From NCBI GenBank assembly GCA_038062895.1, contig JBBTWJ010000006.1, forward strand, positions 48,862-112,861: DNA of 64,000 bases, read 5' to 3'. Under the pieces are notes generated by a model, which was given only the letters and a program-made list of their open reading frames with translations, did not search any database and had not been told where the DNA came from. The translations under genes and the position numbers were made by a program. Of this stretch, positions 1 to 64,000 are shown one piece after another. Numbering within the stretch: position 1 is the first letter of the stretch; the number at the start of each line of letters is the position of its first letter. Source of the stretch: Patescibacteria group bacterium. GTDB lineage: Bacteria > Patescibacteriota > Microgenomatia > UBA10105 > UBA927.

Positions 1-904
1 TAAATCCCGTAACACAGCCCGATCCAATCTGGCTATGACGGATAATATTATTATTACCGATCACGGTATTATCACCGATGTAGCAAGGCCCCACAATTTT
101 CGTATTCTCAAAAATTTTGACATTATCGCCAAGATACACCGGTCCTTCAATAACAACATTTTTTTTGATTTCAACGTTTTTACCACGGAAATCAGATACT
201 TCCTTGAGCAATTGATCCATAATGTCTAGCATGTGCCATGGATACTTAGTCGGATACCAATACCCTTCATAAGGGACAACCTCTGCTGTTCCGTCTTTAA
301 GAAGTTCATTCAAAGCTTTTTCATAAATATCATCTTGCTCGCTTTTTGTCGTGCGCAAAAGCTCAACAAACCTATCAGAATCCGGAAAATAATGAAAAAC
401 TAAATTCCCAAAATCGCTTGGTTCTTTTCCCTCACCAGGTTTTTCTACAACCCCAACGACATTTTGCTCACGCATTACAAAATACCCCATTGGAAAATAT
501 TGTTTCATTTTGATCCCTACCAATACAATCGATTCGCCACCGATCTGCCCTTTAAGCTCCTCATACACCTTCTCTTCCACTAAATCCGTGGCATTCATGA
601 TAAAGCATGGCTTCCCTTCTAAAAGAGGTGCTGCCGCAAGAACTCCTCCCGCCATACCATTTGGTGCAGGCTGCTCAACCGTACGAATAGTTAGGCCTGA
701 TGCCGATAAATGAGAATATGTTTCTTTATCTTGAGGATGAATTACGACGATCACATCAGTTATTCCCGTCAACTTCAACCGATTGAGATTATGGATTAAA
801 AACGATTCCCCTAAGAAGGGGATCATTGATTTACTTGTCTGGATTGGCCAATAACGTTTTCCTTCGCCTCCGGCTAATATGACGGCAATCGTGTCTTTTT
901 TCAT
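1..904 (-). CDS. sugar-1-phosphate nucleotidyltransferase with C-terminal left-handed beta-helix (GlmU/RmlA-like); C-terminus cut by window edge
   Basis: Minus-strand ORF absent from supplied track because it runs off the window; ATG at 902-904 overlaps murA stop (ATGA); translation starts MKKDTIAVILAGGEGKRYWP (NTP-transferase glycine-rich loop) and ends in hexapeptide repeats (GPVYLGDNVKIFENTKIVGPCYIGDNTVIGNNNII). Confidence 0.6.
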   Translation of the reverse strand, partial: MKKDTIAVILAGGEGKRYWPIQTSKSMIPFLGESFLIHNLNRLKLTGITDVIVVIHPQDKETYSHLSASGLTIRTVEQPAPNGMAGGVLAAAPLLEGKPCFIMNATDLVEEKVYEELKGQIGGESIVLVGIKMKQYFPMGYFVMREQNVVGVVEKPGEGKEPSDFGNLVFHYFPDSDRFVELLRTTKSEQDDIYEKALNELLKDGTAEVVPYEGYWYPTKYPWHMLDIMDQLLKEVSDFRGKNVEIKKNVVIEGPVYLGDNVKIFENTKIVGPCYIGDNTVIGNNNIIRHSQIGSGCVTGF

Positions 905-2241
905 ATTTCTTCCTCCTTTTGTCGTTCTATGATGGCCCCAAGCTTTGTCAGCCGCTCTTCTATGTTCTCATATCCCCGATCGATATGCTCTACACCATGG
1001 AGGACGCTCTGTCCTTCGGCTGCAAGAGCTGCCAAGACCAATGTAGCGCCCGCTCGGAGATCATTCATGGTGAGAATGGCATTATGAAGTTTCGTCGGAC
1101 CATGGATGTGGATGGCATGGTGATCTCCATCCTGATGATCTCCCCAGTTGAAATTATAAAAACCGGACGGATCAGGAACTTCAGGATCATAGCTTTCGAT
1201 TTGGACACCCATCTTTTTAAGCTCCTCTACGTATCCAAATCTATTCTCAAACACCGTTTCGTGGATGATTGCCTCTCCGGAAGCCTGCGTCATAAGGACT
1301 GCCCAGGGCGCCTGCCAATCTGTCATAAATCCGGGATGCGGCATCGTCACGACATCCACAGACTTCAAATTCGCGCTCCCACGATAACGGGTACGCGTTT
1401 CATCAATAGCTTCATATATTCCACCGGCTACCGTAAACGCTGAAAGAAACGCAGATAGATGTTGGCGCTGTGACCCTATCACGATGATATCCCCGTGAGT
1501 TACCGCAGCCGCTATGGCAAACGTCACCTCTTCGTTGCGATCCGGCATAATCGAATATTGCGCGCCATGAAGCGCACTGACCCCTTCTATGACGATTTCT
1601 TTGGGTTTACTTCGTCGTACCTTCGCACCCATGCTGTTAAGAAGCGTAATAAGCTCATCTATTTCCACTTCCTGGGCCGCACCTTTAATAACTGTTTTAC
1701 CTTTAGCCAGAGCCGCAGCTAAAATAATCGTTTCCGTGCCTGTATGAGAATTTTTGGCAAACTCAAACGTGATGCCGTTGAGTCCATTCGGGGCAGTTGC
1801 ATAAAAATATCCATCCCCAGAGCGATACTCTATGAGAGCTCCCATTTTTTGAAGTGCATCAATATGCCGGTCTATGGGTCTCGCTCCAATCCTGCAGCCA
1901 CCCGGGTTGGGAATCAAGGCCTTCCCATAACGCGCAAGGAGCGGTCCGATGACCATTGATGAAGTACGAAGACGAGCTCCAATATCCAGGGGAACCTGCG
2001 TTTGATCCGAGTGACTGTTTTGTGCAGTAACTGTGCTACCGTTTCGGCTTATGGTTACCCCAAGACTCGTAAGAACCTCAATCATCAGCGCAACGTCTCG
2101 TATTTCCGGAACGTTTCGGATAACTAATTTCTCATCAGTCAGTAAACTTGCCACAAGGAGTTTAAGTGCTACATTTTTGGCACCTCCAAGAACCACTTCT
2201 CCTTGCAATGATTTACCTCCAGTGATGATAAATTTATCCAT
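901..2241 (-). CDS. murA: UDP-N-acetylglucosamine 1-carboxyvinyltransferase
   Basis: 446 aa; MDKFIITGGKSLQGEVVLGGAKNVALKLLVASLL typical MurA N-terminus; full-length EPSP-synthase-fold protein; position in dcw-like operon. Confidence 0.9.
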   Translation of the reverse strand: MDKFIITGGKSLQGEVVLGGAKNVALKLLVASLLTDEKLVIRNVPEIRDVALMIEVLTSLGVTISRNGSTVTAQNSHSDQTQVPLDIGARLRTSSMVIGPLLARYGKALIPNPGGCRIGARPIDRHIDALQKMGALIEYRSGDGYFYATAPNGLNGITFEFAKNSHTGTETIILAAALAKGKTVIKGAAQEVEIDELITLLNSMGAKVRRSKPKEIVIEGVSALHGAQYSIMPDRNEEVTFAIAAAVTHGDIIVIGSQRQHLSAFLSAFTVAGGIYEAIDETRTRYRGSANLKSVDVVTMPHPGFMTDWQAPWAVLMTQASGEAIIHETVFENRFGYVEELKKMGVQIESYDPEVPDPSGFYNFNWGDHQDGDHHAIHIHGPTKLHNAILTMNDLRAGATLVLAALAAEGQSVLHGVEHIDRGYENIEERLTKLGAIIERQKEEEI

Positions 2242-3274
2242 GAAACTCTCCTAATCTTACGATCTCCTCTTGGAGCTCAACCCCAAACTGCTCTTTCACT
2301 TTCCCACGGGCCAGCTCAATCAATTCTATCACGTCGGCGGCTGTAGCATGGCCGGTATTGATGATGAAATTCGCATGGACAGACGATATTTGGGCGTCTC
2401 CGACTGATGTTCCTTTGAGTCCTGCATGATCCACAAGAAATCCGGCAGAAGTCGTATGGTCAGGTGTCGCCGCTGTCATTGCCTCAGCGGAAGTGATATT
2501 TCTGAACGTACACCCAGGACTTTTGACGCCCTGCGGTTGGCTTTCCCTACGATAGGCAATACTCTGGTTAGCGACACTCCACAGCTCATCTTTGTCTCCG
2601 GGGACAAGGGCAAATACCACCCGAAGAACGATGTCACCGGTTTTTTGGATGCTACTCGTATCGTAGGCGAAGTGAAAATATGAACGGTCAACTATCTTCA
2701 TTTCGCTTTTCGCGGTCAATATGGTCGCCTGATATACCGCATCACCGACGTAGGTTACGGGCATAGAGAGCGTCCCAAAATAACGTCTTCGATTATTTTG
2801 GGTTACGATCCCTTGTGCCGCATCTTTTGATGCGGCCTTCGTCCATTTAGAGTTCATAAATATTGCTCCACCGACCGTTCCGGGTAACCCAAGATGCGCT
2901 TCAAGCCCTCCAAGGCCTTCTTCGACCGTAAAACGGACGAGCTTATTAAAGACAACACCTGAATCAACTTCAACAAATACTGACCCTTTCGCCTCACCAC
3001 CTTCAACCTTCCCCTTCATGCCACGAATAGTGATCGTACTCGTATTATTTTTGATCACCAGTCCCCGGACCCCTTCATCCCCGATGAGAATATTTGTTCC
3101 TCCTCCTAGTATTGTTATCGGTAACCCTGCTTCCCGCGCTTGGATGACTGCCTCCACGATTTCTTTAACACTTCCCGCCTCATAAAAAAATTCCGCCGGT
3201 CCGCCAATCTTAAAGGTTGTATACGGGGAAAGTGAAACATCTTTTTTAAAATTCATAGGATTGATCTGGCCCAT
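2234..3274 (-). CDS. murB: UDP-N-acetylenolpyruvoylglucosamine reductase (FAD-binding); probable true start at internal Met (3256) giving ATGA overlap with murC stop
   Basis: 346 aa; SLSPYTTFKIGGPAEFF...ILGGGTNIL MurB FAD-binding motifs; adjacent to murA/murC. Confidence 0.85.
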   Translation of the reverse strand: MGQINPMNFKKDVSLSPYTTFKIGGPAEFFYEAGSVKEIVEAVIQAREAGLPITILGGGTNILIGDEGVRGLVIKNNTSTITIRGMKGKVEGGEAKGSVFVEVDSGVVFNKLVRFTVEEGLGGLEAHLGLPGTVGGAIFMNSKWTKAASKDAAQGIVTQNNRRRYFGTLSMPVTYVGDAVYQATILTAKSEMKIVDRSYFHFAYDTSSIQKTGDIVLRVVFALVPGDKDELWSVANQSIAYRRESQPQGVKSPGCTFRNITSAEAMTAATPDHTTSAGFLVDHAGLKGTSVGDAQISSVHANFIINTGHATAADVIELIELARGKVKEQFGVELQEEIVRLGEFHG

Positions 3275-4539
3275 TGATAAATATCTCCGGCACCCATAAA
3301 CACGATCACATCATCGGCGGTGAGTTCTTTTTCCAGCCATCGGGAGACATCCTGTCGTAAAGGTGCATAGATTCCACCCAACTTCTGGACAAGTCCTTCT
3401 ACTTTTTGCGCTTCCCGCGCCGACGCATAGATATCCGTCACAAGGGTGATATCCGCCAACGCAAGCGCCCGAACGAAATCAGGCAGTAATGCGTTCGTCC
3501 GTGAGTATGTATGCGGCTGAAACACAACGACGAGGCGTTTCTTGGGATACATTTCGCGAAATGCTGCTATCGTTGATTCAATTTCTTTAGGGTGATGGGC
3601 ATAATCGTCGTAGATGAGTGCTCCGCGCACTTCTCCTAATTTCTCAAACCTTCGCTTTGTGCCTCCAAACCGCTCAAGACCCTGTTTTATGACATTCCAA
3701 GCAATTCCAATTCTTTCGCACGCCGCGGCCGCTGCTGCAGCGTTGAGCATATTATGCCTGCCCAAAACTTGAAGCTTCAGTCCACTTATTTCTTTTGACA
3801 GACCGAATTTCACCACGTTTTCCCCCTTGGATAAAACGGAACTCGCTGGATCATCTGCGTTCATGATCGTAAGCTCGCTCTGTTTTTGCAGTGCCACAAA
3901 TGCTTGTTGAACATGAGCAAGATCTGTATAGACATCAGGATGATCATAATCAATATTTGTCACCACCAAAACGTCCGGCTTGTGCCAGAGAAAACGGGGT
4001 GTCGCGTCATGCCCTGGGTCTGTCACATACTCATCTGCTTCTGCGATAAACCAGTCTCCCTTCCCCGCGTGCCCGGCGGTACCCAGTCCACGGATAGAAC
4101 CACAGCCGACTGCATACGAAGGATCTAAGTCCGCCTCAACGAGAATCGTCGCAATCATGGCAGCAGTTGTTGTCTTGCCATGACTGCCCGCAATACTTAT
4201 CTGGTGTTTCCCCTCCATGACAAGCCCCAACGCCTGACCATGAGGAAGCACCGAAATAGCATGCTCTTTTGCATACATCACCTGCGGATTATCCCGTCCA
4301 CCATGTGCGCCGGTATAGACTACAACATCCGGCTTGAACGCGGCGAGGTGAGACGAATCAAATCCTACATGGATATCAACGTGCGCCTTTTTAAGCTCTT
4401 CATCTGTGGGAAATTCTTCCCCTACGTCACTTCCTGCGACCGACTTTCCGGCATCTTTGGCCCAAATCGCAAGTGCTGCCATAGCAACGCCTTTAATACC
4501 GACCAAATATATCCGCTTTGATTGTTGAATATGGTTCAT
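3253..4539 (-). CDS. murC: UDP-N-acetylmuramate--L-alanine ligase
   Basis: 428 aa; YLVGIKGVAMAALA N-terminal MurC domain, Mur-ligase P-loop GSHGKTTT, C-terminal Mur ligase domain. Confidence 0.85.
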   Translation of the reverse strand: MNHIQQSKRIYLVGIKGVAMAALAIWAKDAGKSVAGSDVGEEFPTDEELKKAHVDIHVGFDSSHLAAFKPDVVVYTGAHGGRDNPQVMYAKEHAISVLPHGQALGLVMEGKHQISIAGSHGKTTTAAMIATILVEADLDPSYAVGCGSIRGLGTAGHAGKGDWFIAEADEYVTDPGHDATPRFLWHKPDVLVVTNIDYDHPDVYTDLAHVQQAFVALQKQSELTIMNADDPASSVLSKGENVVKFGLSKEISGLKLQVLGRHNMLNAAAAAAACERIGIAWNVIKQGLERFGGTKRRFEKLGEVRGALIYDDYAHHPKEIESTIAAFREMYPKKRLVVVFQPHTYSRTNALLPDFVRALALADITLVTDIYASAREAQKVEGLVQKLGGIYAPLRQDVSRWLEKELTADDVIVFMGAGDIYQWARSIL

Positions 4540-5261
4540 AGATTATTACGAAACCCAATCACCGCTATCATTTTACCAAATGATGCTTCCGAATCCTTCC
4601 GGTAAGAAAAAAAGTCGTTGCGTTGACAAGATGTACACAAGGGCGGTGCATCGATATGATCCCGGGCGACCCCCTCCTCGATCAGCTGGCGGTAATTTAT
4701 GAGTCCGATGTCCAGATGCCACGTGCCATCAGCGCAATATGCCATCTTTTCATCATTGCCCAATCGTTGAGCAAATGCATTCACGCGTTGCGTCCCAACG
4801 GTATAACAACACGCGCCGATATGCGGACCAATGACACCATAAATCTTTCCCACTTCAACCCCTGCCTGCACCATAGCGCGCACAGCATGGCCTACCACAT
4901 TTCCCAACGTTCCTTTCCAGCCTGCATGAACTGCTGCACATATATGGTTGACAGGATCAACCAGCAATACGGGAACACAGTCCGCTGCAAGAACCGCTAC
5001 CGGCACATCACGACTTACGAGTCCATCGACTCCAGGCACAACCCCTGTCGATTGTTTATGAACCACACTTATCCGATTGTCATGCACTTGCTGTGCAAAA
5101 ATCGCGGAATCATTCACTCCAAGCGCATGCAAAAAATGTTGTCTCTTTTCTGTGTCTTGACTCATGTCCCCTGCAAGGCGGGACGAAAATCCATGAATGA
5201 CTCCATCCAGCTTAACCATGAGTGATGATTGAAAACAAAGCGTATCGCGTTTATGTACCAT
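4536..5261 (-). CDS. pgeF: YfiH/PgeF family purine nucleoside phosphorylase / peptidoglycan editing factor (DUF152)
   Basis: 241 aa; conserved HAGWKG motif and Cys/His pattern of the YfiH (Cu-oxidase_4) family; embedded in mur cluster as in many bacteria. Confidence 0.75.
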   Translation of the reverse strand: MVHKRDTLCFQSSLMVKLDGVIHGFSSRLAGDMSQDTEKRQHFLHALGVNDSAIFAQQVHDNRISVVHKQSTGVVPGVDGLVSRDVPVAVLAADCVPVLLVDPVNHICAAVHAGWKGTLGNVVGHAVRAMVQAGVEVGKIYGVIGPHIGACCYTVGTQRVNAFAQRLGNDEKMAYCADGTWHLDIGLINYRQLIEEGVARDHIDAPPLCTSCQRNDFFSYRKDSEASFGKMIAVIGFRNNL

Positions 5262-6435
5262 ACCCCAACCGTTTCATATGTTTGCTTACCGCCTCCTGAT
5301 CGCTCCATGGATATTCCCGGCTCCCACGCGCAAGACTTTTTTCATGACCTTTACCCGTTATCATGACCGTATCTCCGGGTTTGGCCTCGTTGAGCGCAAA
5401 CCCAATTGCTTCATCCCTGTCGGGGAGCCGCACCACGCGGCTTTCCGACGGTATGCGTGATGCAATTTCATCAATAATCGTATGCACATCTTCGGTGCGG
5501 TAATCCTCTTCCGTTAAAACGATGATATCTGCATACCGCGCTGATGCTTCACCCATGAGCGGACGCTTCGTAAGGTCACGCAGCGCTGCGCTTCCAAATA
5601 CATGGATAAGACTGCCCTTACAGGATTTACGAACGGTTTTCAATGCTTGTTCTATAGCATTGGGTGTATGGGCAAAGTCGATAATAACGCGGAAAGGCTT
5701 ATCCACTACCACTTCCATCCTTCCTTTCACACCCACAAATGAAGCAATCGCTTTTTGTGCTATCTTGAGTGGCACACCTAAAGCTTCCGTTGCAGCGATG
5801 GCTGCCAGACAATTATACCGATTAAACTCACCGACCAGGATTGTTTTAAACGGATGACTCTTCGGACTTACATTTGCATCACGCCGGATCCCATACGAAA
5901 GCATTCGCTTATGGTGCAAAAGGACGCTTGCTTTATTATAAACTTCCGCTTCATCACGATTCAGTACTGCTACGCGCGCGCGTTGTAGAAGCGATATTTT
6001 GGTCATCAAATAAGCATTGAACGTTTTATGCCAATCCAGATGCTCATGCGTCACATTCGTCAGAACTCCGACGGCAAATCGCACGAAATCCACCCGATGC
6101 TGTGCAAGACCATGGGAAGTAGTTTCCAACACAAAATGCGTATCTCCGTGACGCAGTGCCTCGGCCAGATACTTCTGGACTTCCCAGCCGCGCGGATTCG
6201 TCACATGAAAGCCGGTGTCGTAGGAAACTCCTCCCACGACTGCGTGAACGGAGGTAATCATAGAAACATGGAGCCCATGAGCCTTGAGAATTTCGAAAAT
6301 AAGCGTGCTCGTCGTGGTTTTGCCATCCGTACCTGTTACTCCGATGACCGTGAGCTTCGTGCTGGGAAATCCGTACCGGAGAGCAGCAGCAAAGGCTTCG
6401 GCCCAATGATAGAGCCCTTTTAGGCGTTGCATCAT
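5251..6435 (-). CDS. murE: Mur ligase, MurE-like (UDP-MurNAc-L-Ala-D-Glu--diamino acid ligase), lacking the N-terminal UDP-binding domain
   Basis: 394 aa; P-loop GVTGTDGKTTT at residue ~33; C-terminal domain matches MurE (DFAHTP, RPLMG, GKGHE); the position of the DNPR specificity motif reads EEDYRTED. Confidence 0.75.
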   Translation of the reverse strand: MMQRLKGLYHWAEAFAAALRYGFPSTKLTVIGVTGTDGKTTTSTLIFEILKAHGLHVSMITSVHAVVGGVSYDTGFHVTNPRGWEVQKYLAEALRHGDTHFVLETTSHGLAQHRVDFVRFAVGVLTNVTHEHLDWHKTFNAYLMTKISLLQRARVAVLNRDEAEVYNKASVLLHHKRMLSYGIRRDANVSPKSHPFKTILVGEFNRYNCLAAIAATEALGVPLKIAQKAIASFVGVKGRMEVVVDKPFRVIIDFAHTPNAIEQALKTVRKSCKGSLIHVFGSAALRDLTKRPLMGEASARYADIIVLTEEDYRTEDVHTIIDEIASRIPSESRVVRLPDRDEAIGFALNEAKPGDTVMITGKGHEKSLARGSREYPWSDQEAVSKHMKRLGYGT

Positions 6436-6452
6436 ATTCGTATTATACCATT

Positions 6453-8126
6453 CTACTGTGGTGCAATGCCGTAATATGCGAATAGATCGCGCGCGATACC
6501 GAAGAAAAGCGGCGCTGCGGTTTCTGACCCCCAGGGACTGGATGTGGGCTCCCGAAGCGTCACAAGGATAATAAACTTTGGATCATCAGCTGGTGCAAAC
6601 CCTATGAATGATGCTATCGTTTTTTTGTTATCATAGTGGCCAGCGACAGGAATCTGTGCTGTCCCGGTCTTTCCGGCTATTCTATACCCTTTTGGTTTTG
6701 CCCATTGAGCCTCACCGCGATCAACCGCCGCGATCATCATCTCCGTCATAATCCGCGCCGTCGCCGGGGAGATTGCGGATCGTGTCTTTTTCGACACGAT
6801 CGGTACGACTCTCCCTGATCCATCACGAATCTCTTTGACTATCCTGGGCTCGACGAGCTGACCGCCATTGGCAATAGCTCCGACCGCCCGGATCATTTGG
6901 ATAGGGGTAACGGCGATGCCCTGCCCAAATGACGCAGTAGCCAGGTCTATATCTTTCCAATCACTATCATCGCGTATACTCGCCGGCACCTCTTCCTGAA
7001 GATCGATACCGGTTGGCTCACCAAATCCAAACTTATGAATCGCCTGAAGCATCCCTTCCTTGCCGAGTTTATTCTGTACAAACACCATGCCAACATTTGA
7101 CGAATGTACGAGCACATCGGTCATTGAGATGATGCCGCGGTATTTTTCATCCCACGTCCGGATAAAATACTCACCTACCCGCACCGCCCCTGTTTCTTCG
7201 GCCATTGTTGTTGACTTCACCACGTTTCGATCTAACCCCATTGCCATCACCAGCACCTTGAACGTAGATCCCGGCTCAAACGTGCTGGCTACGATCGGAT
7301 TTTTATATACTTCCTTGGGAAATTCACCGAAGTTAGCCGGATCATAACTTGGGAAGGCTGCCATGCCTAAAATACCACCGGTTTTTGGATCCATAACGAC
7401 GATCGATCCCTCTTTAGCACCGTATTTGGCTATCCCCGCCAATAACCGGTGCTCAATGATCCGCTGGATCGAACGGTCTAACCACAACACTAAATTTCTC
7501 CCATCTTCCGGCTCAATCCGGCGCGTATCACCTACTAGAATCGGAGCCCCACGGACATCCTTTTCAAGCTGCAGCATCCCATCTTTGCCTCCCAGCTCAC
7601 GCCCGTAATACCCCTCTACCCCAAAATATCCGCGATCTTTGCCGTTTTCATCGCTCCCCACAAATCCTACAATATGAGCGGCCATTGAACTCTCCGGGTA
7701 CATACGCTTAGATTCCTTTTCAAATCCTAAACCATTCAGCTTCAAGTCTTTCAGTTGTGTAACGCGGGCAGATTCTACTTTGTGAGCTAGAGGAACCCAA
7801 ACACGATCAGGTTGTGACAGGATACTCACTATATCTTTTCCATCCATTCCCAATAACGATGAAATACTCGCCGCAAATGACGGCATATTTGCAATTTTTC
7901 TGGGCTCGGCGTAGACCAAATACGCGGATTGATTTAACACTAACGGTTTACCGTCAGAGGCCAGGATCGCACCCCGCTGCGCAGGCAGATTAAACGTAAG
8001 GTAATACTGTGATGCAGCCTCAAGTCGAAGGGACGAGGAGCGTATGACTTGCCAATGAAAAAGCCGTGCCACCATCAGGCCATAGAGAACAACAAAAAAA
8101 GAAAACACTATCCAAATACGTACCAT
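6453..8126 (-). CDS. ftsI: penicillin-binding protein 2 / FtsI-type peptidoglycan D,D-transpeptidase
   Basis: 557 aa; N-terminal TM anchor; transpeptidase motifs STFK, SSN, KTGT present. Confidence 0.9.
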   Translation of the reverse strand: MVRIWIVFSFFVVLYGLMVARLFHWQVIRSSSLRLEAASQYYLTFNLPAQRGAILASDGKPLVLNQSAYLVYAEPRKIANMPSFAASISSLLGMDGKDIVSILSQPDRVWVPLAHKVESARVTQLKDLKLNGLGFEKESKRMYPESSMAAHIVGFVGSDENGKDRGYFGVEGYYGRELGGKDGMLQLEKDVRGAPILVGDTRRIEPEDGRNLVLWLDRSIQRIIEHRLLAGIAKYGAKEGSIVVMDPKTGGILGMAAFPSYDPANFGEFPKEVYKNPIVASTFEPGSTFKVLVMAMGLDRNVVKSTTMAEETGAVRVGEYFIRTWDEKYRGIISMTDVLVHSSNVGMVFVQNKLGKEGMLQAIHKFGFGEPTGIDLQEEVPASIRDDSDWKDIDLATASFGQGIAVTPIQMIRAVGAIANGGQLVEPRIVKEIRDGSGRVVPIVSKKTRSAISPATARIMTEMMIAAVDRGEAQWAKPKGYRIAGKTGTAQIPVAGHYDNKKTIASFIGFAPADDPKFIILVTLREPTSSPWGSETAAPLFFGIARDLFAYYGIAPQ

Positions 8127-8420
8127 TTAAGGTTGAAGGTGAAACGCCACGTCTTGAGCGCCGATAGTGATGACCGGAGGACTCGAAATAAATCCTAAGG
8201 CTTTGGATTTATCTTCGATGGTAAGAAGAGATGAAAGCGAAGCAACTTTTTCCTGCAACAACTGATTTTCTTCCTGGAGGGTATCTATGGACCGATCGAT
8301 CTGGGAAACCTTTTTGCCAAATCCAGCAAGCTCGTTGGTCACAAGAATCTCCACAACAAGCAATATGACCACAAGAAAGGGAAGAATTCGTATGCCTGAT
8401 CGAATAAACCGTATCATCAT
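8127..8420 (-). CDS. ftsL: cell division protein FtsL-like (small bitopic membrane protein with coiled coil)
   Basis: 97 aa; TM segment followed by leucine-rich coiled coil (DTLQEENQLLQEKVASL); located between rsmH and ftsI as in canonical dcw clusters. Confidence 0.6.
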   Translation of the reverse strand: MMIRFIRSGIRILPFLVVILLVVEILVTNELAGFGKKVSQIDRSIDTLQEENQLLQEKVASLSSLLTIEDKSKALGFISSPPVITIGAQDVAFHLQP

Positions 8421-9292
8421 AGCTTTTGAGCAATCCGTAATTTTGCACTTCGTGACCGAACATTCATATACTTCTCGGTATCACTTGGCGTCAGGGGCCG
8501 CTTATTTATTGACCGTAAACCAAGTTGCACTATTTCCCGTTTCACGATCCGATCTTCAAGAGAATGGTAGCTTAATGCTGCAATCCGCCCTCCTGACCCT
8601 AACACCATTACTGCGCCGGGTAACCCTTCTTTCAGTGCGCCAAGTTCATCGTTGACCACTATCCGTAATGCCTGGAATACCCGTGCAAGCGTGCTCATCC
8701 TTTCTCGTGCGTCGCCCATTACCTCATCGACCACCCCAACCAAATCTCCCACCGTTGTCACAGACTTTACATGACGGGTGCGGACAACAGCACGAGCAAT
8801 TGACCGAGCCAACTTTTCTTCACCATATGTTGCAAATATTTCATATAATTCTTCTTCAGATAATTTTTTGATATATTCTGCCGCCGGTGCGCCGCTTTTC
8901 GGATTCATTCTAAGATCCAATGGAGCCTCCAAAAAACGGAAACTGAATCCCCTATCGGGCGTATCGATCTGATGACTCGATACTCCCAAGTCAAATAATA
9001 TCCCATCTGCAGTATCAAACCCTTGCTCTTCCGCTATTTTTCTAATGTCCCGAAAATTCCCCTGTACTATTTTCCAATCCCCGTATTTTATATTTTGTTT
9101 TGAAAATTCAACCGCCTCCGGATCTTGATCAATCCCCAGTAGCCTCCCACCTCTCTTGATAATCTCAATACTGTAACCTCCTCCTCCCACTGTCGCATCG
9201 ATATACGTTCCTCCATCTCGTACCGCTAGCCCGTTTAAGACTTCTTCCACCATCACTGGGACATGAAATTTATTTTTATCTGACATGATCAT
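8417..9292 (-). CDS. rsmH: 16S rRNA (cytosine1402-N4)-methyltransferase RsmH (MraW)
   Basis: Supplied ORF extends to 9334, but the likely start is Met at 9292 (MIMSDKNKFHVPVMVEEV), overlapping the mraZ stop by 1 nt; glycine-rich SAM motif DATVGGGGYS. Confidence 0.85.
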   Translation of the reverse strand: MIMSDKNKFHVPVMVEEVLNGLAVRDGGTYIDATVGGGGYSIEIIKRGGRLLGIDQDPEAVEFSKQNIKYGDWKIVQGNFRDIRKIAEEQGFDTADGILFDLGVSSHQIDTPDRGFSFRFLEAPLDLRMNPKSGAPAAEYIKKLSEEELYEIFATYGEEKLARSIARAVVRTRHVKSVTTVGDLVGVVDEVMGDARERMSTLARVFQALRIVVNDELGALKEGLPGAVMVLGSGGRIAALSYHSLEDRIVKREIVQLGLRSINKRPLTPSDTEKYMNVRSRSAKLRIAQKL

Positions 9293-9684
9293 CAGAGATT
9301 CTTCGCATACTCTTCCCAACGAATACGATCCCAAATCTCAAAATGATCACCCGCGCCTATCACCATGATCTCCCGAGCAATGGAAGCGTAATCCTTGAGC
9401 TGGGCAGGCAAAAGTATACGACCAAGTTTATCTATCTCCGACTTTTGGGCCCCGGCGAACATATATCGCCGGATTTTTCTTCCCTCCTCATTCGTGACCG
9501 GCGTGTCAAGGTGCTTGGCAGCTTCACGCTCCCAACTTTCACGGTCAAACCCAAAAATACACGGTTCAAATCCTTTCGCAAGTACCAGTTCCCGCTCTTC
9601 TATCTCTTGTCGAATCTTTCTAGGGAGCGTCACTCTGCCCCGATCGTCTAAACTATGGTCGTATTCCCCAAGGAAAAGCTTCAT
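9292..9684 (-). CDS. mraZ: division/cell wall cluster transcriptional repressor MraZ
   Basis: 130 aa; MKLFLGEYDHSLDDRGRVTLPRKIRQEIEE with duplicated DXXXR MraZ motifs; first gene of the operon. Confidence 0.85.
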   Translation of the reverse strand: MKLFLGEYDHSLDDRGRVTLPRKIRQEIEERELVLAKGFEPCIFGFDRESWEREAAKHLDTPVTNEEGRKIRRYMFAGAQKSEIDKLGRILLPAQLKDYASIAREIMVIGAGDHFEIWDRIRWEEYAKNL

Positions 9685-9701
9685 GCTTCTAATCTACCAC
9701 T

Positions 9702-9746
9702 TCTTCCCATTAATATCCATATTGTCCCATATTTCACGGACTGTCA
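9702..9746 (-). promoter_or_regulatory. mraZ promoter with MraZ-box direct repeats
   Basis: Minus strand reads TTGACA (9746-9741), 17 nt, CAATAT (9723-9718), then three direct repeats TGGGAcaata/TGGATattaa/TGGGAagaag with exact 10-nt periodicity (9728-9702) overlapping the -10 and 5'UTR, resembling known MraZ operator architecture. Confidence 0.5.
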
Positions 9747-9833
9747 AGGGGTCATTTCACAACCCCGCGAGTTTTCACAAAAACTTGACAAAACGTGTTG
9801 AGAGAGAGAGAATACAGTTCGAATGCTCTAACT

Positions 9834-10172
9834 ATGACGCAAGTAACACCTGAAGCAAAAGTCGGTTTTCAACAACCACAAATACCACAGGACGATTGGG
9901 TTGCACTAATGTATCAAGAATACGGACTTGGTTTAACTCCATCATTAGAAAAAATCGAACCAAAAGCTACAGAATTTCTCGCTGATATTAGAACCGCGCT
10001 CAAAGGAGCGGAGTTGGTATTAGGGAGACGCGTGGATGGCAGTATAGAGAAAGAACCCGATGTTTTACCAATACTGACGACTCCGGGTTTGTCTGGGACC
10101 CAGCGTTTCGGACTCTTATTAATGCAAAAAGAGATAGAAAAAGCACAAGCTACTGGTCACGCTTCCGAATAA
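9834..10172 (+). CDS. hypothetical protein (divergent from mraZ)
   Basis: ORF 9795-10172; first in-frame Met with plausible context at 9834 (MTQVTPEAK...); no recognisable domain. Confidence 0.35.
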   Translation: MTQVTPEAKVGFQQPQIPQDDWVALMYQEYGLGLTPSLEKIEPKATEFLADIRTALKGAELVLGRRVDGSIEKEPDVLPILTTPGLSGTQRFGLLLMQKEIEKAQATGHASE

Positions 10173-10252
10173 TATTGCTTCCTAACTGTTCTAGAGGTCA
10201 TATTCCCTGAAGAACTGGCTTTTCTTATCAGAAACGTTGGTAAAACAATTGA

Positions 10253-10279
10253 AGGGATCAATTTGCCTGCGGCCGCAAA
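10253..10279. repeat. degenerate half-copy of the 40-bp palindrome found at 11106-11145
   Basis: agggatcaatttgcctgcggccgcaaa matches 25/27 with agggatcaatttacttgcggccgcaat at 11106-11132; overlaps the stop codon and last codons of the PaaX-like gene. Confidence 0.6.
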
Positions 10280-11079
10280 GATTTTGACACCGATAGAAGT
10301 TGAGATTTAACGAGCGCGTTGGCTTTATCCCCCTTCCACCACGGCGGAAGAAGAGCAAACGGGAGTTGCGGATCGTCATTTAAAATCGCAAGGCAACGGA
10401 TCAATGCAAAATGATCAATGCCATCGAGTTCTTCCACGGAAGACAACCACTTTTCATATCGATCATTAAGATTTTCGAGTTTGTAGACCCGAACCAAAAG
10501 TGCCCGAAGGTCTTCCTCGCCAACTGCACCGTCTTTACCCAAATCAGAAACGATGACCGTTCCGGATAACTCTTTTTCGTCGACAAATGACCGAACAAGG
10601 TCTATAGGATTGTATGGTGTAATCCAAACCGACTCTTGTAGCATGGCACAACCAATTCTCCTAAGGAACTCCCTGAGCAGCTCCCGGTCAATCTTTCTGC
10701 TTTCGGGTATATCATAGGTCACCAAATGCATCCGTCCATCCCACGTACGCTTGTCATCGTATTGTGGAATAATCGAAGCTAGCCGCAACTTTCCTTTCCC
10801 CGTAATCTCCGGCAGCGCATTTCGCCGACGTGTCTTTATCCATCCGTTACGCCGAGCCATCTTAAGTGCATTCTTGATGACATCATAGTTAACCTGGTAT
10901 AAATAATGATCTGCTGCAATTTGCGCCCGCCACACCTGACCGGAGGTAGATTGTGGAAGACCAACTTCTCCCATATAAACTACGGTCCACAATGCCAAGT
11001 CGACGGCATGAGAAAATAATCCTTCTGCCAAGGCAAGAGCCGCTCTACTCATAGCTCTCGTAATACCTTTCTTTCTCAT
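10258..11079 (-). CDS. PaaX-like putative transcriptional regulator with Cas2-like core motif
   Basis: 273 aa; central segment HLVTYDIPESRKIDRELLREFLRRIGCAMLQESVWITP matches the Cas2/PaaX-type fold signature (VTYDI...R...LQxSVW); flanked by the palindrome and its partial copy. Confidence 0.5.
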   Translation of the reverse strand: MRKKGITRAMSRAALALAEGLFSHAVDLALWTVVYMGEVGLPQSTSGQVWRAQIAADHYLYQVNYDVIKNALKMARRNGWIKTRRRNALPEITGKGKLRLASIIPQYDDKRTWDGRMHLVTYDIPESRKIDRELLREFLRRIGCAMLQESVWITPYNPIDLVRSFVDEKELSGTVIVSDLGKDGAVGEEDLRALLVRVYKLENLNDRYEKWLSSVEELDGIDHFALIRCLAILNDDPQLPFALLPPWWKGDKANALVKSQLLSVSKSLRPQAN

Positions 11080-11105
11080 CTATTCCACAATAGCACATCA
11101 TTTCT

Positions 11106-11145
11106 TAGGGATCAATTTACTTGCGGCCGCAATTAAATTGATCCC
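11106..11145. promoter_or_regulatory. 40-bp near-perfect palindrome (candidate operator) centred on GCGGCCGC
   Basis: agggatcaattta-c-ttgcggccgcaa-t-taaattgatccct: 13-nt arms plus a 12-nt palindromic core, 38/40 symmetric; lies 27 bp upstream of the PaaX-like start and in the divergent region with the histidine phosphatase gene. Confidence 0.6.
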
Positions 11146-11171
11146 TTTAGTCTCATAGAATATCCACACAT

Positions 11172-11200
11172 AGAATATCTTCACTGCACCACGATATAAT
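11172..11200 (+). promoter_or_regulatory. candidate promoter of histidine phosphatase gene (likely leaderless)
   Basis: Perfect TATAAT at 11195-11200, only 8 nt before ATG 11209; weak -35; direct repeat catagaatat x2 at 11153-11177. Confidence 0.3.
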
Positions 11201-11208
11201 CAGGACGT

Positions 11209-11856
11209 ATGACGACAACATTTATCCTAATCCGGCACGGAGAAACGAGGTGGAATCTACAAAGAAAGTTAATGGGCGTTACCGATATCCCCCTCAACGC
11301 CACAGGAAAAAAGCAGGCGAAAGCGGTTGCCAAGCACCTAGCGTCGTATCCGCTCGACATTATCTTCACATCTCCGCTCACCCGCACACGCCAAACCGCC
11401 CGCATCATCCATAGTTTTCATCCAAACATTTCACTCATAACCAAAAACGATCTCCGAGAGCGTAACTTTGGAATAGCCGAAGGATTCGGATACCAAAACG
11501 CCAATGTCCTCTACCCGCAGCTCATTTACAACGAAACGTGGAAATATCACCATTTCCGGCCTCAAAACGGGGAATCACTTGCAGAGATAGAAAAACGTGC
11601 CGACACCTTCCTCTCATGGGTACTTAATGCATACAAAGGCAAAAAAATCGCCATTATATCTCATGGTACTTTTTTGCGTGTCCTCATCTGTCGCCTTATG
11701 GAGATTCCATTGTTAGACTTCACGAGAAACCATATGGACAATACCGCGATCACGATACTGCAACATACGACCGGCTACGGGGCTACTATCCATGTCGCTA
11801 ACGACACAGCTCATCTTCCTACTCTCGTAAAAAAGGTCGAAAAAAGAAGCAACTAG
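11209..11856 (+). CDS. histidine phosphatase family protein (phosphoglycerate mutase-like)
   Basis: 215 aa; catalytic RHGETRWN motif at N-terminus and downstream H of the His-phosphatase superfamily. Confidence 0.85.
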   Translation: MTTTFILIRHGETRWNLQRKLMGVTDIPLNATGKKQAKAVAKHLASYPLDIIFTSPLTRTRQTARIIHSFHPNISLITKNDLRERNFGIAEGFGYQNANVLYPQLIYNETWKYHHFRPQNGESLAEIEKRADTFLSWVLNAYKGKKIAIISHGTFLRVLICRLMEIPLLDFTRNHMDNTAITILQHTTGYGATIHVANDTAHLPTLVKKVEKRSN

Positions 11857-12320
11857 AGAGGGTATTCTTTTGAGAATTGGCTCTTATTACCGGAGATATT
11901 GGTAAATTCAAGAACCACAGAAACACTCTTGACTCCAGGATGAGGCCTACAGACATTACGGGAACACGTTCCCAAGTAAATATCATCCCGGATAAATGAA
12001 TCTTTCCCCGATACATCAAGCGGCTTGCTGGTCACCCCCTGCACAATTCCCTGACTGTCATAACTAAGTTCATACGCGACCGTCCGCACTTTCCCGCCAA
12101 GACCATTCACTGATAAAACAACCGTATTATCCTTCAGTTTGCTTTTGGTAAGTTCTACGACAATGGCAGGATCTAAAGTTTCCAATGTTTCTACCGGAAC
12201 CTGTTCGTCCACCACCTGTTTAACTTCTGGAGTTGGGGCAAGTGCTTTATATATCACAAATCCCGTCCCAATCAATAAAATCCCTAACGCAGCAACGGCG
12301 ATAATCATCTTATTTTTCAT
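11853..12320 (-). CDS. hypothetical membrane-anchored/secreted protein
   Basis: 155 aa; N-terminal hydrophobic segment MKNKMIIAVAALGILLIGTGFVIY then hydrophilic domain; no recognisable family. Confidence 0.45.
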   Translation of the reverse strand: MKNKMIIAVAALGILLIGTGFVIYKALAPTPEVKQVVDEQVPVETLETLDPAIVVELTKSKLKDNTVVLSVNGLGGKVRTVAYELSYDSQGIVQGVTSKPLDVSGKDSFIRDDIYLGTCSRNVCRPHPGVKSVSVVLEFTNISGNKSQFSKEYPL

Positions 12321-12334
12321 AGTACCTCCTCAAT

Positions 12335-13732
12335 CTATATCATTAACTTGCTCTCAATATATGCTTTGAGCTGCTCAATGCTCACCCGTTCCTGTTTGGT
12401 GGTATCCCGATCCCGCACCGTCACGGTGTCACTTTCCAGCGTATCATAATCGATGGTGATACACCACGGAGTACCGATCTCATCCTGTGCATAATACCGC
12501 TTCCCGATATTCCCCCGATCATCCCAGGCTGTGGATAGTTTCAATGTTAATTTCAGGTGCTTATATACCTCTTGCGCTTTCGCCGTGATCTCCGGCTTGT
12601 TGCGCACCAATGGAAAAACAGCCACCGTATATGGCGATAACCTCGGATGAAGTTTTAGATAAATACGTTCTCCCTCCTCGCGGTATGCATCAAGCAGTAA
12701 AAATAGAAACGTGCGATCGACTCCCCCAGAAGTTTCCACGATCCACGGGATAAATTTTTCTCCGGTTTCTAAATCGGTATACGTGAAATCATGACCGCTG
12801 TATTGCCCATGGCGGGATAAATCCCAATCACCTCTCCAATGGATTCCTTCTCCTTCTTTCCAGCCCATCGGGGTCTTGTACTCAATATCAAAAGCTTTCT
12901 TGGCATAATGAGCAAGCTCATCATCCCGATGCTGACGAAATCTCAAATTATCTTTATCGTTAAATAAGCTTCTGTACCAATTCATTCGTTGTTCCTTCCA
13001 ATACTCATACCATGTATCCATGGCCTTGGGATTGACAAAAAACTGCATATCCCACTGCTCAAATTCCTTGAGTCTCAACATAAATTGGGGATTAGCCACT
13101 TCATTACGAAATGCTTTTCCAATTTGGGCAATTCCAAAGGGAATCTTGGGATGCATGCTGTCTAAAACGTTTTGATAATCGAGGTAAATAGTTTGACATG
13201 CCTCGCCTTTCAAATATGCGCTTTTTTTGTCACCCTCTACCACCCCCAATGACGTTTCTACCATCAAGCTGAACTTTTTTACCTCCCCCAAAATTCCCCC
13301 ATCCGGAGCTTTTTTCCCTTTTAGTAATTTCGAATAAGCCTCAATAACACTGATCCCTTCTTTTTTTGCCGCTGCATCCGCAGACGCGAGTTCTTCTGGG
13401 GAATACATTTCTTCTATCAAGTGATCAGCGCGATACCTCTTGTTGCCCATCGGGCCACCAACGGATTCAACCATCGCATCGGCAAAGCTGCCCACATGCC
13501 CTGACGCTTCCCACACCTTCGGATGAGTAATAATTGTTCCGTCGATAGGAAAAATATTTTCGTGGTCAACCAGCATGAACTCCCAAAAGAGTTTTTTCAT
13601 GTTTTGACGCAGAAGATGCCCCATTGGTCCCATGTCATAAAATCCCGCGATCCCACCATAAATCTCCGAATTAGGATACACAAATCCCCGGCGCTTACAG
13701 AGAGAAACAATTTTTTCCATTACATTTTCCAT
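12335..13732 (-). CDS. glyQS: glycine--tRNA ligase (alpha2 dimeric class II GlyRS)
   Basis: 465 aa; SLCKRRGFVYPNSEIYGGIAGFYDMGPMG and class II aaRS motifs; downstream of glyA in same orientation. Confidence 0.9.
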   Translation of the reverse strand: MENVMEKIVSLCKRRGFVYPNSEIYGGIAGFYDMGPMGHLLRQNMKKLFWEFMLVDHENIFPIDGTIITHPKVWEASGHVGSFADAMVESVGGPMGNKRYRADHLIEEMYSPEELASADAAAKKEGISVIEAYSKLLKGKKAPDGGILGEVKKFSLMVETSLGVVEGDKKSAYLKGEACQTIYLDYQNVLDSMHPKIPFGIAQIGKAFRNEVANPQFMLRLKEFEQWDMQFFVNPKAMDTWYEYWKEQRMNWYRSLFNDKDNLRFRQHRDDELAHYAKKAFDIEYKTPMGWKEGEGIHWRGDWDLSRHGQYSGHDFTYTDLETGEKFIPWIVETSGGVDRTFLFLLLDAYREEGERIYLKLHPRLSPYTVAVFPLVRNKPEITAKAQEVYKHLKLTLKLSTAWDDRGNIGKRYYAQDEIGTPWCITIDYDTLESDTVTVRDRDTTKQERVSIEQLKAYIESKLMI

Positions 13733-13761
13733 AGTATTTCCTCCTTTTAGTTTATATGATT

Positions 13762-14997
13762 TTAAATAGAATTGAAACAGTAATGCACAGACTGATACGC
13801 GTGACGAATTTGGACCACCTCCCTTCTGATCGTTTCAGGCTTTTTTCTATGAAACAATACTGACGCTATTAGCTTGGCAACAATTCTCATTTCCTTTTCC
13901 TTCATCCCCAGGCGCGTTATTTCATTGGTTCCGATCCGAATTCCAGTCGAATTATTTTCATGGTTCCATGGTAATTGGAACGAATTGACAATAATTTGTG
14001 CCTTTTCAAGTATCCGCATTGCCTCGTTTCCTGAACACTTTGCATCAAATAATACCGTATGGCTCTGTGTAAAATTTTTGTGAGGACAAAGAACGTCAAC
14101 CCCTTGGTTATACAGCTCTTGGGCAAGCGCCTGCGCGTTTTTTATTACCTGCGTCGCGTAATCATGTCCGTACTCTTCAAACTCGGCAAGCGTTATCGCC
14201 AATCCCGCGATATGATGCGGGTGATGATTGGAAGTAAAAAGCGGCACAATTGCATGCTCAATGCTGCTGCGAAATCGTATTTTGTCATTGCAGGCAACTA
14301 ATCCATGACTGGGTGCGGACAAGGTTTTATTCGTACTCATCGAGAGTATATCAGCTCCCTCTGACAACGGATTTTGAAATGTTTGTCCTGCAATAAGTCC
14401 GGATACATGGGCGGCATCATAGATAATTTTTGTCTCTGTCTCATCACAAACTTTTCTCAGCTCCCGGAGCGGAATCGGAAAAAGAAACTCAGAAGTCCCT
14501 ACAATGATCGCGTTTGGCTTTTTTTGTCGTATAAGCATCACCGTTTTTTCCAAGTCTATGGTGTAGTCTTTTTCATCAAACGGTATCGGCTCAAGCCGTA
14601 CATCAAATAATGAAAGTATTCCTGTATTTCCATGACTGTAGTGTCCGCTGTGTTTCACTGGCAATGAAAAAATAAGATCATGAGGTTTCAGGAGTGCATA
14701 ATACGCAACCATATTTGCCACCATTCCTGAAATAGGCTGGAGATTGACATACTGAGCATGAAAAAGATTTTTTGCCGTAGTGACAGCCTCTTTTTCTATT
14801 TTGTCGTAATAGACACATCCGGGATACCATCGCTTGTTTATCTGCCCGACGGTATAACGATTCCCCAAATCTGTCGCAAGTGCCGCCTGCGCTCCCGGAC
14901 TCATAAGGTTTTCGGAAGCTATAAGATTAAGACACTCGCTCCGATACCGAGAGTGCTGATTGATATAATTCCAAATGTTGCAATGATGTTTGATCAT
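13762..14997 (-). CDS. glyA: serine hydroxymethyltransferase
   Basis: Supplied ORF extends to 15078, but that N-terminus is the T-box leader; likely start Met at 14997 (MIKHHCNIW...LNLIASENLMSPG); conserved SHMT motifs (IASEN, PLP-Lys region). Confidence 0.85.
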   Translation of the reverse strand: MIKHHCNIWNYINQHSRYRSECLNLIASENLMSPGAQAALATDLGNRYTVGQINKRWYPGCVYYDKIEKEAVTTAKNLFHAQYVNLQPISGMVANMVAYYALLKPHDLIFSLPVKHSGHYSHGNTGILSLFDVRLEPIPFDEKDYTIDLEKTVMLIRQKKPNAIIVGTSEFLFPIPLRELRKVCDETETKIIYDAAHVSGLIAGQTFQNPLSEGADILSMSTNKTLSAPSHGLVACNDKIRFRSSIEHAIVPLFTSNHHPHHIAGLAITLAEFEEYGHDYATQVIKNAQALAQELYNQGVDVLCPHKNFTQSHTVLFDAKCSGNEAMRILEKAQIIVNSFQLPWNHENNSTGIRIGTNEITRLGMKEKEMRIVAKLIASVLFHRKKPETIRREVVQIRHAYQSVHYCFNSI

Positions 14998-15000
14998 ACA

Positions 15001-15177
15001 TTTACCCACAAAAAAACCGTCCTCACACAGTACACCCGTACCATGTAGGGACGGCCTCAATAAAAGGCGCGGTTCCACCCTACTTAGTGAGACATGATAT
15101 TCCAGTCATCTCACCCACTTCATTCACTTGTGACTCCCACTTGCCAAAGATGGTACAAACGTCACTATTCAATTTTT
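15001..15177 (-). promoter_or_regulatory. T-box riboswitch-like leader, unit 1 (antiterminator/terminator immediately upstream of glyA)
   Basis: Minus strand contains AAGUAGGGUGGAACCGCGCC (15086-15067), the T-box consensus AGGGUGGNACCGCG with a UGGA bulge; GUAGGG pairs with CCCUAC to form an antiterminator; mutually exclusive terminator CCGUCC..GGACGG followed by U7 at 15054-15010, ending 12 nt before the glyA ATG; candidate Gly codon GGC at 15145-15143. Confidence 0.55.
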
Positions 15178-15320
15178 TCCACAAAAAAACCTACCACAAT
15201 TATTTGTGATAGGGATCCTGCTTCGCAGGACGGTTCCACCCTACTTCCTTGGATTATCCAAGACACTTCATTTTAAAACTTTAAGCTCCCTCATGCCATT
15301 GAGATCATCGCATTCTTTAA
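15178..15320 (-). promoter_or_regulatory. T-box riboswitch-like leader, unit 2 (tandem upstream copy)
   Basis: Second AAGUAGGGUGGAACCGUCC (15247-15229); small hairpin UCCUGC-GAA-GCAGGA; terminator CCUAUCACAA-AUAA-UUGUGGUAGG plus U7 (15214-15183); same 3' context UUUUUUUGUGG as unit 1. Confidence 0.5.
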
Positions 15321-15323
15321 ACG

Positions 15324-15352
15324 ATATTATCAATTTTAAAAACCAAAATCAA
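15324..15352 (-). promoter_or_regulatory. sigma70-like promoter for the T-box leader/glyA-glyQS operon
   Basis: Minus strand TTGATT (15352-15347), 17 nt, TAATAT (15329-15324), immediately downstream of the recO stop. Confidence 0.45.
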
Positions 15353-15363
15353 TGACCAAAATA

Positions 15364-15924
15364 TCACGCCAGTTGGGTGAGAAACTTGGGTGTGCGGAGG
15401 CGCTTCTCTATAATTTTTTCAATATATGGATCTATCCTCCCTGCTGGGATACTCTGGTCATGGGCAAGGTACCCAAGGACCCGGAGAAGTTCAAGAGCGT
15501 ACTGTTCATTTGTAACTACTGTGTCAATCTCCATAATACCGTTAAGCGTGTGTAATGCCCCAAGAAGTAGCGCATACACATCCCGGTGTTCCTGCCTCTC
15601 CGGCAAAAGAGCATCGACGAGTTCACAAACATAATACCCAGCGCTTACCCGGGTTAAACTCTCCCGAAGAGATGAAAATGTATGGATAGGAGTCGCTTCT
15701 GTCACGCTATCCCACATTTTTCCTTTGTAAAGGACGAGCGATACATGAGAAAAGACCTCCAGATGGGGAGCCCGACGGCTATGGACGCGGCGTATCCCTT
15801 TAGCGATTACTCTCATCCGACCGTATTCCTTCGTAAATATGGTGACTATACGATCCGCTTCGCCTACGTTACGTCGTTTAAGGATGATTGCATGCGTCGT
15901 GTAGACCCGGCTCAAAGGGGTCAT
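15364..15924 (-). CDS. recO: DNA repair protein RecO
   Basis: 186 aa; N-terminal OB-fold pattern THAIILKRRNVGEADRIVTIFTKEYG characteristic of RecO. Confidence 0.7.
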   Translation of the reverse strand: MTPLSRVYTTHAIILKRRNVGEADRIVTIFTKEYGRMRVIAKGIRRVHSRRAPHLEVFSHVSLVLYKGKMWDSVTEATPIHTFSSLRESLTRVSAGYYVCELVDALLPERQEHRDVYALLLGALHTLNGIMEIDTVVTNEQYALELLRVLGYLAHDQSIPAGRIDPYIEKIIEKRLRTPKFLTQLA

Positions 15925-15930
15925 AAGAGG

Positions 15931-17970
15931 TTACAACACAAGCTCTGTATCTGATGCAAGCTCAAATTTTTTCCGCTCTTTCCCGCCAAGCTTTATGGTA
16001 TATTCGTCACCATTGGTCCCAGGCTGCTTTTGAATAAGAAGCTTATATTTTCCGTCACTGGATTTCACCCCCGACGTGTACGTGAGATCCAGACGGGCGG
16101 TTCCCAACGGATTCACAATGAGGAATCCCTCAAATACCGTCTTACCCAAGCTATCGTACGTCTCCATCGTAACCGGCTTAGTATCTTTGGGGGATTGAGA
16201 TCCGCGGCTCTCCGTAAGTTTGCTGCCCATCGGCGCATAAACGCGCACCCAATTGCGAAGCGGAGCATTCAGACAAAGCCCGCCACTCTCCAGTCCGCAG
16301 TCACTACCGGGGTAGGGATTCTTATATTCAAGCGTCAGCTTCGTGGTGATAGTCCCGTCGCTACCGACCGAAACGTCCTTAACCACTTTTTCTGAAACGA
16401 ACATGTTGGATTTGGCGCCGGCCATATTACTGTTGTTGACATGGAGATAATCCCAGTCTTTTCCTTCTTCATATTTGAGGAGCGTGGCCGTCTCCGTGGC
16501 TACCATGATCCGGCCAGCCATGTTAAAGCTTTCTGCCGCTTTTTGTGCATCACTATCATGGAAATAGGCAAGCACGTGTTTTTGGTTAATCTCGGTCAGA
16601 AGCATCTGAAACAATTGTCCCCAGTACTTAGACGGAGATATGCCCAACGCTTTTTGCATAAGAGTCTGAAGGAGGACCCCTATGATGTCTTTTCTCGCGT
16701 CACGCAAGTACCCCACGGGCCTTGTCGAGTAATCCTCAAGCTCATAGACGGCCTTGGGACAATCGCAGCGCTTATCCGTATCCGCACTAAACTCCCTCCC
16801 GTAGACATGCACAGAACCTAAAATCCTGAGTGCTTCTACCAATACATGCGTATCAACAGCCCATATACCGTCAATTTTTTCTTTACCGGACACAGAATCA
16901 TAGAGCTCTTCAAATTGTTTCATGGAGAGCTTGTAATCGGGAGAAAGATTAGAATCCCTTATATTCAGGTTATATACGCCTTTATGAAACGTGGTAATTT
17001 CCCGCGGAGCGGGGAAGTTTTTTTTCTTGGCTGCATCCAGCGCGTAGATGTCATCGGCTTTTTCCAGAATCGCCTTACCTTTTACGAGACGAAATTGAGC
17101 ATATGCGGTAATGAACCCACCGGTTGCCCGTAGTTCTTTATCATTTTGAAAAAGTACGAGGTACCGTTTTTCCTCTTTGTCTCCTAAGAGCTTCGGAAGA
17201 TTTACGAGCAGTGGTTGTGCATTCACAAATAAATTCGCTGCATTTTCTATGACTTCTTTGGCTTGCACTATGGCATCCCGTACGACTGTACCTCGTACGT
17301 TCTTGGGATACCGATTGGGGTCAATAGCACCTATTTCTTTTCGAAGCGTATCGATATGCGTAGCCATTTCATTGATTTTTGGTGTAAGAGCGCTCATCGT
17401 TTTAACCGCTGTTTGGAGCCGCTCGTCAGCGGTGCCGGAAACAAACTTACTCTTGCCTTTCAAGCCCAAGAGATCCGCGTTCGGTTCCAGGGCTTCAATT
17501 GCGTTATCCCCAGCGCTTAACCCGGCAAATGCGGCGTTGATTCCATGTTCTCCGTCGGCAATATAACTGCCTAAAAAGGGAACGGATTTCAATGCAATCA
17601 TTTTTTTATATTCTTCAGATAATGCAGTTAGCTTTTGTCTTGTAATCATCAAACCCTCTTTCGCTTTGTCCAAATCCTGATTTTTTACGGCGGACCCCAA
17701 CTCGCGCCCGGCAGCGATGGTCTCCTGTGCCGCCGCAATCACGCCGCGCATCGGGAGAAGCATGATACCGATGACCGCAACCGCGATAACGACAAGACCT
17801 AAGGGAATAAAAATAAATTTCCAAGGAAAAGACCGTCTGGAGTTAGCCTGTCGCAATGAGCCGGTAGAATCGGCTTTTGGAGGGGGTACGGTATCTAACG
17901 TGATTTTTTTGAGAAAATCGGGCATACCAAGTAGTAGATTTTCGTTATTTCTTACGAAATAAAAAACCAT
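15931..17970 (-). CDS. DUF4012 domain-containing membrane-anchored protein (true start possibly Met at 17925)
   Basis: 679 aa; single N-terminal TM segment; conserved RATGGFI motif and overall architecture of DUF4012 proteins that accompany polysaccharide loci; 18-nt leader motif suggests start at 17925. Confidence 0.65.
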   Translation of the reverse strand: MVFYFVRNNENLLLGMPDFLKKITLDTVPPPKADSTGSLRQANSRRSFPWKFIFIPLGLVVIAVAVIGIMLLPMRGVIAAAQETIAAGRELGSAVKNQDLDKAKEGLMITRQKLTALSEEYKKMIALKSVPFLGSYIADGEHGINAAFAGLSAGDNAIEALEPNADLLGLKGKSKFVSGTADERLQTAVKTMSALTPKINEMATHIDTLRKEIGAIDPNRYPKNVRGTVVRDAIVQAKEVIENAANLFVNAQPLLVNLPKLLGDKEEKRYLVLFQNDKELRATGGFITAYAQFRLVKGKAILEKADDIYALDAAKKKNFPAPREITTFHKGVYNLNIRDSNLSPDYKLSMKQFEELYDSVSGKEKIDGIWAVDTHVLVEALRILGSVHVYGREFSADTDKRCDCPKAVYELEDYSTRPVGYLRDARKDIIGVLLQTLMQKALGISPSKYWGQLFQMLLTEINQKHVLAYFHDSDAQKAAESFNMAGRIMVATETATLLKYEEGKDWDYLHVNNSNMAGAKSNMFVSEKVVKDVSVGSDGTITTKLTLEYKNPYPGSDCGLESGGLCLNAPLRNWVRVYAPMGSKLTESRGSQSPKDTKPVTMETYDSLGKTVFEGFLIVNPLGTARLDLTYTSGVKSSDGKYKLLIQKQPGTNGDEYTIKLGGKERKKFELASDTELVL

Positions 17971-18058
17971 TATCCTTTCTATTAACCATAAATGAATATT
18001 CCCAGATAATCATCTCGTTCATGCGTATTTCATTCGAACGAAAATTCACTACCTGGCA
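17926..18058. repeat. inverted 18-bp repeat pair flanking the DUF4012 start region (same pair as at 32407-32584)
   Basis: ccaagtagtagattttcg (17926-17943) and gaaaattcactacctgg (18042-18058) are mutual reverse complements (2 mismatches); the right arm is identical to 32568-32584. Confidence 0.55.
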
Positions 18059-18099
18059 TAGCTAGTATTGTTCACATTTAGGAATAAATTGTCAATCTA

Positions 18100-18738
18100 T
18101 CAAACTGCACCTTTACCGGATATCATTGCCCACGGGCTTTTAAGAAGTATTCCGATATCAAACAGTATCGAACGTTTACTCACATAATCCGCATCCATTT
18201 TAATACGCTTATCAAAGTTTACTTCACTTCGCCCTGATACCTGCCAATACCCGGTGATACCGGGTTTAGCGGAAAGCACTACCGAAACCAAATTTTTGGT
18301 GTGGGGATATTTTTTTTGTTGTTGGACCAGTTCATCCTGATAATACGGTCGGGGACCTACCAAGCTCATCTCCCCTCGCAGTACATTAATAAGCTGGGGG
18401 ATCTCGTCTATGGAATGTTTTCTAATAAATTTACCAAAATGAGTAACCCGAGGGTCTTCTTTCAATTTATAACTGTTGCGTTTGTATTCAGAATAAAGTT
18501 TGGCGAATTTAGGGTCAGTCCGGAGTTTTTTGTGCGCATTGACAATCATAGAGCGAAACTTATATATCCGAAATAGACTTCCACCCTTTCCCACGCGCCG
18601 GGGTGTATCAGCAAACACTGAACCAGGGCTATCCAATTTAATTGCAATTGCCGTGACAAACGCCAAAGGAAAAAAAATAAATCCAAGAAATAAACTCCCC
18701 GCAACGTCGATTACCCGCTTCGTAAGTTGGTACCACAT
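18100..18738 (-). CDS. polyprenyl-phosphate hexose-1-phosphate transferase (small Bac_transf initiating phosphoglycosyltransferase, PglC/WbaP C-domain-like)
   Basis: 212 aa; N-terminal TM segment; motif DEIPQLINVLRGEMSLVGPRP diagnostic of bacterial sugar transferase family. Confidence 0.85.
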   Translation of the reverse strand: MWYQLTKRVIDVAGSLFLGFIFFPLAFVTAIAIKLDSPGSVFADTPRRVGKGGSLFRIYKFRSMIVNAHKKLRTDPKFAKLYSEYKRNSYKLKEDPRVTHFGKFIRKHSIDEIPQLINVLRGEMSLVGPRPYYQDELVQQQKKYPHTKNLVSVVLSAKPGITGYWQVSGRSEVNFDKRIKMDADYVSKRSILFDIGILLKSPWAMISGKGAV

Positions 18739-18740
18739 AA

Positions 18741-19823
18741 TTAGGTCAAATGATCGTTTTCCGTGCCTTTCATCTGCTCCACGAGTTTTTTGATTTTTGG
18801 CACGGACCCTTTTTTACACACGAGAACGACGTCGTCGGTATTGACCACTAACATATCATCAAGATCTATGGTGACCACCAACTGATTTGTATAGTTATAG
18901 ACAAGGCTATCTTGCGTGTCATTGAGCATCACTTTTCCTTGCGTTACGTTCTTTTCTTCTGCTTCCTGAAGCGCTTCCTTCAGTGCTTCCCAAGCGCCAA
19001 TATCACTCCACTCGATATTTTCTGAAACAACCAATGCCTGTGATGGATCCAACTTTTCTAAAATCGCGTTATCAAAACTTATTTTTTCGAGTGTAGGATA
19101 TACCGCCTGAAGTACGCCATCATACGTTGCGGTACCCCACGCATCCGCTATTTGCGACAATCCGGCATAGACATTGGGTACAAAACGCTTGTATTGAGTG
19201 AGTAAAAACCGTGGCGTCGTGACGAAATATCCCAAATTCCATGCATGATGGCCACTTGCTAGGTATCGCTGTGCCGTCACTTTATCCGGACGGTACTGAA
19301 AATCGACAAAGGTATGAAACGCAATGTCATCTATCCGGTTGACCTCCTTACCGTAAGAAATCCAACCTAAATTTTCACTCGCAAATCGTGGTTTTTGCGC
19401 GACAAAAATAATTTTTCCCGGGTTATTTTTGATAATTTCTCCCGATACGCGCAGGATGCTGCGGAAAAGCGCTTCTTTACCAACCAAATGGTCACTCCAG
19501 AGAATAACCATGGGTTCATCCGGCTTGGTTTTAGCGAGTATCGCAGTCATGAGTCCTACCGCAGGACCCACATCACGGACTTCCGGCTCACCGACAACAT
19601 GATTTGGGGGAAGCTTGAGCAGTTGGCTTTGCACGATCGGCATGTATGCCTGACCCGTGGAAACATAGACATTATCCCAAGAAAAATCCGGCTGCAGCCG
19701 CTCAGCGGCCAACTGAAGCGTCGATTTATTTCCGATAATCTTCTCAAATTGTTTCGGAGATTTTCTACGGGACAGTGGCCAAAGTCTCGTTCCTACTCCG
19801 CCGGCAAAAATAACTGCATTCAT
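18741..19823 (-). CDS. mannose-1-phosphate guanylyltransferase (GDP-mannose pyrophosphorylase)
   Basis: 360 aa; MNAVIFAGGVGTRLWPLSRRKSPKQF NTP-transferase motif typical of ManC/CpsB without isomerase domain. Confidence 0.8.
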   Translation of the reverse strand: MNAVIFAGGVGTRLWPLSRRKSPKQFEKIIGNKSTLQLAAERLQPDFSWDNVYVSTGQAYMPIVQSQLLKLPPNHVVGEPEVRDVGPAVGLMTAILAKTKPDEPMVILWSDHLVGKEALFRSILRVSGEIIKNNPGKIIFVAQKPRFASENLGWISYGKEVNRIDDIAFHTFVDFQYRPDKVTAQRYLASGHHAWNLGYFVTTPRFLLTQYKRFVPNVYAGLSQIADAWGTATYDGVLQAVYPTLEKISFDNAILEKLDPSQALVVSENIEWSDIGAWEALKEALQEAEEKNVTQGKVMLNDTQDSLVYNYTNQLVVTIDLDDMLVVNTDDVVLVCKKGSVPKIKKLVEQMKGTENDHLT

Positions 19824-20935
19824 ATAGTTTTATAGAGTCTATAAAGCCTCTCAACAGTTGTCTTCATACCCTGCATAAATAGTTTTTTCCGAAACCGATG
19901 TGCATTTTCAATACAAGCTTGTCTTCCCAGTGATGTTCGTAAAAATCTCCTAACTGCATCAACGATTCCCTGTTTTGACTGTTCATCAAAAAGTATTCCG
20001 GTCTCCCCATCTTTGACAATCTCCCCTATCCCACTTTGGGCAAATGCGATCACTGGTCTCCCCGCAGATTGAGCCTCAACCGCAGCAATTCCGAAGTCTT
20101 CATCTGCCGCAGACAAAAAAGCGCGGCAACTTCCATAATAGGCACTAAGTTCCGCGTCTGTCAAATGCGACGTAACGAACGAAATGGTATCAGATGCATG
20201 GGCGCGAAGCAACTTCTCTTCGTGACCTGACCCTATAATAACAAGTGGCAACTTCAATTCATTGAATGCATCAATAATAAGATCAATACGTTTATAGCTT
20301 ACGAACCGTGAGACAACTAAAAAATAATTTTCTTTTTCACCGTTCTGTTTTCTGTTTACTGCTTTCTGTCTAAATTTCTCGTCGTCCACCGGCGGATAAA
20401 TCACCTTCTCGACACTTCTTCCATAATACGTTTCAATTCTCGCTTTCACACGCTGGGATATGGCTATGTAATAATCCGGACGGCTGCTGCCCACGATATC
20501 CCAGCGCCGGAGAACCGGCGCCATCATCGATAATAGTTTGGAAGATTGAGCATAGTCTTCATACCCGCTCCAAAGATACCGCGTTGGCGTCAAACAGTAG
20601 CAGATATGGAGGGTAGACGGTTTCGTAATGATATATTTAGCCTCCGCCGAGGTGACGCTTATCACAACATCAAAGTCATCAAACGAAAACGATTCGAACG
20701 CCATGGGGGTCACCCAGGGAAACCATTCGTGATGATGTTTGGCTAAAGGCACGTATTGGAGGAATGATGGCTTGATAGTAAATACATCTGCCCACCCCGC
20801 CGTGACAGGATCGTAGACGGCAGTATAAAGTGGGGCTTCCGGCCAAATCTCATGCAAGGCAAGAAGCACCCGTTCCGCCCCACCCCACTTATTAATTCGG
20901 TCATACACAAACACAATACGAGGATGTTTTATCAT
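19820..20935 (-). CDS. glycosyltransferase family 4 (GT-B)
   Basis: 371 aa; N-terminal GT4 domain and C-terminal Glycos_transf_1 motifs (EDFGIAAVEAQSAGRPVIA, E-x7-E). Confidence 0.8.
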   Translation of the reverse strand: MIKHPRIVFVYDRINKWGGAERVLLALHEIWPEAPLYTAVYDPVTAGWADVFTIKPSFLQYVPLAKHHHEWFPWVTPMAFESFSFDDFDVVISVTSAEAKYIITKPSTLHICYCLTPTRYLWSGYEDYAQSSKLLSMMAPVLRRWDIVGSSRPDYYIAISQRVKARIETYYGRSVEKVIYPPVDDEKFRQKAVNRKQNGEKENYFLVVSRFVSYKRIDLIIDAFNELKLPLVIIGSGHEEKLLRAHASDTISFVTSHLTDAELSAYYGSCRAFLSAADEDFGIAAVEAQSAGRPVIAFAQSGIGEIVKDGETGILFDEQSKQGIVDAVRRFLRTSLGRQACIENAHRFRKKLFMQGMKTTVERLYRLYKTI

Positions 20936-20959
20936 TATTGCTGATATACAGAAATATTT

Positions 20960-21784
20960 TTACGTTAATTTCTTCCTCTGGTTCGATAAAAAATTTGAGG
21001 ACTCTATAATACTTTTTCCGGTTTCTTTTTCAAGTTTTTTTCTCGCAACTGCTGCAACACTACCGCCTTTTCGAGCAACAAATCGATGCTGAAAAAAAGC
21101 ATTCGGCTGTTTTTTCTTACTTATTGCTGTCGTAGAAGCTTCCGCCAACATTGTCAGAACCAATTCAAGATTAGTCATATGATCACGAAGATTTTCTTTT
21201 TTGAGATTCTTGTGCTGCTTATAATCGCGGGTCTTCATTCCAGCCCAGGCACGGGTAATATCGTCGGTGAGAATGGCAAATTCCAATCCCTCTTTGACCC
21301 CTCGCTCTTCCCACTCGTTCGTCAATTCTTTTCTAATTTCAATACTTTTCAGTCTTTGGTTAATCCAATCATCGCTTCGCCCGAGATTCCGGTAGGCTTT
21401 TAATGCCCGATTGATCGCCTTTTCTGGGTCTTGAATTTCTTCCACACGTTCATACCCAACCCGGGCAAGCCATAGCTTGAATGGTTCAGCCTTAGGGGAT
21501 GGAATAGATTGAATTATACGAAACACGGATTCCGTATCCGCAGCATCAGTGAGGTATTCCTTGCCATCTATTGCTCTCATTTTCAGTTGGTTACATTTTG
21601 TAACCACCTGACTACTTTCTTTCTTCAAACGAAACTTCATAACTTTCCAATAACTACGAGCATTCGGACTACTTGTTAATGCCTGGATGACATCCACCAC
21701 AGAAAACCACCATTTCTCTCCTTTTTCGTCCCAAACCCGACGAATTTTCTTCCCTTCAAAAATAGCTAAATCTCGTTTCTTCAT
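20960..21784 (-). CDS. Bro-N domain / DNA-damage-inducible protein D (DinD)-like protein
   Basis: 274 aa; N-terminal IRRVWDEKGEKWWFSVVDVIQALT matches Bro-N (antirepressor) domain; C-terminal EFAILTDDITRAWAGMKTRDYKQHKNLKKENLRDHMTNLELV aligns with E. coli DinD C-terminal region. Confidence 0.7.
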   Translation of the reverse strand: MKKRDLAIFEGKKIRRVWDEKGEKWWFSVVDVIQALTSSPNARSYWKVMKFRLKKESSQVVTKCNQLKMRAIDGKEYLTDAADTESVFRIIQSIPSPKAEPFKLWLARVGYERVEEIQDPEKAINRALKAYRNLGRSDDWINQRLKSIEIRKELTNEWEERGVKEGLEFAILTDDITRAWAGMKTRDYKQHKNLKKENLRDHMTNLELVLTMLAEASTTAISKKKQPNAFFQHRFVARKGGSVAAVARKKLEKETGKSIIESSNFLSNQRKKLT

Positions 21785-22941
21785 ATATTCTCGTAGACCC
21801 TGAGCGTATCAGAGACAAGCTTAAACCACGAATAGCCATCTAATATAATGTTTTTCGGTTTGACTACATTTTGTGACATCTTTTGAGCAATATCTCCTGG
21901 ATCTTGTGGATTAAAGTACGTCGCTTGACTCCCGAGTATTTCATGAAAAACCGGAATGTCAGATACAATTACCGGGCACCCAAAAGAAAGCGCTTCAAGC
22001 GCCGGCAATCCGAATCCTTCCATGAGAGACGGAAATACAAAAGCAATGGCATGGGCATAGAGATTGGCCAGTTGCGCGTCGTCGGCTTGTCCAAAATAGA
22101 GAACGCTCTCACCAAGATTCATAGACGCAGCAAGTTTTTTTATCTTCCGGTAGAAAAAATCGTCTTTCCCGACTAGCACCAATTTTAAATTCTTTGTCAA
22201 TTGTGAATTGTCAATTGTTAATTGTTGAAATGCCCTCAAGAGCATTTCCAAATTCTTATGTGGATACGCATTCCCAACGTATAAAAAGTAAGGATTCTCA
22301 ATAATTCTTTTTTGACTTTTGACTTTCCCGCCTGCAACGCTTTGCGTAGCATTGCGGGCAGATGACTTTTGACTTTTCCAGCCAGAGGCTGGTCCGCCTT
22401 TGGCGGAGACTTTTTCATCCACCCCCTCATACGTCACAACAATTTTTTTCGGTTGCACATGTAAATGATCAATAATTTCCTTCTTTGTCGTTAGGGAAAC
22501 AGCGATGATAGTCCTCACCCGCCGGAGACCCACGGCAAGGGCAATCCTGTATCCGACGCGTCGTAATTTATATAATATCCACGGCAAGGTCGTCGCCCTG
22601 CCGGTATCGAAGTGGAGGATCGTCAGGTCGTGAATTGTCGCCACCATGCGGCCTGGATAAAAAATAGGAATATTGAAATATGGAATATGCACGAGGTCAA
22701 GCCGGGCTTGAAAAAGTAACCAGGGCATGATCAGCTGCTCGGACACGCTATGCCATCCTACATCTGCCAATACCTTTTTCCATCGTGGGTTTGGGAGTTC
22801 AAAACTCGTATATTCTTTTTTCTTTAAAAATATGGTGTATTCATTTATCTTGTCCTGGTGACCAATCTCACGCACAAGATTCCGGATATATCTTCCGACA
22901 CCGGTTTCATTAATAAGTCTCGCATCGATACCTATGTTCAT
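21781..22941 (-). CDS. glycosyltransferase family 4 (mannosyltransferase-like) carrying an in-frame repeat-element insertion
   Basis: 386 aa; MNIGIDARLINETGVGRY GT4 N-terminus; EGFGLP motif in C-domain; central low-complexity insert SAKGGPASGWKSQKSSARNATQSVAGGKVKSQK encoded by the hairpin repeats at 22321-22412. Confidence 0.8.
   Translation of the reverse strand: MNIGIDARLINETGVGRYIRNLVREIGHQDKINEYTIFLKKKEYTSFELPNPRWKKVLADVGWHSVSEQLIMPWLLFQARLDLVHIPYFNIPIFYPGRMVATIHDLTILHFDTGRATTLPWILYKLRRVGYRIALAVGLRRVRTIIAVSLTTKKEIIDHLHVQPKKIVVTYEGVDEKVSAKGGPASGWKSQKSSARNATQSVAGGKVKSQKRIIENPYFLYVGNAYPHKNLEMLLRAFQQLTIDNSQLTKNLKLVLVGKDDFFYRKIKKLAASMNLGESVLYFGQADDAQLANLYAHAIAFVFPSLMEGFGLPALEALSFGCPVIVSDIPVFHEILGSQATYFNPQDPGDIAQKMSQNVVKPKNIILDGYSWFKLVSDTLRVYENI
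22369..22412. repeat. 44-bp double-hairpin repeat element, copy A (in-frame inside the GT4 gene)
   Basis: ttgacttttccagccagaggctggtccgcctttggcggagactt; hairpins CCAGCC-aga-GGCTGG and TCCGCC-ttt-GGCGGA; a degenerate related segment immediately upstream (22321-22368) forms CCCGC...GCGGG nested hairpins. Confidence 0.7.
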
Positions 22942-23876
22942 AAGAGTGAACGGAGTTTAATACCAATAAGGATAAACGAATAGACCAAAAATCCATACCG
23001 GTGACGGTAATGTTTGCTATAAAATAATTTCATCGCATCATAAAAATATTGTTTTGTTCGGCGCCGCGTTTGCGCGTCAGGATGACCTAATCCGCTTTGA
23101 TGTTTTTTATGGATTATGGAAACAGCTGGATAAAATACTATGCGATGGTTACTTGCTCTGATACGGAAACACCAGTCAATATCTTCTCCATACATAAAAA
23201 ATTTCTCGTCGAATAATCCAATCTGATCGATGACGCTTCGTCGTACCAAAAAGAACGCACCGGAAATGCAGTCTACATCATGGATATCTTTCAATGACCT
23301 AAATCCCTGATGGTACTGTCCAAAAAGCCGGGATGTTCCGAACATTTTCTCGAATCCCATAAAATACGTGAACGATGCCCACGGAGTCGGAAATCCGCGG
23401 TGACATGCAGGATCGAGTGATCCATCAGCAAGATTCACCCGACACGTTATCGCGCCAACATCGCGGTTGGCATCCATATACCCTTTGAGTTCACCCAGCG
23501 TCCCCGGGGTCATTTCTGTATCAGAATTGAGAAGCAATATATACCTACCCCTGGATGCACGGATTCCTTGATTGTTCGCCGCCGCAAACCCCACATTTTT
23601 TTCGTTTTGAATAAGGGTTAAATTTTGACTTTTCCAGCCATAGGCTGGTCCGCCTTTGGCGGAGACTTCTTCAGGGCTTCCATCATTTGAAGCGTTATCC
23701 ACAACAATCACTTCCCACCGGTCGCCCTTTGTTTCAGAAGCCGCAAGTGAGGCCAAACAAGCACGCAACACCTCACGCGTGTTGTAACTGACTATGACGA
23801 TGGAAAGATCAAATGATTCTTTTTGCGGTTTCATACCAGACGCGGTCCAACGCGCGAGCGATAGTACCCCACGCAT
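22938..23876 (-). CDS. glycosyltransferase family 2 (GT-A) carrying an in-frame repeat-element insertion; probable start Met at 23834
   Basis: 312 aa; FDLSIVIVSYNTREVL...VVDNASNDGS GT2 motifs, DxD; insert EEVSAKGGPAYGWKSQ encoded by repeat copy B. Confidence 0.8.
   Translation of the reverse strand: MRGVLSLARWTASGMKPQKESFDLSIVIVSYNTREVLRACLASLAASETKGDRWEVIVVDNASNDGSPEEVSAKGGPAYGWKSQNLTLIQNEKNVGFAAANNQGIRASRGRYILLLNSDTEMTPGTLGELKGYMDANRDVGAITCRVNLADGSLDPACHRGFPTPWASFTYFMGFEKMFGTSRLFGQYHQGFRSLKDIHDVDCISGAFFLVRRSVIDQIGLFDEKFFMYGEDIDWCFRIRASNHRIVFYPAVSIIHKKHQSGLGHPDAQTRRRTKQYFYDAMKLFYSKHYRHRYGFLVYSFILIGIKLRSLL
23625..23668. repeat. 44-bp double-hairpin repeat element, copy B (in-frame inside the GT2 gene)
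   Basis: ttgacttttccagccataggctggtccgcctttggcggagactt; 43/44 identical to copy A, same orientation. Confidence 0.7.
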
Positions 23877-25002
23877 ATTCCCGTTCGATTGTTTTTCTCG
23901 CGTTTATTGTTATCTCGTTTCGTTTTTTAGGCGACTTGATGAACCCGGCCACAGCGGCAATAAACTCGTCTTCGGTGTTTCCAATACATAATTCCTTATT
24001 ATGGGTCACGTTTAAACCCGTAGCCCCAAGCGTCGTCGTAACCACCGGCAACCCACTCGCCATTGCCTCCAATATCTTAAAACTCGTTCCGCCGCCGATC
24101 CGAATAGGAGCCAGAAGAACATCTGCTTTTTGAAACTCTTCTTCAATATTGGTTACTTCTTCAAGAAGAATAGCTTGACGATCATGGACGAGCTTTCGTA
24201 ATGGATCGGGCATACTTCGGCCAACTATCCGTAGAGTCGATCCGGGGTAAATCTTCTGAATCTTGGGCCAAATCGACGTCACCAACCACGATACGGCATC
24301 ACGATTCTGCATCCAGTTGAAACTCCCCACAAACAAAAAGACTGGGTGATCTCCTATTTTCTTCGTTACCGATCGAAACGAATCAACGTCAACGCCGTTA
24401 GGAACCACCGTGACCGAACGGGCGGCCCTCCGGCTTTTCCGGATGACCCGTGCGTCATCTTCCGATACGGCTATGACATGCCTGGCTTTTTTCCATACAT
24501 ACTTTTCCCAAAACATAAGCTTAAGTACATCCCAGTAATATCCGGGGCGCAGGAGGGAAAAACGAAATCTGCGTACGTATTCCGTATAAACGGCATACTC
24601 TATGTTATGCGTGGCCGTGACTATCGGGATGGCTATTTTGGGAAGACACGGCCACACATACCAAGGTTCGATATGGACTAGGTCATACGCACCCGTTTCT
24701 AATTCCCGGGCAATCTTCCGGCGAAGCTCTGCGAGGTCATAGGATGACAATAAGAGCGGTCGAATCCCCAACACTGACCGTATCACATAGTTCGCCTGCC
24801 AAGCAGACCCACGGTACGCGGTTATAATTTTTTTACAAAACGAAAGATCTTTCTCATACTGTTTTTCAGACAGATTCCGCAGAAACGTGACAAGGGTAAT
24901 CTCATGGTGTTTACTTAAACGTGAAAGAAGATTATATATCCGAACTTGTCCCCCAGAATAGAGTGGATACGGCAGAAGCGCGGAAACAAATAATACTTTC
25001 AT
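23809..25002 (-). CDS. glycosyltransferase family 4 (GT-B)
   Basis: 397 aa; MKVLFVSALLPYPLYSGGQVRIYNLL GT4 N-domain; C-domain E-x7-E region. Confidence 0.85.
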   Translation of the reverse strand: MKVLFVSALLPYPLYSGGQVRIYNLLSRLSKHHEITLVTFLRNLSEKQYEKDLSFCKKIITAYRGSAWQANYVIRSVLGIRPLLLSSYDLAELRRKIARELETGAYDLVHIEPWYVWPCLPKIAIPIVTATHNIEYAVYTEYVRRFRFSLLRPGYYWDVLKLMFWEKYVWKKARHVIAVSEDDARVIRKSRRAARSVTVVPNGVDVDSFRSVTKKIGDHPVFLFVGSFNWMQNRDAVSWLVTSIWPKIQKIYPGSTLRIVGRSMPDPLRKLVHDRQAILLEEVTNIEEEFQKADVLLAPIRIGGGTSFKILEAMASGLPVVTTTLGATGLNVTHNKELCIGNTEDEFIAAVAGFIKSPKKRNEITINARKTIEREYAWGTIARALDRVWYETAKRII

Positions 25003-25060
25003 AATGCATACTCTCTCGTTACTTCTTCCTTACTACCAACTACCTACTACCCACTATCAA

Positions 25061-26527
25061 CTACTCCGTGCTCCCTGCCTTTGGTTTTGTCAGGTCGATG
25101 ATAGCAAACCGGTCGTTTCTCACTACAACGGTATAGAGATTAGCCAAATCCCGCGTTTCCCAATCATTATCCGTCGGTGATACCGTCACGTAATGCGTCG
25201 CTCCCATCTCCAGTTTTTTTTCTATATCAAATCCAAGCGGCCACCCTTGACGGTTTGTCTGATACAAAAAAGTGGTATCTCCGTTATACGGCGCGATGAC
25301 CCTCGCATCCTTCGGAAGCAATCTATCTGCCTCCCGCCCGGCCTCGACGATATCCGGCCGGTTAATCCAATAATAGGTTCTGATGGTGTACCAGGAAAAA
25401 GCAAACATAAATAAGAAACAAATAGCAGATAGCAGATAGCAGATAGATCGGGAAAAAGGATTATGAGAAAGAAGAAATGCAAATCCCTTCCCTACATATA
25501 CCGCGACAATGGGAATGAACACTATTTGATAGTAATCGTGCTGCACATTACCGCGCGCAATGATGATGACATATGCAAGTACTCCAATGGTCCACAAGCG
25601 AAAAATCCACCCTTCTTTTTTAGACGGAACCAAAAGGCCTCCTAACCCAAGTGGTATAAGTCCCCAATATCCGAGCATTAATTCTCCCAACCGCTTGGCA
25701 AACAGCCAGTAAAACCATGCTCCTTTGAAGCGGATGTTGCCTTCGTTAAAAAGCCATAGATAAACCGGAATCCCTTCTGGATACTGCAAAATCCACTGTC
25801 GCCACCACCATAATGGAAACAAACTGATAGATGAATAAACACATAATCCAATAACCAACGAGAAGGATAAACCGAAACGGCGCCAAAACAAATATGGGAT
25901 GGGCAAAAGCAAAAACGCCGCTGTGGGTTTAACGAGCAATGCGACTCCCCCGGCTATAGCGGCAAATATCACGAGTAACCAATCAATCCGCTTATCCTTC
26001 CGATCATTATGCTCTGACAATCGAAACATAATATATACGCTGAGTACCGCCCAAAACACCATAAATGGCTCTGGAAGGATAATTCTTCCATAAAAAATAC
26101 TGTACGGAAGTACGGCATAGACCAATGCGCCAATTGTCGCGGCAAGCCTTCCGACAGTCACCGTCATCAGAAGATAAACCAAAATGAGGGTTCCCACGGA
26201 GGCGGAAACAGTCACCAACCGGAGGATTATTTCCATAGGAACTTGTGGCAATAACCTGCTCACCCCGTATGCCACCGACTGATAGAGCGGAACTTCGACC
26301 ATCCGCCATCCCATAGGATTATCTTTTCCGGAAGGGATGTTGGAGAGATCATCAAACCGTGGATGCAGAAGGTCTAAGCCGAACTTAGTAAAATTCCGTG
26401 CCACAGCCGCAGTATCGCTCTGACGCCAGCTGTGCCAATCTGCGACCGCATTCCCGAGGCCGTATAAACGCACGGTCACGGCCAGAAGCGAGATCACAAT
26501 AAGAATAAAAAACTCTATCTTTTTCAT
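25061..26527 (-). CDS. GT-C family membrane glycosyltransferase (PMT_2/ArnT-like dolichyl/undecaprenyl-phosphate-sugar dependent)
   Basis: 488 aa polytopic membrane protein; N-terminal loop with conserved D/E residues (RQSDTAAVARNF...) typical of GT39/GT83 proteins. Confidence 0.65.
   Translation of the reverse strand: MKKIEFFILIVISLLAVTVRLYGLGNAVADWHSWRQSDTAAVARNFTKFGLDLLHPRFDDLSNIPSGKDNPMGWRMVEVPLYQSVAYGVSRLLPQVPMEIILRLVTVSASVGTLILVYLLMTVTVGRLAATIGALVYAVLPYSIFYGRIILPEPFMVFWAVLSVYIMFRLSEHNDRKDKRIDWLLVIFAAIAGGVALLVKPTAAFLLLPIPYLFWRRFGLSFSLVIGLCVYSSISLFPLWWWRQWILQYPEGIPVYLWLFNEGNIRFKGAWFYWLFAKRLGELMLGYWGLIPLGLGGLLVPSKKEGWIFRLWTIGVLAYVIIIARGNVQHDYYQIVFIPIVAVYVGKGFAFLLSHNPFSRSICYLLSAICFLFMFAFSWYTIRTYYWINRPDIVEAGREADRLLPKDARVIAPYNGDTTFLYQTNRQGWPLGFDIEKKLEMGATHYVTVSPTDNDWETRDLANLYTVVVRNDRFAIIDLTKPKAGSTE
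25423..25447. repeat. heptanucleotide tandem repeat (atagcag)x3.5 inside the GT-C gene
   Basis: atagcagatagcagatagcagatag read directly; 21 bp keeps frame, encodes YLLSAIC-like repeat on minus strand. Confidence 0.7.
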
Positions 26528-29500
26528 GGACTTAACCGCATTTTTCTGTGTTCTATGAGCTTGCCGGAAGGATCAAACTCAAATACTTTTTGATTTCTGG
26601 ATTCATAGTCTACGGCATCAAAAGCAGCAGACACCGTAGGCCAGCTGAATACGCGTATGGTGGGATTACGGAATACAAGCCATAACGCGTCCGGAATGCC
26701 CACGGGGAATACCCATGCTTCCCCCAAGCGGATCGGCACGTTTACAAAATGAAATTCCATGGGTTCGCTCTTCCAATAGTCTTCGTACGCCCCATCCATC
26801 TCCACGACAAATTTCCGGGATACTTCCCCGGCGTCATACCAATCGTTTTGCATTTGCTGATGCTGGATAAGCTGCAGGAGGCCCCATGAACATGAAACGA
26901 TGACAACGATTAATACTGCTATCATCCGCCCGTTCCCTAGGAGAAACTGGTACATCTTTTTCAGTATATACACCCCCAAAAGCGCTACCGCTACGGAGGA
27001 GAGATAGCTATACCGTGATGTCATATTCCCCAAACCGATAAATGGCGAAAGTGCGATAAGAAAAAATCCAATACCAAAGAGCCATATTCTTCTGTCTTCT
27101 TTGCCGATCATCCCTCCGTATTTCTTCCACACCCGAACAGCCATGAAACTTATCAGAATGAAAACAAGAGCCGAGGCCATCATATGAGTTTTTGCTGCAT
27201 TTCGGACGACCTGAACGAGAGACAATGAAAGTGGACCCAGAAGTCCGAGAAACGCATACCCAACACTATTGCCGACTACATTAAACGGCAGTTTGGCAAA
27301 ATTATAATTATAATCCCCGCTTAACCAATGGCTGGAAGCTAAATACCGCACCGCCAAATAGATAGGCATCGGAGCAAATAATATGGCATACCACGCATTT
27401 CCCACCCGTCGACGAAATTCCTCCCAACCCTGCATCGCAAACGTATACAAGAGATAAAACAATGGCGTCACGATTCCCAATTCATGAAATAACAGAGACA
27501 ACGTAAAGCATGCGATGGTCAACAGAAAATAGACCCGTTTACCGTTTTCCGTCCAAGCTATATACCATAAAAGACTCGACAGAGAAAAAAATGCAGTAAA
27601 CAGAAATCCCGTTGCTGATACCCAAAATATTGGCTCACTATGCCCGCTAAGCATCAGGAACGCGACGGATGTTAGGGCGGAAAGCAATAAATTCCTTAGC
27701 ACTTTCCTCGCTAGGATAAAAACGAGGAGTGCCACGCCAAAATGGAGCAAAAGCGACACGTTATGATAGACGCTTTGATTGAGCCAAAATACTGAATACA
27801 TGGTGAGAAAATAAATTTTCGCACCCGGCCGGTAGAAAAATCCCTGCGCCTGGGTAAAATAACGTGTTATGGTCCCCACATTGAGGTTACACCGCTCCCC
27901 CGCCGCACTCACGGCCGTCCCACAATCTGCAGCCCAACGAAACCACGTAAAATCATCTCCCACAAAATTATTACGTGACATGGACGAATACAAAACGACG
28001 GTAAGAATGAATAAATATATGGCGATGGCAACCGGAGACAAGAGGACTGACTTGAACAATGTATATAAATCCGCGGGTTTGCGCCCATAAAGCCCCAACG
28101 TCCCGAGCGTAACTCCCAACAACATCCACAGCGTAAAAGCGACCTTTGATGCTTCAAAAACATCGATGAAAAAAGCGTTAATTGCCAAACCTCCCACCCC
28201 GGCGGCCAACCCGATGATGAAGCTTCGGGTTTTATGATCATTGACCAAGGGTAATGTCTTCCAAATATAAATTGTGGTTATAACAAAAATTGCCAAGAAT
28301 GTGCTAAATCCCAATAATCCCACCTCTGCTAACATGCGCAGATAACTATTATCCACAGCCAGTCCTACCGACCCATACCCGCTTCCAAAAAAGATGTTTC
28401 TCCTGAATGTGTCCATGGCTCTGGGCCATTCCCCCTGAAATCTGGTCGTAAACGATAAATCATAGGCAAATACCTTTTTAACCAAGAAATCACCATTGAT
28501 GATGAATACTTCCGCTGACGTCGTAGCTATCTTTGGAATGGGTTCATAGTAAAAATGTCCAAGCTTGCGGATGACGGGCGAAAGGGCAAGATTGATATAT
28601 CCCGTGCCCTGCGGTAAATTCTCGCCGTTTGGCGCATTCGGCTCGATGAAGAGCACCGGATCCGCTTCGATCCGCGTGTAGGGAATGACCAGGACAGCGG
28701 CGGGACTGGCGTGGTTATAGAGATCGGAAACAGTCGTACTAAATGCCTGCCTGACCGTCTTTGGGACAAAGTAGCTATTGGGTACATTCGTCGAGTGGCC
28801 CACCGCTTCTCCTGTGGTAGCATCCACTAAAACCTCGACTTCCTTGACCGTACTGGTAAACCGATCCATGATACTCGGTGAGACGCTCACCATGATCAAC
28901 GCGCCAAATATGATGATAGGAAGAGAAATAAGCACAAGCTTTTTCTTCTGCACAAATACGATAATTCCGACAACTCCGACAAGCGCGAACAATGAAATTC
29001 TGGAAACCGTCATTACCATGACAACCAGCCCCAATAGTGAAGCTGCAGCCAACGCGATCCGCCCGAACCAATTTCTGATACCAAACATCATGCTCACGAG
29101 TATCGGAAGAACAAGCACTAAGTATGCCGCCAAATCATAATGCCCACCAAATGTGGAGGAGACACGGGAGAGTCCCGATAACCGTATCGGAATCCCCTTT
29201 GCAAACTCCTCGTTCATGGTTAAAAATGCAGGGAACCCCACATACTTCTGCCCAATCCCGTAGAGCGTCACTCCTAGGACCGTGACGGCCAACATGACCG
29301 TAACCCACAGGATAAATCGTTTGTCGCGCATGGCACTGTACACAACAAAAAATAAACTCATATATTCGATGCGACGGAGCATACTCAAAAAGGCCACATT
29401 GCCCTGTATATTTCCCAAGGCAGAAAAAATGAATAACAGCCCGTGGATGGTCGACACTGCGCCGATCGCCCAAAAGAGTAATATGGGAAGAGTGAGCGGA

Positions 29501-29706
29501 GTGTTGAAACTGTTTTTGCGCCGGAGAGACGCGATCCCCCAAATCAAAAGAACAAAAACTACTACAAAATCTTCAACACGGACATATACCCACGTATGTT
29601 TGACATCCAGAAGAGGAATTTTGGGGTACAATGGTATAAACGCCAGAAGCGCCAGGGTAAAGAGAAATAACACGTTTGCTTTACAAAACTGAAAGAGCTT
29701 CTTCAT
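26524..29706 (-). CDS. large polytopic membrane protein: O-antigen ligase/polymerase (Wzy_C)-like N-terminal region fused to a second GT-C-like membrane domain
   Basis: 1060 aa; >20 predicted TM segments; N-terminal 550 aa resembles O-antigen ligase-like proteins (large periplasmic loop, RSFIIGLAAGVGGLAINAFF); C-terminal 500 aa is a further multi-TM domain with extracytoplasmic tail. Confidence 0.55.
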   Translation of the reverse strand: MKKLFQFCKANVLFLFTLALLAFIPLYPKIPLLDVKHTWVYVRVEDFVVVFVLLIWGIASLRRKNSFNTPLTLPILLFWAIGAVSTIHGLLFIFSALGNIQGNVAFLSMLRRIEYMSLFFVVYSAMRDKRFILWVTVMLAVTVLGVTLYGIGQKYVGFPAFLTMNEEFAKGIPIRLSGLSRVSSTFGGHYDLAAYLVLVLPILVSMMFGIRNWFGRIALAAASLLGLVVMVMTVSRISLFALVGVVGIIVFVQKKKLVLISLPIIIFGALIMVSVSPSIMDRFTSTVKEVEVLVDATTGEAVGHSTNVPNSYFVPKTVRQAFSTTVSDLYNHASPAAVLVIPYTRIEADPVLFIEPNAPNGENLPQGTGYINLALSPVIRKLGHFYYEPIPKIATTSAEVFIINGDFLVKKVFAYDLSFTTRFQGEWPRAMDTFRRNIFFGSGYGSVGLAVDNSYLRMLAEVGLLGFSTFLAIFVITTIYIWKTLPLVNDHKTRSFIIGLAAGVGGLAINAFFIDVFEASKVAFTLWMLLGVTLGTLGLYGRKPADLYTLFKSVLLSPVAIAIYLFILTVVLYSSMSRNNFVGDDFTWFRWAADCGTAVSAAGERCNLNVGTITRYFTQAQGFFYRPGAKIYFLTMYSVFWLNQSVYHNVSLLLHFGVALLVFILARKVLRNLLLSALTSVAFLMLSGHSEPIFWVSATGFLFTAFFSLSSLLWYIAWTENGKRVYFLLTIACFTLSLLFHELGIVTPLFYLLYTFAMQGWEEFRRRVGNAWYAILFAPMPIYLAVRYLASSHWLSGDYNYNFAKLPFNVVGNSVGYAFLGLLGPLSLSLVQVVRNAAKTHMMASALVFILISFMAVRVWKKYGGMIGKEDRRIWLFGIGFFLIALSPFIGLGNMTSRYSYLSSVAVALLGVYILKKMYQFLLGNGRMIAVLIVVIVSCSWGLLQLIQHQQMQNDWYDAGEVSRKFVVEMDGAYEDYWKSEPMEFHFVNVPIRLGEAWVFPVGIPDALWLVFRNPTIRVFSWPTVSAAFDAVDYESRNQKVFEFDPSGKLIEHRKMRLSP

Positions 29707-30568
29707 ATGTTCGAATGATAGTTGGCTTCCCTATCATACGCCCCAAAAGGATCGCTGCCAAGGCTTTTGCCCGGAGCATGCCTCGTAAAACTTCTCCTGC
29801 CAATGGACTGTGGTGCTTCTTATAAAAATAAACCAGTCCCTTATAAATATTTACCACAGGCGTACGCCGCTCCCCGCTGCTTGCCGCACCCGTATGGATA
29901 CATTGCGCCTCTGCTACAAAAAACGCCATGTACCCCTTTTCTTTTGCCCTGTACAAAAGCTCTATTTCTTCCATATACATGAAGATTCTCTCATCAAAAA
30001 ATCCGAGATCGGTAAACGCCGATTTGCGCCCCATGAGGCAGGCCCCTGATACCCAATCCACGCGTTGCGTTTGATCGGGAGAATATCGCGTAGCACCCCA
30101 ATAGTCACCCTTGGCAAATAACATGAGAGCCGCGACCGGAAGAGAAAAAAACGGTCCGCAGGAAGGCTGTAGGGAACCATCTTCATTAAAAAGTTTCCCG
30201 CCCGCAAACACCTTATCTTTATCTTTCACAAACCGATACAACACGCCAATCGCATCGTTTTGGACAACTATGTCAGAATTTAATAAAAGCACATGCGTTC
30301 CTCTTGCTTTATGTAATGCCTGATTATTTGCTTTACCATAGCCCACATTAACTTTATTGCATACTAAATGTACTTGAGGAAATTTGTTCCTCACTAACTC
30401 TGGCGAACCGTCTCCTGACGCGTTATCAACCACGATGACTTCATAAAGGATATGGGAACTCTTAAGACTCACAAAAATTGAAGTCAGACATCGCTCAAGA
30501 AGCGCACGTGTGTTGTAGCTGGGGATGATAATAGAGAGATCCATGAAGTCACTGAAACAGTCTCGCAA
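29681..30568 (-). CDS. glycosyltransferase family 2 (GT-A); probable start Met at 30544
   Basis: 295 aa; MDLSIIIPSYNTRALLERCL...VVDNASGDGS, DxD-like LLLNSDIVV. Confidence 0.85.
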   Translation of the reverse strand: MRDCFSDFMDLSIIIPSYNTRALLERCLTSIFVSLKSSHILYEVIVVDNASGDGSPELVRNKFPQVHLVCNKVNVGYGKANNQALHKARGTHVLLLNSDIVVQNDAIGVLYRFVKDKDKVFAGGKLFNEDGSLQPSCGPFFSLPVAALMLFAKGDYWGATRYSPDQTQRVDWVSGACLMGRKSAFTDLGFFDERIFMYMEEIELLYRAKEKGYMAFFVAEAQCIHTGAASSGERRTPVVNIYKGLVYFYKKHHSPLAGEVLRGMLRAKALAAILLGRMIGKPTIIRTYEEALSVL

Positions 30569-31148
30569 ACTTTAATGTATAGCGCAAATCCTTAGAACGG
30601 TACCTGATGTGCTTGGCGGGTACTCCCCCGACCAGGCTATACGGCTCTACATCATGAGTCACTACCGCTCCACTTCCCACTACTGCTCCGCGGCCAATTA
30701 TGACACCAGGAAGTATTGTTACCCGCGTCCCAATCACCACGTAGTCATCAATCACCACATTACCCTCTACCTCTTGGAAACCTGGGTTGTCGATATCATG
30801 CTGCATGGTGAAAATCCTCACTTCACCGGCGATTGAAACATTATTGCCAATGCGAATCGGTCGCCTTTTCGGCCACAAAAACTCACTCCCATACGTCACA
30901 AGGTTCCTCTTGCCACCCTCCCACTGACGGGAGAACCGTCCGTCCAGAAATGCATCATTGCCAATGATCGTGTTCTGCCCGATCTCTACTCCTGAAGGCA
31001 AGTTAAACTCTGCCCGCCAATGGATAGAACTGTCCTGCCCGATTTTCATCCGAAAAAAATACCGGTAAAGAAAAAGCCGTATGGTATGGCTGGGAATTCT
31101 CCCGGTGAGCGTACATAAAAATACCCAGAAGTCGATGAGTATACGCAT
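30549..31148 (-). CDS. hexapeptide-repeat (LbH) acyltransferase, WcaF-like sugar O-acetyltransferase
   Basis: 199 aa; N-terminal WcaF-like segment then hexapeptide repeats (IGNNVSIAGEVRIF...IGTRVTILPGVIIGRGAVVGSGAVV). Confidence 0.75.
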   Translation of the reverse strand: MRILIDFWVFLCTLTGRIPSHTIRLFLYRYFFRMKIGQDSSIHWRAEFNLPSGVEIGQNTIIGNDAFLDGRFSRQWEGGKRNLVTYGSEFLWPKRRPIRIGNNVSIAGEVRIFTMQHDIDNPGFQEVEGNVVIDDYVVIGTRVTILPGVIIGRGAVVGSGAVVTHDVEPYSLVGGVPAKHIRYRSKDLRYTLKFARLFQ

Positions 31149-31251
31149 ATGTTTTGTAGTTAGTAGTTAGTAGTTGGTCCCTCGGCTCCGCTCGGGATCC
31201 TGAGCTTGTCGAAGGATAGTTGGTAGTATATTACCCACTAATCACTAATCA

Positions 31252-32406
31252 CTACTCCCTACCTGCTACCTCTTCCAACACCTCCAACGTTTTCCTTGCT
31301 GCATGTTCCCACGTAAACTTTTTCACCTGCTCAAGTCCTTTTTTCAACCGCCAACGTCCTTGCATCAGATTTCGCTCTCGCACCGCAGCGAGAAGCCCCC
31401 TTGTAATACTCTCTGTATTCTCGGGATCCACATACACTGCTGCTTTCCCCGCTATCTCCGGCAGGCTGGAAACGTTACTCACGACGACAGGAACATTCTT
31501 CGCCATCGCCTCCAGAACCGGTAGTCCAAATCCTTCATAAAGGCTGGGGAGAGCAAAACAAAGTGCTTGTTCATAGAGCCTCGTGAGATCTTCATCCGGA
31601 ACAAAATCCAAAAATTTTACCCGGTCCGCGATCCCCAACTGCGCCGGTGCTGCCAAGATCTCTTCATAAAGCCAGCCCTTCTTTCCCACAATCACCAAAT
31701 CAATATCTCCAAACCGCTGCTTATTTGTGCTCAAGAATCCACTAAATGCCTCGATTAGGCGCACATAATTCTTCCGTGGCTGAAGCGTCCCCACAGACAG
31801 AATATAGTTTTTTGAAATATGATATTTTTCTTGTACATTTGCTTTCTGTTTTTTGCTATTTGATACTTCTGTCATAGTCAATCCCGGATACGTCACCATC
31901 ACATTCTCCGGCGTAACCCCGTAGGCTTTGATTATAGCATTCTTAGTAAACTCACTGATGGTGAGTATCCGCCTCGCGTGTGCGGCAGAATATGCCGTCC
32001 AGTGTGTAAGCTGGTAGAGGTCATCAGATCGAAAAAGTTCTGGGTAATGGAGGTACGATACGTCCATGATGGACATAACCCGAGGGATGCCGATGAACCT
32101 TGGGATATAATGCGTCGGAGTAAATACCACATCAGCTTGAGGCTGATCAACCATCAAAGCTAATGGCAAACGGAATAAGGTCCAAAATTTCTTTGGGGAA
32201 AGCACATGGTAGCGCCACCAATCTGTCTCGACAGGCATGTCCGGAAGCGGTGCACTCGGAAGATAGATTCTAAAATTGTGATGAGGGATGCCTGATGCGG
32301 GATGGGAGGATAAAAGATAGAGATGTTTGAGGATCTCATACGCATATCGGCCTATTCCGACACGCTCTCTAACGTTTGCTTCATAGCCGTCTATTGCAAC
32401 GATCAT
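31252..32406 (-). CDS. glycosyltransferase family 4 (GT-B)
   Basis: 384 aa; MIVAIDGYEANVRERVGIGRYAYE N-domain; C-domain EGFGLPVLEAMA. Confidence 0.85.
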   Translation of the reverse strand: MIVAIDGYEANVRERVGIGRYAYEILKHLYLLSSHPASGIPHHNFRIYLPSAPLPDMPVETDWWRYHVLSPKKFWTLFRLPLALMVDQPQADVVFTPTHYIPRFIGIPRVMSIMDVSYLHYPELFRSDDLYQLTHWTAYSAAHARRILTISEFTKNAIIKAYGVTPENVMVTYPGLTMTEVSNSKKQKANVQEKYHISKNYILSVGTLQPRKNYVRLIEAFSGFLSTNKQRFGDIDLVIVGKKGWLYEEILAAPAQLGIADRVKFLDFVPDEDLTRLYEQALCFALPSLYEGFGLPVLEAMAKNVPVVVSNVSSLPEIAGKAAVYVDPENTESITRGLLAAVRERNLMQGRWRLKKGLEQVKKFTWEHAARKTLEVLEEVAGRE

Positions 32407-32584
32407 CCAGGTAGTAGATTTTCAGGAAAAACGCCGCCCCAGAGAGATATTCTCTTAGTCGACGCCTAAACAATCTTCCTCATTAACTGGTATTAAAATT
32501 ACTTTCTCGGCGTTTTGCATATATTATTCTCATCAGGTAGCAGAAGCTTCGCTTCACCACCTGATTCTGAAAATTCACTACCTG
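32407..32584. repeat. 178-bp non-coding segment bounded by 19-bp inverted repeats (leader-motif pair), between a truncated and a full-length GT4 gene
   Basis: ccaggtagtagattttcag (32407-32425) vs ctgaaaattcactacctgg (32566-32584), 17/19 complementary; internal 9-bp inverted repeat aaaacgccg/cggcgtttt (32430-32438/32502-32510). Confidence 0.6.
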
Positions 32585-32585
32585 G

Positions 32586-33131
32586 TCATACGTATCCCGG
32601 ATAAACAACCTGTAATCTACTATCGCGTATATTCAATAATTCACTCACATCTTTCCTCGTGGCCTCGGAATCGCAAAGAATGGCTTTACATTCCTGTTTC
32701 ACCCAAGCAAGACGCCTCTTTTGCACATCAACGATAGTCTTTGCAAATGTTTCCGGATATCGAAGAAAACCTACATCGTGAATCGTCGTGATCCCCCGGG
32801 CATGGACAAGAGGCGGCTGAATCCAATCGCTACTCCAAAATACATCTATTTCACCCACAAACCATTCTATCGGCATGATATGAAGCCAATTCCACAAAAA
32901 TTCAAGAAGTGTCGGAGGAATCGGGAAAGCTGCCAACCGAACGCGGGGATTGACAACACGGACCTCTTCAAAATATTCAGTAAAACGAGATAGCTTCCTC
33001 AACGAAGCCCCAAAAAGAACATATTCGTTCTGCTCGTCCATTTTGAGGAGCGCTCCCACGAGATGCTTCACATATACGCCGACACCGGTTCCTTCGTGGA
33101 CGATCTGGCTGATATCGATACCAATCTTCAT
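32586..33131 (-). pseudogene. truncated GT4 glycosyltransferase (N-terminal domain only, 181 aa)
   Basis: MKIGIDISQIVHEGTGVGVYVKHL is paralogous to the N-termini of the GT4 genes at 31252-32406 and 21781-22941 but the ORF stops after the N-domain (ends VVYPGYV); no C-terminal Glycos_transf_1 domain follows. Confidence 0.55.
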
Positions 33132-33183
33132 AAAAAGTAGTAAGCAAGTGAAAATTTCGTATCTACCAACTACAAACTACTAC

Positions 33184-34158
33184 CTACCAGCTTTTTTTAC
33201 TGTGCCATTTCCATGCAGACCCAATAATAGTTTCTAGCTCCGAATATTCAGGTGTCCATCCGAGAACCTTTTTCGCTTTCTGATTATCCGCCCAAAGTTT
33301 AGCCGGGTCACCTGGCCTACGTGCCGCAAATGAGCGGGCCACTTTCCTTCCTGTCACGCGCTCAATAGTATCTAAGACCTCCAGATTGCTATATCCTTTA
33401 CCGACCCCGAGGTTAAGCGCAACAGACTCGCCCCCCTGGGCGAGGTACTGCGCGGCCTGAATGTGCGCTTGGGCAAGATCGACAATATGAATGTAATCCC
33501 GGATACACGTACCATCTGGCGTTTCGTAATCATTGCCATACACCTCAAAGTGATCCCGTTTGCCCTGTGCTACCTCAAGGGCAATAGGAATAATATGTGA
33601 TTCCCGTTTATGGGCCTCTCCTAGGCTTCCATCAGGCATAGCGCCAGCGGCATTAAAATATCGTAAGCATACGGAACGCGTGTGGTAAATGCGCCCGTAC
33701 CACTCAATCATTTCCTCTACCATACGTTTGCTGGAACCATACACCGATACCGGTGCGATATGCGCGCTCTCCATGACCGGAACCTGGTCGGGATACCCAT
33801 AAACCGCGCTCGTCGAAGAAAAAATGATGGGCGGATTCCCATGAAGCCTCACCGCTTCGAGTAAATTCAGACCGCCCCGGAGATTATTATCATAATATTC
33901 ATAGGGCTTTTCCATGGACTCTCCGGCGAGCGAATATGCAGCAAAATGAATAACCGCGTCAAACGATTCAGAGGCAAGTGCCCGATCAATATCCTCGCTG
34001 TTTCGAAGGTCCCCCACAATAAGCTTCGTATCCCCGACGGCCAGTTTATGCCCTAGCGAAAGGTTGTCAAACACGACCGTTTCATATCCCTGCTGCTTTA
34101 AAATTGCATTGGTAACAGAACCAATATATCCGGCGCCGCCGGTAATAAGAACTTTCAT
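33184..34158 (-). CDS. galE: UDP-glucose 4-epimerase
   Basis: 324 aa; MKVLITGGAGYIGS Rossmann motif, catalytic S..YxxxK (YGSSK) and strong overall GalE similarity. Confidence 0.85.
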   Translation of the reverse strand: MKVLITGGAGYIGSVTNAILKQQGYETVVFDNLSLGHKLAVGDTKLIVGDLRNSEDIDRALASESFDAVIHFAAYSLAGESMEKPYEYYDNNLRGGLNLLEAVRLHGNPPIIFSSTSAVYGYPDQVPVMESAHIAPVSVYGSSKRMVEEMIEWYGRIYHTRSVCLRYFNAAGAMPDGSLGEAHKRESHIIPIALEVAQGKRDHFEVYGNDYETPDGTCIRDYIHIVDLAQAHIQAAQYLAQGGESVALNLGVGKGYSNLEVLDTIERVTGRKVARSFAARRPGDPAKLWADNQKAKKVLGWTPEYSELETIIGSAWKWHSKKSW

Positions 34159-34163
34159 GATTA

Positions 34164-34385
34164 TTATTGTACCTTATGCGGCCGGAGGAGTGAAATGAGG
34201 ATAAATATGAGGAAGTAGGCCGCCCCGTACCACGTCAACCGCTCTGCGGTAAAGAACGTCCAGGTAGCAAACAAAGGCATAGCCGCAATGAGGCACGCAA
34301 GTCCCACCCAAATGAATATAATCGGACGCCTAAGCGAGAAGAGAACGGCAAGAAGAATAAGAAATCCTACGTCTTGTGGTTTCAT
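34164..34385 (-). CDS. small hypothetical membrane protein (2 TM)
   Basis: 73 aa, two hydrophobic helices; overlaps downstream gene start by 4 nt. Confidence 0.4.
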   Translation of the reverse strand: MKPQDVGFLILLAVLFSLRRPIIFIWVGLACLIAAMPLFATWTFFTAERLTWYGAAYFLIFILISLLRPHKVQ

Positions 34386-34990
34386 GAAGGATTCGTTTTT
34401 CGATCCTCTGGGCGCGCTTGGTATTCTTCTATGGTTTGGACGTTCCGTTTAGAAAATTCTATAACTTGAGCAAACACCTGTCGGTCTGCTTCTCCCACCC
34501 GGCTCATGAGTACACCCAAAACTTCCTGATGCTTGGCTGCTGCGGTCTTAAGTTTCGTAAAAAACGCCTCATCCTGCTTATCGGTTAGGCGATACAGCTC
34601 ATACGTGAGAAGCGTATTATTGTGCTCGGCTTTCAAAGCAGTTTCATGGGCAAGAACAATATTATTCTTGTCGACCAACATGGCGGCAGCCAATATGCCT
34701 TTATCTGTTTGCCTAAGATAAAATTCTATTTTTTGGATAGGATCAGTAATGAAATCCGCCGCAAGCCTGTCCCGCAGCACTTTGATTTTATAAAAAGGAT
34801 TATCCGGCAACATACCAGGGAAAGCGAGATCATACTTCACGTACACCGGCGAGGTCGCGGCCCCCATATCCTTCTCCTGTGCATGAGCGGTAGGCACAAC
34901 AAAAAGTGCTATAGAAAAAAGAATGATTGATAAAATCAATGATCTCATGATCGTAAATATCATGCTACCAAACGCTATCAAAAAAGACAA
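34382..34990 (-). CDS. hypothetical secreted/membrane-anchored protein (DUF5667-like)
   Basis: 202 aa; signal-like N-terminal hydrophobic segment ending AHAQE; helical repeats. Confidence 0.4.
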   Translation of the reverse strand: MSFLIAFGSMIFTIMRSLILSIILFSIALFVVPTAHAQEKDMGAATSPVYVKYDLAFPGMLPDNPFYKIKVLRDRLAADFITDPIQKIEFYLRQTDKGILAAAMLVDKNNIVLAHETALKAEHNNTLLTYELYRLTDKQDEAFFTKLKTAAAKHQEVLGVLMSRVGEADRQVFAQVIEFSKRNVQTIEEYQARPEDRKTNPS

Positions 34991-34998
34991 CCACTTCT

Positions 34999-36174
34999 TT
35001 ATATGTGATGGGTTTCAATAAGCCATGTGACCGCGGCGATAACATCCTGGATATCTTTCCGGCTAAGATTGGCACCCAGCGGCAATGACACCGTCCGCCC
35101 GCCGACAAACTCTGCGTGAGGAAACATGTTTTTTTTGAAACCAAAGGTCTTGCGGTAGTACTCATGCAGATGTACGGGATTGAAATGCGCCCCGCTTCCG
35201 ATGTTCATTTTTATGAGCTGATCGATAAAATCATCTCGGGAAATCCGCAATTTCTCAAGACGTAATAGAATTGCGAACAGATGCCGGGCATGCTTTGTGC
35301 CGGTAGACTCCAAGGCTGGTACGATAAGCTCGGGCATATTGCCAAACGCATGCATATACGTTTCCCAATGTTTCTTTCTGATCACCCAATTGGACTCTAC
35401 GCGCGCAAGCTGGTGGATGCCAATCGATGAGGCGATATCGGTCAAATTATATTTAAATCCCGGAGTAACGGCCTCATAATGGCGGTAGTATTTGACACTG
35501 TAGCGCTTATAGGCATCCTGCGAGAGTCCGTGAAGGCTCATGATCCGCATCATCCCAGCAAGCTTCTTGTCATTTGTTGTGACCATCCCTCCTTCGCCGG
35601 TGGCTATATTTTTGGTCACGTAAAACGAAAACACTGTGATGTCGCCGACCGAGCCTATTTTTTCCCCCTTATATCTTGCTTCAGCCGCATGCGCAGCATC
35701 CTCAACCACAAAAAGTTTGTGCCGGCGGGCAAGACCCATGATTGCATCCATATCGCAAGGCCTGCCATGCAGATGGACCGGCAAAATGACTTTTGTTTTT
35801 TTCGTTATCTTTTTTTCTATCTCTTCGGGATCTATGTTCCACGAATCACGATCTACATCAGCAAAGACAGGAGTTGCACCGGAGTGGAGAATGACGTTGA
35901 CCGTGGATACAAACGTGAGCGGTGTCGTAATCACTTCATCCCCGGGACCCACGCCCAACGCTTTGAGGGCAAGATGAAGTCCTGCTGTAGCGGAGTTGAC
36001 GCCAAGCGCGTATTTGGCTTTTGTATAGGTAGCAAAGGCTTTTTCAAATTGCTCCGTTTTCGGCCCCGTACCCCACCAGCCGGACTTAATCGTGTTGACA
36101 ACTTCCGCAATTTCTTGCCTGCCGATAAACGGCTTACCAAAAACTAAAAAATTTTTTCTCTGCGGCTTTTTCAT
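34999..36174 (-). CDS. DegT/DnrJ/EryC1/StrS family PLP-dependent sugar aminotransferase
   Basis: 391 aa; GDEVITTPLTFVSTVN, DAAHA and SFYVTKNIATGEGG (PLP-lysine) motifs. Confidence 0.9.
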   Translation of the reverse strand: MKKPQRKNFLVFGKPFIGRQEIAEVVNTIKSGWWGTGPKTEQFEKAFATYTKAKYALGVNSATAGLHLALKALGVGPGDEVITTPLTFVSTVNVILHSGATPVFADVDRDSWNIDPEEIEKKITKKTKVILPVHLHGRPCDMDAIMGLARRHKLFVVEDAAHAAEARYKGEKIGSVGDITVFSFYVTKNIATGEGGMVTTNDKKLAGMMRIMSLHGLSQDAYKRYSVKYYRHYEAVTPGFKYNLTDIASSIGIHQLARVESNWVIRKKHWETYMHAFGNMPELIVPALESTGTKHARHLFAILLRLEKLRISRDDFIDQLIKMNIGSGAHFNPVHLHEYYRKTFGFKKNMFPHAEFVGGRTVSLPLGANLSRKDIQDVIAAVTWLIETHHI

Positions 36175-36189
36175 GGTTTCGTTTTTTTC

Positions 36190-36225
36190 AAGGTACTACC
36201 TTGCGGGATTGCAAGGTAGTACCTT
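36190..36225. repeat. perfect 14-bp inverted repeat hairpin (aaggtactaccttg-cgggattg-caaggtagtacctt)
   Basis: Read directly; lies in the 71-bp gap between the acetyltransferase stop and aminotransferase start; T-run precedes it on plus strand, no U-tract after the stem on the transcribed (minus) strand. Confidence 0.7.
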
Positions 36226-36245
36226 ATGAAATTACCCAAATGACA

Positions 36246-36788
36246 TTAGGTTCTGAATTTCCGTATAAATTTCGCCGGAACCCCTCCCACCAATGTTTTT
36301 GACGCTACATCCTTTGTCACTACCGCTCCTGCGGCAACCGCAGCACCCTCTCCGATCGTGAGACCCGCAAGTATGGTCGCGCGGGCACCCACGAAGCATC
36401 CTTTTTTAAAAACAGTGGAATGAGCCACAGACGGAATATACTTTTGTACAGGATGATTCTTGTATCCTACGTTTGTATGGGTCAGGACCATCACATCAAA
36501 AGAAAGTGTTGCGTCATTTTCAAGAATAATGCACTCCGCTGTATCCAATGTCACTCCGTCGCCCAAAAAACAATTATCACCGATTGAGATACCGCTAATC
36601 CCCGTTCTGTAGAGATTAAGGAGGCTAATCCGCTCGATAACGGTATTTTTCCCAATTCTGGCACCAAACACCCGTAACATCCACACGCGAAGCGGGGACA
36701 CAAACATCATGGCAAACAGATATTGCCAAAGACTAAAGAGAACGTACCGCATGACTTTTCGTATACCGATTTCTTTTACTGCCTTCAT
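36246..36788 (-). CDS. WcaF-like hexapeptide-repeat sugar O-acetyltransferase
   Basis: 180 aa; N-terminus LRVWMLRVFGARIGKNTVIERIS resembles colanic acid acetyltransferase WcaF, followed by LbH repeats (GEGAAVAAGAVVTKDV). Confidence 0.75.
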   Translation of the reverse strand: MKAVKEIGIRKVMRYVLFSLWQYLFAMMFVSPLRVWMLRVFGARIGKNTVIERISLLNLYRTGISGISIGDNCFLGDGVTLDTAECIILENDATLSFDVMVLTHTNVGYKNHPVQKYIPSVAHSTVFKKGCFVGARATILAGLTIGEGAAVAAGAVVTKDVASKTLVGGVPAKFIRKFRT

Positions 36789-36793
36789 ACTTT

Positions 36794-37525
36794 TTATTTT
36801 GACAAATATCCCTTCCTAATCAACTGTCTATAAAATTCCATGATATTCTTTATATATTCCAACGTGTCATGGATAAGCCGAACCGAAGATTTTTTATCAA
36901 ATCGTCGAACAAAAAGCACCGGCTCTTCGCGTATCTTCAGTCCTTCCAAACAGGCAAACGTCATAATTTCCGTGTCCCAGAACCAACCGCTGTTCTTTGT
37001 CTTCTTGAGGATTGGCAGTATTTTTTTACGATCAAAAAACTTATATCCCGTCTCTGTATCTTTCAACGGTATTCCAAAAATCGACCGCACCAGCCACGAG
37101 TACCCGCGGGAAAGAATCGCCCGGTGAAACGACGTGAGTCCTTCCCGGTATACCCGTAACCCCGTCACCACATCCGCTTCCCCACCTAGGATCATGCGGA
37201 CGAACTGTGGTATATAGACTGGTGATACCTCAAGATCAATATCAATAAACCCGACGACCTTCCCGCGCGCGATGGCAATCCCATCCCGCACCGATTTTCC
37301 CCGACCCTGATTTACGTCATGATAGACAGCCCGGAAATTTTTATTCTTTTTGACGAGCGACGCAATGATCTCAGCGGTCTTATCTTCGCTTTTATCATCG
37401 ACAAAAATAAGCTCGTAAGTTAATACACTGCCGCGTAATACGGATATAACGCAATCAACACTTTGCCGGAGATGCGCCTGCTCGTTATAGCAGGCGATGA
37501 TGAGAGAAAGATCAATCCGTTTCAT
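36794..37525 (-). CDS. glycosyltransferase family 2 (polyprenyl-phosphate sugar synthase-like)
   Basis: 243 aa; MKRIDLSLIIACYNEQAHL...VDDKSEDKT, DIDL DxD motif. Confidence 0.85.
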   Translation of the reverse strand: MKRIDLSLIIACYNEQAHLRQSVDCVISVLRGSVLTYELIFVDDKSEDKTAEIIASLVKKNKNFRAVYHDVNQGRGKSVRDGIAIARGKVVGFIDIDLEVSPVYIPQFVRMILGGEADVVTGLRVYREGLTSFHRAILSRGYSWLVRSIFGIPLKDTETGYKFFDRKKILPILKKTKNSGWFWDTEIMTFACLEGLKIREEPVLFVRRFDKKSSVRLIHDTLEYIKNIMEFYRQLIRKGYLSK

Positions 37526-37540
37526 AAGCGGGGTTTTCGG

Positions 37541-38116
37541 TTATATACCAATCAGTTCACGCACTGCATTTTTTACTGCCATCCCGAATGGGGGTATATA
37601 TTTTTTGAGCTTACTTTTGTCTAGCTCTTCTGTATTCCACTCGTGGGAACCATCCGTTCTTTTCCCGAGGGAGATTAAATACAGCATGTCTAAAACAGCT
37701 TTTTCCGGTTCCGCTACATACGTGCCTCCTGCCAAATTGAATCCAAAAAATAATTCCCGTTTTAGTTGAGAATAATCACATTCAACATCCATCAGTGTAA
37801 TTTTTTTTGAATGCCGTGTGGTGGCAAGCGTCAAGTTATACAACCCCTGATTTATGATTCCATACTTAGACAGCGCACTTTCAAAACTGATATAGCTGGG
37901 ATAGTAAAGTTTCGTAGCAAGCTTTTCCACATCGAAAGAATGACCACGCAGCATATACACTCCCCTGGCAACTTTTACTATAGAACCGGAATCCACCAAC
38001 CTCTTTATAGCCGTATTGATATGCACCTCATTGGGAAAAAGCTTTTTCACATCTGCAATATCAAAAACATCCTTCGCAAGTTGTTCTATTTTTTCAATTA
38101 ATATATTTTTTCTCAT
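37541..38116 (-). CDS. AbiEi-family antitoxin-like transcriptional regulator (type IV TA/abortive infection)
   Basis: 191 aa; N-terminal winged-helix-like AbiEi_4 pattern (IKRLVDSGSIVKVARGVYML); translationally coupled (4-nt overlap) with AbiEii-like gene. Confidence 0.65.
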   Translation of the reverse strand: MRKNILIEKIEQLAKDVFDIADVKKLFPNEVHINTAIKRLVDSGSIVKVARGVYMLRGHSFDVEKLATKLYYPSYISFESALSKYGIINQGLYNLTLATTRHSKKITLMDVECDYSQLKRELFFGFNLAGGTYVAEPEKAVLDMLYLISLGKRTDGSHEWNTEELDKSKLKKYIPPFGMAVKNAVRELIGI

Positions 38117-38817
38117 AAAGAAAACTCCTCTAGTATATTACGGTGATTTTTTGGAATGAACGGATTTAACTTATCCATCAATTCTTTTTGGGTATACTTG
38201 AATTCCTTTTTAATCGTAAATATTCTATTCAATTTTTGATGTATATACCATGCGTCAAACAAATCTCTTGGTTCTCTTCTAACTCTTGTCTTGAGTATGC
38301 CTAATTTATCCTCTAGAATAGACTCAATCGTGTAAACTCTTGCGGAAATCTCAAGATTATTAAATGGACTTCGCAGAAGTCCAACAACAGAGACAAAATC
38401 CCTCACGTTTTTATTAATTTCAACTTTAATACCGATGGGAATTGGTTTAAATCCCGTGTCAAACACAATCTTGGCAAATAGTGTATGGTGTTTATCATAT
38501 ATATCTTTCACCCGTGCTTCAGGAATAAGACCAGGTAATTTCTCTATCGCATTCTTGAACGTTGTGTACGGAATACTTTTAATCAAAGAGAAATCTAAAT
38601 CTTCGGAAAATCGAAAAGAGCCGTAGGCCAGACGCAAAGCCGTCCCCCCTTTAAAAACCAAGTCTCTTTCAAATGAAGATCTAAAGAGTACATCCAGTAT
38701 GTACATCTGATAATGCTCTTTGAGAATATTATCGGTAATCGTGGAATGTTGAGCCGCAAATTTCTCAGCCTGGTCCTGTGTTAACATACTATACATAAAT
38801 GTACAGTATCTTGACAC
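38113..38817 (-). CDS. AbiEii/AbiGii-family nucleotidyltransferase toxin (DUF1814)
   Basis: 234 aa (GTG start at 38817, ATG alternatives at 38796/38787); motif FKGGTALRLAYGSFRFSEDLDF characteristic of AbiEii NTases. Confidence 0.7.
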   Translation of the reverse strand: MSRYCTFMYSMLTQDQAEKFAAQHSTITDNILKEHYQMYILDVLFRSSFERDLVFKGGTALRLAYGSFRFSEDLDFSLIKSIPYTTFKNAIEKLPGLIPEARVKDIYDKHHTLFAKIVFDTGFKPIPIGIKVEINKNVRDFVSVVGLLRSPFNNLEISARVYTIESILEDKLGILKTRVRREPRDLFDAWYIHQKLNRIFTIKKEFKYTQKELMDKLNPFIPKNHRNILEEFSL

Positions 38818-38838
38818 TGATCACAAGGAGATCTTTTA

Positions 38839-38885
38839 CCGGAGATGCGCCTGCTCGTTATAGCAAGCGACGATGAGAGAAAGAT
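38839..38885. repeat. 47-bp duplicate of the 5' coding end of the GT2 gene (direct repeat of 37466-37512)
   Basis: ccggagatgcgcctgctcgttatagcaagcgacgatgagagaaagat vs 37466-37512, 45/47 identical, same orientation; encodes remnant LSLIVACYNEQAHLR then stop; the two copies bracket the AbiEi/AbiEii pair. Confidence 0.75.
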
Positions 38886-38903
38886 AAACATGCTTCACGG
38901 TGT

Positions 38904-39647
38904 TTATTTTTGCGCAATCGCCACTAACGTCGGCTTACATTCACGAAGAAGTATCCCCTGGGATAGTGCGATCATACGCCAAAAAGACTCTCCCATAAAT
39001 GCAATCAACGGCATGAGTGTCGTCTTTAGGAGCCGAAGTATCGGATTATCATCGTACGGCGTATAGGAGTTCATTTCAAAAAAACTATTCCTCGTCAACC
39101 CGCAATTGCGGAAAAGTTGGGATAAGGAAACCGTGTTGTACAGAGACTTATGGGTAATATCGGCGAATAATAACGTATTAGCGAAGGGGTGATTAGCGTT
39201 TGGCAATGAAACTAAGAGAGTTCCGTCTTTTTGCAACATGCGCTGGACAGATGTTAGAAGTACTGCTGCGTCGCCGGGTGAATAGTGCTCTAATACATCA
39301 TATAAGACTATCAGACGAAATGTGTCTTTATGTGACTCATAGAAAGATTTTTCCGCCCGCTCATCCACGAGCTGGACATCAAAACCATTTTTTCTACATA
39401 TATCGACGCATTCCTTCGAATAATCCGTGCCTTTGATATTTGTGTATCCGAGTGTTTTGAGAGCCGCTACGTTATGTCCCACCCCTGATCCAATTTCTAA
39501 AATAGCACTATCCTTCTGTTTGGGAAGATATGGAAGGAAATATGATTTCCAGACGTACAAACGCTTGCGGAATACGGCATCTGTGGCCGCGGCGACATAT
39601 TGGTAATGAGTGGATACATATCGGGAATAAAATTTACTTTTTTTCAT
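38904..39647 (-). CDS. class I SAM-dependent methyltransferase
   Basis: 247 aa; motif I ILEIGSGVGHN, motif post-II VLYDVLEHY. Confidence 0.8.
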   Translation of the reverse strand: MKKSKFYSRYVSTHYQYVAAATDAVFRKRLYVWKSYFLPYLPKQKDSAILEIGSGVGHNVAALKTLGYTNIKGTDYSKECVDICRKNGFDVQLVDERAEKSFYESHKDTFRLIVLYDVLEHYSPGDAAVLLTSVQRMLQKDGTLLVSLPNANHPFANTLLFADITHKSLYNTVSLSQLFRNCGLTRNSFFEMNSYTPYDDNPILRLLKTTLMPLIAFMGESFWRMIALSQGILLRECKPTLVAIAQK

Positions 39648-40890
39648 AGGTCTTTACTTCAAAAAGCCGCTTATACGACAAAATAAGCGCTTGTTCTGAA
39701 TAGTTCTTTATGAGTGCTGCATATCCGTTTCTTCCCAACCGTCTTCGTTTTTCAGAATCGGATAAAAGCAACGATAAGGCCTTCTCTACCTCGTGCTCAC
39801 GTGCAAATTGTACCACAATTCCCCCCTTATTCCGTTCGATAAGTTCTTGAGTAGGTCCTAAATTACATCCGATCACCGGCTTCCTCTTGTGCCATGCTTC
39901 TAAATAAACATACCCGAATGTTTCAGATTTTGATGGCATACAAAACACATCACAGCTCGCAAAAATTATTTCTTTCGTAGATTCCTCAACGTAACCGAAG
40001 TCAACCAGATACGGGGTCGTATCAGAACTTTTTAGCACTTCATTCCACTCGGTCGTGTTATGACCTATCGCGACAAGTACAATGCTCTTGTCTTCCTGAT
40101 AAAGGCTCTTCACAGCTGCGAGGGTCGTTAATGCTCCTTTCATAGATCCCTTCAGCCCTGCAAACAGAACAACCTTTCGATGTTCGATTCCGTATCGTCT
40201 CTTAAAAAGGAGTACATCGTGCTCCAACGCATCTGCTGTATGCATAGTACGGGTACGAATATAGAGAGGAATAACCCTCGTTTTTCCTTGGGAAACCGGA
40301 TAGAGCGCTTCAATCTGCTTTTTTTCTGCGTTGGAAATGACATGAATACAATCTGTTTTTTCTAATATACTGCCTAATTCCTTGTTATGGTATGACTCAA
40401 CCTCCGCATGAAAAAATGGAGTCAAAATAACGTATGGTTTTTTCTTCAGACGCTCAATACCATCGAATACCTGTTGATTAATCTCAAGTGGAAATGGAGA
40501 ACAATGCACGACATCAAATTGCTCCTTTTGCAATAACTCAAACAAACCGCCTAGATACGGGCCGCTCGAGACGATGCGCATCTTATTTCTGACCGACATT
40601 GGCAATAGGTAGCCAAAAACCCGTTCAAGGATAAACGCCGCGCTCGTGATCCATTGCTGCGATGGCAAACGCAAAACACGAACGCCGTTAAACGTATCCT
40701 TTGTTGTATTCATCTTTTTCCCAAACAAAGGGTCATACCAATAGCGTGGCGTTGCCCCATCACTTGTGACAACCGTGACATCCTGTCCGGCTGCCGCAAA
40801 ATCCTCAGCAAGGATGCGGACGGCATTATCTGATCCGTAAAGTGGAGCGGGTAAATATATAGGCGTCACGAAAACAATTTTCTTTTTCAT
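39634..40890 (-). CDS. glycosyltransferase family 4 (GT-B)
   Basis: 418 aa; MKKKIVFVTPIYLPAPLYGSDNAV N-domain; C-domain ETFGYVYLEAW. Confidence 0.8.
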   Translation of the reverse strand: MKKKIVFVTPIYLPAPLYGSDNAVRILAEDFAAAGQDVTVVTSDGATPRYWYDPLFGKKMNTTKDTFNGVRVLRLPSQQWITSAAFILERVFGYLLPMSVRNKMRIVSSGPYLGGLFELLQKEQFDVVHCSPFPLEINQQVFDGIERLKKKPYVILTPFFHAEVESYHNKELGSILEKTDCIHVISNAEKKQIEALYPVSQGKTRVIPLYIRTRTMHTADALEHDVLLFKRRYGIEHRKVVLFAGLKGSMKGALTTLAAVKSLYQEDKSIVLVAIGHNTTEWNEVLKSSDTTPYLVDFGYVEESTKEIIFASCDVFCMPSKSETFGYVYLEAWHKRKPVIGCNLGPTQELIERNKGGIVVQFAREHEVEKALSLLLSDSEKRRRLGRNGYAALIKNYSEQALILSYKRLFEVKTYEKK

Positions 40891-41828
40891 ATTGTTGCCC
40901 GGAGCACAAAGACATCTCCTTTATTCATTCTATCGATGAGCCATTCAAACGGATAAAAAAGCAGCACCAGCCATTGCGTATGAATGAGATTCGATCGTAT
41001 GCCAAACTTCTCCCGCAGGATGTATTGAATGCTCCCAAGCAATCCTCCCGCCGAACAAAACTCCACATGGCTCACGCTAAATCCTGATCGGACGACGGCC
41101 TGCTGAAGCGTCAGGGGCGAAAATAATACGAGATGACGGGGAGCATCTAGATTATACCAATAGGTCCCGAATATATGAGCCAGGAAACTCTCCACGTTTG
41201 GCGTACCGATGATCAGCTGACCTCCTTTTTTCAACTTTTTTTTGATAAGCCGCAAGCATCGCATAGGATCATCCAAATGCTCAATCACGTGGTAGAGGCG
41301 CACTGCATCAAAATAATTGTCAGGATACGATGAAATATCCTGATAAAACCCAACACGGACATGATCCACTCCCCGCTTTTTTGCAACCCCGACCGCCGCC
41401 TCGTCGATATCCATCCCGAACGTCTCCCATCCAAACTCTTTTAAGAGCATAAGCGTATCCCCCACCCCGCATCCGACGTCTAATATCTTCCCATCGGTTA
41501 TGAGATGGGGAAGCGCCGGGACGTTCGGCAGCAGCATCGCCAAAATTTTACTTACAGGAGTTGGATGATTGCTTGCGCGGACTAAATACGTACGAAGCTT
41601 CGCAAAAAAACTCCCATTCCCTTTTGAGTCGTATGCGTAATATTTTTTTGGAGGGTAATACGGAGCCACTTGAGCCTCTGACAGCATAGGAAATAACGAT
41701 ACGGCAGAACAATTCTGACATTTGACAAACGTAAACGCCCCTGGCAGTTCAAACATCCTGTCTTTCGCACTCAAAAGACGTCGACACGACTTGCCGCCGC
41801 AAAGCGGACACTCAAACAGTGATTTCAT
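40887..41828 (-). CDS. class I SAM-dependent methyltransferase with N-terminal zinc-ribbon
   Basis: 313 aa; CPLCGG...CQNC zinc ribbon; motif I ILDVGCGVGD; VIEHLDDP. Confidence 0.8.
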   Translation of the reverse strand: MKSLFECPLCGGKSCRRLLSAKDRMFELPGAFTFVKCQNCSAVSLFPMLSEAQVAPYYPPKKYYAYDSKGNGSFFAKLRTYLVRASNHPTPVSKILAMLLPNVPALPHLITDGKILDVGCGVGDTLMLLKEFGWETFGMDIDEAAVGVAKKRGVDHVRVGFYQDISSYPDNYFDAVRLYHVIEHLDDPMRCLRLIKKKLKKGGQLIIGTPNVESFLAHIFGTYWYNLDAPRHLVLFSPLTLQQAVVRSGFSVSHVEFCSAGGLLGSIQYILREKFGIRSNLIHTQWLVLLFYPFEWLIDRMNKGDVFVLRATI

Positions 41829-42888
41829 ATTGAGAAAGAATTACGTGGCGGTATCTTTTTGCATCCAAGAGTAAGCAAAAGTAATAATATAATCCTGGAT
41901 TATAATAGATAGATCTTCGTATTCCCCTATCGGTAACTTTTCTTATATTCTGTTGTATGTTGTTTCTTTTTTTAAGAGTCGTTTGCAAATTGACCAAATT
42001 CCACCACCATCCTTTCAAAATTGCCGCTACAACACCAAGCCGCAACGACATAAGAAAATAAAACAGGACTCCTATCTGAAAAACGGCAAAAACCGGATAA
42101 ATGGTGGCAAGATACAACGTTCCAAAATTTTTAAGATATGAACAATTCATATTTTTAAACGTGAGATACACTCTGCGCTCGTAGTTATAGGTATCCGTTG
42201 TATCGCCACCAGCCACGTGATAGATGTAAGAATCCGGCTGATAGAGGACTTTATATCCGGCAAGCCATAACCGGTGGCACAAATCGGTTTCCTCAAAGAA
42301 GATAAAAAAATCCTCATCAAATCCTCCTACCTCTTCAAACGCATGCTTGGGAATCAGCATGCACGCGCCTTTAGCGGAAAATACTACTCTCGTGGTCCGG
42401 TACATAGGTAAACGATGAACTTTTCGATATCCGTAGTGATATAAAAATCCGGACATAGTGAGGTACGCGCCAGCCTCATCAAGTAAATCCGGGTGATCCA
42501 TAACGCGCATTTCCGGCTGAACGCAACCGATATGAGGATCCCGCTTGCAAGCCTCAATTATGGGTAGTAAAAATTCTTTCGAAACCTTCGTATCATTATT
42601 GAGAAATAATAGATATTGACCGGCGGCCGTCCTGGCTCCAATATTATTTCCTCCGGCAAATCCGTTATTTTTGTCACTCGCAATTACCTTTACCTTAGGA
42701 AAATTTTTTCTCATATACGATACGGAGCCATCCGAAGAATTATTATCTACAACGATAATCTCAATGAGAGGATTTTTGATCTGAACCAAAGAAGATACAC
42801 ACGTATGGAGAAATTTTTTCCCGTTCCAATTGAGGATAATCACGGAAACCAACGGGGCTCTTGAAATCATATAAGCTTCTTGCTCCAA
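41812..42888 (-). CDS. glycosyltransferase family 2 (GT-A)
   Basis: 358 aa; VSVIILNWNGKKFLHTCV...VVDNNSSDGS, DxD; C-terminal TM segments. Confidence 0.85.
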   Translation of the reverse strand: MEQEAYMISRAPLVSVIILNWNGKKFLHTCVSSLVQIKNPLIEIIVVDNNSSDGSVSYMRKNFPKVKVIASDKNNGFAGGNNIGARTAAGQYLLFLNNDTKVSKEFLLPIIEACKRDPHIGCVQPEMRVMDHPDLLDEAGAYLTMSGFLYHYGYRKVHRLPMYRTTRVVFSAKGACMLIPKHAFEEVGGFDEDFFIFFEETDLCHRLWLAGYKVLYQPDSYIYHVAGGDTTDTYNYERRVYLTFKNMNCSYLKNFGTLYLATIYPVFAVFQIGVLFYFLMSLRLGVVAAILKGWWWNLVNLQTTLKKRNNIQQNIRKVTDRGIRRSIYYNPGLYYYFCLLLDAKRYRHVILSQYEITV

Positions 42889-43949
42889 ATGGCAGGAGTA
42901 TCCTCGGTCTCAAGCTCAAGCCCGTCGCTCAAGTATTGAAATTGCTGTGGTCCCATCGTTTTGGCCCACGCGACCATCTTTGCGACACCCTGCGCAAGCG
43001 TCACACTTGTTTTATACCCCAATAGCTTCACCGCCTTGTCATGAGTACAATAGGCCTCCTTAACTTCCTGAGGTCGGAGAGCCAGGTATTTGGGCTTCAA
43101 GTGCTTTGGGACGTTCCCATCAGGAAAAAATGTTTGGATCACAATATCGGACAACTGATTGATCGTATACTCCTCTTTCGGTCCGATATTAATTATCTCT
43201 CCATTGACAGCATCTAAGAAGCCAGTTTTTACAAAATACGGATTAAAGTCATCTATGTAGGTGAATGCCCGTTTTTGCTCGCCATCTCCATAAATATAAA
43301 AATTCTTGTTGCTGAGAAGACAATTGATAAATATCCCGATGACATTCCTATACGGATCCGCTAAATTTTGCTTCGGACCATAGACGTTATGCGGTCGAAC
43401 GATGACATACTCAAATCCATGAACTTTTGATAAAATTTCAGTAGCCTCCTCCATAGCGGTCTTGGCTATGGCATAAACATCTTCAGGAATCCGCCTCATG
43501 CTTTCCGTAAAGGGAGTCTGTTGAGCACCATAGACACTCATAGAACTCGTCAGGACTACTTTCTTTAAACCATGACGGATACTTGGAATAAGTGTATAAA
43601 GATAAGCAAGATAATTACGTTCAGTCGCCGATATGGGGGTAAATTGACTCCTGCCTTCTGTGGCGTCAGCGGCTAAATGGTAGAGAAGTTCCGGTTTGAC
43701 TCCTGCGATATATTTTTCGGTTTTATCTTTATCACGCAGATCCAATACCGTAAATTTTGATTTCGGACTCACATTTCTGGTATACCCTCCCGAAAGGTCA
43801 TCGACGCCATATACCTCGTGACTCCCCATCGCGACAAGCGAGTCCACGAGATGGCTTCCCATGAAACCGGCAGCTCCGGTCACTAGAATTCTCATGGGTT
43901 TATTATACAGGGACTCGCCTTTCTTTGGAAGCGAGGAAGACCAATGCAA
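42867..43949 (-). CDS. NAD-dependent epimerase/dehydratase (SDR; UDP-glucuronate decarboxylase/4-epimerase-like); probable start Met at 43895
   Basis: MRILVTGAAGFMGSHLV Rossmann motif; YxxxK present (YAIAK). Confidence 0.8.
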   Translation of the reverse strand: MHWSSSLPKKGESLYNKPMRILVTGAAGFMGSHLVDSLVAMGSHEVYGVDDLSGGYTRNVSPKSKFTVLDLRDKDKTEKYIAGVKPELLYHLAADATEGRSQFTPISATERNYLAYLYTLIPSIRHGLKKVVLTSSMSVYGAQQTPFTESMRRIPEDVYAIAKTAMEEATEILSKVHGFEYVIVRPHNVYGPKQNLADPYRNVIGIFINCLLSNKNFYIYGDGEQKRAFTYIDDFNPYFVKTGFLDAVNGEIINIGPKEEYTINQLSDIVIQTFFPDGNVPKHLKPKYLALRPQEVKEAYCTHDKAVKLLGYKTSVTLAQGVAKMVAWAKTMGPQQFQYLSDGLELETEDTPAIWSKKLI

Positions 43950-46089
43950 CTGCCAAAACAGTCAAAAGAGAAACTCCCAAGCCCCATGTCACGTAGTTCT
44001 GCGGCTCAAATTCTACGACGCCTTCATATGTACCGGGGGTAGAAATTAAAAAGCTATTTAATCCTTGCGGTGATCGCTCGGACTTAACCATCGTATTTCC
44101 CACTCTTAACACCCACCCAGGATGGTAACTCTGGGAAAAATAGACGGTAGCCGGAGCATTAACGGTCAAAGAAACCGCGTATTGATCCATACGGATTCGT
44201 CTGTATGTAATCGACTCGTTGGTCGAAACCCAAAAAAGATCTCTATGCCGTGGAGTCTGGTAGATCGTAAGATTGCCGGAACGGATCTTGGTAAGCCATC
44301 CGACCCCATCAAGAACCGTTTCGTATTCCTGCCGCTTCTTCTTATCATATTTTCGATCACTCAAAAATAACTCACCCAGCGAGTCATATGGGATCATGAC
44401 ATACCCTATCCCCAAATCTTCTAAAAGCGCCTTACCCGTGGGCGCCTCCAGTTTCACTTTCAAATCAGCGGCCGTCGTAACGGCAAAGAGTGGCTCGCTC
44501 TCAATCTGCATATGATCAAGTGTCCCATAAGAAAACCGCTGTAGACGGGGCACCCAAAGCGTGCGGGCAAAATTTGTCTGCGCCTGCAAGAAATGCTCAA
44601 GTTCCGCGTATTCCTGCGGCACCGTCTGCGCAACATACGTCCCCCCAAGCTGGCCGAGGACAGCGGGACGGATGGTGAAAAACCAGAAGAAGAGGAAGGT
44701 AGCTAGTAGTATGTAGTTCGTAGTAAGGAGGATACTATTTGTCTTTTTTGCCTTGCTACTTACCACCTGCTGCAAGCTACGGAAAAGTTCGCTTAGTTGC
44801 TTCAGCGTAAACGGAATCAAGATTGAATATGCTAGCGCGATCAACACGTACCATTTCGTGGGATCCCGGAACATCGCAAATCCGGGGACGTGGGTAAACA
44901 TCCATTGATACACGATTCCAAACGGTTCCTGCGCGCCCTTGGCAAGAAATGTGCCCAGTATGGCAAGGAGAGCAAAAAATCCTATCTGTTGTCTGCTCTT
45001 TGCTCTCTGCCCCGCCCATGCGAGCGCTGCAAACGCGAGCACTGGTAGCACGAGAAACTCAGGCTGTAAAAAATATGTCTTTCCAAACACATTCTCCGGC
45101 CAGTTGGGATGGAGAAGCGAGAGAGCGTGGGAAAAATCCGCGAAACTATAAAATTTAATCGAATCTATTGACGTGTATGCCGACCCCAAATCTCCGATCG
45201 GGTTACTTCTCATGGCCACCATCGGGACGACCCAAAACGCATTAAGCAGAGCTGCAATACCTACAGCAAACGCAAAACCAAGAAACGTCCAGAGTAATAC
45301 TTGAAAAAAATGTTCTTTTATATTAACGAAGTAACCCTTCCTCGCCGGCCCGCTTCGCCCGCCTAGCCGCGAGGCTGGCCGAATCGAGGCGAGCAGGCGG
45401 GGAACGAACGAACTAACAACCCACAATGAAACCCCTACCATCGTCACGTACGCAATCCGGGGATCGATCATGAGTTGAAACCCTAATGATAATCCTGTAA
45501 TCAAGGAATATTTGTTATTTGCTATTTGATATTTGTTATTTACACTCTGGTCGCATACTAATGTTAAAAGCTTGATAAAGCTCGCCAGAACAAGAGGAGC
45601 CAGACCGTAGGCAATGGCCACTCCCATCTGCCCGCCCCCCGTCACCATGAGGATGTAGGTATTCGTGGTATAGACGAGCGACGCGACTATCCACCACGGA
45701 AACATATCTCTTAAGTCTTGAGTCTTAAGTCTAAAGTCTTGAATCACAGCTTCCCAGAGCTTTTTGGACCCGTAAACAGATAACGCGATAAACAACCCAA
45801 ACCATCCGACTTTATACACAATATTCCATGGGATGTGCAGCCACTGATTAAAAATGACTACGATAGCAGAGCCAAAAACATGCAATCCGAGGAGGGGCTG
45901 CATACCCCCAATCCCATTCCCTAACCATGATTGCCAAAGTGTAGGGAGAAGAGAGAAACTCCTCAAAAAGTCCTGGGTATAATATGGCCAATCTCCGCCA
46001 ATAATCAACGGGTTTAAAAGCCAATTACGGAATATATACAAAACCGTAATAAACACAACCGATACACAAAAATAATAATATTTTTTCAT
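43903..46089 (-). CDS. large GT-C-like polytopic membrane protein (paralog 1 of 3)
   Basis: 728 aa; ~12 N-terminal TM segments, large extracytoplasmic middle region, C-terminal TM anchor; N-terminal loop LNPLIIGGDWPYYTQD resembles LKPGEMDLGGDNSRLYFYD of the 46950 and 53368 proteins; carries GC-rich hairpin insert at 45340-45405. Confidence 0.5.
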   Translation of the reverse strand: MKKYYYFCVSVVFITVLYIFRNWLLNPLIIGGDWPYYTQDFLRSFSLLPTLWQSWLGNGIGGMQPLLGLHVFGSAIVVIFNQWLHIPWNIVYKVGWFGLFIALSVYGSKKLWEAVIQDFRLKTQDLRDMFPWWIVASLVYTTNTYILMVTGGGQMGVAIAYGLAPLVLASFIKLLTLVCDQSVNNKYQIANNKYSLITGLSLGFQLMIDPRIAYVTMVGVSLWVVSSFVPRLLASIRPASRLGGRSGPARKGYFVNIKEHFFQVLLWTFLGFAFAVGIAALLNAFWVVPMVAMRSNPIGDLGSAYTSIDSIKFYSFADFSHALSLLHPNWPENVFGKTYFLQPEFLVLPVLAFAALAWAGQRAKSRQQIGFFALLAILGTFLAKGAQEPFGIVYQWMFTHVPGFAMFRDPTKWYVLIALAYSILIPFTLKQLSELFRSLQQVVSSKAKKTNSILLTTNYILLATFLFFWFFTIRPAVLGQLGGTYVAQTVPQEYAELEHFLQAQTNFARTLWVPRLQRFSYGTLDHMQIESEPLFAVTTAADLKVKLEAPTGKALLEDLGIGYVMIPYDSLGELFLSDRKYDKKKRQEYETVLDGVGWLTKIRSGNLTIYQTPRHRDLFWVSTNESITYRRIRMDQYAVSLTVNAPATVYFSQSYHPGWVLRVGNTMVKSERSPQGLNSFLISTPGTYEGVVEFEPQNYVTWGLGVSLLTVLAVALVFLASKERRVPV

Positions 46090-46931
46090 TTCACAAGCTT
46101 AATACACGCTACAGCGCGGGATGCAGCGCAGTATGATTTTTCAATATGTTTCTGGGAATATCTCACGTGCGAACATTCCTTTTCTGTGGAAAGCTGCCAT
46201 CCGCTTTCATTATATTGATAATAACTTATATCAAATGATGAGGGATCAAACGCCTTAATGAGCTCTCGCACCATAGCTGTATCGAAAACCTGATACCAAT
46301 CATGATCTTCATATGCACCAAATGGAATCGTGATAAGGCAAATACCCTTTTTTATCAAAATTCTTTTGAATTCTTTCACAACCAATAGATAATCTTTTTT
46401 ATTCTTTTGCTTATAACCACCATCAGGTATGTAGATACTGTTGTCCATTCCAACATGCTCTAATACTGACACGCAGGAAATTGAATCAAAAAATCCGTCC
46501 GTAAATATTTTCTTCCTCAAATCTCCGAAAATATACGAAATATATTTATCTACATAACAATTTTTTTCTGGATTTAGATTAACAATAAATATTTTTAGGT
46601 TTCTTAGCTGATGACTCAAAAGTATGGTTCGAAAATTGAACGAAGCACCCGCATCTAAATGATTACCCTTACTTGGAAGATGGGAAATTGCCCAAGGTAT
46701 CTCAACAATTCTTTCGCTCAATCCTACTCCTAATTTAGGAGGTAACGATTTTTTGTATCTAAATAAATTTAGATCAAATGTAATCAATCTTTCCATCTCC
46801 ACAAATAAATGAGATACAAAAATAATTTCTCCAATCACAAAGGGAACCTTATTCCACCAAGGAAAAAATATATTGATAAAATCTCTTAGATAAATATAAA
46901 TAAATTCTTTGACTCCGTGGGTTACGCTCAT
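46086..46931 (-). CDS. hypothetical protein, SAM-methyltransferase-like fold
   Basis: 281 aa; LDAGAS...SVLEHVG pattern reminiscent of class I MTases; weak. Confidence 0.4.
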   Translation of the reverse strand: MSVTHGVKEFIYIYLRDFINIFFPWWNKVPFVIGEIIFVSHLFVEMERLITFDLNLFRYKKSLPPKLGVGLSERIVEIPWAISHLPSKGNHLDAGASFNFRTILLSHQLRNLKIFIVNLNPEKNCYVDKYISYIFGDLRKKIFTDGFFDSISCVSVLEHVGMDNSIYIPDGGYKQKNKKDYLLVVKEFKRILIKKGICLITIPFGAYEDHDWYQVFDTAMVRELIKAFDPSSFDISYYQYNESGWQLSTEKECSHVRYSQKHIEKSYCAASRAVACIKLVK

Positions 46932-46949
46932 ACGTCCTATATTGACAGT

Positions 46950-49900
46950 CTATTTTCTCAAAAATAGCTTAAGACACAGAAAAAGGATAATAAGTAAACC
47001 AAATCCTGACAGCAATAAACTTCCGTAAAATAACTTCTGAGACGTCATTTCTATGATAAGGGTGTAATCGCTCCGGTTATTCACATCCTCGGGCTTAATA
47101 ACCCATGAATTCGCATATCCGTTTACCGGCAAATGGGACTTTTCTGCGATCGGATCAAATCCCCACGTGTCAAATGTATCCCGGTTCCAAAAATCAATTC
47201 TATGTTTGCCTTCTTGGATCGCTCCGTTTGCATAGCTTGCGACGATCGCATTGCTTCCCTCGGTCGTTTCAGGAATAATTGACTTTGTAACTGATCCTAA
47301 TATGCCTCCCACAACTCTCGCCAGCATGCCTTTTATGGTTTTTGCTTCATGTTCGAGGCTGGGATAAAACAGTTTCCATTTTTGGTTAAATGACTGGGAC
47401 AAGACAAGTGCGTACGGGCCTTTCGCATCCCTCACCTCCACCGTATATTTTGTGGGGTTTATTTGGGTGAACGTGATGCGTGGAATCGCAGAAATAGTGG
47501 ATTGCGGGATGGATTTTAATACGATATTAGGATTATAAATTTTTTGCACAGTCAGATTTTTAATCTCTATTTTCTTAATTGTTTCTTCATCCTGACTCAC
47601 GACATCATCCAAATCCCTCGTGATTTGTAATGAAGCTGAAGAAGCATCTTTTGCGGATAAAACGGCAACCTTAAACTTCCGCCATTCCTTCGACCTGATC
47701 GTTTCCTCATATGCGTCATTCACAAATCTGTTGGTTTCTGTATCACCCTTTTCATGCAAAACCATTAAAAAGTTCTGATCATTGGTCAAATAGTCAAAAG
47801 AAATGGCGTATATTGTATCTCCCTCCCAATTGGGGATGTCACGCAAGAGTCCGCTTGTATCACTTAAAAAGTTATACATTACGGCCAGAGTTACCGGATC
47901 GGTCTCTATCGCTCCTTGTTCTTTCCCTAAGCTTATTTGTTCCGCCACAGTCCAATGCGTTTGTGCGACCAAATTTGGAACTGAACGAATCGAAAGAACC
48001 AGCGGCAATGACTGTTTATTTTCAACTTGCATATCGCTATATTTCAGCCATTCCTCATATTGAGCTTCCATGGGTGATAATTTCATCCCACCAACACTCA
48101 AATCTATTGGAAGATCATCCATGTCGTTCTTATTGACGTATACTTCATATTTTCCATTTGGAAGAGGATTTTCCACAATATACGGAATGTTCCCAACATC
48201 CGGCAAGTCAAGACTCAATGAATTGTGTATATCAATAAACATCCCATCTATTAAACCCGAAAGGTACCGCCTGTCTTCAGTGTTTAACGAAGAATCTTGC
48301 CGTATGGCAGTCCTCAACTTCTCCTTATGCTCCTTTAAATATGTCTTTAATTCGACCTTGCTAGTAGTTCTTGAATATGCGGATTGATTGGTAGAATCTA
48401 TCTCGATAATAATTTTTTTTATCGCTTGTTGATATCGTGCGAGCGTGACCTCCCATGAATTGTATTCACTAAACTTAAAAAACTCCCAGAGCGTTGGCTC
48501 TCTCCACTGTTGAGCGAATTGGGATATGCTCGCAATGTTTCTCCGAAGCGGAGTATCTTTTAGTTCATAGAGTTCGTTGATACGCTTCTCTGCAAAATAG
48601 ATACTCCTGTCAATATACGCATCATTGATGTCTCCGTATCGATTGAGATCCCGTTTTTCACGCAATACGACCAATGGGTAAATGAACGAAGAAAGTTTCC
48701 TCGATACGGTGGGAGAAACAAACCGGTCAGACTTTTTCTTTTTAAAAAAATCAAAAATCGTACTGGTGTTTCTTGCTTTCAAAAGGACGGTATCAAATAA
48801 TTCCTGCCTGGCGTTGAAAATCGTACTGTCGTCAAAGAAGGCTACCCGTTTATCGGTATAAAAAGAAACGGGAGTACTCGCGTTTACCGCAATAACGTCA
48901 CCGGAGTATGCGATACTTTTTGGAGTATAAATATGCGGAATATAGGACGTATCATCGAACTCATAAATATGAAATGTATTGGCAATGGTTTTTATCTCTT
49001 TCACCCCGAGTCCTTTTATGAATTCTTTGTACCCCTCTTGAGTGTCAGGAAAAAAATCACGGGCACGTGTATACGGTAACGCCGGAAAATTATCTCCATA
49101 AATATACGGATCAGCGTTATAAAAAATGTATTTAATATTCAACATAATAAGAATATTTTTTAACTTGGTGTAATTTTTTTCTTTTGCAGCAGCCAGAATA
49201 CTCTCACCAAAAACACCAAGCTCTGCTATGCTGGTAAATTCATTCCTTGCTGCCAAGTATGTGATCGTGGACGGACCGATATATGCTGCATCATTTTCAC
49301 CTTTCAGCACTTGATATCCATGGTCGTTAAGCGGTAACGATAATATCTTGCCATCCACAGGGAGTGACCTGATAAAGGCAAGCACATCTTCATACACCGG
49401 GTCCATTTTTATATGGGACCGGATGTCTTTACTTTGCCAAAGCTTCGTATCTGTCAATTGTCCACTGATAAATTGCCATGAGGTTGAGACCAGGAGAATG
49501 ACGATGAACCCCGTGAGGACATATCTTTCAGCCGCTCTAATTTTTGTAAACACACTGGAGAGAGCCAAACCAACCAGTACCGTGTAAAAAAACAAATACG
49601 CCCATTGCCACTGGCCATAAAAAACACGGAACATGGCAAATCCGGGCAACCGGAACGCCAACTCATACAGCTTCAGTCCGATATGAGTAATATTGGCCGA
49701 AACAAAAAATAGCGTAATGAGAAAAAATATCGTACTTAACAGGTATAGTTTGCTCTTATTCCATAATAATCCCAGCACAAACAGGAGTGGAAAAAGTATA
49801 AAGATCCACCAATAAAATTTTGGCTCCGTATATTGCAACAGGCCGAGCAGCGCATAACTCACTTTGATGGACGGTGCTGTGGCCACGAAATATTTGAGTC

Positions 49901-50768
49901 CCCACTCTAATTTGCCTTGAGCTCCGAAAATAAAATCGCCTAAGAAACTTCCCGGAGTCAATATGCTCACTATTTGCGGTATGAGATGAAATGCCTGCAG
50001 AAGAACAAAAAGCACCAGGCCAACTGCAATTTTTGCTATCGGGATTGATTTCCTTTTTATATATTTGGTGTAAATGCCAAGAAACAGAACTGCGAGCGGG
50101 AAAAAAGAAAAAAATGTGGGAGAACCAATGAAACTAAAATTTGAAGAAAAAATAAATGTCACAAGGAGCGACACCAACAGGTATCTCATACCGCCGGTCA
50201 GAAAAAACCGCAAAAGGAGAAAAAACAATAACGGATTGAGAAAAACTACATTCATGGGCAAAAGTGGATACCCCCACCAATGAATAGGATTTGGAGAAAA
50301 TGTGTAATAAAGACCAGCGAGAATTCCCGATGTCTCTATTATTGATTGATTCGGCCTTACTGCTTCTTCCTCTCCTTTCAGGAGCTCCTTTACTACCAGA
50401 TAACAGGCAAAGAATCCAAGGCTTAGATTGAGCCCATGAAATATCGAAATAACTATTGTCGGGGAATGTACTATTGATTTAATAAATGCCAGGAGCAAAA
50501 AGAATGGAATCGCATAGTAGCTCAAATTTTCTCCCCCGAACGCCGAATGAGAAACGCTATATGTTGACTGGCTCAAAAGATACGCAATGGGATCATAAAA
50601 ATACAGTCTGCTGTTATCTCCTCCTAGATCCATTTCTCCCGGCTTAAGCCAGAAAAACGGAATGAAAAAAATCAGAATGGTTATGACAAAAACCAATAGC
50701 GAATAACGTGATATTTTCATGTTCGTAATTCCTGAATAATTCCAACGATCATAAAGAGAAATAACCAA
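46950..50768 (-). CDS. giant GT-C-like membrane protein (paralog 2; AftD/DUF3367-like architecture); probable start Met at 50720
   Basis: 1272 aa; N-terminal FWLKPGEMDLGGDNSRLYFYDP and RLPGFAMFRVFYGQWQWAYLFFY shared with 53368-55779 protein; ~14 TM then ~800 aa extracytoplasmic region and C-terminal TM anchor. Confidence 0.55.
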   Translation of the reverse strand: MVISLYDRWNYSGITNMKISRYSLLVFVITILIFFIPFFWLKPGEMDLGGDNSRLYFYDPIAYLLSQSTYSVSHSAFGGENLSYYAIPFFLLLAFIKSIVHSPTIVISIFHGLNLSLGFFACYLVVKELLKGEEEAVRPNQSIIETSGILAGLYYTFSPNPIHWWGYPLLPMNVVFLNPLLFFLLLRFFLTGGMRYLLVSLLVTFIFSSNFSFIGSPTFFSFFPLAVLFLGIYTKYIKRKSIPIAKIAVGLVLFVLLQAFHLIPQIVSILTPGSFLGDFIFGAQGKLEWGLKYFVATAPSIKVSYALLGLLQYTEPKFYWWIFILFPLLFVLGLLWNKSKLYLLSTIFFLITLFFVSANITHIGLKLYELAFRLPGFAMFRVFYGQWQWAYLFFYTVLVGLALSSVFTKIRAAERYVLTGFIVILLVSTSWQFISGQLTDTKLWQSKDIRSHIKMDPVYEDVLAFIRSLPVDGKILSLPLNDHGYQVLKGENDAAYIGPSTITYLAARNEFTSIAELGVFGESILAAAKEKNYTKLKNILIMLNIKYIFYNADPYIYGDNFPALPYTRARDFFPDTQEGYKEFIKGLGVKEIKTIANTFHIYEFDDTSYIPHIYTPKSIAYSGDVIAVNASTPVSFYTDKRVAFFDDSTIFNARQELFDTVLLKARNTSTIFDFFKKKKSDRFVSPTVSRKLSSFIYPLVVLREKRDLNRYGDINDAYIDRSIYFAEKRINELYELKDTPLRRNIASISQFAQQWREPTLWEFFKFSEYNSWEVTLARYQQAIKKIIIEIDSTNQSAYSRTTSKVELKTYLKEHKEKLRTAIRQDSSLNTEDRRYLSGLIDGMFIDIHNSLSLDLPDVGNIPYIVENPLPNGKYEVYVNKNDMDDLPIDLSVGGMKLSPMEAQYEEWLKYSDMQVENKQSLPLVLSIRSVPNLVAQTHWTVAEQISLGKEQGAIETDPVTLAVMYNFLSDTSGLLRDIPNWEGDTIYAISFDYLTNDQNFLMVLHEKGDTETNRFVNDAYEETIRSKEWRKFKVAVLSAKDASSASLQITRDLDDVVSQDEETIKKIEIKNLTVQKIYNPNIVLKSIPQSTISAIPRITFTQINPTKYTVEVRDAKGPYALVLSQSFNQKWKLFYPSLEHEAKTIKGMLARVVGGILGSVTKSIIPETTEGSNAIVASYANGAIQEGKHRIDFWNRDTFDTWGFDPIAEKSHLPVNGYANSWVIKPEDVNNRSDYTLIIEMTSQKLFYGSLLLSGFGLLIILFLCLKLFLRK

Positions 50769-51085
50769 ACGCTAAATTTTTCCGTAGTAACTGACGCAGA
50801 GGAAGAAAAAAAACTAATACCCAATGCCGTCAAGAACAATAAACATAACAAAAAAGTGAGTTTGCTGGTTATATGGGTCATTTTTGCGTATATTCCATAT
50901 GCCGCCAAAACGCCAAACGTTATGACATCCGAGCTGGTTTTGAGAAAGATGCTATCGATAAAAATTGCTCCTACGAGGGACACCAAAATCACTTGTTTAT
51001 TCTGTTCTAAAAAAGTGACTATTTTTCCACGGTACATAGATCTATAAACGATAGCATTCATGACGTAGGACCAGATTCTATTCAT
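50717..51085 (-). CDS. small 4-TM membrane protein (paralog of 52980-53336)
   Basis: 122 aa; C-terminal VWLFLFMIVGIIQELRT matches VWLYLFLVLGIYQKWRE of the other copy. Confidence 0.5.
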   Translation of the reverse strand: MNRIWSYVMNAIVYRSMYRGKIVTFLEQNKQVILVSLVGAIFIDSIFLKTSSDVITFGVLAAYGIYAKMTHITSKLTFLLCLLFLTALGISFFSSSASVTTEKFSVWLFLFMIVGIIQELRT

Positions 51086-51104
51086 AGGAATAGTGCATTA
51101 TAAA

Positions 51105-52013
51105 CTATCCAGCATGGTGTTCCCACCACCGGCACTCATCTGCATACAGCTTCATACGTTCAAATGTTTCTTTCAGACCTTCCTCAATGGTGTACCGGGG
51201 TGTCCAGCCAGTGAGACGCTTCACCAGGGCTACATCGGCAGTAAAATTCATAGGGCCGGACACGGGCTTTTCCAAATCCTTAATCTTTTTACCGGATAAC
51301 TCCCCGATAATCTGCGCGATGCGACCCACGCTTACCGACTGTCCGGTGCCTAAATTCACCGGGCCGGTATAATCCGTTTCAAGCAGTTTGACGATCGCAT
51401 CAGCAGCATCCGGAGTATAGAGAAAATCACGAACCGGCTTGGTATTCCACAAGGTCACTTCATTTGGCGAAAGCGCCTGTTGGATGAGCGTCGGAACCAA
51501 ATCCGGTCTCACGAGTTTCGTCGGACCATAAATATTACTAAACCGGGCGATGATGCTGGGAATTTTCGAAGCATAAAAACGCACTAACTCCTCCGACAAA
51601 TATTTACTGAATACATAATCATTGATATAGGGATCAGTGGGCTGCGTCTCGTCAACCGGCAACTTCATTTTGTTCACGTCGTACAAGAGAATCGTGGAAA
51701 AACACATGAATTTCTTGATTGTTCTCTTTTGCAGGTAAAAAAGTATTTTTTTAAGAGGAAGGACGTTATACTCAAGTCCCATACTCGGCTTGGTATTAAT
51801 GATGTGGTGGTTAGAGCTGCCAACGAGAAAAATGACCTTGTCAAACTCCAGATCATCCAGAGCCGTCAGGTCATCAAGGCTCGGTAAAAAGACATGCTTG
51901 TTTTTAAGTTGCGCGGACAACGGACTGCGGCCAATGGAAATGATATCCGGATACTTTTCCAAAATGATCGGACCCAGGAAACCACTTCCCCCGAATAATA
52001 CGGTATTACTCAT
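51105..52013 (-). CDS. NAD(P)-dependent epimerase/reductase (SDR family)
   Basis: 302 aa; LFGGSGFLG Rossmann-like motif, YxxxK (YVFSK). Confidence 0.7.
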   Translation of the reverse strand: MSNTVLFGGSGFLGPIILEKYPDIISIGRSPLSAQLKNKHVFLPSLDDLTALDDLEFDKVIFLVGSSNHHIINTKPSMGLEYNVLPLKKILFYLQKRTIKKFMCFSTILLYDVNKMKLPVDETQPTDPYINDYVFSKYLSEELVRFYASKIPSIIARFSNIYGPTKLVRPDLVPTLIQQALSPNEVTLWNTKPVRDFLYTPDAADAIVKLLETDYTGPVNLGTGQSVSVGRIAQIIGELSGKKIKDLEKPVSGPMNFTADVALVKRLTGWTPRYTIEEGLKETFERMKLYADECRWWEHHAG

Positions 52014-52972
52014 ACTTTTGATGAGGCAGCTTCATAGTTCTGTTCAAACCACGAAATAGTTTTTTGTAAGCCCGTTGCCAGATCAAATGCTGGCTTCCAC
52101 TTCAGTTTCTCCTGCATGTGGGTAATATCACATACTTTGCGCAGTGCTCCATCCGGTCCGGACGTATTCCACTTAATCTCTCCAGAGTATCCGGAGATCT
52201 CCTTTATGAGTTCGGCAAGCTCGGCAATTGGCGTTTCCACTCCGGTACCGATGTTGAGGGGCATTTCCTCATCATAACGTTCTGCAGCGCTCAGAACCCC
52301 GTCCGCGGCGTCCTCAACATACAGGAGCTCCCGGATAGCCCGCCCGGATCCTAACACTTCCACAGACGGATCGCTACCACGCTTGGCATCGACAAACTTC
52401 TTGATAAGCGCGGAAGCGACATGGGACCGTTCGATACTAAAGACATCCCGCGGCCCGTACATGTTCGTCAAAAGGAGCGTAATTGAATTGAGGCCATATT
52501 GCTGCCGGTATGCGTTACTGCCTATATACATCGCGCGTTTCGAAAAACCATACGCCTCTACGCTTCTATGCATTGGTCCGTTCATAAACTCCTCCTCACG
52601 GAAATATCCGGTCGGAAGCTCTCCGGGATAGGCGCACGTGGAACCGATGTTTACCAGCTTTTCGGCATGAGATACATGCGCGGCTTTGAGAACATTGATA
52701 TTTATCCTCACATTGGTATCAAAAAGATCCGCAGGGTTTTTCAAAATGTTGAGAAGCCCACTGATAGCTCCTGCACAATTGATGACGAGATCCGGCTTCT
52801 CGCGGAGGAAATAATCGATACTCGCTTTTTCCTGGGTCAGATCAAGTTCCCCGTGCGACGGCGCAAGGAGATGAACGTCGAAACGTTCCAGTTTATCGGT
52901 TATGTGGCTTGCTAAAAATCCGCTTCCGCCTAAAAGGAGTACTTTTTTATTTTGTAATTTCATAATGACCAC
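52010..52972 (-). CDS. fcl: GDP-L-fucose synthase (GDP-4-keto-6-deoxy-D-mannose 3,5-epimerase/4-reductase)
   Basis: 320 aa; aligns with E. coli Fcl across length: VINCAGAISGLLNILKNPADLFDTNVRININVL...IGSTCAYP, KPDGALRKVCDIT. Confidence 0.8.
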   Translation of the reverse strand: MVIMKLQNKKVLLLGGSGFLASHITDKLERFDVHLLAPSHGELDLTQEKASIDYFLREKPDLVINCAGAISGLLNILKNPADLFDTNVRININVLKAAHVSHAEKLVNIGSTCAYPGELPTGYFREEEFMNGPMHRSVEAYGFSKRAMYIGSNAYRQQYGLNSITLLLTNMYGPRDVFSIERSHVASALIKKFVDAKRGSDPSVEVLGSGRAIRELLYVEDAADGVLSAAERYDEEMPLNIGTGVETPIAELAELIKEISGYSGEIKWNTSGPDGALRKVCDITHMQEKLKWKPAFDLATGLQKTISWFEQNYEAASSKV

Positions 52973-52979
52973 CGTATAT

Positions 52980-53336
52980 TCATTCTCTCCATTTTTGATA
53001 TATGCCTAAAACCAAAAATAAATACAACCACACCGCAAATCGTTCTACCGCCGGAACCAGCGGCTGATAGAAAAGCAATGGATCTGTCCACAAGTACATC
53101 ACATAGGTCAAAATGAGTAACAATAACGAAAAAAGAAGGGTCACCGTGCTCGTCAGCGCGAAACGCTTAATCAGATAAAAGAAAAATAAGAGTATGCCGA
53201 ATATCCGTATGTCAGAACTGATGGGAAAAAGAATAACATCACCCATGATGAGGACAAAAACCGGTATCAGGAAAAATAATTTATTCTTCTTGATAAAACC
53301 GATGCTTTTCGTGATAAATCCTGTTATTGCCCGCAT
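52980..53336 (-). CDS. small 4-TM membrane protein (paralog of 50717-51085)
   Basis: 118 aa; see paralog. Confidence 0.5.
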   Translation of the reverse strand: MRAITGFITKSIGFIKKNKLFFLIPVFVLIMGDVILFPISSDIRIFGILLFFFYLIKRFALTSTVTLLFSLLLLILTYVMYLWTDPLLFYQPLVPAVERFAVWLYLFLVLGIYQKWRE

Positions 53337-53367
53337 AGTTATAGAAATACTTTAGATCAATATAGTA

Positions 53368-55779
53368 TCACTTTTTCCTTAAAATGGATGCCCCGTAGAG
53401 CAAAAAAACGCATATCGCCACTATCGAAATGGCAGCACTGTAATAAAATACCCGTTGTTCAACCATCTCGACGATTATTTCATACTGCTCTCTACCCGAA
53501 CTATCTTCTGGCGTGATATACCATGCATTCGCATACCCGTTCACCAAAAAATGCTGATTGTCCGGAATACTTGGCATACCCAATGTTTCAAACGTTTTGG
53601 CATTCAGAAAAATATCATCATGCGCAGACTCGCGAATGCTTCCGTCAAAATAACTCCCATTTACCTGCAACTCTTCACCTTCTTTCTTCGATATATAGAG
53701 CTTCCAGCGAGAGTGATATTTATCAGAAAATACGAGGGTATACGGATTTCGCGCTCCAGATACTTGCACTCTATATTTTGTAGGGTTTATCCGTTTGTAG
53801 GTTACGACCGGCAGACCTCCTGTCGTCTCTATGGCATGTTGTGTACACGTTTGCGCTGTAAATACACTGTCACAAACAGTACGCTCTACAAATGCTACTC
53901 TCGGTTCGCTTAATGGTGTGGTAAAAAATGACGCATAATCCGGCTCTTTTTTCTCTTGCGTATCAAACGGATACACGGTGGCCGGAATATAGAAACGGGG
54001 AAGATATTCTTTCACATCTGCTTCCAATACGCGGTAGTATCCCTGTTCAAATATTTTTGGCCCCGCGATAGACCCAACCAAATCCGCAAGCGCCTTGTCA
54101 TCCGGAACAGCTTCAAGAAATAGTCCGTATGGGAAGGCGGGAAAAAATTGCTTATACGCCTTCGGGTCTGCGCTATAAAAAATATATTTGACGTTGAGCA
54201 AACCGAGTAAACGTCTGACCGCACCATAATTTTTATCTTTAATTAATTGAAGAAATAAATTGGAAAAAGGAGCAATATCCTGATATCCGCTATAATCGTG
54301 TCTTCCGGTAAGGTATGCAGTAGGAGATACGCCGATATATGCCCCGTTATTCGTCCCTGCGATAAGCTGATATGCGTAATCGGTAAACGGAAAATTAATG
54401 ATTTTTCCATCGTCCGGTATTGCTTTAAGGAATGCAAGCGATTGTTCATAATCTGGATTTATTTTCATAATGTTCGTCATATTGTTTGAACCCCAAAGAG
54501 GCGCTTTGAGAAGGTCACCACTGATAAACGTCCAACTGCTGTAGATAAAAAATCCGGCGATGATGACCGACAACACATAGACAGAACGTAAACGTAATTT
54601 AGCAAATACTACGAAAGACAAATAGCCGAATAATACCGAATAAAAAAATGCATAGACCCATTGCCACTGACCATAAAACACCCGGAACATACCAAATCCA
54701 GGGATGGAGAATAGCTTCCTATAGATCTCCACGCCAAGTTGGGTGATATTAGCCGATGTCAAAAACAGCGTGACGAAAAAAAATGAAGTCAGAAGGGCAA
54801 GGTCTCTCCCGATCCGTTTACTCAACAAATATCCCAGAATTATCATAAGAGGCACCGCTAAGGTGGCCCATCGAACCTCGGGCAAGGAATACGTATAAAA
54901 TATGTTTTTACTCACCTTGCCAAGACCCAACACCGCATTAAAATAATTTAATCCTTCATTTTTCGCAGCCGTTGCTTCGAGCAGTCGCTGGCCTAAATAG
55001 CTGCTTTTATCAAACGTATAGGAAACTACCGGAATGATGTGAAACGCATGGATACCCAAAAAGAGAATGACCCCAATGAATATATATTTCCAGGGTAATG
55101 ACTTTTTTATGACAAATTTCACATAGAGAGCCAAAAAACAAAGCGCTAATGGGTAAAAAGCAAAAAGAGGTGGCGGCGCGATTAACGTAAAATTCGGAGA
55201 AAAAAGAAAGGTGACCAATAGTGTGAGCCACAAATATTTAGCGTTATCCGTAAACAAAAATTTCATTATCAGATAAAACATCACGGGGTTGAGGAATACC
55301 TGGTTATGCGTGAGAAGTGCCGCATGCATATTAGCCCCGACACTCGGAGAGAACGTATAAAAAAGTCCGGCCAATATTCCGGCTAAATCAGCTTGCGACT
55401 CCTTCGATTTGTCAACATGAGGCTTGAGCATCTCAACGACGATAAGATAGACAAAGAAAAAAGCCCCGACGAGCTTAAGCGCGTTTGATACATTGATCAG
55501 AAGATACGGCGAATGGAAAATGGAATCGATTATTTTAAGTACAAAAAGATAGGGGATAAGATTCTGATTCGGAGCTACTACGCCGTTATTGCCGGGTTGA
55601 ACGCTATATAAGCTCGTCGATCGCAGGAACGCTCCTGGGTCATATAAATACAACCTGCTACTGTCCCCCCCTAACTCCAACTCGCCGGGCTTGAGCCAAA
55701 GAAAAGGAAGAAGAAATAAAAGGATACAAATTACCCAAAGCGTTATTTTTACCCTGAAAATCGACGCATAACTTGCCAT
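53368..55779 (-). CDS. large GT-C-like membrane protein (paralog 3)
   Basis: 803 aa; LWLKPGELELGGDSSRLYLYDP, SIPGFGMFRVFYGQWQWVYAFFY; same architecture as 46950-50768 protein with shorter extracytoplasmic region. Confidence 0.55.
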   Translation of the reverse strand: MASYASIFRVKITLWVICILLFLLPFLWLKPGELELGGDSSRLYLYDPGAFLRSTSLYSVQPGNNGVVAPNQNLIPYLFVLKIIDSIFHSPYLLINVSNALKLVGAFFFVYLIVVEMLKPHVDKSKESQADLAGILAGLFYTFSPSVGANMHAALLTHNQVFLNPVMFYLIMKFLFTDNAKYLWLTLLVTFLFSPNFTLIAPPPLFAFYPLALCFLALYVKFVIKKSLPWKYIFIGVILFLGIHAFHIIPVVSYTFDKSSYLGQRLLEATAAKNEGLNYFNAVLGLGKVSKNIFYTYSLPEVRWATLAVPLMIILGYLLSKRIGRDLALLTSFFFVTLFLTSANITQLGVEIYRKLFSIPGFGMFRVFYGQWQWVYAFFYSVLFGYLSFVVFAKLRLRSVYVLSVIIAGFFIYSSWTFISGDLLKAPLWGSNNMTNIMKINPDYEQSLAFLKAIPDDGKIINFPFTDYAYQLIAGTNNGAYIGVSPTAYLTGRHDYSGYQDIAPFSNLFLQLIKDKNYGAVRRLLGLLNVKYIFYSADPKAYKQFFPAFPYGLFLEAVPDDKALADLVGSIAGPKIFEQGYYRVLEADVKEYLPRFYIPATVYPFDTQEKKEPDYASFFTTPLSEPRVAFVERTVCDSVFTAQTCTQHAIETTGGLPVVTYKRINPTKYRVQVSGARNPYTLVFSDKYHSRWKLYISKKEGEELQVNGSYFDGSIRESAHDDIFLNAKTFETLGMPSIPDNQHFLVNGYANAWYITPEDSSGREQYEIIVEMVEQRVFYYSAAISIVAICVFLLYGASILRKK

Positions 55780-55784
55780 ACAAT

Positions 55785-56942
55785 TTATGCAAAAGAAAAC
55801 ATGGAAGGATAAATTTTTTTGTAATAAAATTTCTGACTCAACGTATAAGCATTCTTACTATAAAAAGAATATCTCGAAATAATTTTTTTGACCGCCTCAA
55901 CAAAAGCACGGGGATCTTTAGAGTTGATAACAATGCCAGCCTCTGTTTTTTCCACTTCTTCGGCAAATTCTAATATATCCGTGGTAATAACGGGCATCCC
56001 CAAACTCAAATAGCGTTTGATCTTCCCAGGATCACCGTAATGTGAAACGTTACTTACGTCAGAATCGTATGTGGCGATACCAATCGAACATTTTTTCAAA
56101 ACTTCATTGAACGACTCTCCCTCTAAATATCCGTAGAAGGTAGTATTTATTTTTGATTTTTTAGCCCTTTCTTTAATGTAATTCTCATCAGGACCTGATC
56201 CAATAATCTCATATCCTACATCTCCAAATTCATCCAGCAACGTATCATCATTGTCAAAAACAGTGACGACCCCTTGACTCTTTTTTAGCACGCCGATAAA
56301 CCCAAACACGATTCTATCGGGCTTATACTTCTTTATGAACGGAAATCTATCAGTCCCAATCGGTATAATTTTATGCTTTGCGTTTTTCTGAAAAATACCT
56401 ATATCTTTCCGTAAATTTAACAGGCGTCGGTTTACAAACGTAACTGTGTCCGAATAAGAACTAATTTTATCGAATTGCCAATAAATAAAACGCATCAACA
56501 TCACGATTTTATTTTCATGTAGCGGAGGATAATAATCCCATACCCAAAATATAGTTTTATCAACAACTCCAATTCCCTTCAAAAGACTTCCTATCCAAGC
56601 GGTGAAGGCATTAACCGTAAAGTATATATCTATAGAATTGTATTTCATCCTCAACCAAGATGAAAATAGAATCACTTCCAAACAGGTAATGATGGATCGT
56701 ATCGGAATTAACAAAAATACAAATTTTTGAATGAGGGGTATTTGAAATAATGAAAATGTCCTCTGAAGGTTACCGTCAAAATATATCTCGAGTGTATTAT
56801 AATTTCTTTTGTTCCGTAAATTATGAAAACCAATAGAAAAAACAAAAACTTTCTGAAAATTTTCTACTATATAATCCAAAATTTTCCCAGAATTTTCATA
56901 CGGAGAATAATTTACATATATAATGGATTTGCTTCTTCTCAT
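55785..56942 (-). CDS. glycosyltransferase (GT-B fold, GT1/GT4-like, divergent)
   Basis: 385 aa; C-terminal region with GYLEGESF...IATYDSDVS..GDPGKIKRYLSLGMPVITTD resembling Glycos_transf_1. Confidence 0.55.
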   Translation of the reverse strand: MRRSKSIIYVNYSPYENSGKILDYIVENFQKVFVFSIGFHNLRNKRNYNTLEIYFDGNLQRTFSLFQIPLIQKFVFLLIPIRSIITCLEVILFSSWLRMKYNSIDIYFTVNAFTAWIGSLLKGIGVVDKTIFWVWDYYPPLHENKIVMLMRFIYWQFDKISSYSDTVTFVNRRLLNLRKDIGIFQKNAKHKIIPIGTDRFPFIKKYKPDRIVFGFIGVLKKSQGVVTVFDNDDTLLDEFGDVGYEIIGSGPDENYIKERAKKSKINTTFYGYLEGESFNEVLKKCSIGIATYDSDVSNVSHYGDPGKIKRYLSLGMPVITTDILEFAEEVEKTEAGIVINSKDPRAFVEAVKKIISRYSFYSKNAYTLSQKFYYKKIYPSMFSFA

Positions 56943-56965
56943 AGGAATGATGGAATGATATCATA

Positions 56966-57982
56966 ATGGTGTTGAAGAATATATCGTATAAACAACAAAA
57001 AACTATGTTAAAAAAGAAAACTGCGTTGGTAACCGGAGCTGGCGGATTTATTGGACATCACCTGGTAAAATTTCTTCAAGAAAAAGGGTATTGGACAAGA
57101 GGTGTTGATCTAAAGAAACCAGAATTCGAAAAAACTTCTGCGGATGAATTCAAACTTCTTGATCTCCGCGAAAAAAATAATGCATTGAAAGCCGTTCAGG
57201 ATATGCAATACGTGTTTAACCTTGCGGCAAATATGGGTGGCGTAGGCTTCATAGAAACAGTTCATGCAGAAATAATGCACGATAACCTTCTGATTGACGC
57301 GAACATGATAGATTCAGCCTATACTGCTCAAGCGGAACGCTACTTCTATTCCTCATCCGCATGCATATATCCTATAAACAAGCAGACAGAAGTTAAAAAC
57401 AACGGACTGAAAGAACATGACGCCTATCCCGCAAATCCGGACAATGAGTACGGTTGGGAAAAAATTCTTGCTGAACGATTATGCCTTAACTATCATCAGG
57501 ATTATAACTTTGAAGCCCGTATTGCTCGATTTCATAATGTCTTCGGACCCTTAGGAACATGGCAGGGAGGAAGAGAAAAATCTCCCGCCGCTCTTTGCAG
57601 AAAAATTGCTCTTGCAAAAAGCGGTGATGAAATAGAAGTATGGGGCGACGGCAAACAAACAAGATCATATTGCTTTATCAATGACTGCCTTGAAGGTGTT
57701 TACAAACTTATGATGTCAGATATCCATGAACCTCTGAACATCGGATCTGATAAAGATATCTCCATTAATGATTTAATTGATACTATCGCCCATATTGCAG
57801 GTAAAAAAATTAAAAAACGATATAACAGGCAAAAACCACAAGGAGTAAGAGGAAGAAACTCAGACAATACATTAATGAACAAATACTTTCACTGGGAGCC
57901 TTCTACATCACTTATAACAGGGTTAACAGAGACATACTCGTGGATCCTAACGCAAATACAACAAGGTAAACTCCAAAAATAG
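56966..57982 (+). CDS. GDP-mannose 3,5-epimerase (GME; GDP-L-galactose/GDP-L-gulose forming); probable start Met at 57005
   Basis: Aligns nearly end-to-end with plant/bacterial GME: NLAANMGGVGFI, YSSSACIYP, FHNVFGPLGTWQGGREKSPAALCRK, GVRGRNSDN. Confidence 0.85.
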   Translation: MVLKNISYKQQKTMLKKKTALVTGAGGFIGHHLVKFLQEKGYWTRGVDLKKPEFEKTSADEFKLLDLREKNNALKAVQDMQYVFNLAANMGGVGFIETVHAEIMHDNLLIDANMIDSAYTAQAERYFYSSSACIYPINKQTEVKNNGLKEHDAYPANPDNEYGWEKILAERLCLNYHQDYNFEARIARFHNVFGPLGTWQGGREKSPAALCRKIALAKSGDEIEVWGDGKQTRSYCFINDCLEGVYKLMMSDIHEPLNIGSDKDISINDLIDTIAHIAGKKIKKRYNRQKPQGVRGRNSDNTLMNKYFHWEPSTSLITGLTETYSWILTQIQQGKLQK

Positions 57983-58000
57983 GGCTTACATATTTTTTAT

Positions 58001-58681
58001 ATGTTAAGAGTAAGTTTTTTGTCTTCAGGTTCGGGATATACAACCGCAACGATACTCCACGCAATACAAAAAGGCGTCTTGACGAATATTATTCCGGTTA
58101 GCATAATATCCGACAGAGAAAGCAAGTCATTAGACTTGGCTTCCAAATTTCACATCATACCTCATGTAGTAAATTATCACGATGCAAGTTCACGAGAGGA
58201 ATTTTCTGACAACATTTTACATATTTTCAAAAAAGAGAGCATTGATGTTTCTTTTTCGACGTTTGATCGAATATTATCCGGAAAGATACTTCATAGCTAC
58301 AAAAATAGACTTATCAATATTCACCCGTCTCTTCTCCCCTCTTTTCCCGGCTATGGCACCACAGCTCAAGCCATAAAATACGGCTCTAAATTTATCGGAG
58401 CTACATGCCATTTCATCGACGCTGAAATAGATCATGGACCAATCATTAATCAGGCAATTCTGCCACTCAATGATAACGAAAATCTCGATTCAATTAATCA
58501 AAAATTATATAAATTGAAGCAACAGTTAGCCTTAGAATCGCTCTATGCATTTTGTACTAATCTGATTACTGTCAAAGACAGATACGTTAAAATAAAAACC
58601 GCTCAATATGATAGTTTGCCAGTCAATCCAACCTTAAACTTGCCTCAAATCATTGATTTTTTGCGTACGTATGACAAATAA
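58001..58681 (+). CDS. formyltransferase family protein (putative NDP-amino-sugar N-formyltransferase)
   Basis: 226 aa; Formyl_trans_N motifs INIHPSLLPSFPG and HFIDAEIDHGPIINQ (catalytic His/Asp) as in PurN/ArnA-N/WbkC-type enzymes; located in sugar cluster. Confidence 0.75.
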   Translation: MLRVSFLSSGSGYTTATILHAIQKGVLTNIIPVSIISDRESKSLDLASKFHIIPHVVNYHDASSREEFSDNILHIFKKESIDVSFSTFDRILSGKILHSYKNRLINIHPSLLPSFPGYGTTAQAIKYGSKFIGATCHFIDAEIDHGPIINQAILPLNDNENLDSINQKLYKLKQQLALESLYAFCTNLITVKDRYVKIKTAQYDSLPVNPTLNLPQIIDFLRTYDK

Positions 58682-59372
58682 GATTGCGATACTACAGCCA
58701 TCTTATATACCGTGGCTTGGTTATTTTGATCAAATCAACAGAGTTGATACATTTATTTTTTATGATGATGTTTTATATACTAAAAATGACTGGAGAAATA
58801 GAAATAAAATCAAAACACCAAGTGGTGTTTCCTGGCTAACTATACCTGTTACTATCAAAAATAGACTAAAAGATTATCTACTGATCAAGGATGTAATGAT
58901 CATTGATCCAAATATTTTAAAAAATCATTTAAAAACAATTGAATTTAATTACAAAAAAAGCCCATTTTTCCAAGATTTTTATTCAACAATAGCTCCCATC
59001 TTTAATACGGAGTATCACCTATTAGCTGACCTAAGCATAGATATTATTAAAACGGTTTGCGAATATATAGGCCTCAAAGGTAAAAATTTATTACGAAGCT
59101 CCGATTTAGGCATTGTTGGCACAAATCCCACGGATAGATTAATAAATCTATGTAAGAAATTCGAGGCTACCAATTATTTATCATCGGATAATTCTAAAAA
59201 TTACCTTAAGGAAAAAATGTTCGAAGAAAATGATATTATCCTTGAATATCAAAAATACAGTCATCCGAGATATAAACAGTCATGGGGCGACTTTGTTCCC
59301 TATTTATCAATAATTGATCTAATTTTTAACGAAGGACCAAAATCATTAAGTATTTTATCTAATAATGTATAA
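58671..59372 (+). CDS. WbqC-like family protein
   Basis: ORF 58653-59372; likely start MTNKIAILQPSYIPWLGYFDQI matches WbqC-like N-terminal signature; commonly co-occurs with sugar formyl/aminotransferases. Confidence 0.65.
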   Translation: MTNKIAILQPSYIPWLGYFDQINRVDTFIFYDDVLYTKNDWRNRNKIKTPSGVSWLTIPVTIKNRLKDYLLIKDVMIIDPNILKNHLKTIEFNYKKSPFFQDFYSTIAPIFNTEYHLLADLSIDIIKTVCEYIGLKGKNLLRSSDLGIVGTNPTDRLINLCKKFEATNYLSSDNSKNYLKEKMFEENDIILEYQKYSHPRYKQSWGDFVPYLSIIDLIFNEGPKSLSILSNNV

Positions 59373-60375
59373 GCATATATTTATTACCGGAGCAGGCGGA
59401 TATATTGGCTCCAAAATGGTTTCCTTCTTTCTTGAAAAAGGATTTTTTGTGACTGCGCTAGACAAATTTTTTTTCGGTAACGTATTGAATGATTTAAAAG
59501 AAAATAAATCATTAAACATCATTAATGGAGATATCAGATTATTTGATAAAAAAGTGCTGAAAAATGTAGACGTTGTCGTTGATTTAGCCGCAATTTCAAG
59601 TGATCTTGCTTCTGAACTTAATCCTACACTCACACACGAAATTAACTGTGAAGGCGCCATGCGGGTTGCCCGACTTGCCAAAGAAATGATGGTTAAAAAA
59701 TACATTTTTTCATCTTCCTGCAATGTCTATGGAGCAGGGAATGATATTTTTGATGAGACTTCCCAATTCCATCCTATTGGATCCTATGCAATAAGCAAGG
59801 CAGAGGCCGAAAAAAAACTTTTAAAACTTGCTGATGACAATTTCACTGTGACGATAATGCGAAATGCACCGGTATATGGATTATCTGAAAGAAGAATGCG
59901 ATTTGATCTTATCGTAAATATTATGACTCTGCATGCTATGAAGCATAATACAATTAGAATTTTTAATGGTGGAAAACAATGGCGCCCCTTAATTCATATC
60001 AATGACTGCATCACTGCATTTTTATGTATCATCATGGAAAATGATTTAATAAAAATTCAGCGACAAATTTTTAATGTAGGTTCGAATGGACAAACATATC
60101 AAATGTACGAAATTGCAGCAAAAATTAAAAAATATTTCCCGAATGTAGTAATAGAGAATGTGCCAGGTTACCACGATAAGATCAGTTATCGCGCTGATTT
60201 TGATAAAATCAAGAATGTATTACATTTTCGGACGAAAAAATCAATTGACGATGGCATTATAGAAATAAAAAATGCCATAATAAAGGGAATTATTCGAGAT
60301 AATACGGAAACCCGAATATTTGAACGCTATCAATACCTTCTTTCAGAAAAAAAATTGACTTCGTTCAATGGGTAA
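59365..60375 (+). CDS. NAD-dependent epimerase/dehydratase (putative NDP-hexose 4,6-dehydratase)
   Basis: 336 aa; ITGAGGYIGS Rossmann motif, S...YxxxK (YAISK). Confidence 0.75.
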   Translation: MYKHIFITGAGGYIGSKMVSFFLEKGFFVTALDKFFFGNVLNDLKENKSLNIINGDIRLFDKKVLKNVDVVVDLAAISSDLASELNPTLTHEINCEGAMRVARLAKEMMVKKYIFSSSCNVYGAGNDIFDETSQFHPIGSYAISKAEAEKKLLKLADDNFTVTIMRNAPVYGLSERRMRFDLIVNIMTLHAMKHNTIRIFNGGKQWRPLIHINDCITAFLCIIMENDLIKIQRQIFNVGSNGQTYQMYEIAAKIKKYFPNVVIENVPGYHDKISYRADFDKIKNVLHFRTKKSIDDGIIEIKNAIIKGIIRDNTETRIFERYQYLLSEKKLTSFNG

Positions 60376-60380
60376 AAAAC

Positions 60381-61526
60381 ATGATAAAAAAAGAAATACA
60401 ATTTTACAAACATAATATAGGAGTTGAGGAAATAAACGCAGTTACTGAAGTACTTCGATCACCTTTTCTTACCACCGGAAAATACGTAGATCTGTTTGAA
60501 GAAAACTTTGCCAAATATTTGCAAACTCACTTCGCTGTAGGGCTTACAAGCTGTACTGCAGCACTTCATTTATCCCTATTAGCAGCCGGAGTTAAGCCAG
60601 GTGATGAGGTGATTACCACTCCCCTGTCATTTGTTGCAACTGCAAATTCCATTTGTATGGTGGGAGCAACGCCAATTTTTGTCGACGTAGAAAAAGATAC
60701 TGGGAATATAGACGCTGATCTCGTCGAAAAAGCTGTAACCCAAAAAACTAAAGCTATTCTGCCGGTTCATTTGTACGGACAAATGGTTAATATGAAAAAG
60801 ATTTTACGTATTGCGCATAAGCGCAATATAAAGGTGATTGAAGATTCTGCTCATGCGTTAGAGGCACAGCGGGACGGAGTAAAACCCGGACAAAAATCAT
60901 TTGGTTCGTGTTTTAGTTTTTATGCAACAAAAAGTATAACGTCCGCCGAAGGAGGAGCTTTCACAACAAACGATGAGTCAATCGCAAAACTTGTAACAAA
61001 GTTTAGGTCTCACGGAATAACAAGTGAACTTGCCCAGAGAGAAAGAACTGGATTAAAAACATATGATGTCGATGTCTTAGGATGGAAATACAATATGAAT
61101 AATATTCAAGCAGCACTACTCATTCCCCAAATTAGAAAAATAGAAAAACAATGGAACCAAAGAGAAAAAATTGCAAATAAATACAGAGAAGCATTCACAA
61201 AGTTTGCCATAGAAATGCCGCGGGAATATAATAACTCAAAACACGGAAGACACATATTTCCGATCTGGGTTTCAGCTCAAAAAAGGGACAAAATATTAGA
61301 ATACATCAATGACCATGGCGTCGGAGGCGTGATCAACTATCCCGCTATTCATCTATTTTCATTTTATAAAAAGACTTTCGGTTTTCACGAGGGAATGTTT
61401 CCAAATGCAGAAAAGATTGCAAAACAAACCATCTCTCTTCCGCTCTATCCAAAATTGACAGAAGAAGAAACAGATTATGTAATAAAGATTGTTAAACAAG
61501 CAGTTGAAACCTCGGTCAAAAATTGA
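60381..61526 (+). CDS. DegT/DnrJ/EryC1/StrS family PLP-dependent sugar aminotransferase
   Basis: 381 aa; GDEVITTPLSFVATAN, EDSAHA, SFYATKSITSAEGG. Confidence 0.9.
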   Translation: MIKKEIQFYKHNIGVEEINAVTEVLRSPFLTTGKYVDLFEENFAKYLQTHFAVGLTSCTAALHLSLLAAGVKPGDEVITTPLSFVATANSICMVGATPIFVDVEKDTGNIDADLVEKAVTQKTKAILPVHLYGQMVNMKKILRIAHKRNIKVIEDSAHALEAQRDGVKPGQKSFGSCFSFYATKSITSAEGGAFTTNDESIAKLVTKFRSHGITSELAQRERTGLKTYDVDVLGWKYNMNNIQAALLIPQIRKIEKQWNQREKIANKYREAFTKFAIEMPREYNNSKHGRHIFPIWVSAQKRDKILEYINDHGVGGVINYPAIHLFSFYKKTFGFHEGMFPNAEKIAKQTISLPLYPKLTEEETDYVIKIVKQAVETSVKN

Positions 61527-61565
61527 CACCATTATCAAATTCATCGCTCATATTGAAATGCTTAC

Positions 61566-62312
61566 CTATTTATTATTCAAATAAATTGTATTTAATCCGT
61601 TGTCATAATATTCTTTATATCTATTATTTCTCATTAATGAATCTATTCTAACTTTTTTACTGGATCTTTTACCTGTTATCATTAAATTAAAATCTCCCGT
61701 TTCGACGCAAACAACGGTAGGTCTAAATTTTTTCCAATTATTACTTTCCAAAACTTCAAAATCCAATCCTTCTGTATCAATCGATAGGAAATCTATTTTT
61801 GCAGTACAATATTTCTCGATTACACTTTTTAACGTAAATACGGGAATTTCCAACTCTTGTTTTAACTTATATCCTAATTTTAAATTACTTGCCCTCTCGT
61901 CTTTAGAAAAAGTTGACAAACCGTCAACTTCAAATTCATAAAATGAAGCAATACCTGAAGTATTTTTAATCCCAATATTTAAATTAATATCTCTTTTCCG
62001 TTGCCTTATAAATTCCTTTAATAATATTGGGTTTGGCTCTATGTTTATACCGCTCCATCCTTTGAGATAAAACTTTTTTGTATTATTAAAAATATTTGGG
62101 TTATGTGCCCCGATATCGATATAAAAACCCTTCTTTTTCTGACCAATAACCCTTTCAATAATCAAATCTTCGCCTTTTTGACTAAATGACCCCTTTAAAT
62201 ATTTTTTAATAAACGTATCATTAAGTGCCTTAATAATAAATACAAAAAAAAATATAAAACCCCGCTTTTTGTATATTGATATAAATTGTCTTATAAGTGC
62301 CCTTGCATTCAT
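61566..62312 (-). CDS. FkbM family methyltransferase
   Basis: 248 aa; GFYIDIGAHNP and IDFLSIDTEGLDFEVL motifs of Methyltransf_21. Confidence 0.8.
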   Translation of the reverse strand: MNARALIRQFISIYKKRGFIFFFVFIIKALNDTFIKKYLKGSFSQKGEDLIIERVIGQKKKGFYIDIGAHNPNIFNNTKKFYLKGWSGINIEPNPILLKEFIRQRKRDINLNIGIKNTSGIASFYEFEVDGLSTFSKDERASNLKLGYKLKQELEIPVFTLKSVIEKYCTAKIDFLSIDTEGLDFEVLESNNWKKFRPTVVCVETGDFNLMITGKRSSKKVRIDSLMRNNRYKEYYDNGLNTIYLNNK

Positions 62313-62950
62313 TTATTTTTTGTGGCTACAACGATAAATCCTTTTGATATGCTCCAAAATATCGGCATTCTCTGAATTAACTTTATACCAAAAGATCGTA
62401 TAAAGGGATTGAAAAAACCTCTACTACCGCATCCCAAGTAAGCAGCCTTCTCGTCGGGAAGATGAAAATAATATTCACAAGGATATTGGTTGAATAATTT
62501 TTTCATTCCAAAATATGATCTTGAATACGAACAGTCCTTATAGGATCTACCCTTCCCTGTAATACGCAAATACCTATCAGCAATAGAGAGAGGCACCCAG
62601 CCTAGGAAGGGCAACCCATAATGAGATTCAAACAACCACCACTTGTTTGGCGCGGTAACATAAACCATTCCGCCCGGCTTAAGTAAGGAGAATATTTTTT
62701 TGAATGATCTTTCCACATGAGACATATGTTCCACGGTGGTGAGGCTAACTATTAAATCAAAAGTCCCTTTTGTATGAAAATCTTCGACTTTACAGTTATA
62801 AAAATTAATTCTAGATTTTCTTATGCTCTTGCTTTTGATCGCGACGTTATACACTTTCTTATATGGTTCTATCCCGATTACCTCTTTAACATATTTTCCA
62901 AGTTCAAACGAGTACTCGCCCCAACCCGATCCAACATCTAATACTCGCAA
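62309..62950 (-). CDS. class I SAM-dependent methyltransferase (TTG start as drawn)
   Basis: 213 aa; motif I RVLDVGSGWGEY right at N-terminus; VSLTTVEHM; start codon at 62950-62948 is TTG; an upstream out-of-frame 46-codon ORF (63078-62938) could indicate a frameshifted N-terminus. Confidence 0.7.
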   Translation of the reverse strand: MRVLDVGSGWGEYSFELGKYVKEVIGIEPYKKVYNVAIKSKSIRKSRINFYNCKVEDFHTKGTFDLIVSLTTVEHMSHVERSFKKIFSLLKPGGMVYVTAPNKWWLFESHYGLPFLGWVPLSIADRYLRITGKGRSYKDCSYSRSYFGMKKLFNQYPCEYYFHLPDEKAAYLGCGSRGFFNPFIRSFGIKLIQRMPIFWSISKGFIVVATKNK

Positions 62951-63238
62951 ATCCTTAGCTTTTTTTGTAATCGCTTTTCCGCGATGATGAGGATCTCCCT
63001 TACCGTTGCTGCTATGACTGAGTGGGGAATTTGAGAGGGTAAAATATCTCTGAAGTACTCTTGTTTAAAGTTATTCATTTCTTGATACTTAAATTAATTT
63101 TCCTAAATCTACCATCATATTCGATTTGATGGTATGCCTATAACGGTGCCTACCATTTTAATCTTTAACCTTAAATAAGTAAAGATAATCATCTATAAAT
63201 CTGGTAAATAACCGAACAATATGATATAAATCTAGGTT

Positions 63239-64000
63239 ATGTTTCTTTATAGTTTGTTTGTTCCACTTTTCTCCTTCATCTTGCAGGTATGGCCCCGTTT
63301 AATAAATCGATATTTTGGAATAGATACATGGCGGCATTTATTACTTGCTGACTATGTACGAAGATATCATAAAATTCCGACCGTACTAGAAGAACAATAT
63401 ATTCGTTCTTCTGGAGATCCGGGATATCCCCCGGTAATTTACCTTATCTTATCAAGATTTAGCAAGGGTTTTACCGAACGATATCAATTTATATTTGCAC
63501 CATTTTTTGACGCAATTCAAAATTATTGCATCTTTTGGTTTGCCTATCTGATTACGAACGACATTACCTCGGCAATCTGTGCCCAAGTTATCGCAGCGCT
63601 CACGCCAATTGCAGTTATTGAAGCAAGCAATCTAAGCACAAGAACTCTCAGTTATCTGATTTTTACTCTATCCTTTCTGTCTCTTGTTATATTTTCCATC
63701 ACCAATTTATATATTTGGCTATTTATAGCATTTGTCATGTTAATAGTGCTTTTCCTAACACATAAATTTGCTATTCAAGCGTACCTATTTATATCGACAG
63801 GATTTTCCATAGCGGAGAAGGACCCTTTCTATATTTTATTTTTTCTTGGTACATTTATTTTTATGTATACTGTAATGAAAAAAATTTATAGGCCGATTTT
63901 GAAGGAACATATGTTGATCCTTTCTTTCTGGAGAAGAAACATATCTGATAGATTTATCCATCAATTTAGAGGACATTCTAAATCGGATCAAGTGAAAGAT
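63239..64000 (+). CDS. polytopic membrane protein, N-terminal part (possible oligosaccharide repeat-unit polymerase/other glycan membrane protein), runs off window end
   Basis: Not in supplied track because it is open to the window edge; translation from ATG 63239: MFLYSLFVPLFSFILQVWPRLINRYFGIDTWRHLLLADYV... with at least 6 hydrophobic helices, no stop before 64000. Confidence 0.45.
   Translation, partial: MFLYSLFVPLFSFILQVWPRLINRYFGIDTWRHLLLADYVRRYHKIPTVLEEQYIRSSGDPGYPPVIYLILSRFSKGFTERYQFIFAPFFDAIQNYCIFWFAYLITNDITSAICAQVIAALTPIAVIEASNLSTRTLSYLIFTLSFLSLVIFSITNLYIWLFIAFVMLIVLFLTHKFAIQAYLFISTGFSIAEKDPFYILFFLGTFIFMYTVMKKIYRPILKEHMLILSFWRRNISDRFIHQFRGHSKSDQVKD

What the first reader, a model, noticed from the sequence alone, without database searches (positions are those of the whole stretch)
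10253..11145. PaaX-like regulator with Cas2-type core, preceded by a 40-bp NotI-centred palindrome and followed by a half-copy of the same palindrome
The 273-aa protein carries the motif LVTYDIPESRK...LQESVW, reminiscent of the Cas2/VapD-like fold core that is also present in PaaX-like regulators, yet no CRISPR array or cas gene is nearby. A 38/40 symmetric palindrome (agggatcaattta c ttgcggccgcaa t taaattgatccct, 11106-11145) sits 27 bp upstream of its start, in an operator-like position, in the divergent region shared with a histidine phosphatase gene. A 25/27 matching left half of the palindrome (10253-10279) overlaps the gene's own stop codon. The gene is thus bracketed by direct repeats of about 27 bp, suggesting either an autoregulated stand-alone module or a small mobile cassette.
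Basis: partly seen in the sequence, partly recalled or inferred. Interest (0 to 1): 0.6.

Follow-up and report, generated by a model that had tools for sequence, protein, structure and literature searches.

The report
Repressor gene bracketed by its operators
A small regulator gene in an uncultured ultra-small bacterium is flanked on both sides by its own probable 40-base binding site. The same self-bracketing layout recurs in nearly every member of a previously undescribed, multi-copy family of such regulators.

Summary
Window 10258-11079 (-) encodes a 273-aa PaaX-fold protein: a divergent winged helix, a Cas2-like middle domain and a PaaX_C tail. It is neither a CRISPR Cas2 nor a true phenylacetate PaaX.

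The palindrome lies at 11107-11146 (19/20 pairs). Its arm supplies the -35 box of a promoter whose -10 ends 7 nt before the ATG, so the mRNA is probably leaderless. The "half-copy" is a full second site, 10253-10292: GATCAA-N8-CGGCCG-N8-TTGACA over the stop codon.

This layout is family-wide. In 87% of 79 related loci (35-100% identity, 3-5 paralogs per genome), a locus-specific palindrome occurs both upstream of the start and at the stop, against 5% in mismatched controls. Palindrome type tracks protein clade. It is not a REP-like repeat: there are only two copies in 64 kb. Solo copies sit in membrane glycosyltransferase-like genes elsewhere.

The best reading is an autorepressor with a promoter operator plus an auxiliary 3' operator. 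The mobile-cassette idea is partly right historically. Relatives have empty p155-mraZ sites, and a decayed 54-nt copy of the p155 gene tail follows the 3' site. Recent mobility is not supported.

The parts
10258..11079 (-). Gene for a 273-aa PaaX-like regulator: divergent N-terminal winged helix, Cas2-like middle domain (residues ~111-177) and PaaX_C-like tail with the DDPQLPFxLLPxWWKG motif.
   Evidence: ORF. Pfam and NCBIfam hits. AF2 model and Foldseek top hit 8A39. Family conservation.
11107..11146 (.). O1, a 40-bp palindrome (GATCAA-N8-CGGCCG-N8-TTGATC inside AGGGATC...GATCCCT) and the predicted cognate operator. It overlaps the -35 box of the gene's promoter.
   Evidence: 19/20 pairs. 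The same position and type are conserved in orthologs and paralogs.
10253..10292 (.). O2, a second and less symmetric copy of the operator (GATCAA-N8-CGGCCG-N8-TTGACA) lying over the stop codon. Its centre is 854 bp from the centre of O1. It encodes the variable C-terminal tail (...SLRPQAN*).
   Evidence: (D2, I1). The family-wide start/stop pairing is shown. It does not form a stable RNA hairpin (z -0.54).
11087..11115 (-). Predicted promoter of the regulator gene: -35 TTGATC (11115-11110), a 17-nt spacer with TGc, and -10 TATTGT (11092-11087). Seven nt then precede the ATG, which implies a leaderless mRNA.
   Evidence: Read from the sequence. The same geometry is conserved in 15 loci of this group and, in shifted register, in two other groups. 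It scores 8/12, below the 9/12 threshold of the consensus scan.
10191..10244 (-). X', a decayed orphan copy of the last 17 codons plus stop of the p155 gene (FTNVSDKKSQFFREYDL*), starting 8 nt after O2. It is a scar of an old insertion or duplication.
   Evidence: D1 (54 nt, 70% identical to 11853-11906). Also present after O2 in L003, L008, L050, L011 and L113.
11853..11906 (-). X, the functional 3' end of the 155-aa gene (p155, 11853..12320), which is the source or partner of the X' duplicate.
11209..11856 (+). Histidine phosphatase gene divergent from the regulator gene. It is variable cargo at this locus: upstream of the regulator here, downstream in L113, and absent in L003, L114 and L115.
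   Evidence: Pfam His_Phos_1 at 3.8e-54. Contexts.
9795..10172 (+). 125-aa ORF of unknown function, convergent with the regulator gene and lying between X' and mraZ. It is present only in the closest relatives.
   Evidence: 68% identical in L003, L007 and L096. No Pfam hit. A promoter-like site lies at 9785-9813.
9292..9684 (-). mraZ, the first gene of the dcw cluster (mraZ-rsmH-ftsL-ftsI-mur). The regulator cassette sits between p155 and this gene.

Best explanation
The gene encodes a PaaX-fold transcription repressor. It belongs to a multi-paralog subfamily found in Gottesmanbacteria and other Microgenomates (Patescibacteria) that has not been described in the searched literature. The ~40-bp palindrome is its cognate operator.

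Shown:
- The protein has the PaaX fold.
- Two copies of the same palindrome flank the gene.
- The same start/stop pairing, with locus-specific sequences that follow protein clades, holds across the family.
- The palindrome overlaps a conserved -35/-10 arrangement placed 5-10 nt before the start codon.

Inferred:
- A dimer binds O1 and blocks RNA polymerase at the gene's own leaderless promoter, giving autorepression as E. coli PaaX does at Px.
- A second dimer binds O2 over the stop codon. O2 then acts either as an auxiliary operator (cooperative binding through an ~850-bp DNA loop enclosing the gene) or as a roadblock that insulates the cassette from neighbouring transcription.
- An unknown small ligand, not phenylacetyl-CoA pathway related, probably releases the protein.

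Solo copies of the same palindrome types sit inside or between membrane glycosyltransferase-like (GT-C / YfhO-like) genes of related organisms. They point to a small trans regulon in cell-envelope glycosylation.

The O1-gene-O2 unit behaves as a cassette over evolutionary time. It was inserted between p155 and mraZ in this lineage, and it is accompanied by a duplicate of the p155 3' end.
For: Protein:
- Pfam PaaX_M 60.5 bits and PaaX_C 24.1 bits, both above cutoff; all 22 sampled members hit PaaX_M and 21 hit PaaX_C.
- Foldseek top hits are PaaX 8A39 (1.3e-9, 287 columns), Rv0674 3KFW and 3L09, followed by Cas2 proteins for the middle domain.
- The profile-versus-PDB search aligns the recognition helix/wing region and the DPxLPxxLLPxxWxG motif to PaaX.

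Operator:
- O1 has 19/20 complementary pairs.
- Orthologs carry lineage-specific palindromes at the same -47 position, and both copies change together: centre GCGGCCGC, CGACCG or GCTATAGC.
- 87% of 79 non-redundant loci share >=16/20 nt between their own upstream region and their own stop region, against 5% for mismatched loci.
- 50 loci have both copies on the same centre with >=27/44 identity; 40 of those 50 have identical centre hexamers; positions +/-3 and +/-11-13 are conserved family-wide.
- Centre type follows the protein tree.

Promoter overlap and leaderless geometry hold in three register groups.

O2 is not an RNA hairpin. It is not consistently in front of a co-directional gene: the downstream gene is convergent in 43 loci and co-directional in 31.

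The palindrome is not a dispersed repeat. Only two copies occur in 64 kb, and a third copy occurs in 3/50 loci.

Solo trans copies:
- L104/L108 match O1 at 37/40 and are identical to each other although the flanking proteins are 82-89% identical.
- L105 carries the L008 type, and L097 carries the L100 type from the same metagenome.
- All lie in membrane-protein or YfhO/PTPS-related gene clusters.
- The L105 copy lies in a variable loop with no length change relative to homologs, so it is not an inserted footprint.

Precedent: E. coli PaaX binds TGATTC-N27-GAATCA (39 bp) and represses its own Px promoter (review PMC9493321).
Against: - No binding experiment exists; the protein-palindrome link is purely comparative.
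- The Pfam N-terminal PaaX DNA-binding domain model is not matched by any member, and the N-terminal part of the AF2 model has low confidence (pLDDT 37-60).
- The window's promoter scores only 8/12 to consensus and was not called by the scan.
- A regulator whose sites mostly flank itself has no obvious output. The solo sites come from other organisms' contigs and were not shown to share a genome with the matching regulator.
- Looping or roadblock roles for O2 are untested guesses.
- The flanking duplication and the empty sites fit a mobile-element history as well.
- The Cas2-type Asp (D123) is >=95% conserved, which a purely structural dimerisation domain would not obviously need.
Confidence: 0.6

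Rival explanations
1. Selfish or mobile cassette. The two palindromes are the ends of a ~0.9-kb element, and the wHTH-Cas2-like protein is its end-binding protein or nuclease. That would resemble an IS, whose transposase promoter lies in the left end and whose stop codon lies in the right end. The protein would promote excision and integration next to the 3' ends of genes, with a long (~54-nt) target duplication.
For: - The architecture is IS-like: the promoter is inside the left palindrome and the stop codon is inside the right one.
- The unit, not the flanks, is what recurs at many unrelated loci such as radA, cysS, nusG/secE and YfhO-like genes.
- Empty p155-mraZ sites occur in L114 and L115, and a third arrangement occurs in L113.
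- Direct ~54-nt duplications of the upstream gene's 3' end flank the unit in two independent groups: the dcw group and L082 (83% identity).
- X' equals X over 34 nt in L050.
- The Cas2-type Asp is conserved.
Against: - No known transposase or recombinase domain was found.
- No near-identical copies occur within a genome; paralogs are 38-65% identical.
- Each orthogroup keeps its genomic position across 60-100% identity.
- Flank duplications were detectable in only 2 (perhaps 3) orthogroups.
- The solo copy in L105 is not an insertion relative to homologs.
- 54-nt duplications can also arise from single-crossover recombination of incoming DNA.
Confidence: 0.12
2. The palindromes act at the RNA level. 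They would form hairpins at the 5' and 3' ends of the mRNA, serving as stabilisers or terminators, or as targets of a Cas2/VapD-like RNase activity of the protein.
For: O1 folds as a very stable hairpin (-22.7 kcal/mol, z -6.4). Cas2 and VapD relatives include RNases (one search hit list).
Against: - O2 in the window does not fold better than shuffles (z -0.54), yet it keeps the centre and outer hexamers.
- The conserved promoter geometry puts the transcription start at the ATG, so O1 would not be transcribed from the gene's own promoter.
- Perfect even palindromes with conserved bases at fixed positions are typical of sites bound by dimeric proteins.
- No terminator-like T tracts and no Rfam match were found.
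Confidence: 0.04
3. Generic REP/MITE-like palindromic repeat unrelated to the gene.
For: Palindromes with a GC-rich centre in an AT-rich genome resemble REP elements. A few solo copies exist in other contigs.
Against: - Only two copies occur in 64 kb, even allowing 10/32 mismatches, and only three 40-nt palindromes of any kind occur in the window.
- Each paralog has its own sequence, paired at its own start and stop.
- A third copy occurs in only 3/50 loci.
Confidence: 0.01
4. A genuine CRISPR-associated Cas2 (as several homologs are named in NCBI), or a genuine phenylacetate-pathway PaaX.
For: TIGR01573 cas2 scores 26.4 against a cutoff of 24.5. PADLOC Cas2 models score up to 3e-7. Homologs are named 'CRISPR-associated endonuclease Cas2'. 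PaaX domains are present.
Against: - Only the first ~40 positions of the Cas2 models match, inside a 273-aa three-domain protein.
- No array and no cas1 are in the window, and none appears among the called neighbours of the related loci inspected.
- The TIGR02277 PaaX equivalog scores 62 against a cutoff of 264.55.
- The neighbours are dcw, glyS and other housekeeping genes, not paa genes.
Confidence: 0.02

Closest known systems
PaaX, the phenylacetyl-CoA-responsive repressor of E. coli and Pseudomonas (PDB 8A39; Pfam PaaX_M/PaaX_C; TIGR02277)
   Same: Both have the three-domain fold: wHTH, Cas2-like dimerisation domain and C-terminal helical domain with the DPxLPxxLLPxxWxG motif. Both have a long (~39-40 bp) palindromic operator with widely spaced half-sites, and PaaX represses its own promoter (PMC9493321).
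   Different: Identity is only ~20%, and the equivalog score is far below cutoff. The N-terminal domain is not recognised by Pfam. There are no paa genes nearby. There are 3-5 paralogs per ~1-Mb genome, each with its own operator. A conserved CNNNNG centre exists in addition to the outer arms. A second operator lies over the gene's own stop codon. The Cas2-like YDIPE/LQxSVW motif is retained, whereas E. coli PaaX lacks it.
Repressors with auxiliary operators and DNA looping (lac O1/O2, gal OE/OI, lambda CI OL/OR flanking cI). This comparison rests on established knowledge and was not tested here.
   Same: A primary operator sits at the promoter and a second copy lies hundreds of bp away, sometimes inside coding sequence. 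In lambda the two operator clusters bracket the repressor gene.
   Different: Here the second site is tied to the 3' end of the repressor's own gene in nearly all family members. Tetramerisation and looping are unproven.
Insertion sequences, in which transposase binding to the terminal inverted repeats autoregulates a promoter located in the left end
   Same: A single ORF is framed by two copies of a protein-specific sequence. The promoter lies in the left copy and the stop codon in the right copy. Flanking target duplications and empty sites exist.
   Different: Each end is itself a full palindrome. No transposase fold is present. No multi-copy identical elements occur. Orthologs have long-term positional stability. 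The duplication is ~54 nt, far longer than the 2-15 bp typical of transposition.
Cas2 / VapD
   Same: The beta1-alpha1-beta2 core carries the conserved Asp at the end of beta1 (LVTYDIPE). Foldseek finds many Cas2 structures for residues ~115-200.
   Different: The core is embedded in a PaaX-type regulator. Only half of the Cas2 profile matches. There is no CRISPR context.

Membership tests
PaaX-like regulators (Pfam PaaX_M + PaaX_C architecture) | Central Cas2-like PaaX_M domain above the gathering score | tested here: met
   60.5 bits against a cutoff of 24; 22/22 family members match.
PaaX-like regulators (Pfam PaaX_M + PaaX_C architecture) | C-terminal PaaX_C domain | tested here: met
   24.1 bits against a cutoff of 22, matching only profile positions 49-77; 21/22 members match. 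The DDPQLPFxLLP motif is >=95% conserved.
PaaX-like regulators (Pfam PaaX_M + PaaX_C architecture) | N-terminal winged-helix DNA-binding domain | tested here: inconclusive
   No Pfam hit to the N-terminal PaaX domain in any member. However, the PDB profile alignment covers the PaaX recognition helix and wing, TIGR02277 aligns residues 48-260, and Foldseek aligns 287 columns to 8A39. AF2 confidence is low in this region.
PaaX-like regulators (Pfam PaaX_M + PaaX_C architecture) | Overall fold like a solved PaaX structure | tested here: met
   Foldseek gives 8A39 at E 1.3e-9 (prob 1.0, TM 0.50-0.55) and 3KFW at 1.5e-5. The model's mean pLDDT is only 69.
PaaX proper (TIGR02277 equivalog; phenylacetate catabolon repressor) | Score above the equivalog cutoff | tested here: not met
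   62.2 bits against 264.55.
PaaX proper (TIGR02277 equivalog; phenylacetate catabolon repressor) | Linkage to paa catabolic genes | tested here: not met
   The neighbours are p155, a histidine phosphatase gene, mraZ-rsmH-ftsL-ftsI, glyS and SHMT. Paralogs sit next to a variety of other genes with no shared neighbour.
PaaX proper (TIGR02277 equivalog; phenylacetate catabolon repressor) | Binding released by phenylacetyl-CoA | not testable with these tools
   This needs biochemistry.
CRISPR-associated Cas2 | Full-length Cas2 domain (~90 aa stand-alone protein) | tested here: not met
   Only model positions 2-47 match, within a 273-aa protein. The TIGR01573 score of 26.4 barely passes its 24.5 cutoff, which explains the NCBI name given to homologs.
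CRISPR-associated Cas2 | Adjacent cas1 and CRISPR array | tested here: not met
   No repeat array in the 64 kb. No cas genes among the called neighbours of six related loci.
Insertion sequence / transposon | Recognisable transposase or recombinase | tested here: not met
   Pfam, NCBIfam, PADLOC and PHROGs scans of the protein show none.
Insertion sequence / transposon | Terminal repeats framing the ORF | tested here: met
   O1 and O2 in the window. The same holds in 87% of 79 loci.
Insertion sequence / transposon | Several near-identical copies per genome and variable positions among close relatives | tested here: not met
   One copy in the window. Paralogs within a MAG are 38-65% identical. 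Synteny is conserved within orthogroups. Presence/absence is seen only between relatives whose p155 is ~58-61% identical to the window's.
Insertion sequence / transposon | Target-site duplication | tested here: inconclusive
   ~54-nt direct duplications of the upstream gene's 3' end occur in the dcw group and in L082. None was detectable in most other groups. The length is atypical for transposition.
REP / MITE-like dispersed palindromes | Many dispersed copies per genome | tested here: not met
   Two copies in 64 kb. Rare third copies within +/-3 kb. The whole genome was not available.

The most novel reading that the evidence does not exclude
The O1-gene-O2 unit is a new kind of minimal self-mobilising or self-integrating cassette. 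A wHTH-Cas2-like protein, with its conserved Cas2-type Asp, would recognise its own palindromic ends. It would promote excision and integration beside the 3' ends of genes, leaving ~54-nt target duplications. Solo palindromes would serve as docking sites. This would be a DNA-mobility role for a Cas2-fold protein outside CRISPR.
Probability: 0.06. Interest if true: 0.9.

Novelty: new variant of a known kind. Interest (0 to 1): 0.55.

Why it matters
Almost nothing is known about transcriptional regulation in Patescibacteria (CPR), which have few regulators. This family has several paralogs per ~1-Mb genome. Each paralog comes with a readable, co-evolving 40-bp site written twice next to its own gene.

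That provides three things:
- A ready-made set of cognate protein-DNA pairs from which a recognition code for the poorly understood PaaX fold could be derived.
- A natural source of orthogonal repressor/operator pairs.
- A testable hint that these regulators connect to cell-envelope glycosylation genes.

The work also corrects a recurring database misnaming of these proteins as 'CRISPR-associated endonuclease Cas2'. In addition, it exposes an unusual insertion signature, a duplicated gene tail together with empty sites, that deserves a mechanistic look.

Tried and rejected
- Rfam scan of 8000-13500 at E<=1: no match.
- tRNA/tmRNA scan of the window, to look for integration targets: none.
- PHROGs: no hit.
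- PADLOC: only partial Cas2 hits.
- Consensus promoter/terminator scan: it did not call the proposed promoter (8/12 is below its threshold) and found no terminator at O2.
- O2 as a promoter for downstream or antisense transcription: no -10 hexamer lies at the right spacing in the window (sequence), and the downstream gene orientation is mixed across loci.
- O2 as an RNA hairpin: rejected.
- A second paralog or pseudogene near 41.4-41.8 kb (weak 17-aa tblastn hit plus TTGCCGCCGCAA): this is a methyltransferase-like ORF and the hits are noise.
- A tandem duplication of O1-gene as the origin of O2: the sequence after O2 does not resemble the sequence after O1.
- The solo palindrome in L105 as an excision footprint: rejected, because homologs show no length change at that loop.
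- The flank duplication in L025: too weak to count (E 0.08).
- Literature searches for PaaX with Cas2, with Patescibacteria, or with looping: none found a description of this family. The E. coli PaaX structure paper itself was not in the searchable library.
Full report
**1. What is in the window**

Its arms are 20+20 nt with 19/20 complementary pairs, and it ends 27 nt before the ATG.

A 26-nt match to its left arm plus centre, with 2 mismatches, lies at 10253-10278 across the stop codon at 10258-10260. Shuffles of the window gave none expected. When the 3' copy is aligned on the CGGCCG centre (10270-10275) it proves to be a full-length site. It reads GATCAA-N8-CGGCCG-N8-TTGACA over 10253-10292, compared with GATCAA-N8-CGGCCG-N8-TTGATC in the upstream copy. 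Only the N8 spacers are asymmetric. I call the two sites O1 and O2; their centres are 854 bp apart.

The 64-kb window holds no other copy even at 10/32 mismatches. It also has no second paralog, no CRISPR-like array, no tRNA gene and no Rfam match near the locus.

**2. The protein**

- Pfam gives PaaX_M ('central Cas2-like domain') at 1.7e-16, PaaX_C at 4.8e-5, and a sub-threshold Cas2 hit.
- NCBIfam gives the PaaX equivalog at 62 bits against a cutoff of 264.55. It gives cas2 at 26.4 bits against 24.5, covering only the first half of that model. This explains why several homologs are named 'CRISPR-associated endonuclease Cas2' in NCBI.
- An AF2 model (mean pLDDT 69, N-terminus poor) finds E. 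coli PaaX 8A39 as its best PDB match (1.3e-9, 287 columns). Rv0674 (3KFW) and 3L09 follow, and then many Cas2 structures match the middle domain.
- A family profile aligns to PaaX across the recognition-helix/wing region and the DPxLPxxLLPxxWxG motif.
- Across 79 family members, Y122-D123, Q148, S150 and the DPQLPF core of the DDPQLPFxLLP motif are >=95% conserved. The Cas2-type Asp is therefore kept, unlike in E. coli PaaX.
- No member matches the Pfam N-terminal PaaX domain, so the DNA-binding domain is divergent.

The protein is thus a PaaX-fold regulator. It is neither a true phenylacetate PaaX nor a CRISPR Cas2.

**3. Family and context**

The database search returned 568 relatives, and the named ones are Gottesmanbacteria or Patescibacteria. 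A genome scan gave 80 loci, with 3-5 paralogs per MAG; for example L008/L012/L025/L073 come from one MAG and L011/L022/L052/L055/L085 from another.

One orthogroup, including the window, sits in the order recO-(SHMT)-glyS-p155-(histidine phosphatase)-regulator-mraZ-rsmH-ftsL-ftsI-mur. Other paralogs sit beside radA, cysS, nusG/secE or YfhO-like membrane-protein genes. No neighbour is shared across the family.

**4. The bracketing is a family hallmark**

In every ortholog next to the dcw cluster, a lineage-specific palindrome occurs about 27 nt upstream of the start and again at the stop codon. The two copies change together between lineages, with centre GCGGCCGC, CGACCG or GCTATAGC. In L010 and L011 the 3' copy is itself a good palindrome.

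Across 79 non-redundant loci at 35-100% identity:
- The best 20-mer shared between a gene's own upstream 90 nt and its own stop region is >=16/20 in 87% of loci. It is >=16/20 in 5% of mismatched locus pairs. The medians are 17 and 13.
- Fifty loci have both copies centred identically with >=27/44 identity.
- The centres are CGGCCG (17 loci), CGACCG/CGGTCG (12), CACGTG (8), CTATAG, CGATCG and others.
- C at -3, G at +3, and A/T-rich triplets at +/-11-13 are conserved in both upstream and 3' copies.
- Centre type follows the protein tree; for example there is a CACGTG clade.

The loci include orthologs, so the number of independent groups is nearer a dozen than 79.

**5. Why O1 is an operator**

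In the window the arm of O1 nearest the gene reads TTGATC. It is followed by a 17-nt spacer with TGc, then TATTGT, then 7 nt, then the ATG. The consensus scan did not call this promoter because it scores 8/12.

The geometry is nevertheless conserved in 15 loci of the same register: TTGAC(T/A), 17-18 nt, TAnnnT, 6-8 nt, start codon. In a second group the palindrome sits between a TTGACA -35 box and a -10 box that lies in its other arm. A third group has an intermediate register. In all three the start codon lies 5-10 nt after the -10 box, which implies leaderless mRNAs.

O1 would then not be transcribed from the gene's own promoter. This, together with the failure of O2 to fold (z -0.54, against -6.4 for O1), argues against an RNA-level role. 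E. coli PaaX binds a 39-bp TGATTC-N27-GAATCA site and represses its own promoter (PMC9493321). The operator size and the logic therefore match the fold.

**6. What O2 might do**

The downstream gene is convergent in 43 loci and co-directional in 31. 3' copies often lose the -35 hexamer. O2 is therefore not, in general, an operator for a downstream promoter.

It survives inside the otherwise variable C-terminal coding tail, so selection acts on the DNA. I infer one of two roles: an auxiliary operator giving cooperative binding through an ~850-bp loop enclosing the gene, or a roadblock that insulates the cassette. Neither role has been tested.

**7. Sites elsewhere**

Third copies within +/-3 kb are rare, occurring in 3 of 50 loci. 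A metagenome scan for TCAA-N6-TGCGGCCGCA-N6-TTGA found the expected paired copies in L096 and L100, plus the following solo copies:
- L104 and L108 carry AGGGATCAATTTACTTGCGGCCGCAAATTTATTGATCCCT, which matches O1 at 37/40. The site is identical in both loci although the flanking proteins are 82-89% identical. It lies at the junction of two membrane-protein genes upstream of a YfhO/PTPS-related gene.
- L097 carries an L100-type palindrome from the same metagenome, again at a junction between two membrane-protein genes.
- L105 carries an L008-type palindrome inside a large polytopic membrane-protein gene that lies next to GT2-like and epimerase-like ORFs, an assignment judged by eye from the sequences.

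Alignment of 60 homologs shows that the L105 palindrome occupies a variable loop with no length change. Close homologs keep the same peptide, G-V-N-x-L-A-A-A. The site therefore evolved, or is maintained, in place and is not an inserted footprint. CACGTG-clade paralogs lie directly after YfhO-like genes. Together these results suggest, but do not prove, a small envelope-glycosylation regulon.

**8. Cassette history**

Eight nt after O2 lies a 54-nt, 70%-identical orphan copy (X', 10191-10244) of the last 17 codons plus stop of the p155 gene (X, 11853-11906). X' also follows O2 in L003, L008, L011, L050 and L113. In L050 it is 100% identical to that genome's own X over 34 nt.

An unrelated orthogroup (L082) shows the same pattern. 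A 54-nt, 83%-identical duplicate of the upstream gene's 3' end flanks the O1-gene-O2 unit.

Two Gottesmanbacteria loci (L114, L115) have p155 followed directly by the mraZ promoter, with no palindrome and no X'. L113 has the order p155-O1-gene-O2-X'-histidine phosphatase-mraZ. L001 has an IS inserted beside O1. In the window, nearly all long ORFs in the first 56 kb are on the - strand. The two + strand genes beside the regulator, the phosphatase gene and orf125, are exceptions.

The p155-mraZ gap is therefore a variable spot, and the regulator unit arrived, or was rearranged, as a cassette. Against ongoing mobility:
- There is one copy in the window.
- Paralogs within a genome are 38-65% identical.
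- Orthogroup positions are stable.
- No transposase or recombinase domain is present.

**9. Verdict**

The best-supported model is a PaaX-fold autorepressor whose cognate 40-bp operator is written twice, once at its leaderless promoter and once over its stop codon. This belongs to an undescribed multi-paralog Patescibacteria family in which the self-bracketing layout is the rule.

I rate it a new variant of a known kind. Confidence in the overall model is about 0.6: high for the fold and for the pairing of sites with proteins, moderate for autorepression, and low for the specific role of O2. The most novel reading still open is a self-integrating cassette driven by a Cas2-fold protein. It is unlikely (about 6%) but would be important if true.

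Noticed in passing
window 11154-11183: Two tandem 15-nt direct repeats (CATAGAATATCCACA / CATAGAATATCTTCA) lie between O1 and the -10 box of the histidine phosphatase gene. They may be a binding site for another factor.
   Followed up: no
window 11195-11211: The histidine phosphatase gene has a perfect TATAAT ending 8 nt before its ATG and no Shine-Dalgarno sequence. Leaderless mRNAs may therefore be common in this organism.
   Followed up: no
window 1-56000: Almost all ORFs >=200 aa are on the - strand. The phosphatase gene (11209-11856) and orf125 (9795-10172), which flank the regulator, are among the few + strand genes, consistent with later insertions. No tRNA gene occurs in the whole 64 kb.
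   Followed up: partly
window 36187-36226 and 38777-38816: Two other long palindromes are present: AAGGTACTACCTTGC..GCAAGGTAGTACCTT between genes, and GTGTTAACATACT..AGTATCTTGACAC at the start of the 38113-38817 ORF. They are of a different type from O1/O2 and may be operators or terminators for other factors.
   Followed up: no
L001 2825-3825: In an 87%-identical relative, an IS (DUF772 + DDE_Tnp_1 ORFs) is inserted between the phosphatase gene and O1. O1's arms are remodelled there (GGGGGGAAAAATT..TATTTATTGCCCCC), while O2 keeps the usual sequence.
   Followed up: partly
L104 415-444; L108 6016-6045; L105 1021-1050; L097 6572-6601: Solo copies of regulator-type palindromes lie inside or between membrane-protein genes. 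In L108 these are next to a YfhO/PTPS-related gene, and in L105 the site is inside a large polytopic membrane protein. In L105 the site encodes a variable loop (GVNKLAAAS) with no indel relative to homologs.
   Followed up: partly
L050 (complete chromosome OY969569.1), around 3000-3750: The dcw-adjacent family member appears split or frameshifted, with only residues ~110-253 in one ORF. This may be a pseudogene or a long-read sequencing error. Its X' copy is 100% identical to X over 34 nt, suggesting recent gene conversion or re-duplication.
   Followed up: partly
L019 ~3600; L041 ~4647; L082 ~2624: These three loci have a third copy of the locus-specific palindrome 0.4-1 kb downstream of the gene.
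   Followed up: no
P0256, P0261 (homologs of the L105 membrane protein): These homologs carry large insertions (tens of residues) at exactly the loop that holds the palindrome in L105. The loop may be a hot spot for insertions.
   Followed up: no
homologs P0032, P0043, P0051, P0054, P0082: Public annotations call these 260-290-aa PaaX-fold proteins 'CRISPR-associated endonuclease Cas2'. This is a systematic misnaming caused by a borderline TIGR01573 score on half of the model.
   Followed up: yes

Follow-up and report, generated by a model that had tools for sequence, protein, structure and literature searches.

The 64,000-nucleotide stretch of DNA analysed here (the window) comes from a Gottesmanbacteria-like bacterium of the candidate phyla radiation (CPR), and the spacer between its recO and glyA genes raises the question of whether genes for glycine metabolism are controlled by T-boxes in such an organism, and by T-boxes of what kind. 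A first-pass annotation had read the spacer as a tandem T-box leader. We conclude with high, though not complete, confidence that it is the leader of a glyA-glyS transcript, that it carries two complete glycine T-boxes in series that act on transcription, and that these belong to a distinct miniature form. The conclusion is built on the observed elements and their mutually exclusive folds, on conservation and covariation, on the link to glycine genes and on the positions of promoters.

The features of the locus are listed in Table 1. The spacer (15352..14998, minus strand) contains one promoter and two T-box units, each composed of a GGC-A specifier hairpin, a Stem III, an antiterminator with a UGGAACC bulge and, overlapping this, a terminator with a U7 run after it. 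Unit 1 is the 5', promoter-proximal unit and unit 2 the gene-proximal one; the unit 1 of the first-pass annotation is unit 2 here. Both of the T-box sequences that it had located are present, each one base lower than it gave: AAGUAGGGUGGAACCGUCC at 15246-15228 in unit 1 and AAGUAGGGUGGAACCGCGCC at 15085-15066 in unit 2. They are spaced by 161 nt, where about 160 nt had been estimated. The predicted promoter is likewise present just past recO, 12 nt beyond the stop codon. It matches the consensus at only 8 of 12 positions and is therefore absent from the promoter-scan list. The predicted transcription start, at about 15317, is roughly 3-6 nt ahead of the unit 1 Stem I. Better hexamers occupy the equivalent position in relatives (TTGACT-17-TAAAAT in L002, TTGACA-18-TAGAGT in L001). 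Weak sites within the leader are also listed by the promoter scan. At the other end of the leader, the U-run of unit 2 ends at 15010, and the in-frame ATG of glyA at 14997 follows 12 nt on, the distance that had been proposed.

Table 1. Features of the glyA-glyS locus, in the coordinates of the window.
Feature	Coordinates	Strand	Basis and remarks
Putative sigma-70-type promoter, TTGATT-17-TAATAT	15324..15352	-	sequence; function inferred
Unit 1 miniature Stem I	15283..15314	-	sequence, RF00230 alignment, covariation; length 32 nt
Unit 1 Stem III, UCUUGGA/UCCAAGG	15247..15263	-	folds; flanks AAGUG (5') and AA (3')
Unit 1 antiterminator: A1 GUAGGG/CCCUAU, bulge UGGAACC (15238-15232), A2 GUCCUGC/GCAGGAU	15209..15244	-	folds, RF00230 alignment
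Unit 1 intrinsic terminator, CCUAUCACAA/UUGUGGUAGG + U7	15183..15213	-	terminator scan; hairpin 15213-15190, -12.6 kcal/mol
Unit 2 miniature Stem I	15130..15166	-	R1 alignment; length 37 nt
Unit 2 Stem III, GGUGAGAUGA...UCAUGUCUCACU	15086..15115	-	folds, alignments
Unit 2 antiterminator: A1 GUAGGG/CCCUAC, bulge UGGAACC (15077-15071), A2 GCGCC.../...GGCCGU	15045..15083	-	folds, RF00230 and R1 alignments
Unit 2 intrinsic terminator: long hairpin GGCCGUCC...GGACGG(U), U7 15016-15010	15010..15056	-	fold 15055-15017, -25.2 kcal/mol
glyA, serine hydroxymethyltransferase (SHMT), 411 aa	13762..14997	-	NCBIfam NF000586, 391 bits vs cut-off 335
glyS, dimeric-type glycine--tRNA ligase (GlyRS), 465 aa	12335..13732	-	NCBIfam NF003211, 544 bits
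155-aa ORF	11853..12320	-	ORF list; 14 nt past glyS, GAGGAGG ribosome-binding site

The Stem I of unit 1 is made up, in order, of a C-stem (AUGC/GCUU), a 3-nt bulge (GAU), the sheared G.A/A.G pairs of a K-turn, a 4-bp helix (UCUC/GAGG) and an 8-nt loop, AAUGGCAU. The GGC specifier occupies 15297-15295 and is followed by a conserved A. The K-turn is recognised from the pattern UGC-GAU-GA...GA-GCU alone and its fold is inferred; in the joint match to the Rfam T-box model (RF00230), the unit 1 strands UGCGAUGA...GGAGCUU fall on the K-turn positions of the model. In unit 2, a C-stem (GUGAC/GUCAC) leads into an irregular kink, in which GUUUGUA of the 5' strand faces GA of the 3' strand, and then into a short helix, CC(A)/(U)GG, which carries the loop UCUUUGGCAAG and a GGC at 15145-15143, again followed by A. 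The canonical 5' GA is missing here and only the 3'-strand GA is kept. This Stem I is identical in L001, and an A-to-G change in L002 and L046 keeps a G.U pair; its inner helix, with only four near-identical copies, shows no covariation of its own. Minimum-free-energy folding of Stem I alone misses the K-turn hairpin, an outcome to be expected where pairs are non-canonical, and it carries no weight for or against. From specifier triplet to downstream box the distance is 51 nt in unit 1 and 60 nt in unit 2, within the range of about 50-60 nt suggested for the GGC candidates. The first-pass annotation had made its reading depend on a Stem I with a specifier loop. Its equivalent, GGC-A, is found in both units, with covariation in relatives, but the stem is miniature rather than canonical and has no distal platform.

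Downstream of Stem I, both units have purine flanks (AAGUG-Stem III-AA). The Stem III of unit 1 shows compensatory replacements (GUCCGAU/AUCGGAC in L001, UCCCA/UGGGA in L002), and the Stem III loop motif of unit 2, ACUGGAnnAUCAU, also occurs in other tandem leaders of CPR, in their 3' units. The antiterminator and terminator alternatives fold as had been proposed: the 7-nt bulge is closed when GUAGGG pairs with CCCUAU or CCCUAC further downstream, and this 3' strand can instead serve as the 5' half of a terminator hairpin with U7. The overlap involves the 3' strand of helix A1 in unit 1, and those of both A2 and A1 in unit 2. Helix A2 of unit 1 covaries (UCCCGC/GCGGGA in L001), and the unit 1 terminator stem is CCCUAGCAUA/UAUGUUAGGG instead in L001 and L002. 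The unit 2 terminator is kept in these two relatives, with loop indels and U8.

At least 10 related genomes keep the entire tandem leader ahead of glyA, with tandem leaders before glyA at L001, L002, L017-L020, L029, L033, L035, L036 and L046 (SHMT 55-89% identical). Tandem Gly units also stand ahead of glyS in L030/L049 and L032/L047. The miniature Gly T-box is found at 35 metagenomic loci in both CPR and Clostridia, the latter including a high-GC group of loci placed there by homologue search, and it lies ahead of glyS, glyQS and glyA. The visible downstream genes are those for GlyRS, glyQ/glyS, SHMT, or PurU and then GlyRS. We built a covariance model, R1, from 34 miniature units, leaving unit 2 outside the seed. 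R1 aligns unit 2 end to end (E 3.5e-12) and makes exactly two matches across the 64-kb window, namely the two T-box units. Two matches to the metagenome search pattern, L051 and L052, were rejected as chance; they lie in GC-rich, coding-like sequence, lack both a promoter and the 3' strand of helix A1, and reach 20-21 bits with R1.

Covariation was assessed in a MAFFT alignment of 34 sequences (alignment A1, as distinct from helix A1), in which 86% of cells are paired; shuffles give 66% and slid controls 39-52%. The figure for a model-based alignment (alignment A2) is 92%. Within alignment A1, pairing in the inner helix of Stem I reaches 96%, and each of its pairs shows 12-17 double changes. 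Helix A1 is 100% paired across the 34 relatives and helix A2 92%, with double changes at four of its five pairs. The outer Stem III pairs covary, and the AA 3' of Stem III is invariant. The G and A of the K-turn are invariant or nearly so on both strands, and position 3b.3n is mostly non-Watson-Crick, the usual state in K-turns. Among 44 units there are 17 distinct 3-bp Stem I helices, and the three stem positions, which were N in the search pattern, are yet paired in every match. The in-register loop triplet is GGC in 40 units and GGA in the other 4 (GGA replaces GGC in unit 2 of L019, in L031 and in L032), with A next in all once a misregister in L045 is corrected. No other reading frame of the loop retains a single amino acid, and the bulge is UGGAACC in every unit.

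The Stem I of the miniature form is confined to the K-turn, 3-4 bp and a codon-bearing loop of 7-9 nt; both a distal elbow platform and Stem II are absent. Stem I is joined to Stem III by a linker of only about 10-25 nt, as judged by eye from the alignment, which is A-rich and unconserved. A promoter match of at least 9/12 ends 10-22 nt before the K-turn bulge in 23 of the 24 first units of relatives, against 9% of shuffles. Since these promoters abut the mini hairpin, no long Stem I is hidden upstream. Canonical long Stem I versions are present in L017, L020 and L029.

glyA is the first regulated gene, its ATG lying in frame with the ORF 13762..15078, and homologues place its product in an archaeal-like SHMT clade. 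The proposed glyA-glyQS operon holds good for glyA and for the GlyRS gene next to it, but the synthetase is a single-gene, dimeric glyS (NF003211) and not glyQS. The glyA-glyS spacer is 29 nt long, with an AAGGAGG ribosome-binding site and no terminator. Co-transcription of the two genes is inferred without experiment, and an internal glyS promoter in the 3' end of glyA is not excluded. The transcript may end with the 155-aa ORF, although the membership of this ORF in the operon is an inference only; it has no NCBIfam match, and the gene syntenic with it carries Acetyltransf_1 in L011 and L013. In close relatives without glyA (L011-L016; GlyRS 79% identical, same synteny), recO directly adjoins glyS and the T-box is absent. 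The leader thus travels with glyA, and the possibility that the T-box is a property of glyS is ruled out by these closest GlyRS relatives. No T-box was found at the distant SHMT loci L003-L010 (29-35% identity).

A search of the whole window with Rfam at gathering score gives no match to any family, so that E-value mode is needed. In a local search RF00230 matches both units, as had been anticipated (E 2e-5 and 8e-6), with 30.2 and 31.8 bits for the units alone and 38 bits for the joint match, far below the gathering score of 93. Weak matches in the terminator region to ncr952, rli38 and other Rfam families (E of 1 or more) are due to chance. In the RF00230 alignments about 75-86 model positions, the Stem I body and Stem II, are deleted; what aligns is the 3' half (Stem III, T-box sequence, A1 and A2) together with the K-turn strands. 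Miniature units elsewhere score 34-59 bits. Both window units have the broad features of a T-box, that is, a 7-nt UGGNACC bulge, a strand-sharing terminator, a GGC-A that matches the glycine genes and purine flanks of Stem III. The GA motif of a K-turn is present, as a pattern in the letters, on both strands in unit 1 and on the 3' strand only in unit 2. The flanks fit the RRRxG-Stem III-AA rule, and UGGA, earlier assigned to glycine, is the bulge described for glycyl T-boxes (PMC11404447). The window units lack the long Stem I of canonical class I (AG bulge, interdigitated T-loops on the tRNA elbow). Nor are they of class II (ileS-type): a short Stem I is present, but there is no Stem II or pseudoknot, and the units end in terminators with U7. 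Both units are real T-boxes, and their miniature architecture is a new variant.

The natural comparison is with the glyQS and glyS T-boxes of Bacilli and staphylococci (glyQS of Bacillus subtilis, Geobacillus kaustophilus and Oceanobacillus iheyensis; glyS of Staphylococcus aureus). Shared features are GGC followed by a purine, UGGAACC, the basal Stem I K-turn, the lack of a Stem II or IIA/B pseudoknot, a purine-flanked Stem III, competing antiterminator and terminator folds, and control of a GlyRS gene. In those leaders, however, Stem I is about 85-100 nt long and carries distal interdigitated T-loops that stack against the elbow of the tRNA, whereas the mini Stem I ends at the specifier. The distance from promoter to antiterminator is only about 95-130 nt in the mini units, and here the first gene is glyA and the units are two. 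The actinobacterial ileS T-boxes (Mycobacterium), reportedly described with an ultrashort Stem I by Sherwood et al. in 2015, resemble the window units in having no AG bulge or distal loop platform and in placing the specifier at the end of a short hairpin. They differ in keeping Stem II and a IIA/B pseudoknot that clamps the codon-anticodon helix, in sequestering the Shine-Dalgarno sequence (translation) and in reading Ile, whereas the window units have no Stem II, end in intrinsic terminators and read Gly. Short-Stem-I ileS T-boxes of actinobacteria are summarised in a review (PMC7583486). The tandem T-boxes of Bacillota (trp, ilv-leu and thr operons, thrS/thrZ) also have two sensor and terminator units in series in a biosynthesis or aminoacyl-tRNA synthetase (aaRS) operon (PMC12452182), with the same presumed need for two antitermination events. 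In a survey, tandem T-boxes were essentially confined to Bacillota, with thrS the only aaRS gene among their targets and glyA found only under tandem glycine riboswitches (PMC12452182); the present leader departs from this picture in its CPR host, its glycine specificity and its miniature units. Among the papers open to search, none links T-boxes with CPR. A search for short or minimal T-boxes returned nothing relevant, and an earlier description of short-Stem-I Gly T-boxes cannot be excluded.

How the leader would operate is inferred; no experiment bears on tRNA binding, antitermination or the regulatory logic. The GGC in the terminal loop of the K-turn hairpin would pair with the GCC anticodon of tRNA-Gly, and UGGA in the bulge with the free UCCA 3' end of an uncharged tRNA. 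We take the GCC anticodon and U73 of the host tRNA-Gly from general bacterial knowledge; ARAGORN found no tRNA gene in the window and no tRNA-Gly in the 45 loci scanned. The UGGA-UCCA pairing is predicted to stabilise the antiterminator (Stem III, A1 and A2) and block the overlapping terminator. A charged tRNA would be unable to do so, and transcription would stop at U7. Polymerase would have to pass both terminators, so that the chance of read-through would be that of the two decisions multiplied; basal expression should then be low and should climb steeply as Gly-tRNA charging falls. The effect of read-through would be to raise both the synthesis of glycine from serine (SHMT) and the charging of glycine (GlyRS). 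The reading of the spacer as a tandem T-box leader ahead of the SHMT and GlyRS genes is supported, with the response to tRNA remaining an inference.

Other explanations have to be weighed against this one. The glyA ORF is open from a GTG at 15078, and if translation began there the apparent T-box would be an N-terminal extension of the protein. There is next to no chance of this start, which the first-pass annotation had named as one that would overturn its reading: the SHMT profile match begins seven residues past the ATG at 14997, homologues begin at the equivalent ATG, and the equivalent leader lies outside any ORF in L017-L020. Indels of 1-2 nt between relatives (U7 or U8, terminator loop lengths) would shift the frame and so argue against coding of 15078-14998, and the RNA covariation is strong. 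It is also conceivable, though quite unlikely, that a single T-box regulates and that unit 2 is a decaying duplicate, at most a constitutive partial terminator. Such decay might be read from its off-consensus Stem I (GUUUGUA rather than GAU-GA, with a loop of 11-13 nt) and from its R1 score of 50 bits, where typical miniature units score 72-97. Unit 2 is, however, the better conserved of the two units in the window, L001, L002 and L046, the variable parts of unit 1 having diverged, and it retains a strong terminator as well as UGGCA, the Stem III flanks, UGGAACC and helices A1 and A2. To keep a -25 kcal/mol terminator closed at all times ahead of glyA and the essential glyS would be costly, and the tandem architecture is retained in 11 of 13 informative glyA loci.

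A harder objection comes from the missing elbow platform and Stem II. Transcriptional T-boxes are held to need a long Stem I, and a truncated Stem I without Stem II binds tRNA barely detectably (reviewed in PMC7583486); by this rule a unit without both should work badly unless something compensates. The mini hairpin might then not be a specifier at all, the units being remnants that sense the 3' end of any uncharged U73 tRNA, or that owe their specificity and affinity to a protein or a further RNA. We hold this to be very unlikely, for GGC or GGA followed by A is in register in 44 of 44 units while the stem below varies freely, and the swaps to GGA remain glycine codons. At one and the same unit, closely related genomes have either a long Stem I with GGC-A (L029) or the mini hairpin (L033, L035), which argues for functional equivalence. 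The three G-C pairs of GGC:GCC, moreover, probably make lateral support dispensable (PMC11404447). We therefore return to the mini hairpin as specifier, and lean, by no great measure, towards a broader proposal: that these leaders are a natural minimal T-box of about 100 nt, in which tRNA-Gly is read only through loop-loop codon-anticodon and 3'-end/discriminator contacts and termination is co-transcriptional; that this form is widespread (CPR, gut Clostridia, glyQS-bearing bacteria), swaps with a long Stem I in evolution (L029 against L033) and is systematically overlooked by Rfam-based annotation; and that the frequent tandem arrangement could offset weaker or slower binding.

Most important among the implications is that the compact form contradicts the working rule of a long Stem I or Stem II (PMC7583486). 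If functional, it would be the smallest natural tRNA-sensing switch, of use to structural biology and RNA engineering, and would offer a direct test of the role of the elbow contact. Through this leader, T-box regulation now takes in the candidate phyla radiation, and tandem T-boxes are exemplified outside Bacillota, with tandem control of an aaRS gene other than thrS. In addition, glyA (SHMT) joins the glycine genes under T-box control, which ties the synthesis and the charging of glycine to one signal in organisms of very reduced metabolism. Pipelines that apply the RF00230 gathering score under-count T-boxes, since all miniature units in the 19 loci scanned fall below it. Among the relatives, sequestrator-like platforms are apparent in some, namely unit 2 of L029/L033, L030 and L032.

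The best-supported reading of the leader upstream of glyA, for which there is no experimental evidence, is two glycine T-boxes in series: tandem, miniature, terminator-type units control glyA-glyS in a bacterium of the candidate phyla radiation (CPR). The 366-nt spacer between recO and glyA (encoding SHMT) contains a weak promoter followed by two similar T-box units. A gap of 29 nt, which contains an AAGGAGG ribosome-binding site but lacks a terminator, separates glyA from glyS, and from it we infer that glyS shares a transcript with glyA. The first-pass annotation had already described the two units, their antiterminators and terminators, and the promoter; these elements stand, with coordinates corrected by one base. 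Compared with unit 1, unit 2 has a less regular, degenerate kink, the loop UCUUUGGCAAG on its K-turn hairpin, a longer Stem III, and a stronger terminator (-25.2 kcal/mol). No covariation specific to the window's unit 2 was detected.

Features of the leader and operon, and of the compared loci in which Stem I is exchanged
Feature	Coordinates	Strand	Basis or description
recO	15924..15364	minus	TIGR00613
Promoter, weak, sigma-70-like	15352-15324	minus	Sequence TTGATT-17-TAATAT
Unit 1	15314-15183	minus	5' (recO-proximal) T-box unit
Unit 1 K-turn hairpin			Strands UGC-GAU-GA ... GA-GCU
Unit 1 hairpin top			Helix UCUC/GAGG (4 bp), loop AAUGGCAU
Unit 1 linker			21 nt, A/U-rich, 3' end AAGUG; then Stem III, AA
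Unit 1 antiterminator			GUAGGG-[UGGAACC]-GUCCUGC...GCAGGAU-CCCUAU
Unit 1 terminator			CCUAUCACAA/UUGUGGUAGG + U7; CCCUAU strand common to antiterminator
Unit 2	15166-15010	minus	Gene-proximal T-box unit; part order as in unit 1
glyA (SHMT)	ATG 14997, stop 13762	minus	NF000586
Dimeric-type glycine--tRNA ligase (glyS)	13732..12335	minus	NF003211
155-aa ORF	3' of glycine--tRNA ligase gene	minus	
Swapped unit, long Stem I	L029:40-236		RF00230 77 bits
Swapped unit, mini Stem I	L033:3566-3687; L035:1121-1242		

Across the 64 kb window, no Rfam match rises to the gathering score of its family. When matches are reported by E-value, the T-box family RF00230 matches the leader region at 38 bits (E 5e-7) in an alignment that joins the unit 1 K-turn to the unit 2 discriminator. 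The single units score 30.2 and 31.8 bits and are both significant (E 2e-5 and 8e-6), though below the gathering score of 93. All of these alignments delete the Stem I body and Stem II (75-86 model positions). The 3' half of the units carries every T-box discriminator hallmark, namely the RRRxG-Stem III-AA flanks, the UGGAACC bulge, a G.U pair atop the bulge and a competing terminator. The UGGAACC bulge is typical of glycyl T-boxes (PMC11404447). The earlier proposal of a tandem glycine T-box leader holds.

To define the miniature Stem I, a metagenome collection was scanned with the pattern GATGA-N7-GGMA-N4-GGAG-N{35,65}-GGGTGGAACC, in which every stem position is N. Each match has Watson-Crick or G.U pairs at all three inner stem positions, though the pattern left pairing free. 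The 44 distinct units contain 17 different 3-bp helices, and the position adjoining the G.A pairs is A.G, U.G, G.G or A.A, as expected at 3b.3n of a K-turn. The loop is 8 nt long in 39 of them. Its in-register triplet is GGC in 40 units and GGA in four, and the next base is always A (a single G reflected a misregister in one locus, L045, and was corrected). A MAFFT alignment of 34 units, with a structure that we specified, has 86% paired cells (66% in shuffles, 39-52% with slid partners); double changes fill 161 cells where 57 are expected, and pairing in the inner Stem I helix reaches 96%. Unit choice for this alignment required some pairing, and unfiltered pattern matches pair alike. A model-based alignment of 59 matches, which is biased toward the model, is 92% paired. 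Of the 24 units that are first or single, 23 have a promoter match of at least 9/12 that ends 10-22 nt 5' of the K-turn bulge, compared with 9% of shuffles; this places the transcript start at the foot of the mini hairpin and leaves no long Stem I hidden upstream. The linker to Stem III, estimated by eye on the alignment at roughly 10-25 nt, is A-rich and not conserved, so Stem II and the pseudoknot are absent. Hairpin and U-run terminators end many mini units, including both in the window, and a few 3' units (L029/L033, L030, L032) seem to occlude the Shine-Dalgarno sequence instead. Judged by these comparisons, the predicted miniature Stem I forms a separate class.

The role of the hairpin is addressed by a natural exchange. 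One compared locus (L029) shares 84% DNA identity with two others (L033 and L035) over a stretch that runs from unit 1 Stem III across unit 2 and the SHMT gene. The loci diverge 5' of that Stem III, where Stem I is long and canonical in L029 but a mini hairpin in the others, each form with its own promoter. Evolution has thus exchanged the long and mini forms at one riboswitch, an argument that the mini hairpin fulfils the role of Stem I.

The metagenome scan returned 37 loci, 35 of which are glycine-gene leaders, spanning 33-66% G+C. One group occurs in uncultured gut Clostridia and another in Patescibacteria. Most precede a dimeric GlyRS 31-64% identical to that of the window; others precede a CPR-type SHMT gene, glyQ-glyS(beta), or a PurU-like gene and then GlyRS. 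No mini unit reached the RF00230 gathering score in 19 loci scanned, the scores being 34-59 bits. The window leader is part of a widespread T-box class overlooked by current family models. Mini glycine T-boxes also precede classical glyQ (alpha) and glyS (beta) operons at L042:10439-11480 and in L048 (minus strand, about 1888-1992), so the class is not tied to dimeric GlyRS or to CPR; a canonical T-box scoring 130 bits lies at another place on the L048 contig. At L026:3449-5879, a single mini glycine T-box is followed by a 282-aa ORF and then GlyRS. On our reading of its sequence, the ORF looks like a formyltetrahydrofolate deformylase (ACT domain plus formyltransferase), a further link of tRNA-Gly sensing to one-carbon metabolism. 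The remaining two loci, L051 (316-419) and L052 (1443-1555), are GC-rich and coding-like and were judged, without further tests, to be likely chance matches. Their mini hairpins are still fully paired and score about 20 bits with a covariance model built from 34 relatives.

SHMT similarity places the organism beside Candidatus Gottesmanbacteria / Patescibacteria MAGs (L001, 89% identical; L002, 86%), and Gottesmanbacteria likewise supply the best named GlyRS homologue. The tandem leader is retained in full in L001 and L002, where unit 1 carries compensatory changes in its Stem III, its helix A2 and its terminator, and the promoter position has better hexamers. The closest GlyRS relatives without glyA are L011-L013 (79% identical) and L014-L016 (66-67%). 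The ManC - Bac_transf - DUF4012 - RecO - GlyRS synteny is complete in L011, L013 and L016, and L014 retains DUF4012, RecO and GlyRS with extra genes interspersed. An acetyltransferase gene lies 3' of GlyRS in L011 and L013, and recO and glyS are 48 nt apart in L011 and L012. All of these glyA-less loci (L011-L016) lack a T-box, so the leader came and stays with glyA; glyS would come under its control through its position downstream. Related Gottesmanbacteria have neither glyA nor its leader at their syntenic recO-glyS locus, which suggests that a glyA cassette was inserted or lost. The clade of the window SHMT (13762-14997) has its nearest non-CPR relatives among archaea (Methanocellales, Hadarchaeales; 43-48% identity), and identity to bacterial SHMTs of the genome collection is no more than 29-35%. 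Distant CPR SHMT loci (L017, 71% identical; L018, 65%; L019, 59%; L020, 55%) all have long upstream spacers with two UGGA T-box units. In the 5' units of L017 and L020, Stem I is long and canonical (GA motif, AGUA, distal loops, GAA-(N)-GGC-purine; RF00230 71-78 bits); their 3' units, and both units of L018 and L019, share the miniature form of the window.

In the proposed mechanism, the looped-out GGC would pair with the GCC anticodon of uncharged tRNA-Gly and UGGA with its UCCA end, and these pairings would keep the antiterminator closed at each unit. No tRNA gene was found in the 64 kb window, and no tRNA-Gly gene in the 45 compared loci that were scanned. Polymerase would reach glyA and glyS only after passing both terminators, so that the tRNA-Gly charging level would govern both serine-to-glycine conversion and the charging of glycine. 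The tandem design is ancient in glyA leaders: tandem units occur in 11 of 13 informative ones, and 5' and 3' units have distinct Stem III loop types, each conserved across lineages. In L019, where one unit reads GGC and the other GGA, two isoacceptors would be needed. Stem III sequence is normally variable. The loop motif ACUGGAnnAUCAU occurs at 15086-15115 in the window and in the 3' units of L017, L018, L020, L024, L026, L029, L030, L055 and L057, spanning distant CPR lineages in gene-proximal units; 5' units of several lineages have a different motif, ACUUAAGCGAUUAUCGAUAGU. The conserved loop could be a substitute tRNA contact.

The mini units share their Stem II-less architecture with glyQS T-boxes and their ultrashort Stem I with actinobacterial ileS T-boxes. 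The latter retain Stem II and regulate translation, whereas mini units lack Stem II and those of the window are terminator-type. To our knowledge this combination has not been described before. Transcriptional T-boxes generally require a long Stem I with a T-loop platform, and a truncated Stem I without Stem II barely binds tRNA (PMC7583486). The all-G-C codon-anticodon helix has been argued to make Stem II dispensable in glycyl T-boxes (PMC11404447), and its strength may allow loss of the elbow platform too. In a survey, tandem T-boxes were essentially confined to Bacillota and, among aaRS genes, to thrS, and glyA appeared only under tandem glycine riboswitches (PMC12452182). We found no literature on T-boxes in CPR or Patescibacteria, or with SHMT, and mention in older papers is not excluded.

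A third T-box-like leader lies directly 3' of glyA in L019 (4270-4560) and precedes an aspartate kinase / homoserine dehydrogenase / aspartate-semialdehyde dehydrogenase operon, so CPR T-boxes also serve other amino-acid genes. This leader combines a long Stem I of canonical appearance with the box AAAGUGGAACCACGG and a U7 terminator; it scores 27 bits with the 34-relative model, and its specifier is possibly ACU (Thr). In the window, a 273-aa protein (10258-11079, minus strand) resembles PaaX-type regulators, with a TIGR02277 match under that family's cut-off, and a short stretch of it matches cas2 just above the cut-off of the cas2 model (26.4 bits, cut-off 24.5). A PaaX_M-domain gene also lies near glyS in L014.

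Follow-up and report, generated by a model that had tools for sequence, protein, structure and literature searches.

Two adjacent glycosyltransferase genes in the window (the whole stretch of 64,000 nucleotides that was analysed) each contain a copy of the same 30-nt module, which is very likely a mobile insertion. On balance, we favour the reading of this core module as a non-autonomous mini-element that is tolerated in protein linkers and is possibly mobilised by a GIY-YIG nuclease. Two related 15-nt GC hairpins, inverted relative to each other, make up the module, which inserts precisely at short sites of the TC^AAA type (^, insertion point) with no target duplication; it would survive where the Gly/Pro/Ser/Ala-rich decapeptide that it encodes sits in a disordered linker, the GT4 and GT2 glycosyltransferases being examples. 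The relevant features are listed in Table 1.

Table 1. Repeat modules, target sequences and host genes in the window
Feature	Position	Strand	Remarks
GT4 host gene, 386 aa	21781..22941	-	Pfam PF00534, PF13439
Heptamer tract, one side of the 36-nt module	22310..22326	+	TTTTGAC x2.4 (TRF), coding-strand GTCAAAA
Second module, 36 nt	22327..22362	+	Long imperfect hairpin CCCGC-C-TGCAACGC-TTT-GCGTAGCA-TT-GCGGG
Heptamer tract between the 36-nt module and core copy 1	22363..22377	+	TGACTTT x2.1 (TRF)
Core copy 1	22378..22407	+	CCAGCC-AGA-GGCTGG / TCCGCC-TTT-GGCGGA; in GT4 gene; covariance model 58 bits, E 1e-15
GT2 host gene, 312-aa ORF	22938..23876	-	Pfam PF00535
Target flank of core copy 2, pre-existing	23623..23633	+	TTTTGACTTTT; outside the mobile unit
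Core copy 2	23634..23663	+	Loop 1 is ATA; in GT2 gene; covariance model 56.4 bits
Target flank of core copy 2, pre-existing	23664..23673	+	GACTTCTTCA
Membrane protein, host of the third block, 728 aa	43903..46089	-	No Pfam family
Composite GC-rich hairpin block, 69 nt	45334..45402	+	Stands for 3 nt of the L129 orthologue; encodes PRLLASIRPASRLGGRSGPARKG
Heptamer tract in the membrane-protein gene	45509..45541	+	TATTTGT x4.7 (TRF)

The earlier note had reported a 44-bp repeat with two 6-bp-stem hairpins in the same orientation in both glycosyltransferase genes, and this description was confirmed. The 44-mer matches positions 22369-22412 with no mismatches and positions 23625-23668 with one, located in loop 1 (43/44 identity), both on the + strand, and none of 100 shuffled controls gave any match. 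Ungapped identity of the two copies reaches 51 nt (22367-22417 versus 23623-23673, 96%). Each copy contains two perfect hairpins with a 6-bp stem and a 3-nt loop (22378-22392 and 22393-22407 in copy 1, 23634-23648 and 23649-23663 in copy 2), which make up the 30-nt unit CCAGCCnnnGGCTGG + TCCGCCnnnGGCGGA. The whole window has 6 GC hairpins of this type versus 0.68 expected from dinucleotide shuffles, and the heptamer motif flanking the 36-nt module has 2 matches versus 0.04 expected; the tract next to core copy 1 holds the coding-strand insertion site GTC^AAAA. The in-frame peptides encoded by the GT4 and GT2 repeats are VSAKGGPASGWKSQ and VSAKGGPAYGWKSQ, and copies 1 and 2, read from the - strand, give SAKGGPASGW and SAKGGPAYGW. 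A covariance model of the core, run with filters off, detected no canonical copies in the window beyond these two, so that nothing here suggests a recent burst.

The size of the mobile unit can be read from comparisons of filled and empty sites. The GT2 site is empty in the syntenic orthologous locus L120, which reads GAAGTC^AAAAGT (GACTTTT^GACTTCTTC on the + strand) and shows no target duplication; alignment of the window with L120 (GAAGAAGTC^AAAAGTC) leaves a difference of exactly 30 nt. Since the empty site already has it, the identity that extends beyond these 30 nt in the 44- and 51-mers is a pre-existing (GTCAAAA)n flank. Thus, the repeat stands, but not its size of 44 bp: the mobile unit is 30 nt long, and the rest is target sequence. 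Three states of the GT4 site were found: an uninterrupted (GTCAAAA)x4 tract with no core in L124, the core with a single substitution in the 91%-identical orthologue from L120, and the core plus the 36-nt module in the window. Paralogous filled and empty sites exactly 30 nt apart also occur within single loci, namely, L029 (T-loop, TTC^AAAT), L058 (TCG^AACC), and L084 and L018 (anticodon loop, CTC^AAAA). No target-site duplication was seen in five filled/empty comparisons, and there are no terminal inverted repeats apart from the hairpins, which leaves no basis for calling the module a MITE.

The same comparisons refute the explanation that the repeats stem from the ancestral protein, from chance or from faulty assembly, to which we assign a negligible probability. 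Essentially nothing speaks for it beyond the in-frame position in both genes, whereas the closest orthologues of the glycosyltransferases lack the peptide, the shuffled controls gave no match, both copies are present in three of three independent Hainich assemblies (L121-L123), and the GT4 copy was also found in an unrelated Logan assembly; in addition, loops vary naturally and stems are compensated across more than 100 assemblies. The earlier view of an insertion rather than an ancestral protein feature is therefore upheld. A sequencing adaptor or assembly artefact was likewise rejected as the identity of the module on account of its natural loop and stem variation and the independent assemblies.

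The suggestion of a family of small repeat elements was also borne out, and this family is structured and dispersed. The 30-mer was found in at least 119 loci with unrelated flanks from Patescibacteria, PVC phyla and other metagenome-assembled genomes (MAGs), with no cyanobacterial genomes among them; this abundance and taxonomic range describe a sample, among the matches listed, and the invariance of the stems across these loci is imposed by the search pattern. Loop 1 has the form nnA (A in 90%) and loop 2 the form Tnn (T in 93%), CCAGCC and TCCGCC are related stems, and the covariance model gives even the reverse strand a score of 17-19 bits, as befits a doublet of inverted hairpin units. 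In an alignment that was itself ascertained by pattern and model, double changes affect 5 of the 12 pairs, a result equalled in none of 500 shuffles. The pair T16-A30, which the search pattern leaves unconstrained, changes to C-G in 4 of 5 cases, and the variant stems include TCAGCC/GGCTGA, CCAACC/GGTTGG, TCGGCC/GGCCGA and CCCGCC/GGCGGG. Judging from the alignment, the stems keep their predicted pairing via compensatory changes. The occurrence of a near-identical 30-mer in different phyla suggests horizontal spread or, alternatively, a shared partner protein that strongly constrains the sequence. Spread by phages or plasmids is unsupported, because the 2.9 million viral contigs of IMG/VR yielded a single match (intergenic, with no GIY-YIG gene or tRNA near) and BLAST searches of plasmids and phages yielded none. 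Literature searches with the sequence string and on palindromes, MITEs, in-frame insertions and tRNA introns in CPR/Patescibacteria retrieved nothing that describes the module.

Across the family, the flanks show T at position -2 in 63% of the copies, C at -1 in 47%, and A at +1, +2 and +3 in 76%, 90% and 61%, respectively, which makes TC^AAA the usual site. Most copies (84 of 114) are within stretches that stay open for 120 codons or more, and 43 of these 84 are in the SAxGGPAxGW frame; being 10 codons long with stems that are stop-free in all frames, the core never breaks a reading frame. Recurrent hosts, with in-frame insertions, are DnaJ (11 loci) and the CCA-adding enzyme (6 loci), as well as MiaA. 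The family is also strongly associated with the loops of partial tRNA copies. Single, nested and variant hairpin modules were all detected, with nested insertions at L053 6796-6854 and L019 6822-6887. Several other identities were considered and rejected: the candidate parent IS, a multi-copy Moanabacter repeat, proved to be a DDE IS in which the core is merely a passenger; the module is not a CRISPR repeat; and an archaeal-type tRNA intron does not fit, as the interrupted tRNA copies are partial and lie beside intact genes.

The local history of the window copies leaves some room for an enzyme-free explanation, in which template switching or gene conversion over short homologies, in the course of replication or repair, carries the hairpin pair from one heptamer tract to another, the GT2 copy having been converted locally from the GT4 copy at a distance of 1256 bp. 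The GACTTTT/GACTT flanks common to the two window sites are older than the insertion, and the association with heptamer tracts is strong throughout the family: of 114 copies, 11 (9.65%) are within tandem heptamers, compared with 0.23% of random positions, a 42-fold enrichment. Moreover, the L130 orthologue of the membrane protein carries the same core variant within a tract equivalent to the one at 45509..45541, inserted at GTC^AAAA, which makes it the third gene of this lineage to do so. The GT4, GT2 and L130 copies have the same heptamer position, near-identical loops and the same orientation, one that is in the minority in the family (about 20%). Given their shared orientation, loops and GTCAAAA flanks, microhomology copying or gene conversion accounts for these three copies as well as transposition does. 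Overall, however, we regard enzyme-free spread as unlikely: the flanks in different genomes (DnaJ, MiaA, tRNA loops, diverse heptamers) are unrelated and offer no homology to prime conversion, there is a short target consensus instead, and the boundaries always fall exactly at the feet of the hairpins. Under the preferred reading as a mini-element, the GT2 copy would most likely derive from a (GTCAAAA)n-embedded copy like that of GT4.

The protein models place both inserts in linkers that are disordered or of low confidence. The GT4 insert comprises residues 178-211 and is located in the linker joining two Rossmann-like domains, which is hypervariable in the orthologue alignment; the AlphaFold model has residues 180-209 at pLDDT <50 and without secondary structure. 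The GT2 insert corresponds to residues 58-67 of the database protein P0001 (298 aa, with the start at 23834) and is placed by AlphaFold after helix 53-60 and before strand 72-76, with a mean pLDDT of 65 for the block 61-70. According to these models, the inserts in both enzymes are distant from the catalytic motifs. The earlier note was thus right that the insertion is in frame and tolerated in both genes, in that the inserts land in predicted flexible linkers, but a special link to surface-glycan enzymes was not found, given that the other hosts are DnaJ, MiaA, the CCA-adding enzyme, tRNA fragments and intergenic heptamer tracts. Nor does anything point to selection for loop diversification: the core decays in L120 (GGC>GGA) and in L130 (GGCTGG>GGCCGG), which argues for neutrality. 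We consider it likely that the window copies are neutral linker passengers; an adaptive device of glycan enzymes is the less credible interpretation.

A functional module maintained by selection, be it a structural signal in RNA or DNA (antisense terminator, mRNA stabiliser or protein-binding palindrome) or a loop-diversifying device, would be in keeping with the compensatory changes in the stems, the near-identity across phyla, and the near-constant presence of the hairpin pair upstream of GIY-YIG ORFs, whose expression it could control; in addition, GACTTTTT comes after hairpin 2 on the + strand of the window. Nevertheless, such a function is quite improbable in view of the occurrence of copies in either orientation and in any context, even in dead tRNA fragments, the absence of the insert from glycosyltransferase orthologues, the decay of copies, the placement of the inserts in linkers remote from the catalytic motifs, and the lack of any Rfam match at the repeats (positions 22000-24000, E up to 10). 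An intrinsic terminator was rejected separately, as the run that comes after the hairpins in the majority orientation is of A rather than of T.

The least certain part of the preferred reading concerns the enzyme. Among 109 core-bearing loci, no transposase or integrase family recurs, and the only recurrent neighbouring nuclease is GIY-YIG, with 8 small genes in 7 loci; in L014, L021, L023 and L047, canonical cores lie 9-20 nt from the GIY-YIG ORF. In 57 unique GIY-YIG loci, which were gathered by protein similarity alone and represent one subfamily (a 2-sequence alignment served as the query), 15-nt GC hairpins reach a density of 9.84/kb over the 130 nt that precede the start codon versus 0.295/kb elsewhere, a 33-fold difference. 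A hairpin pair is almost always present 9-25 nt from the ATG, usually within a partial copy of the tRNA that is encoded downstream of the gene, and the 30-mers of L142 and L139 are identical to the two window copies. The typical cassette has a small GIY-YIG ORF directly upstream of a tRNA gene, which carries a group I intron in the anticodon loop in L021, L047 and L134 and is mostly intronless; Rfam searches of the cassette loci returned only tRNA and group I intron families. The encoded proteins are about 80-86 aa long and consist of the catalytic domain alone (PF01541, E 5e-13 to 3e-18), with the UPF0213 proteins 1zg2 (4e-14) and 1ywl (2e-11) as the closest PDB entries, followed by the structure-specific endonuclease SLX1 (7cq2, 7e-8); no NCBIfam name applies to them. 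A literature search on GIY-YIG with the anticodon loop found nothing describing such cassettes.

By analogy with REPINs and RAYT, small UPF0213/SLX1-like nucleases of this kind might mobilise the module in trans, cutting at the feet of the extruded hairpins. We put forward GIY-YIG as the mobilising enzyme only tentatively, and we are more doubtful still of the wider proposal that the 15-nt hairpins are cis sites of an undescribed selfish system, in which tRNA-adjacent GIY-YIG cassettes would move the 15- and 30-nt modules. Adjacency is a correlation: the hairpins could serve the cassette in regulation or protection or could simply pile up in dead tRNA copies. Only about 5% of the solo cores adjoin a GIY-YIG gene, neither the 64-kb window nor the syntenic loci contain one, and the insertion sites of the cassettes (AGTT^GGCTGT, CTTTT^AAGG and CAGC^GGTAG) misfit the TC^AAA consensus of the solo copies. 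Free-standing GIY-YIG homing endonuclease genes, such as those of the T4 Seg proteins and of F-CphI with its "collaborative homing," adjoin their target genes. The cassettes resemble them in the position of the ORF directly upstream of a tRNA gene, which sometimes bears an intron, and differ in that the protein is a UPF0213/SLX1 catalytic domain alone and that a partial 5' copy of the tRNA with hairpin pairs is present.

A minimal derivative of IS200/IS605 or RAYT elements, mobilised as single-stranded DNA by a Y1 HUH transposase with insertion 3' of a short target, is a further alternative. The absence of target duplication and the short 5' motif NTC^ agree with it, but no Y1 transposase is among the recurrent neighbours of the core-bearing loci, where GIY-YIG is the only such nuclease. 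Ends of the IS608 type need guide and cleavage sequences, for which a module ending at the feet of its hairpins has no room. In IS200/IS605-derived (PATE-like) elements the hairpins are subterminal, whereas those of the module are terminal; it also occurs in both orientations at one target and has no TnpA nearby. The inverted hairpin pairs resemble REPINs (PMC3116915), and REP families are known in PVC bacteria (PMC3733652). REP elements and REPINs are GC-rich palindromes that form doublets of inverted hairpins and higher-order arrays and are occasionally found inside genes, and RAYT was inferred to be their mobiliser from its gene being flanked by the repeats (PMC3116915, PMC3733652). The module shares with them the inverted doublet and a candidate enzyme gene flanked by hairpin pairs, but flank and core logos reveal no GTAG/CGTC tag, there is no spacer between the hairpins, the partner gene is GIY-YIG rather than Y1 HUH (no Y1 transposase cluster was found among the ORFs of the 109 loci), the copies are not mainly extragenic, and the sequence is conserved between phyla instead of being genome specific. 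We thus consider an IS200/IS605 or RAYT derivative improbable, and the label "REP-like" of the earlier note holds as an analogy but not as an identity, since the defining tag is missing.

The closest known kinds of element are the cyanobacterial SDR elements and the RPEs of Rickettsia. SDR4, SDR5 and SDR6 of heterocystous cyanobacteria, which Elhai et al. described in 2008, are reportedly hairpin repeats of tens of nucleotides (with a unit of 21-27 nt) that show compensatory stem changes, and they are said to be precise insertions, nested in one another and often located inside tandem heptameric repeats. We know of no transposase for SDRs and of no report associating them with tRNA fragments or GIY-YIG genes. 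The module matches them in length range, compensated hairpins, precise insertion, nesting, embedding in heptamers and lack of a known transposase, a likeness by features, sequence kinship aside; it differs in its 30 nt made of two 15-nt units, in being found in Patescibacteria, PVC bacteria and other MAGs rather than cyanobacteria, in its near-identity across phyla, and in often being in frame in conserved proteins and tied to tRNA fragments and GIY-YIG genes. SDR5 is inserted precisely inside HIP1 (PMC4390886), and the origin of SDRs has been termed unresolved (PMC3116915). RPEs are palindromic elements of about 100-150 bp inserted in frame in unrelated protein genes and translated as fold-compatible peptide segments (PMC10969869). 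The module is likewise palindromic and in frame in unrelated genes (GT4, GT2, DnaJ, MiaA, CCA-adding enzyme), but it is 30 nt long, spans several phyla, and has a short target and a link to heptamers, whereas RPEs have their own conserved peptide and are confined to Rickettsia.

How non-coding mini-repeats move has been an open question since the description of SDRs in 2008. The present family offers clean filled and empty sites, a 30-nt unit, a short target and a candidate enzyme with a repeat-flanked gene, which makes mobilisation approachable with oligonucleotides and one 80-aa protein. If the proposal is true, the GIY-YIG/hairpin system would resemble the partnership of REPINs and RAYT, with a structure-specific nuclease in the place of the transposase, would account for the cyanobacterial SDRs, possibly with the accompanying tandem heptamer tracts, and would have seeded decapeptides into conserved proteins of Patescibacteria and PVC bacteria as a by-product. 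Irrespective of the enzyme, the module repeatedly gives rise to insertions of 10 residues in DnaJ, MiaA, the CCA-adding enzyme and glycosyltransferases of uncultured bacteria. It also breaks tRNA-like sequences, and both effects bear on gene calling and the detection of tRNAs in Patescibacteria as well as on their alignments and phylogenies.

Two further hairpin blocks in the window were missed by the covariance model of the core, even with filters off. The degenerate hairpin module that the earlier note had placed before the GT4 copy is real, with limits at 22327-22362 (36 nt) rather than 22321-22368. It encodes SARNATQSVAGG, is bracketed by TGACTTT heptamers and is specific to the lineage of the window, being missing from the GT4 orthologue of L120. 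The block assigned to 45340-45405 and thought to be an in-frame insertion of the same family is indeed an insertion relative to L129; its membership in the core family is probable. It includes a degenerate CCAGCC..GGCT(A)GG piece, and a 115-nt segment at this block has a predicted fold of -46 kcal/mol.

The 44-mer repeat, which an earlier note had described as a hairpin-bearing sequence inserted in-frame in two adjacent glycosyltransferase genes (GT4 and GT2), is found in both of them in the same orientation with a sole mismatch, located in loop 1, and no shuffle of the window matches it; the ungapped identity between the two copies is 51 nt. As had been noted, each copy contains two hairpins, all of them perfect, with 6-bp stems and 3-nt loops, and the reading frame is identical in the two, giving the peptide SAKGGPA(S/Y)GW. 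The whole window contains 6 GC-rich hairpins of this 6-bp/3-nt type vs 0.68 expected, and 4 of the 6 belong to the two repeat copies. The source of the window is a Patescibacteria MAG from Hainich groundwater, most closely related to Gottesmanbacteria, and both copies are present in 3 independent assemblies.

The size of the unit follows from a comparison with two syntenic orthologous operons, L120 and L124. The GT2 site of L120 is empty (GAA GAA GTC | AAA AGT), whereas at the bar the window carries exactly TCCGCCAAAGGCGGACCAGCCTATGGCTGG (30 nt) and nothing is duplicated; in L124 this site is occupied by (GTCAAAA)x4. Because the window and the empty L120 site differ by exactly 30 nt, the mobile unit is 30 nt long; the remainder of the 44- or 51-nt identity is target sequence, GACTTTT^GACTTYTTC (plus strand), which is already in the empty site. 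L124 repeats its GT2-site heptamer tract at the GT4 site, where it has no hairpins; in L120 the GT4 site holds the 30-mer with one synonymous change that breaks a stem (GGC to GGA). The window has there, in order, the 30-mer, heptamers, an extra 36-nt hairpin, and heptamers. Four more filled/empty pairs, each within one locus, consist of an intact tRNA gene beside its partial copy and also differ by exactly 30 nt, at TTC^AAAT (L029), TCG^AACC (L058), and CTC^AAAA (L084 and L018). Gain or loss of the module is precise, comprising 30 nt without duplication.

The alternative, that the peptide is an ancestral feature shared by orthologs without any similarity at the DNA level, fails for both genes: apart from GT4 of L120, the peptide is absent from all of the 24 GT2 and 28 GT4 aligned orthologs. 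In these orthologs, the insert position is a hypervariable linker, often with heptamer-derived peptides, e.g., KSQKSKVKS or ISNFKFKIS. The AlphaFold models place both inserts in flexible regions, a disordered interdomain linker in GT4 (residues 180-209, pLDDT <50) and the lowest-confidence connector in GT2, between helix 53-60 and strand 72-76; in these predicted structures, the module is tolerated in linkers.

The divergence of the two genes from L120 (window 21781-23876 vs L120 3001-4967) is mosaic, with a DNA identity of 91.4% in GT4 and 75.5% in the overlapping GT2 (57.8% at third codon positions), and implies recombination or exchange inside the operon. A Bro-N domain gene (PF02498), flanked in the window by two glycosyltransferase genes, is missing from the syntenic operon of L124; this domain is typical of phage and mobile-element regulators.

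Features of the window mentioned in the text, in window coordinates
Feature	Position	Strand	Source
36-nt inverted repeat, first arm	10252-10287		
273-aa ORF	10258-11079		
20+20 palindrome	11107-11146		
36-nt inverted repeat, second arm	11112-11147		
Single 13-nt GC hairpin	16997-17017	-	
Period-7 tandem repeat	20343-20369		TRF
Bro-N domain gene	20960-21784	-	
GT4 host gene	21781-22941	-	Pfam
Period-7 tandem repeat	22194-22225		TRF
Extra 36-nt hairpin	22327-22362		
44-mer repeat, GT4 copy	22369-22412	+	
GT2 host gene	22938-23876	-	Pfam
44-mer repeat, GT2 copy	23625-23668	+	
Period-7 tandem repeat	25032-25064		TRF
Period-7 tandem repeat	25422-25446		TRF
Period-7 tandem repeat	31156-31175		TRF
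Period-7 tandem repeat	31236-31254		TRF
63-nt direct repeat, first copy	37462-37524		
63-nt direct repeat, second copy	38835-38897		
GC palindrome block in membrane protein gene	45334-45402		
Period-7 tandem repeat	45509-45541		TRF
Period-7 tandem repeat	45709-45740		TRF
151-nt direct repeat, first copy	49578-49728		
151-nt direct repeat, second copy	54634-54784		

In a one-genome-per-species collection, at least 119 stretches match a degenerate two-hairpin pattern; since the count is a lower bound and the pattern demanded perfect stems, the abundance, taxonomic range, and stem conservation derived from them are biased. The matches listed include all major classes of Patescibacteria, as well as Omnitrophota, Planctomycetota, Lentisphaerota, Kiritimatiellia, Verrucomicrobiota, and MAGs labeled Gammaproteobacteria, Bdellovibrionales, and Leptospira (labels as deposited). 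Viral contigs (1 match) and the plasmids and phages searched are essentially free of the family, and no Rfam family matches the module. Flanking sequences are unrelated from locus to locus, and the flank logo of the 114 unique copies reads T(63%) C(47%) ^ core ^ A(76%) A(90%) A(61%). The module combines a short target with dispersal across many genomes and contexts. The window copies, at GTC^AAAA, are in the minority orientation of the family. The loop consensus of the 114 copies is nnA for loop 1 and Tnn for loop 2, and the 30-mer is thus a quasi-palindrome, made up of two 15-nt hairpins that are related in sequence and inverted with respect to each other.

The base pair T16-A30, which was left unconstrained by the pattern, is changed to C-G in 4 of 5 cases. 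A covariance-model search yielded extra copies with compensated stems (TCAGCC/GGCTGA, CCAACC/GGTTGG, TCGGCC/GGCCGA, and CCCGCC/GGCGGG), lone 15-nt modules, and copies with another hairpin nested in a loop. Double changes occur in 5 of the 12 pairs in a set ascertained by the pattern and the model, a level reached by 0 of 500 shuffles. These switches, compensated stems, and double changes show that the hairpins are constrained and selected as structures. In one Moanabacter MAG (L008, L012, L031, L033, L040, L049, L064, L087, L090, L109, and L118), a multicopy IS of ~2.3 kb encodes a 556-aa DDE transposase (PF01609) and carries the core ~150 nt downstream of it, and with this IS the hairpin pair hitchhikes to at least 12 sites.

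The module spans 10 codons, and reading its sequence in all six frames shows that the stems cannot give a stop codon; it therefore never truncates a protein. Open stretches of at least 120 codons contain 84 of the 114 copies vs 86% of random positions. The SAxGGPAxGW frame, the one used in the window, accounts for 43 of these 84, a bias that may come either from selection on the peptide or from a link between codon phase and the target TTT^GA. The hosts seen repeatedly are DnaJ, in its Gly/Phe-rich linker (11 loci), the CCA-adding enzyme (6 loci), and MiaA (3 loci, L020, L028, and L056, assigned by reading the flanking translation). Because the host loci belong to very distant lineages, repeated insertion would explain identical stems at the same protein site more simply than inheritance does.

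The module is physically associated with two kinds of surroundings, tandem heptamer tracts and GIY-YIG/tRNA cassettes. In the tracts it is enriched 42-fold (9.65% of copies vs 0.23% of random positions), with period 7 only. In the window, period 7 is seen in 12 of the 32 TRF rows, with many different heptamer units; each tract has its own unit, and several lie within ORFs. The units differ among orthologs at the same protein position (LTIDNSQLTKN in the window GT4 vs IRNQESRIRN in L124), and the tracts look as if they turn over rapidly at fixed sites. Other hairpin pairs, set in other heptamer tracts, occupy the GT4 linker in L126, L127, and L128. The L126 ortholog (P0134; 1501-2679) has in this linker two other double modules, TCCCGC-GAA-GCGGGA + TCTCGC-TTT-GCGAGA and TCCGCC-AAA-GGCGGA + TCAGCC-TAT-GGCTGA, in a CTCAAAA heptamer tract and in two reading frames. 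In L130, the canonical core is found at GTC^AAAA in the ortholog of a 728-aa membrane protein. The GC-rich block in the window gene for this protein, which the earlier note had compared to the repeat, is a real insertion (net 66 nt of nested GC palindromes vs L129) but is not recognized by the covariance model; it is probably a related composite.

All-against-all clustering of the ORFs from 109 nonredundant core-bearing loci revealed, besides host genes and operon neighbors, a sole recurrent family, GIY-YIG proteins of 79 to 86 aa; no transposase or integrase family recurs among these ORFs. The proteins match PF01541; among solved structures, UPF0213 proteins are closest to them, with SLX1 structure-specific endonucleases next. 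The canonical core is 9 to 20 nt from the GIY-YIG ORF in L014, L021, L023, and L047 (on both sides in L014 and L047), and variant hairpin pairs are found upstream of it in L020, L077, and L092. To control for bias, relatives of two GIY-YIG proteins (one subfamily) were taken from metagenomes via protein similarity only, giving 72 loci, 67 of which were analyzed (57 unique). Within 130 nt upstream of the GIY-YIG start codon, 15-nt GC hairpins reach a density of 9.84 per kb vs 0.295 per kb elsewhere, and at least one upstream hairpin, usually a pair, is present in 54 of the 60 loci with sufficient upstream sequence. In 37 of 49 loci, the stop codon is followed within 150 nt by the start of a same-strand tRNA gene, and in some cassettes the 3' end of the ORF overlaps the first bases of this tRNA. 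In 23 of 33 loci, a partial 5' copy of the following tRNA makes up the upstream region; in those inspected, it is the D-loop or the anticodon arm of this copy that holds the hairpin pair. The tRNA directly downstream of GIY-YIG has its anticodon loop split by a group I intron (RF00028, 64 to 90 bits) in L047 (4856-5087), L134 (1683-2025), and L021 (6736-7063), and in most other cassettes this tRNA has no intron. Finally, 30-mers identical to the window GT2 and GT4 copies occur in L142 and L139.

In L092 (6233-6557), L047 (4509-4775), and L021 (7335-7060), the GIY-YIG ORF continues into the downstream tRNA, with its last codons forming the 5' acceptor strand and its stop codon TAG opening the D-arm TAGCTCAG. 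Tandem arrays with units of ~100 to 160 nt and no ORF are found upstream of an intact tRNA in L018 (600-900) and L074 (1570-1770); the unit is a partial tRNA 5' half with the core in the anticodon loop, and L018 also has a lone 15-nt hairpin in the D-loop.

We infer that the module is a nonautonomous mobile element, which would have passed from one (GTCAAAA)n tract to another within this lineage. It might be moved by a structure-specific GIY-YIG nuclease that cuts the hairpin feet, a step suggested by adjacency, the same logic that tied REPINs to RAYTs (PMC3116915). A weakness of this step is that the insertion sites inside cassettes differ from the solo-copy target, and the 64-kb window contains no GIY-YIG gene of the cassette type. 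The cassette hairpins could possibly serve instead in expression control or in immunity of the duplicated target, or just accumulate in dead tRNA copies. For the local GT4-to-GT2 event, microhomology copying between heptamer tracts is a serious rival, because all three copies in this lineage share orientation, loops, and flanks. As for nuclease-driven movement, that the module represents a new mobilization system is a tentative idea that we consider rather unlikely.

Of the kinds named in the earlier suggestion of a MITE- or REP-like family, a MITE is ruled out, with no target duplication and no IS-derived ends, and the module is not a REP member, lacking both a RAYT and the GTAG or CGTC tag. 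The closest described kind is the cyanobacterial SDR elements, reportedly tiny hairpin repeats that show compensatory changes, are embedded in heptamers, and nest in one another. The module has all of these traits and also shares precise insertion, which is confirmed for SDRs (PMC4390886). New compared with SDRs as described are its 2 x 15-nt architecture, its near-identity across phyla, its frequent location within conserved proteins, its sites in tRNA loops, and its association with GIY-YIG; no description of the module or of any of these features was found in the literature searched. Like RPEs (PMC10969869), the module would be translated in-frame; membership among the RPEs was rejected, as the module size and host taxon are wrong.

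Several other repeats were seen in the window. A 273-aa ORF is flanked by the arms of a 36-nt inverted repeat, which are 81% complementary and include GCGGCCGC, and there is a near-perfect 20+20 palindrome. Two pairs of direct repeats, one of 63 nt (87%) and one of 151 nt (71%), have their copies in neighboring ORFs, presumably paralogous genes. A single 13-nt GC hairpin (CTTC-CCCGC-TCC-GCGGG-AAAT), located at a TTC^AAAT-type site in a DUF4012 ORF, gives a weak model match (E = 3.5); it could be either a short relative or a chance occurrence.
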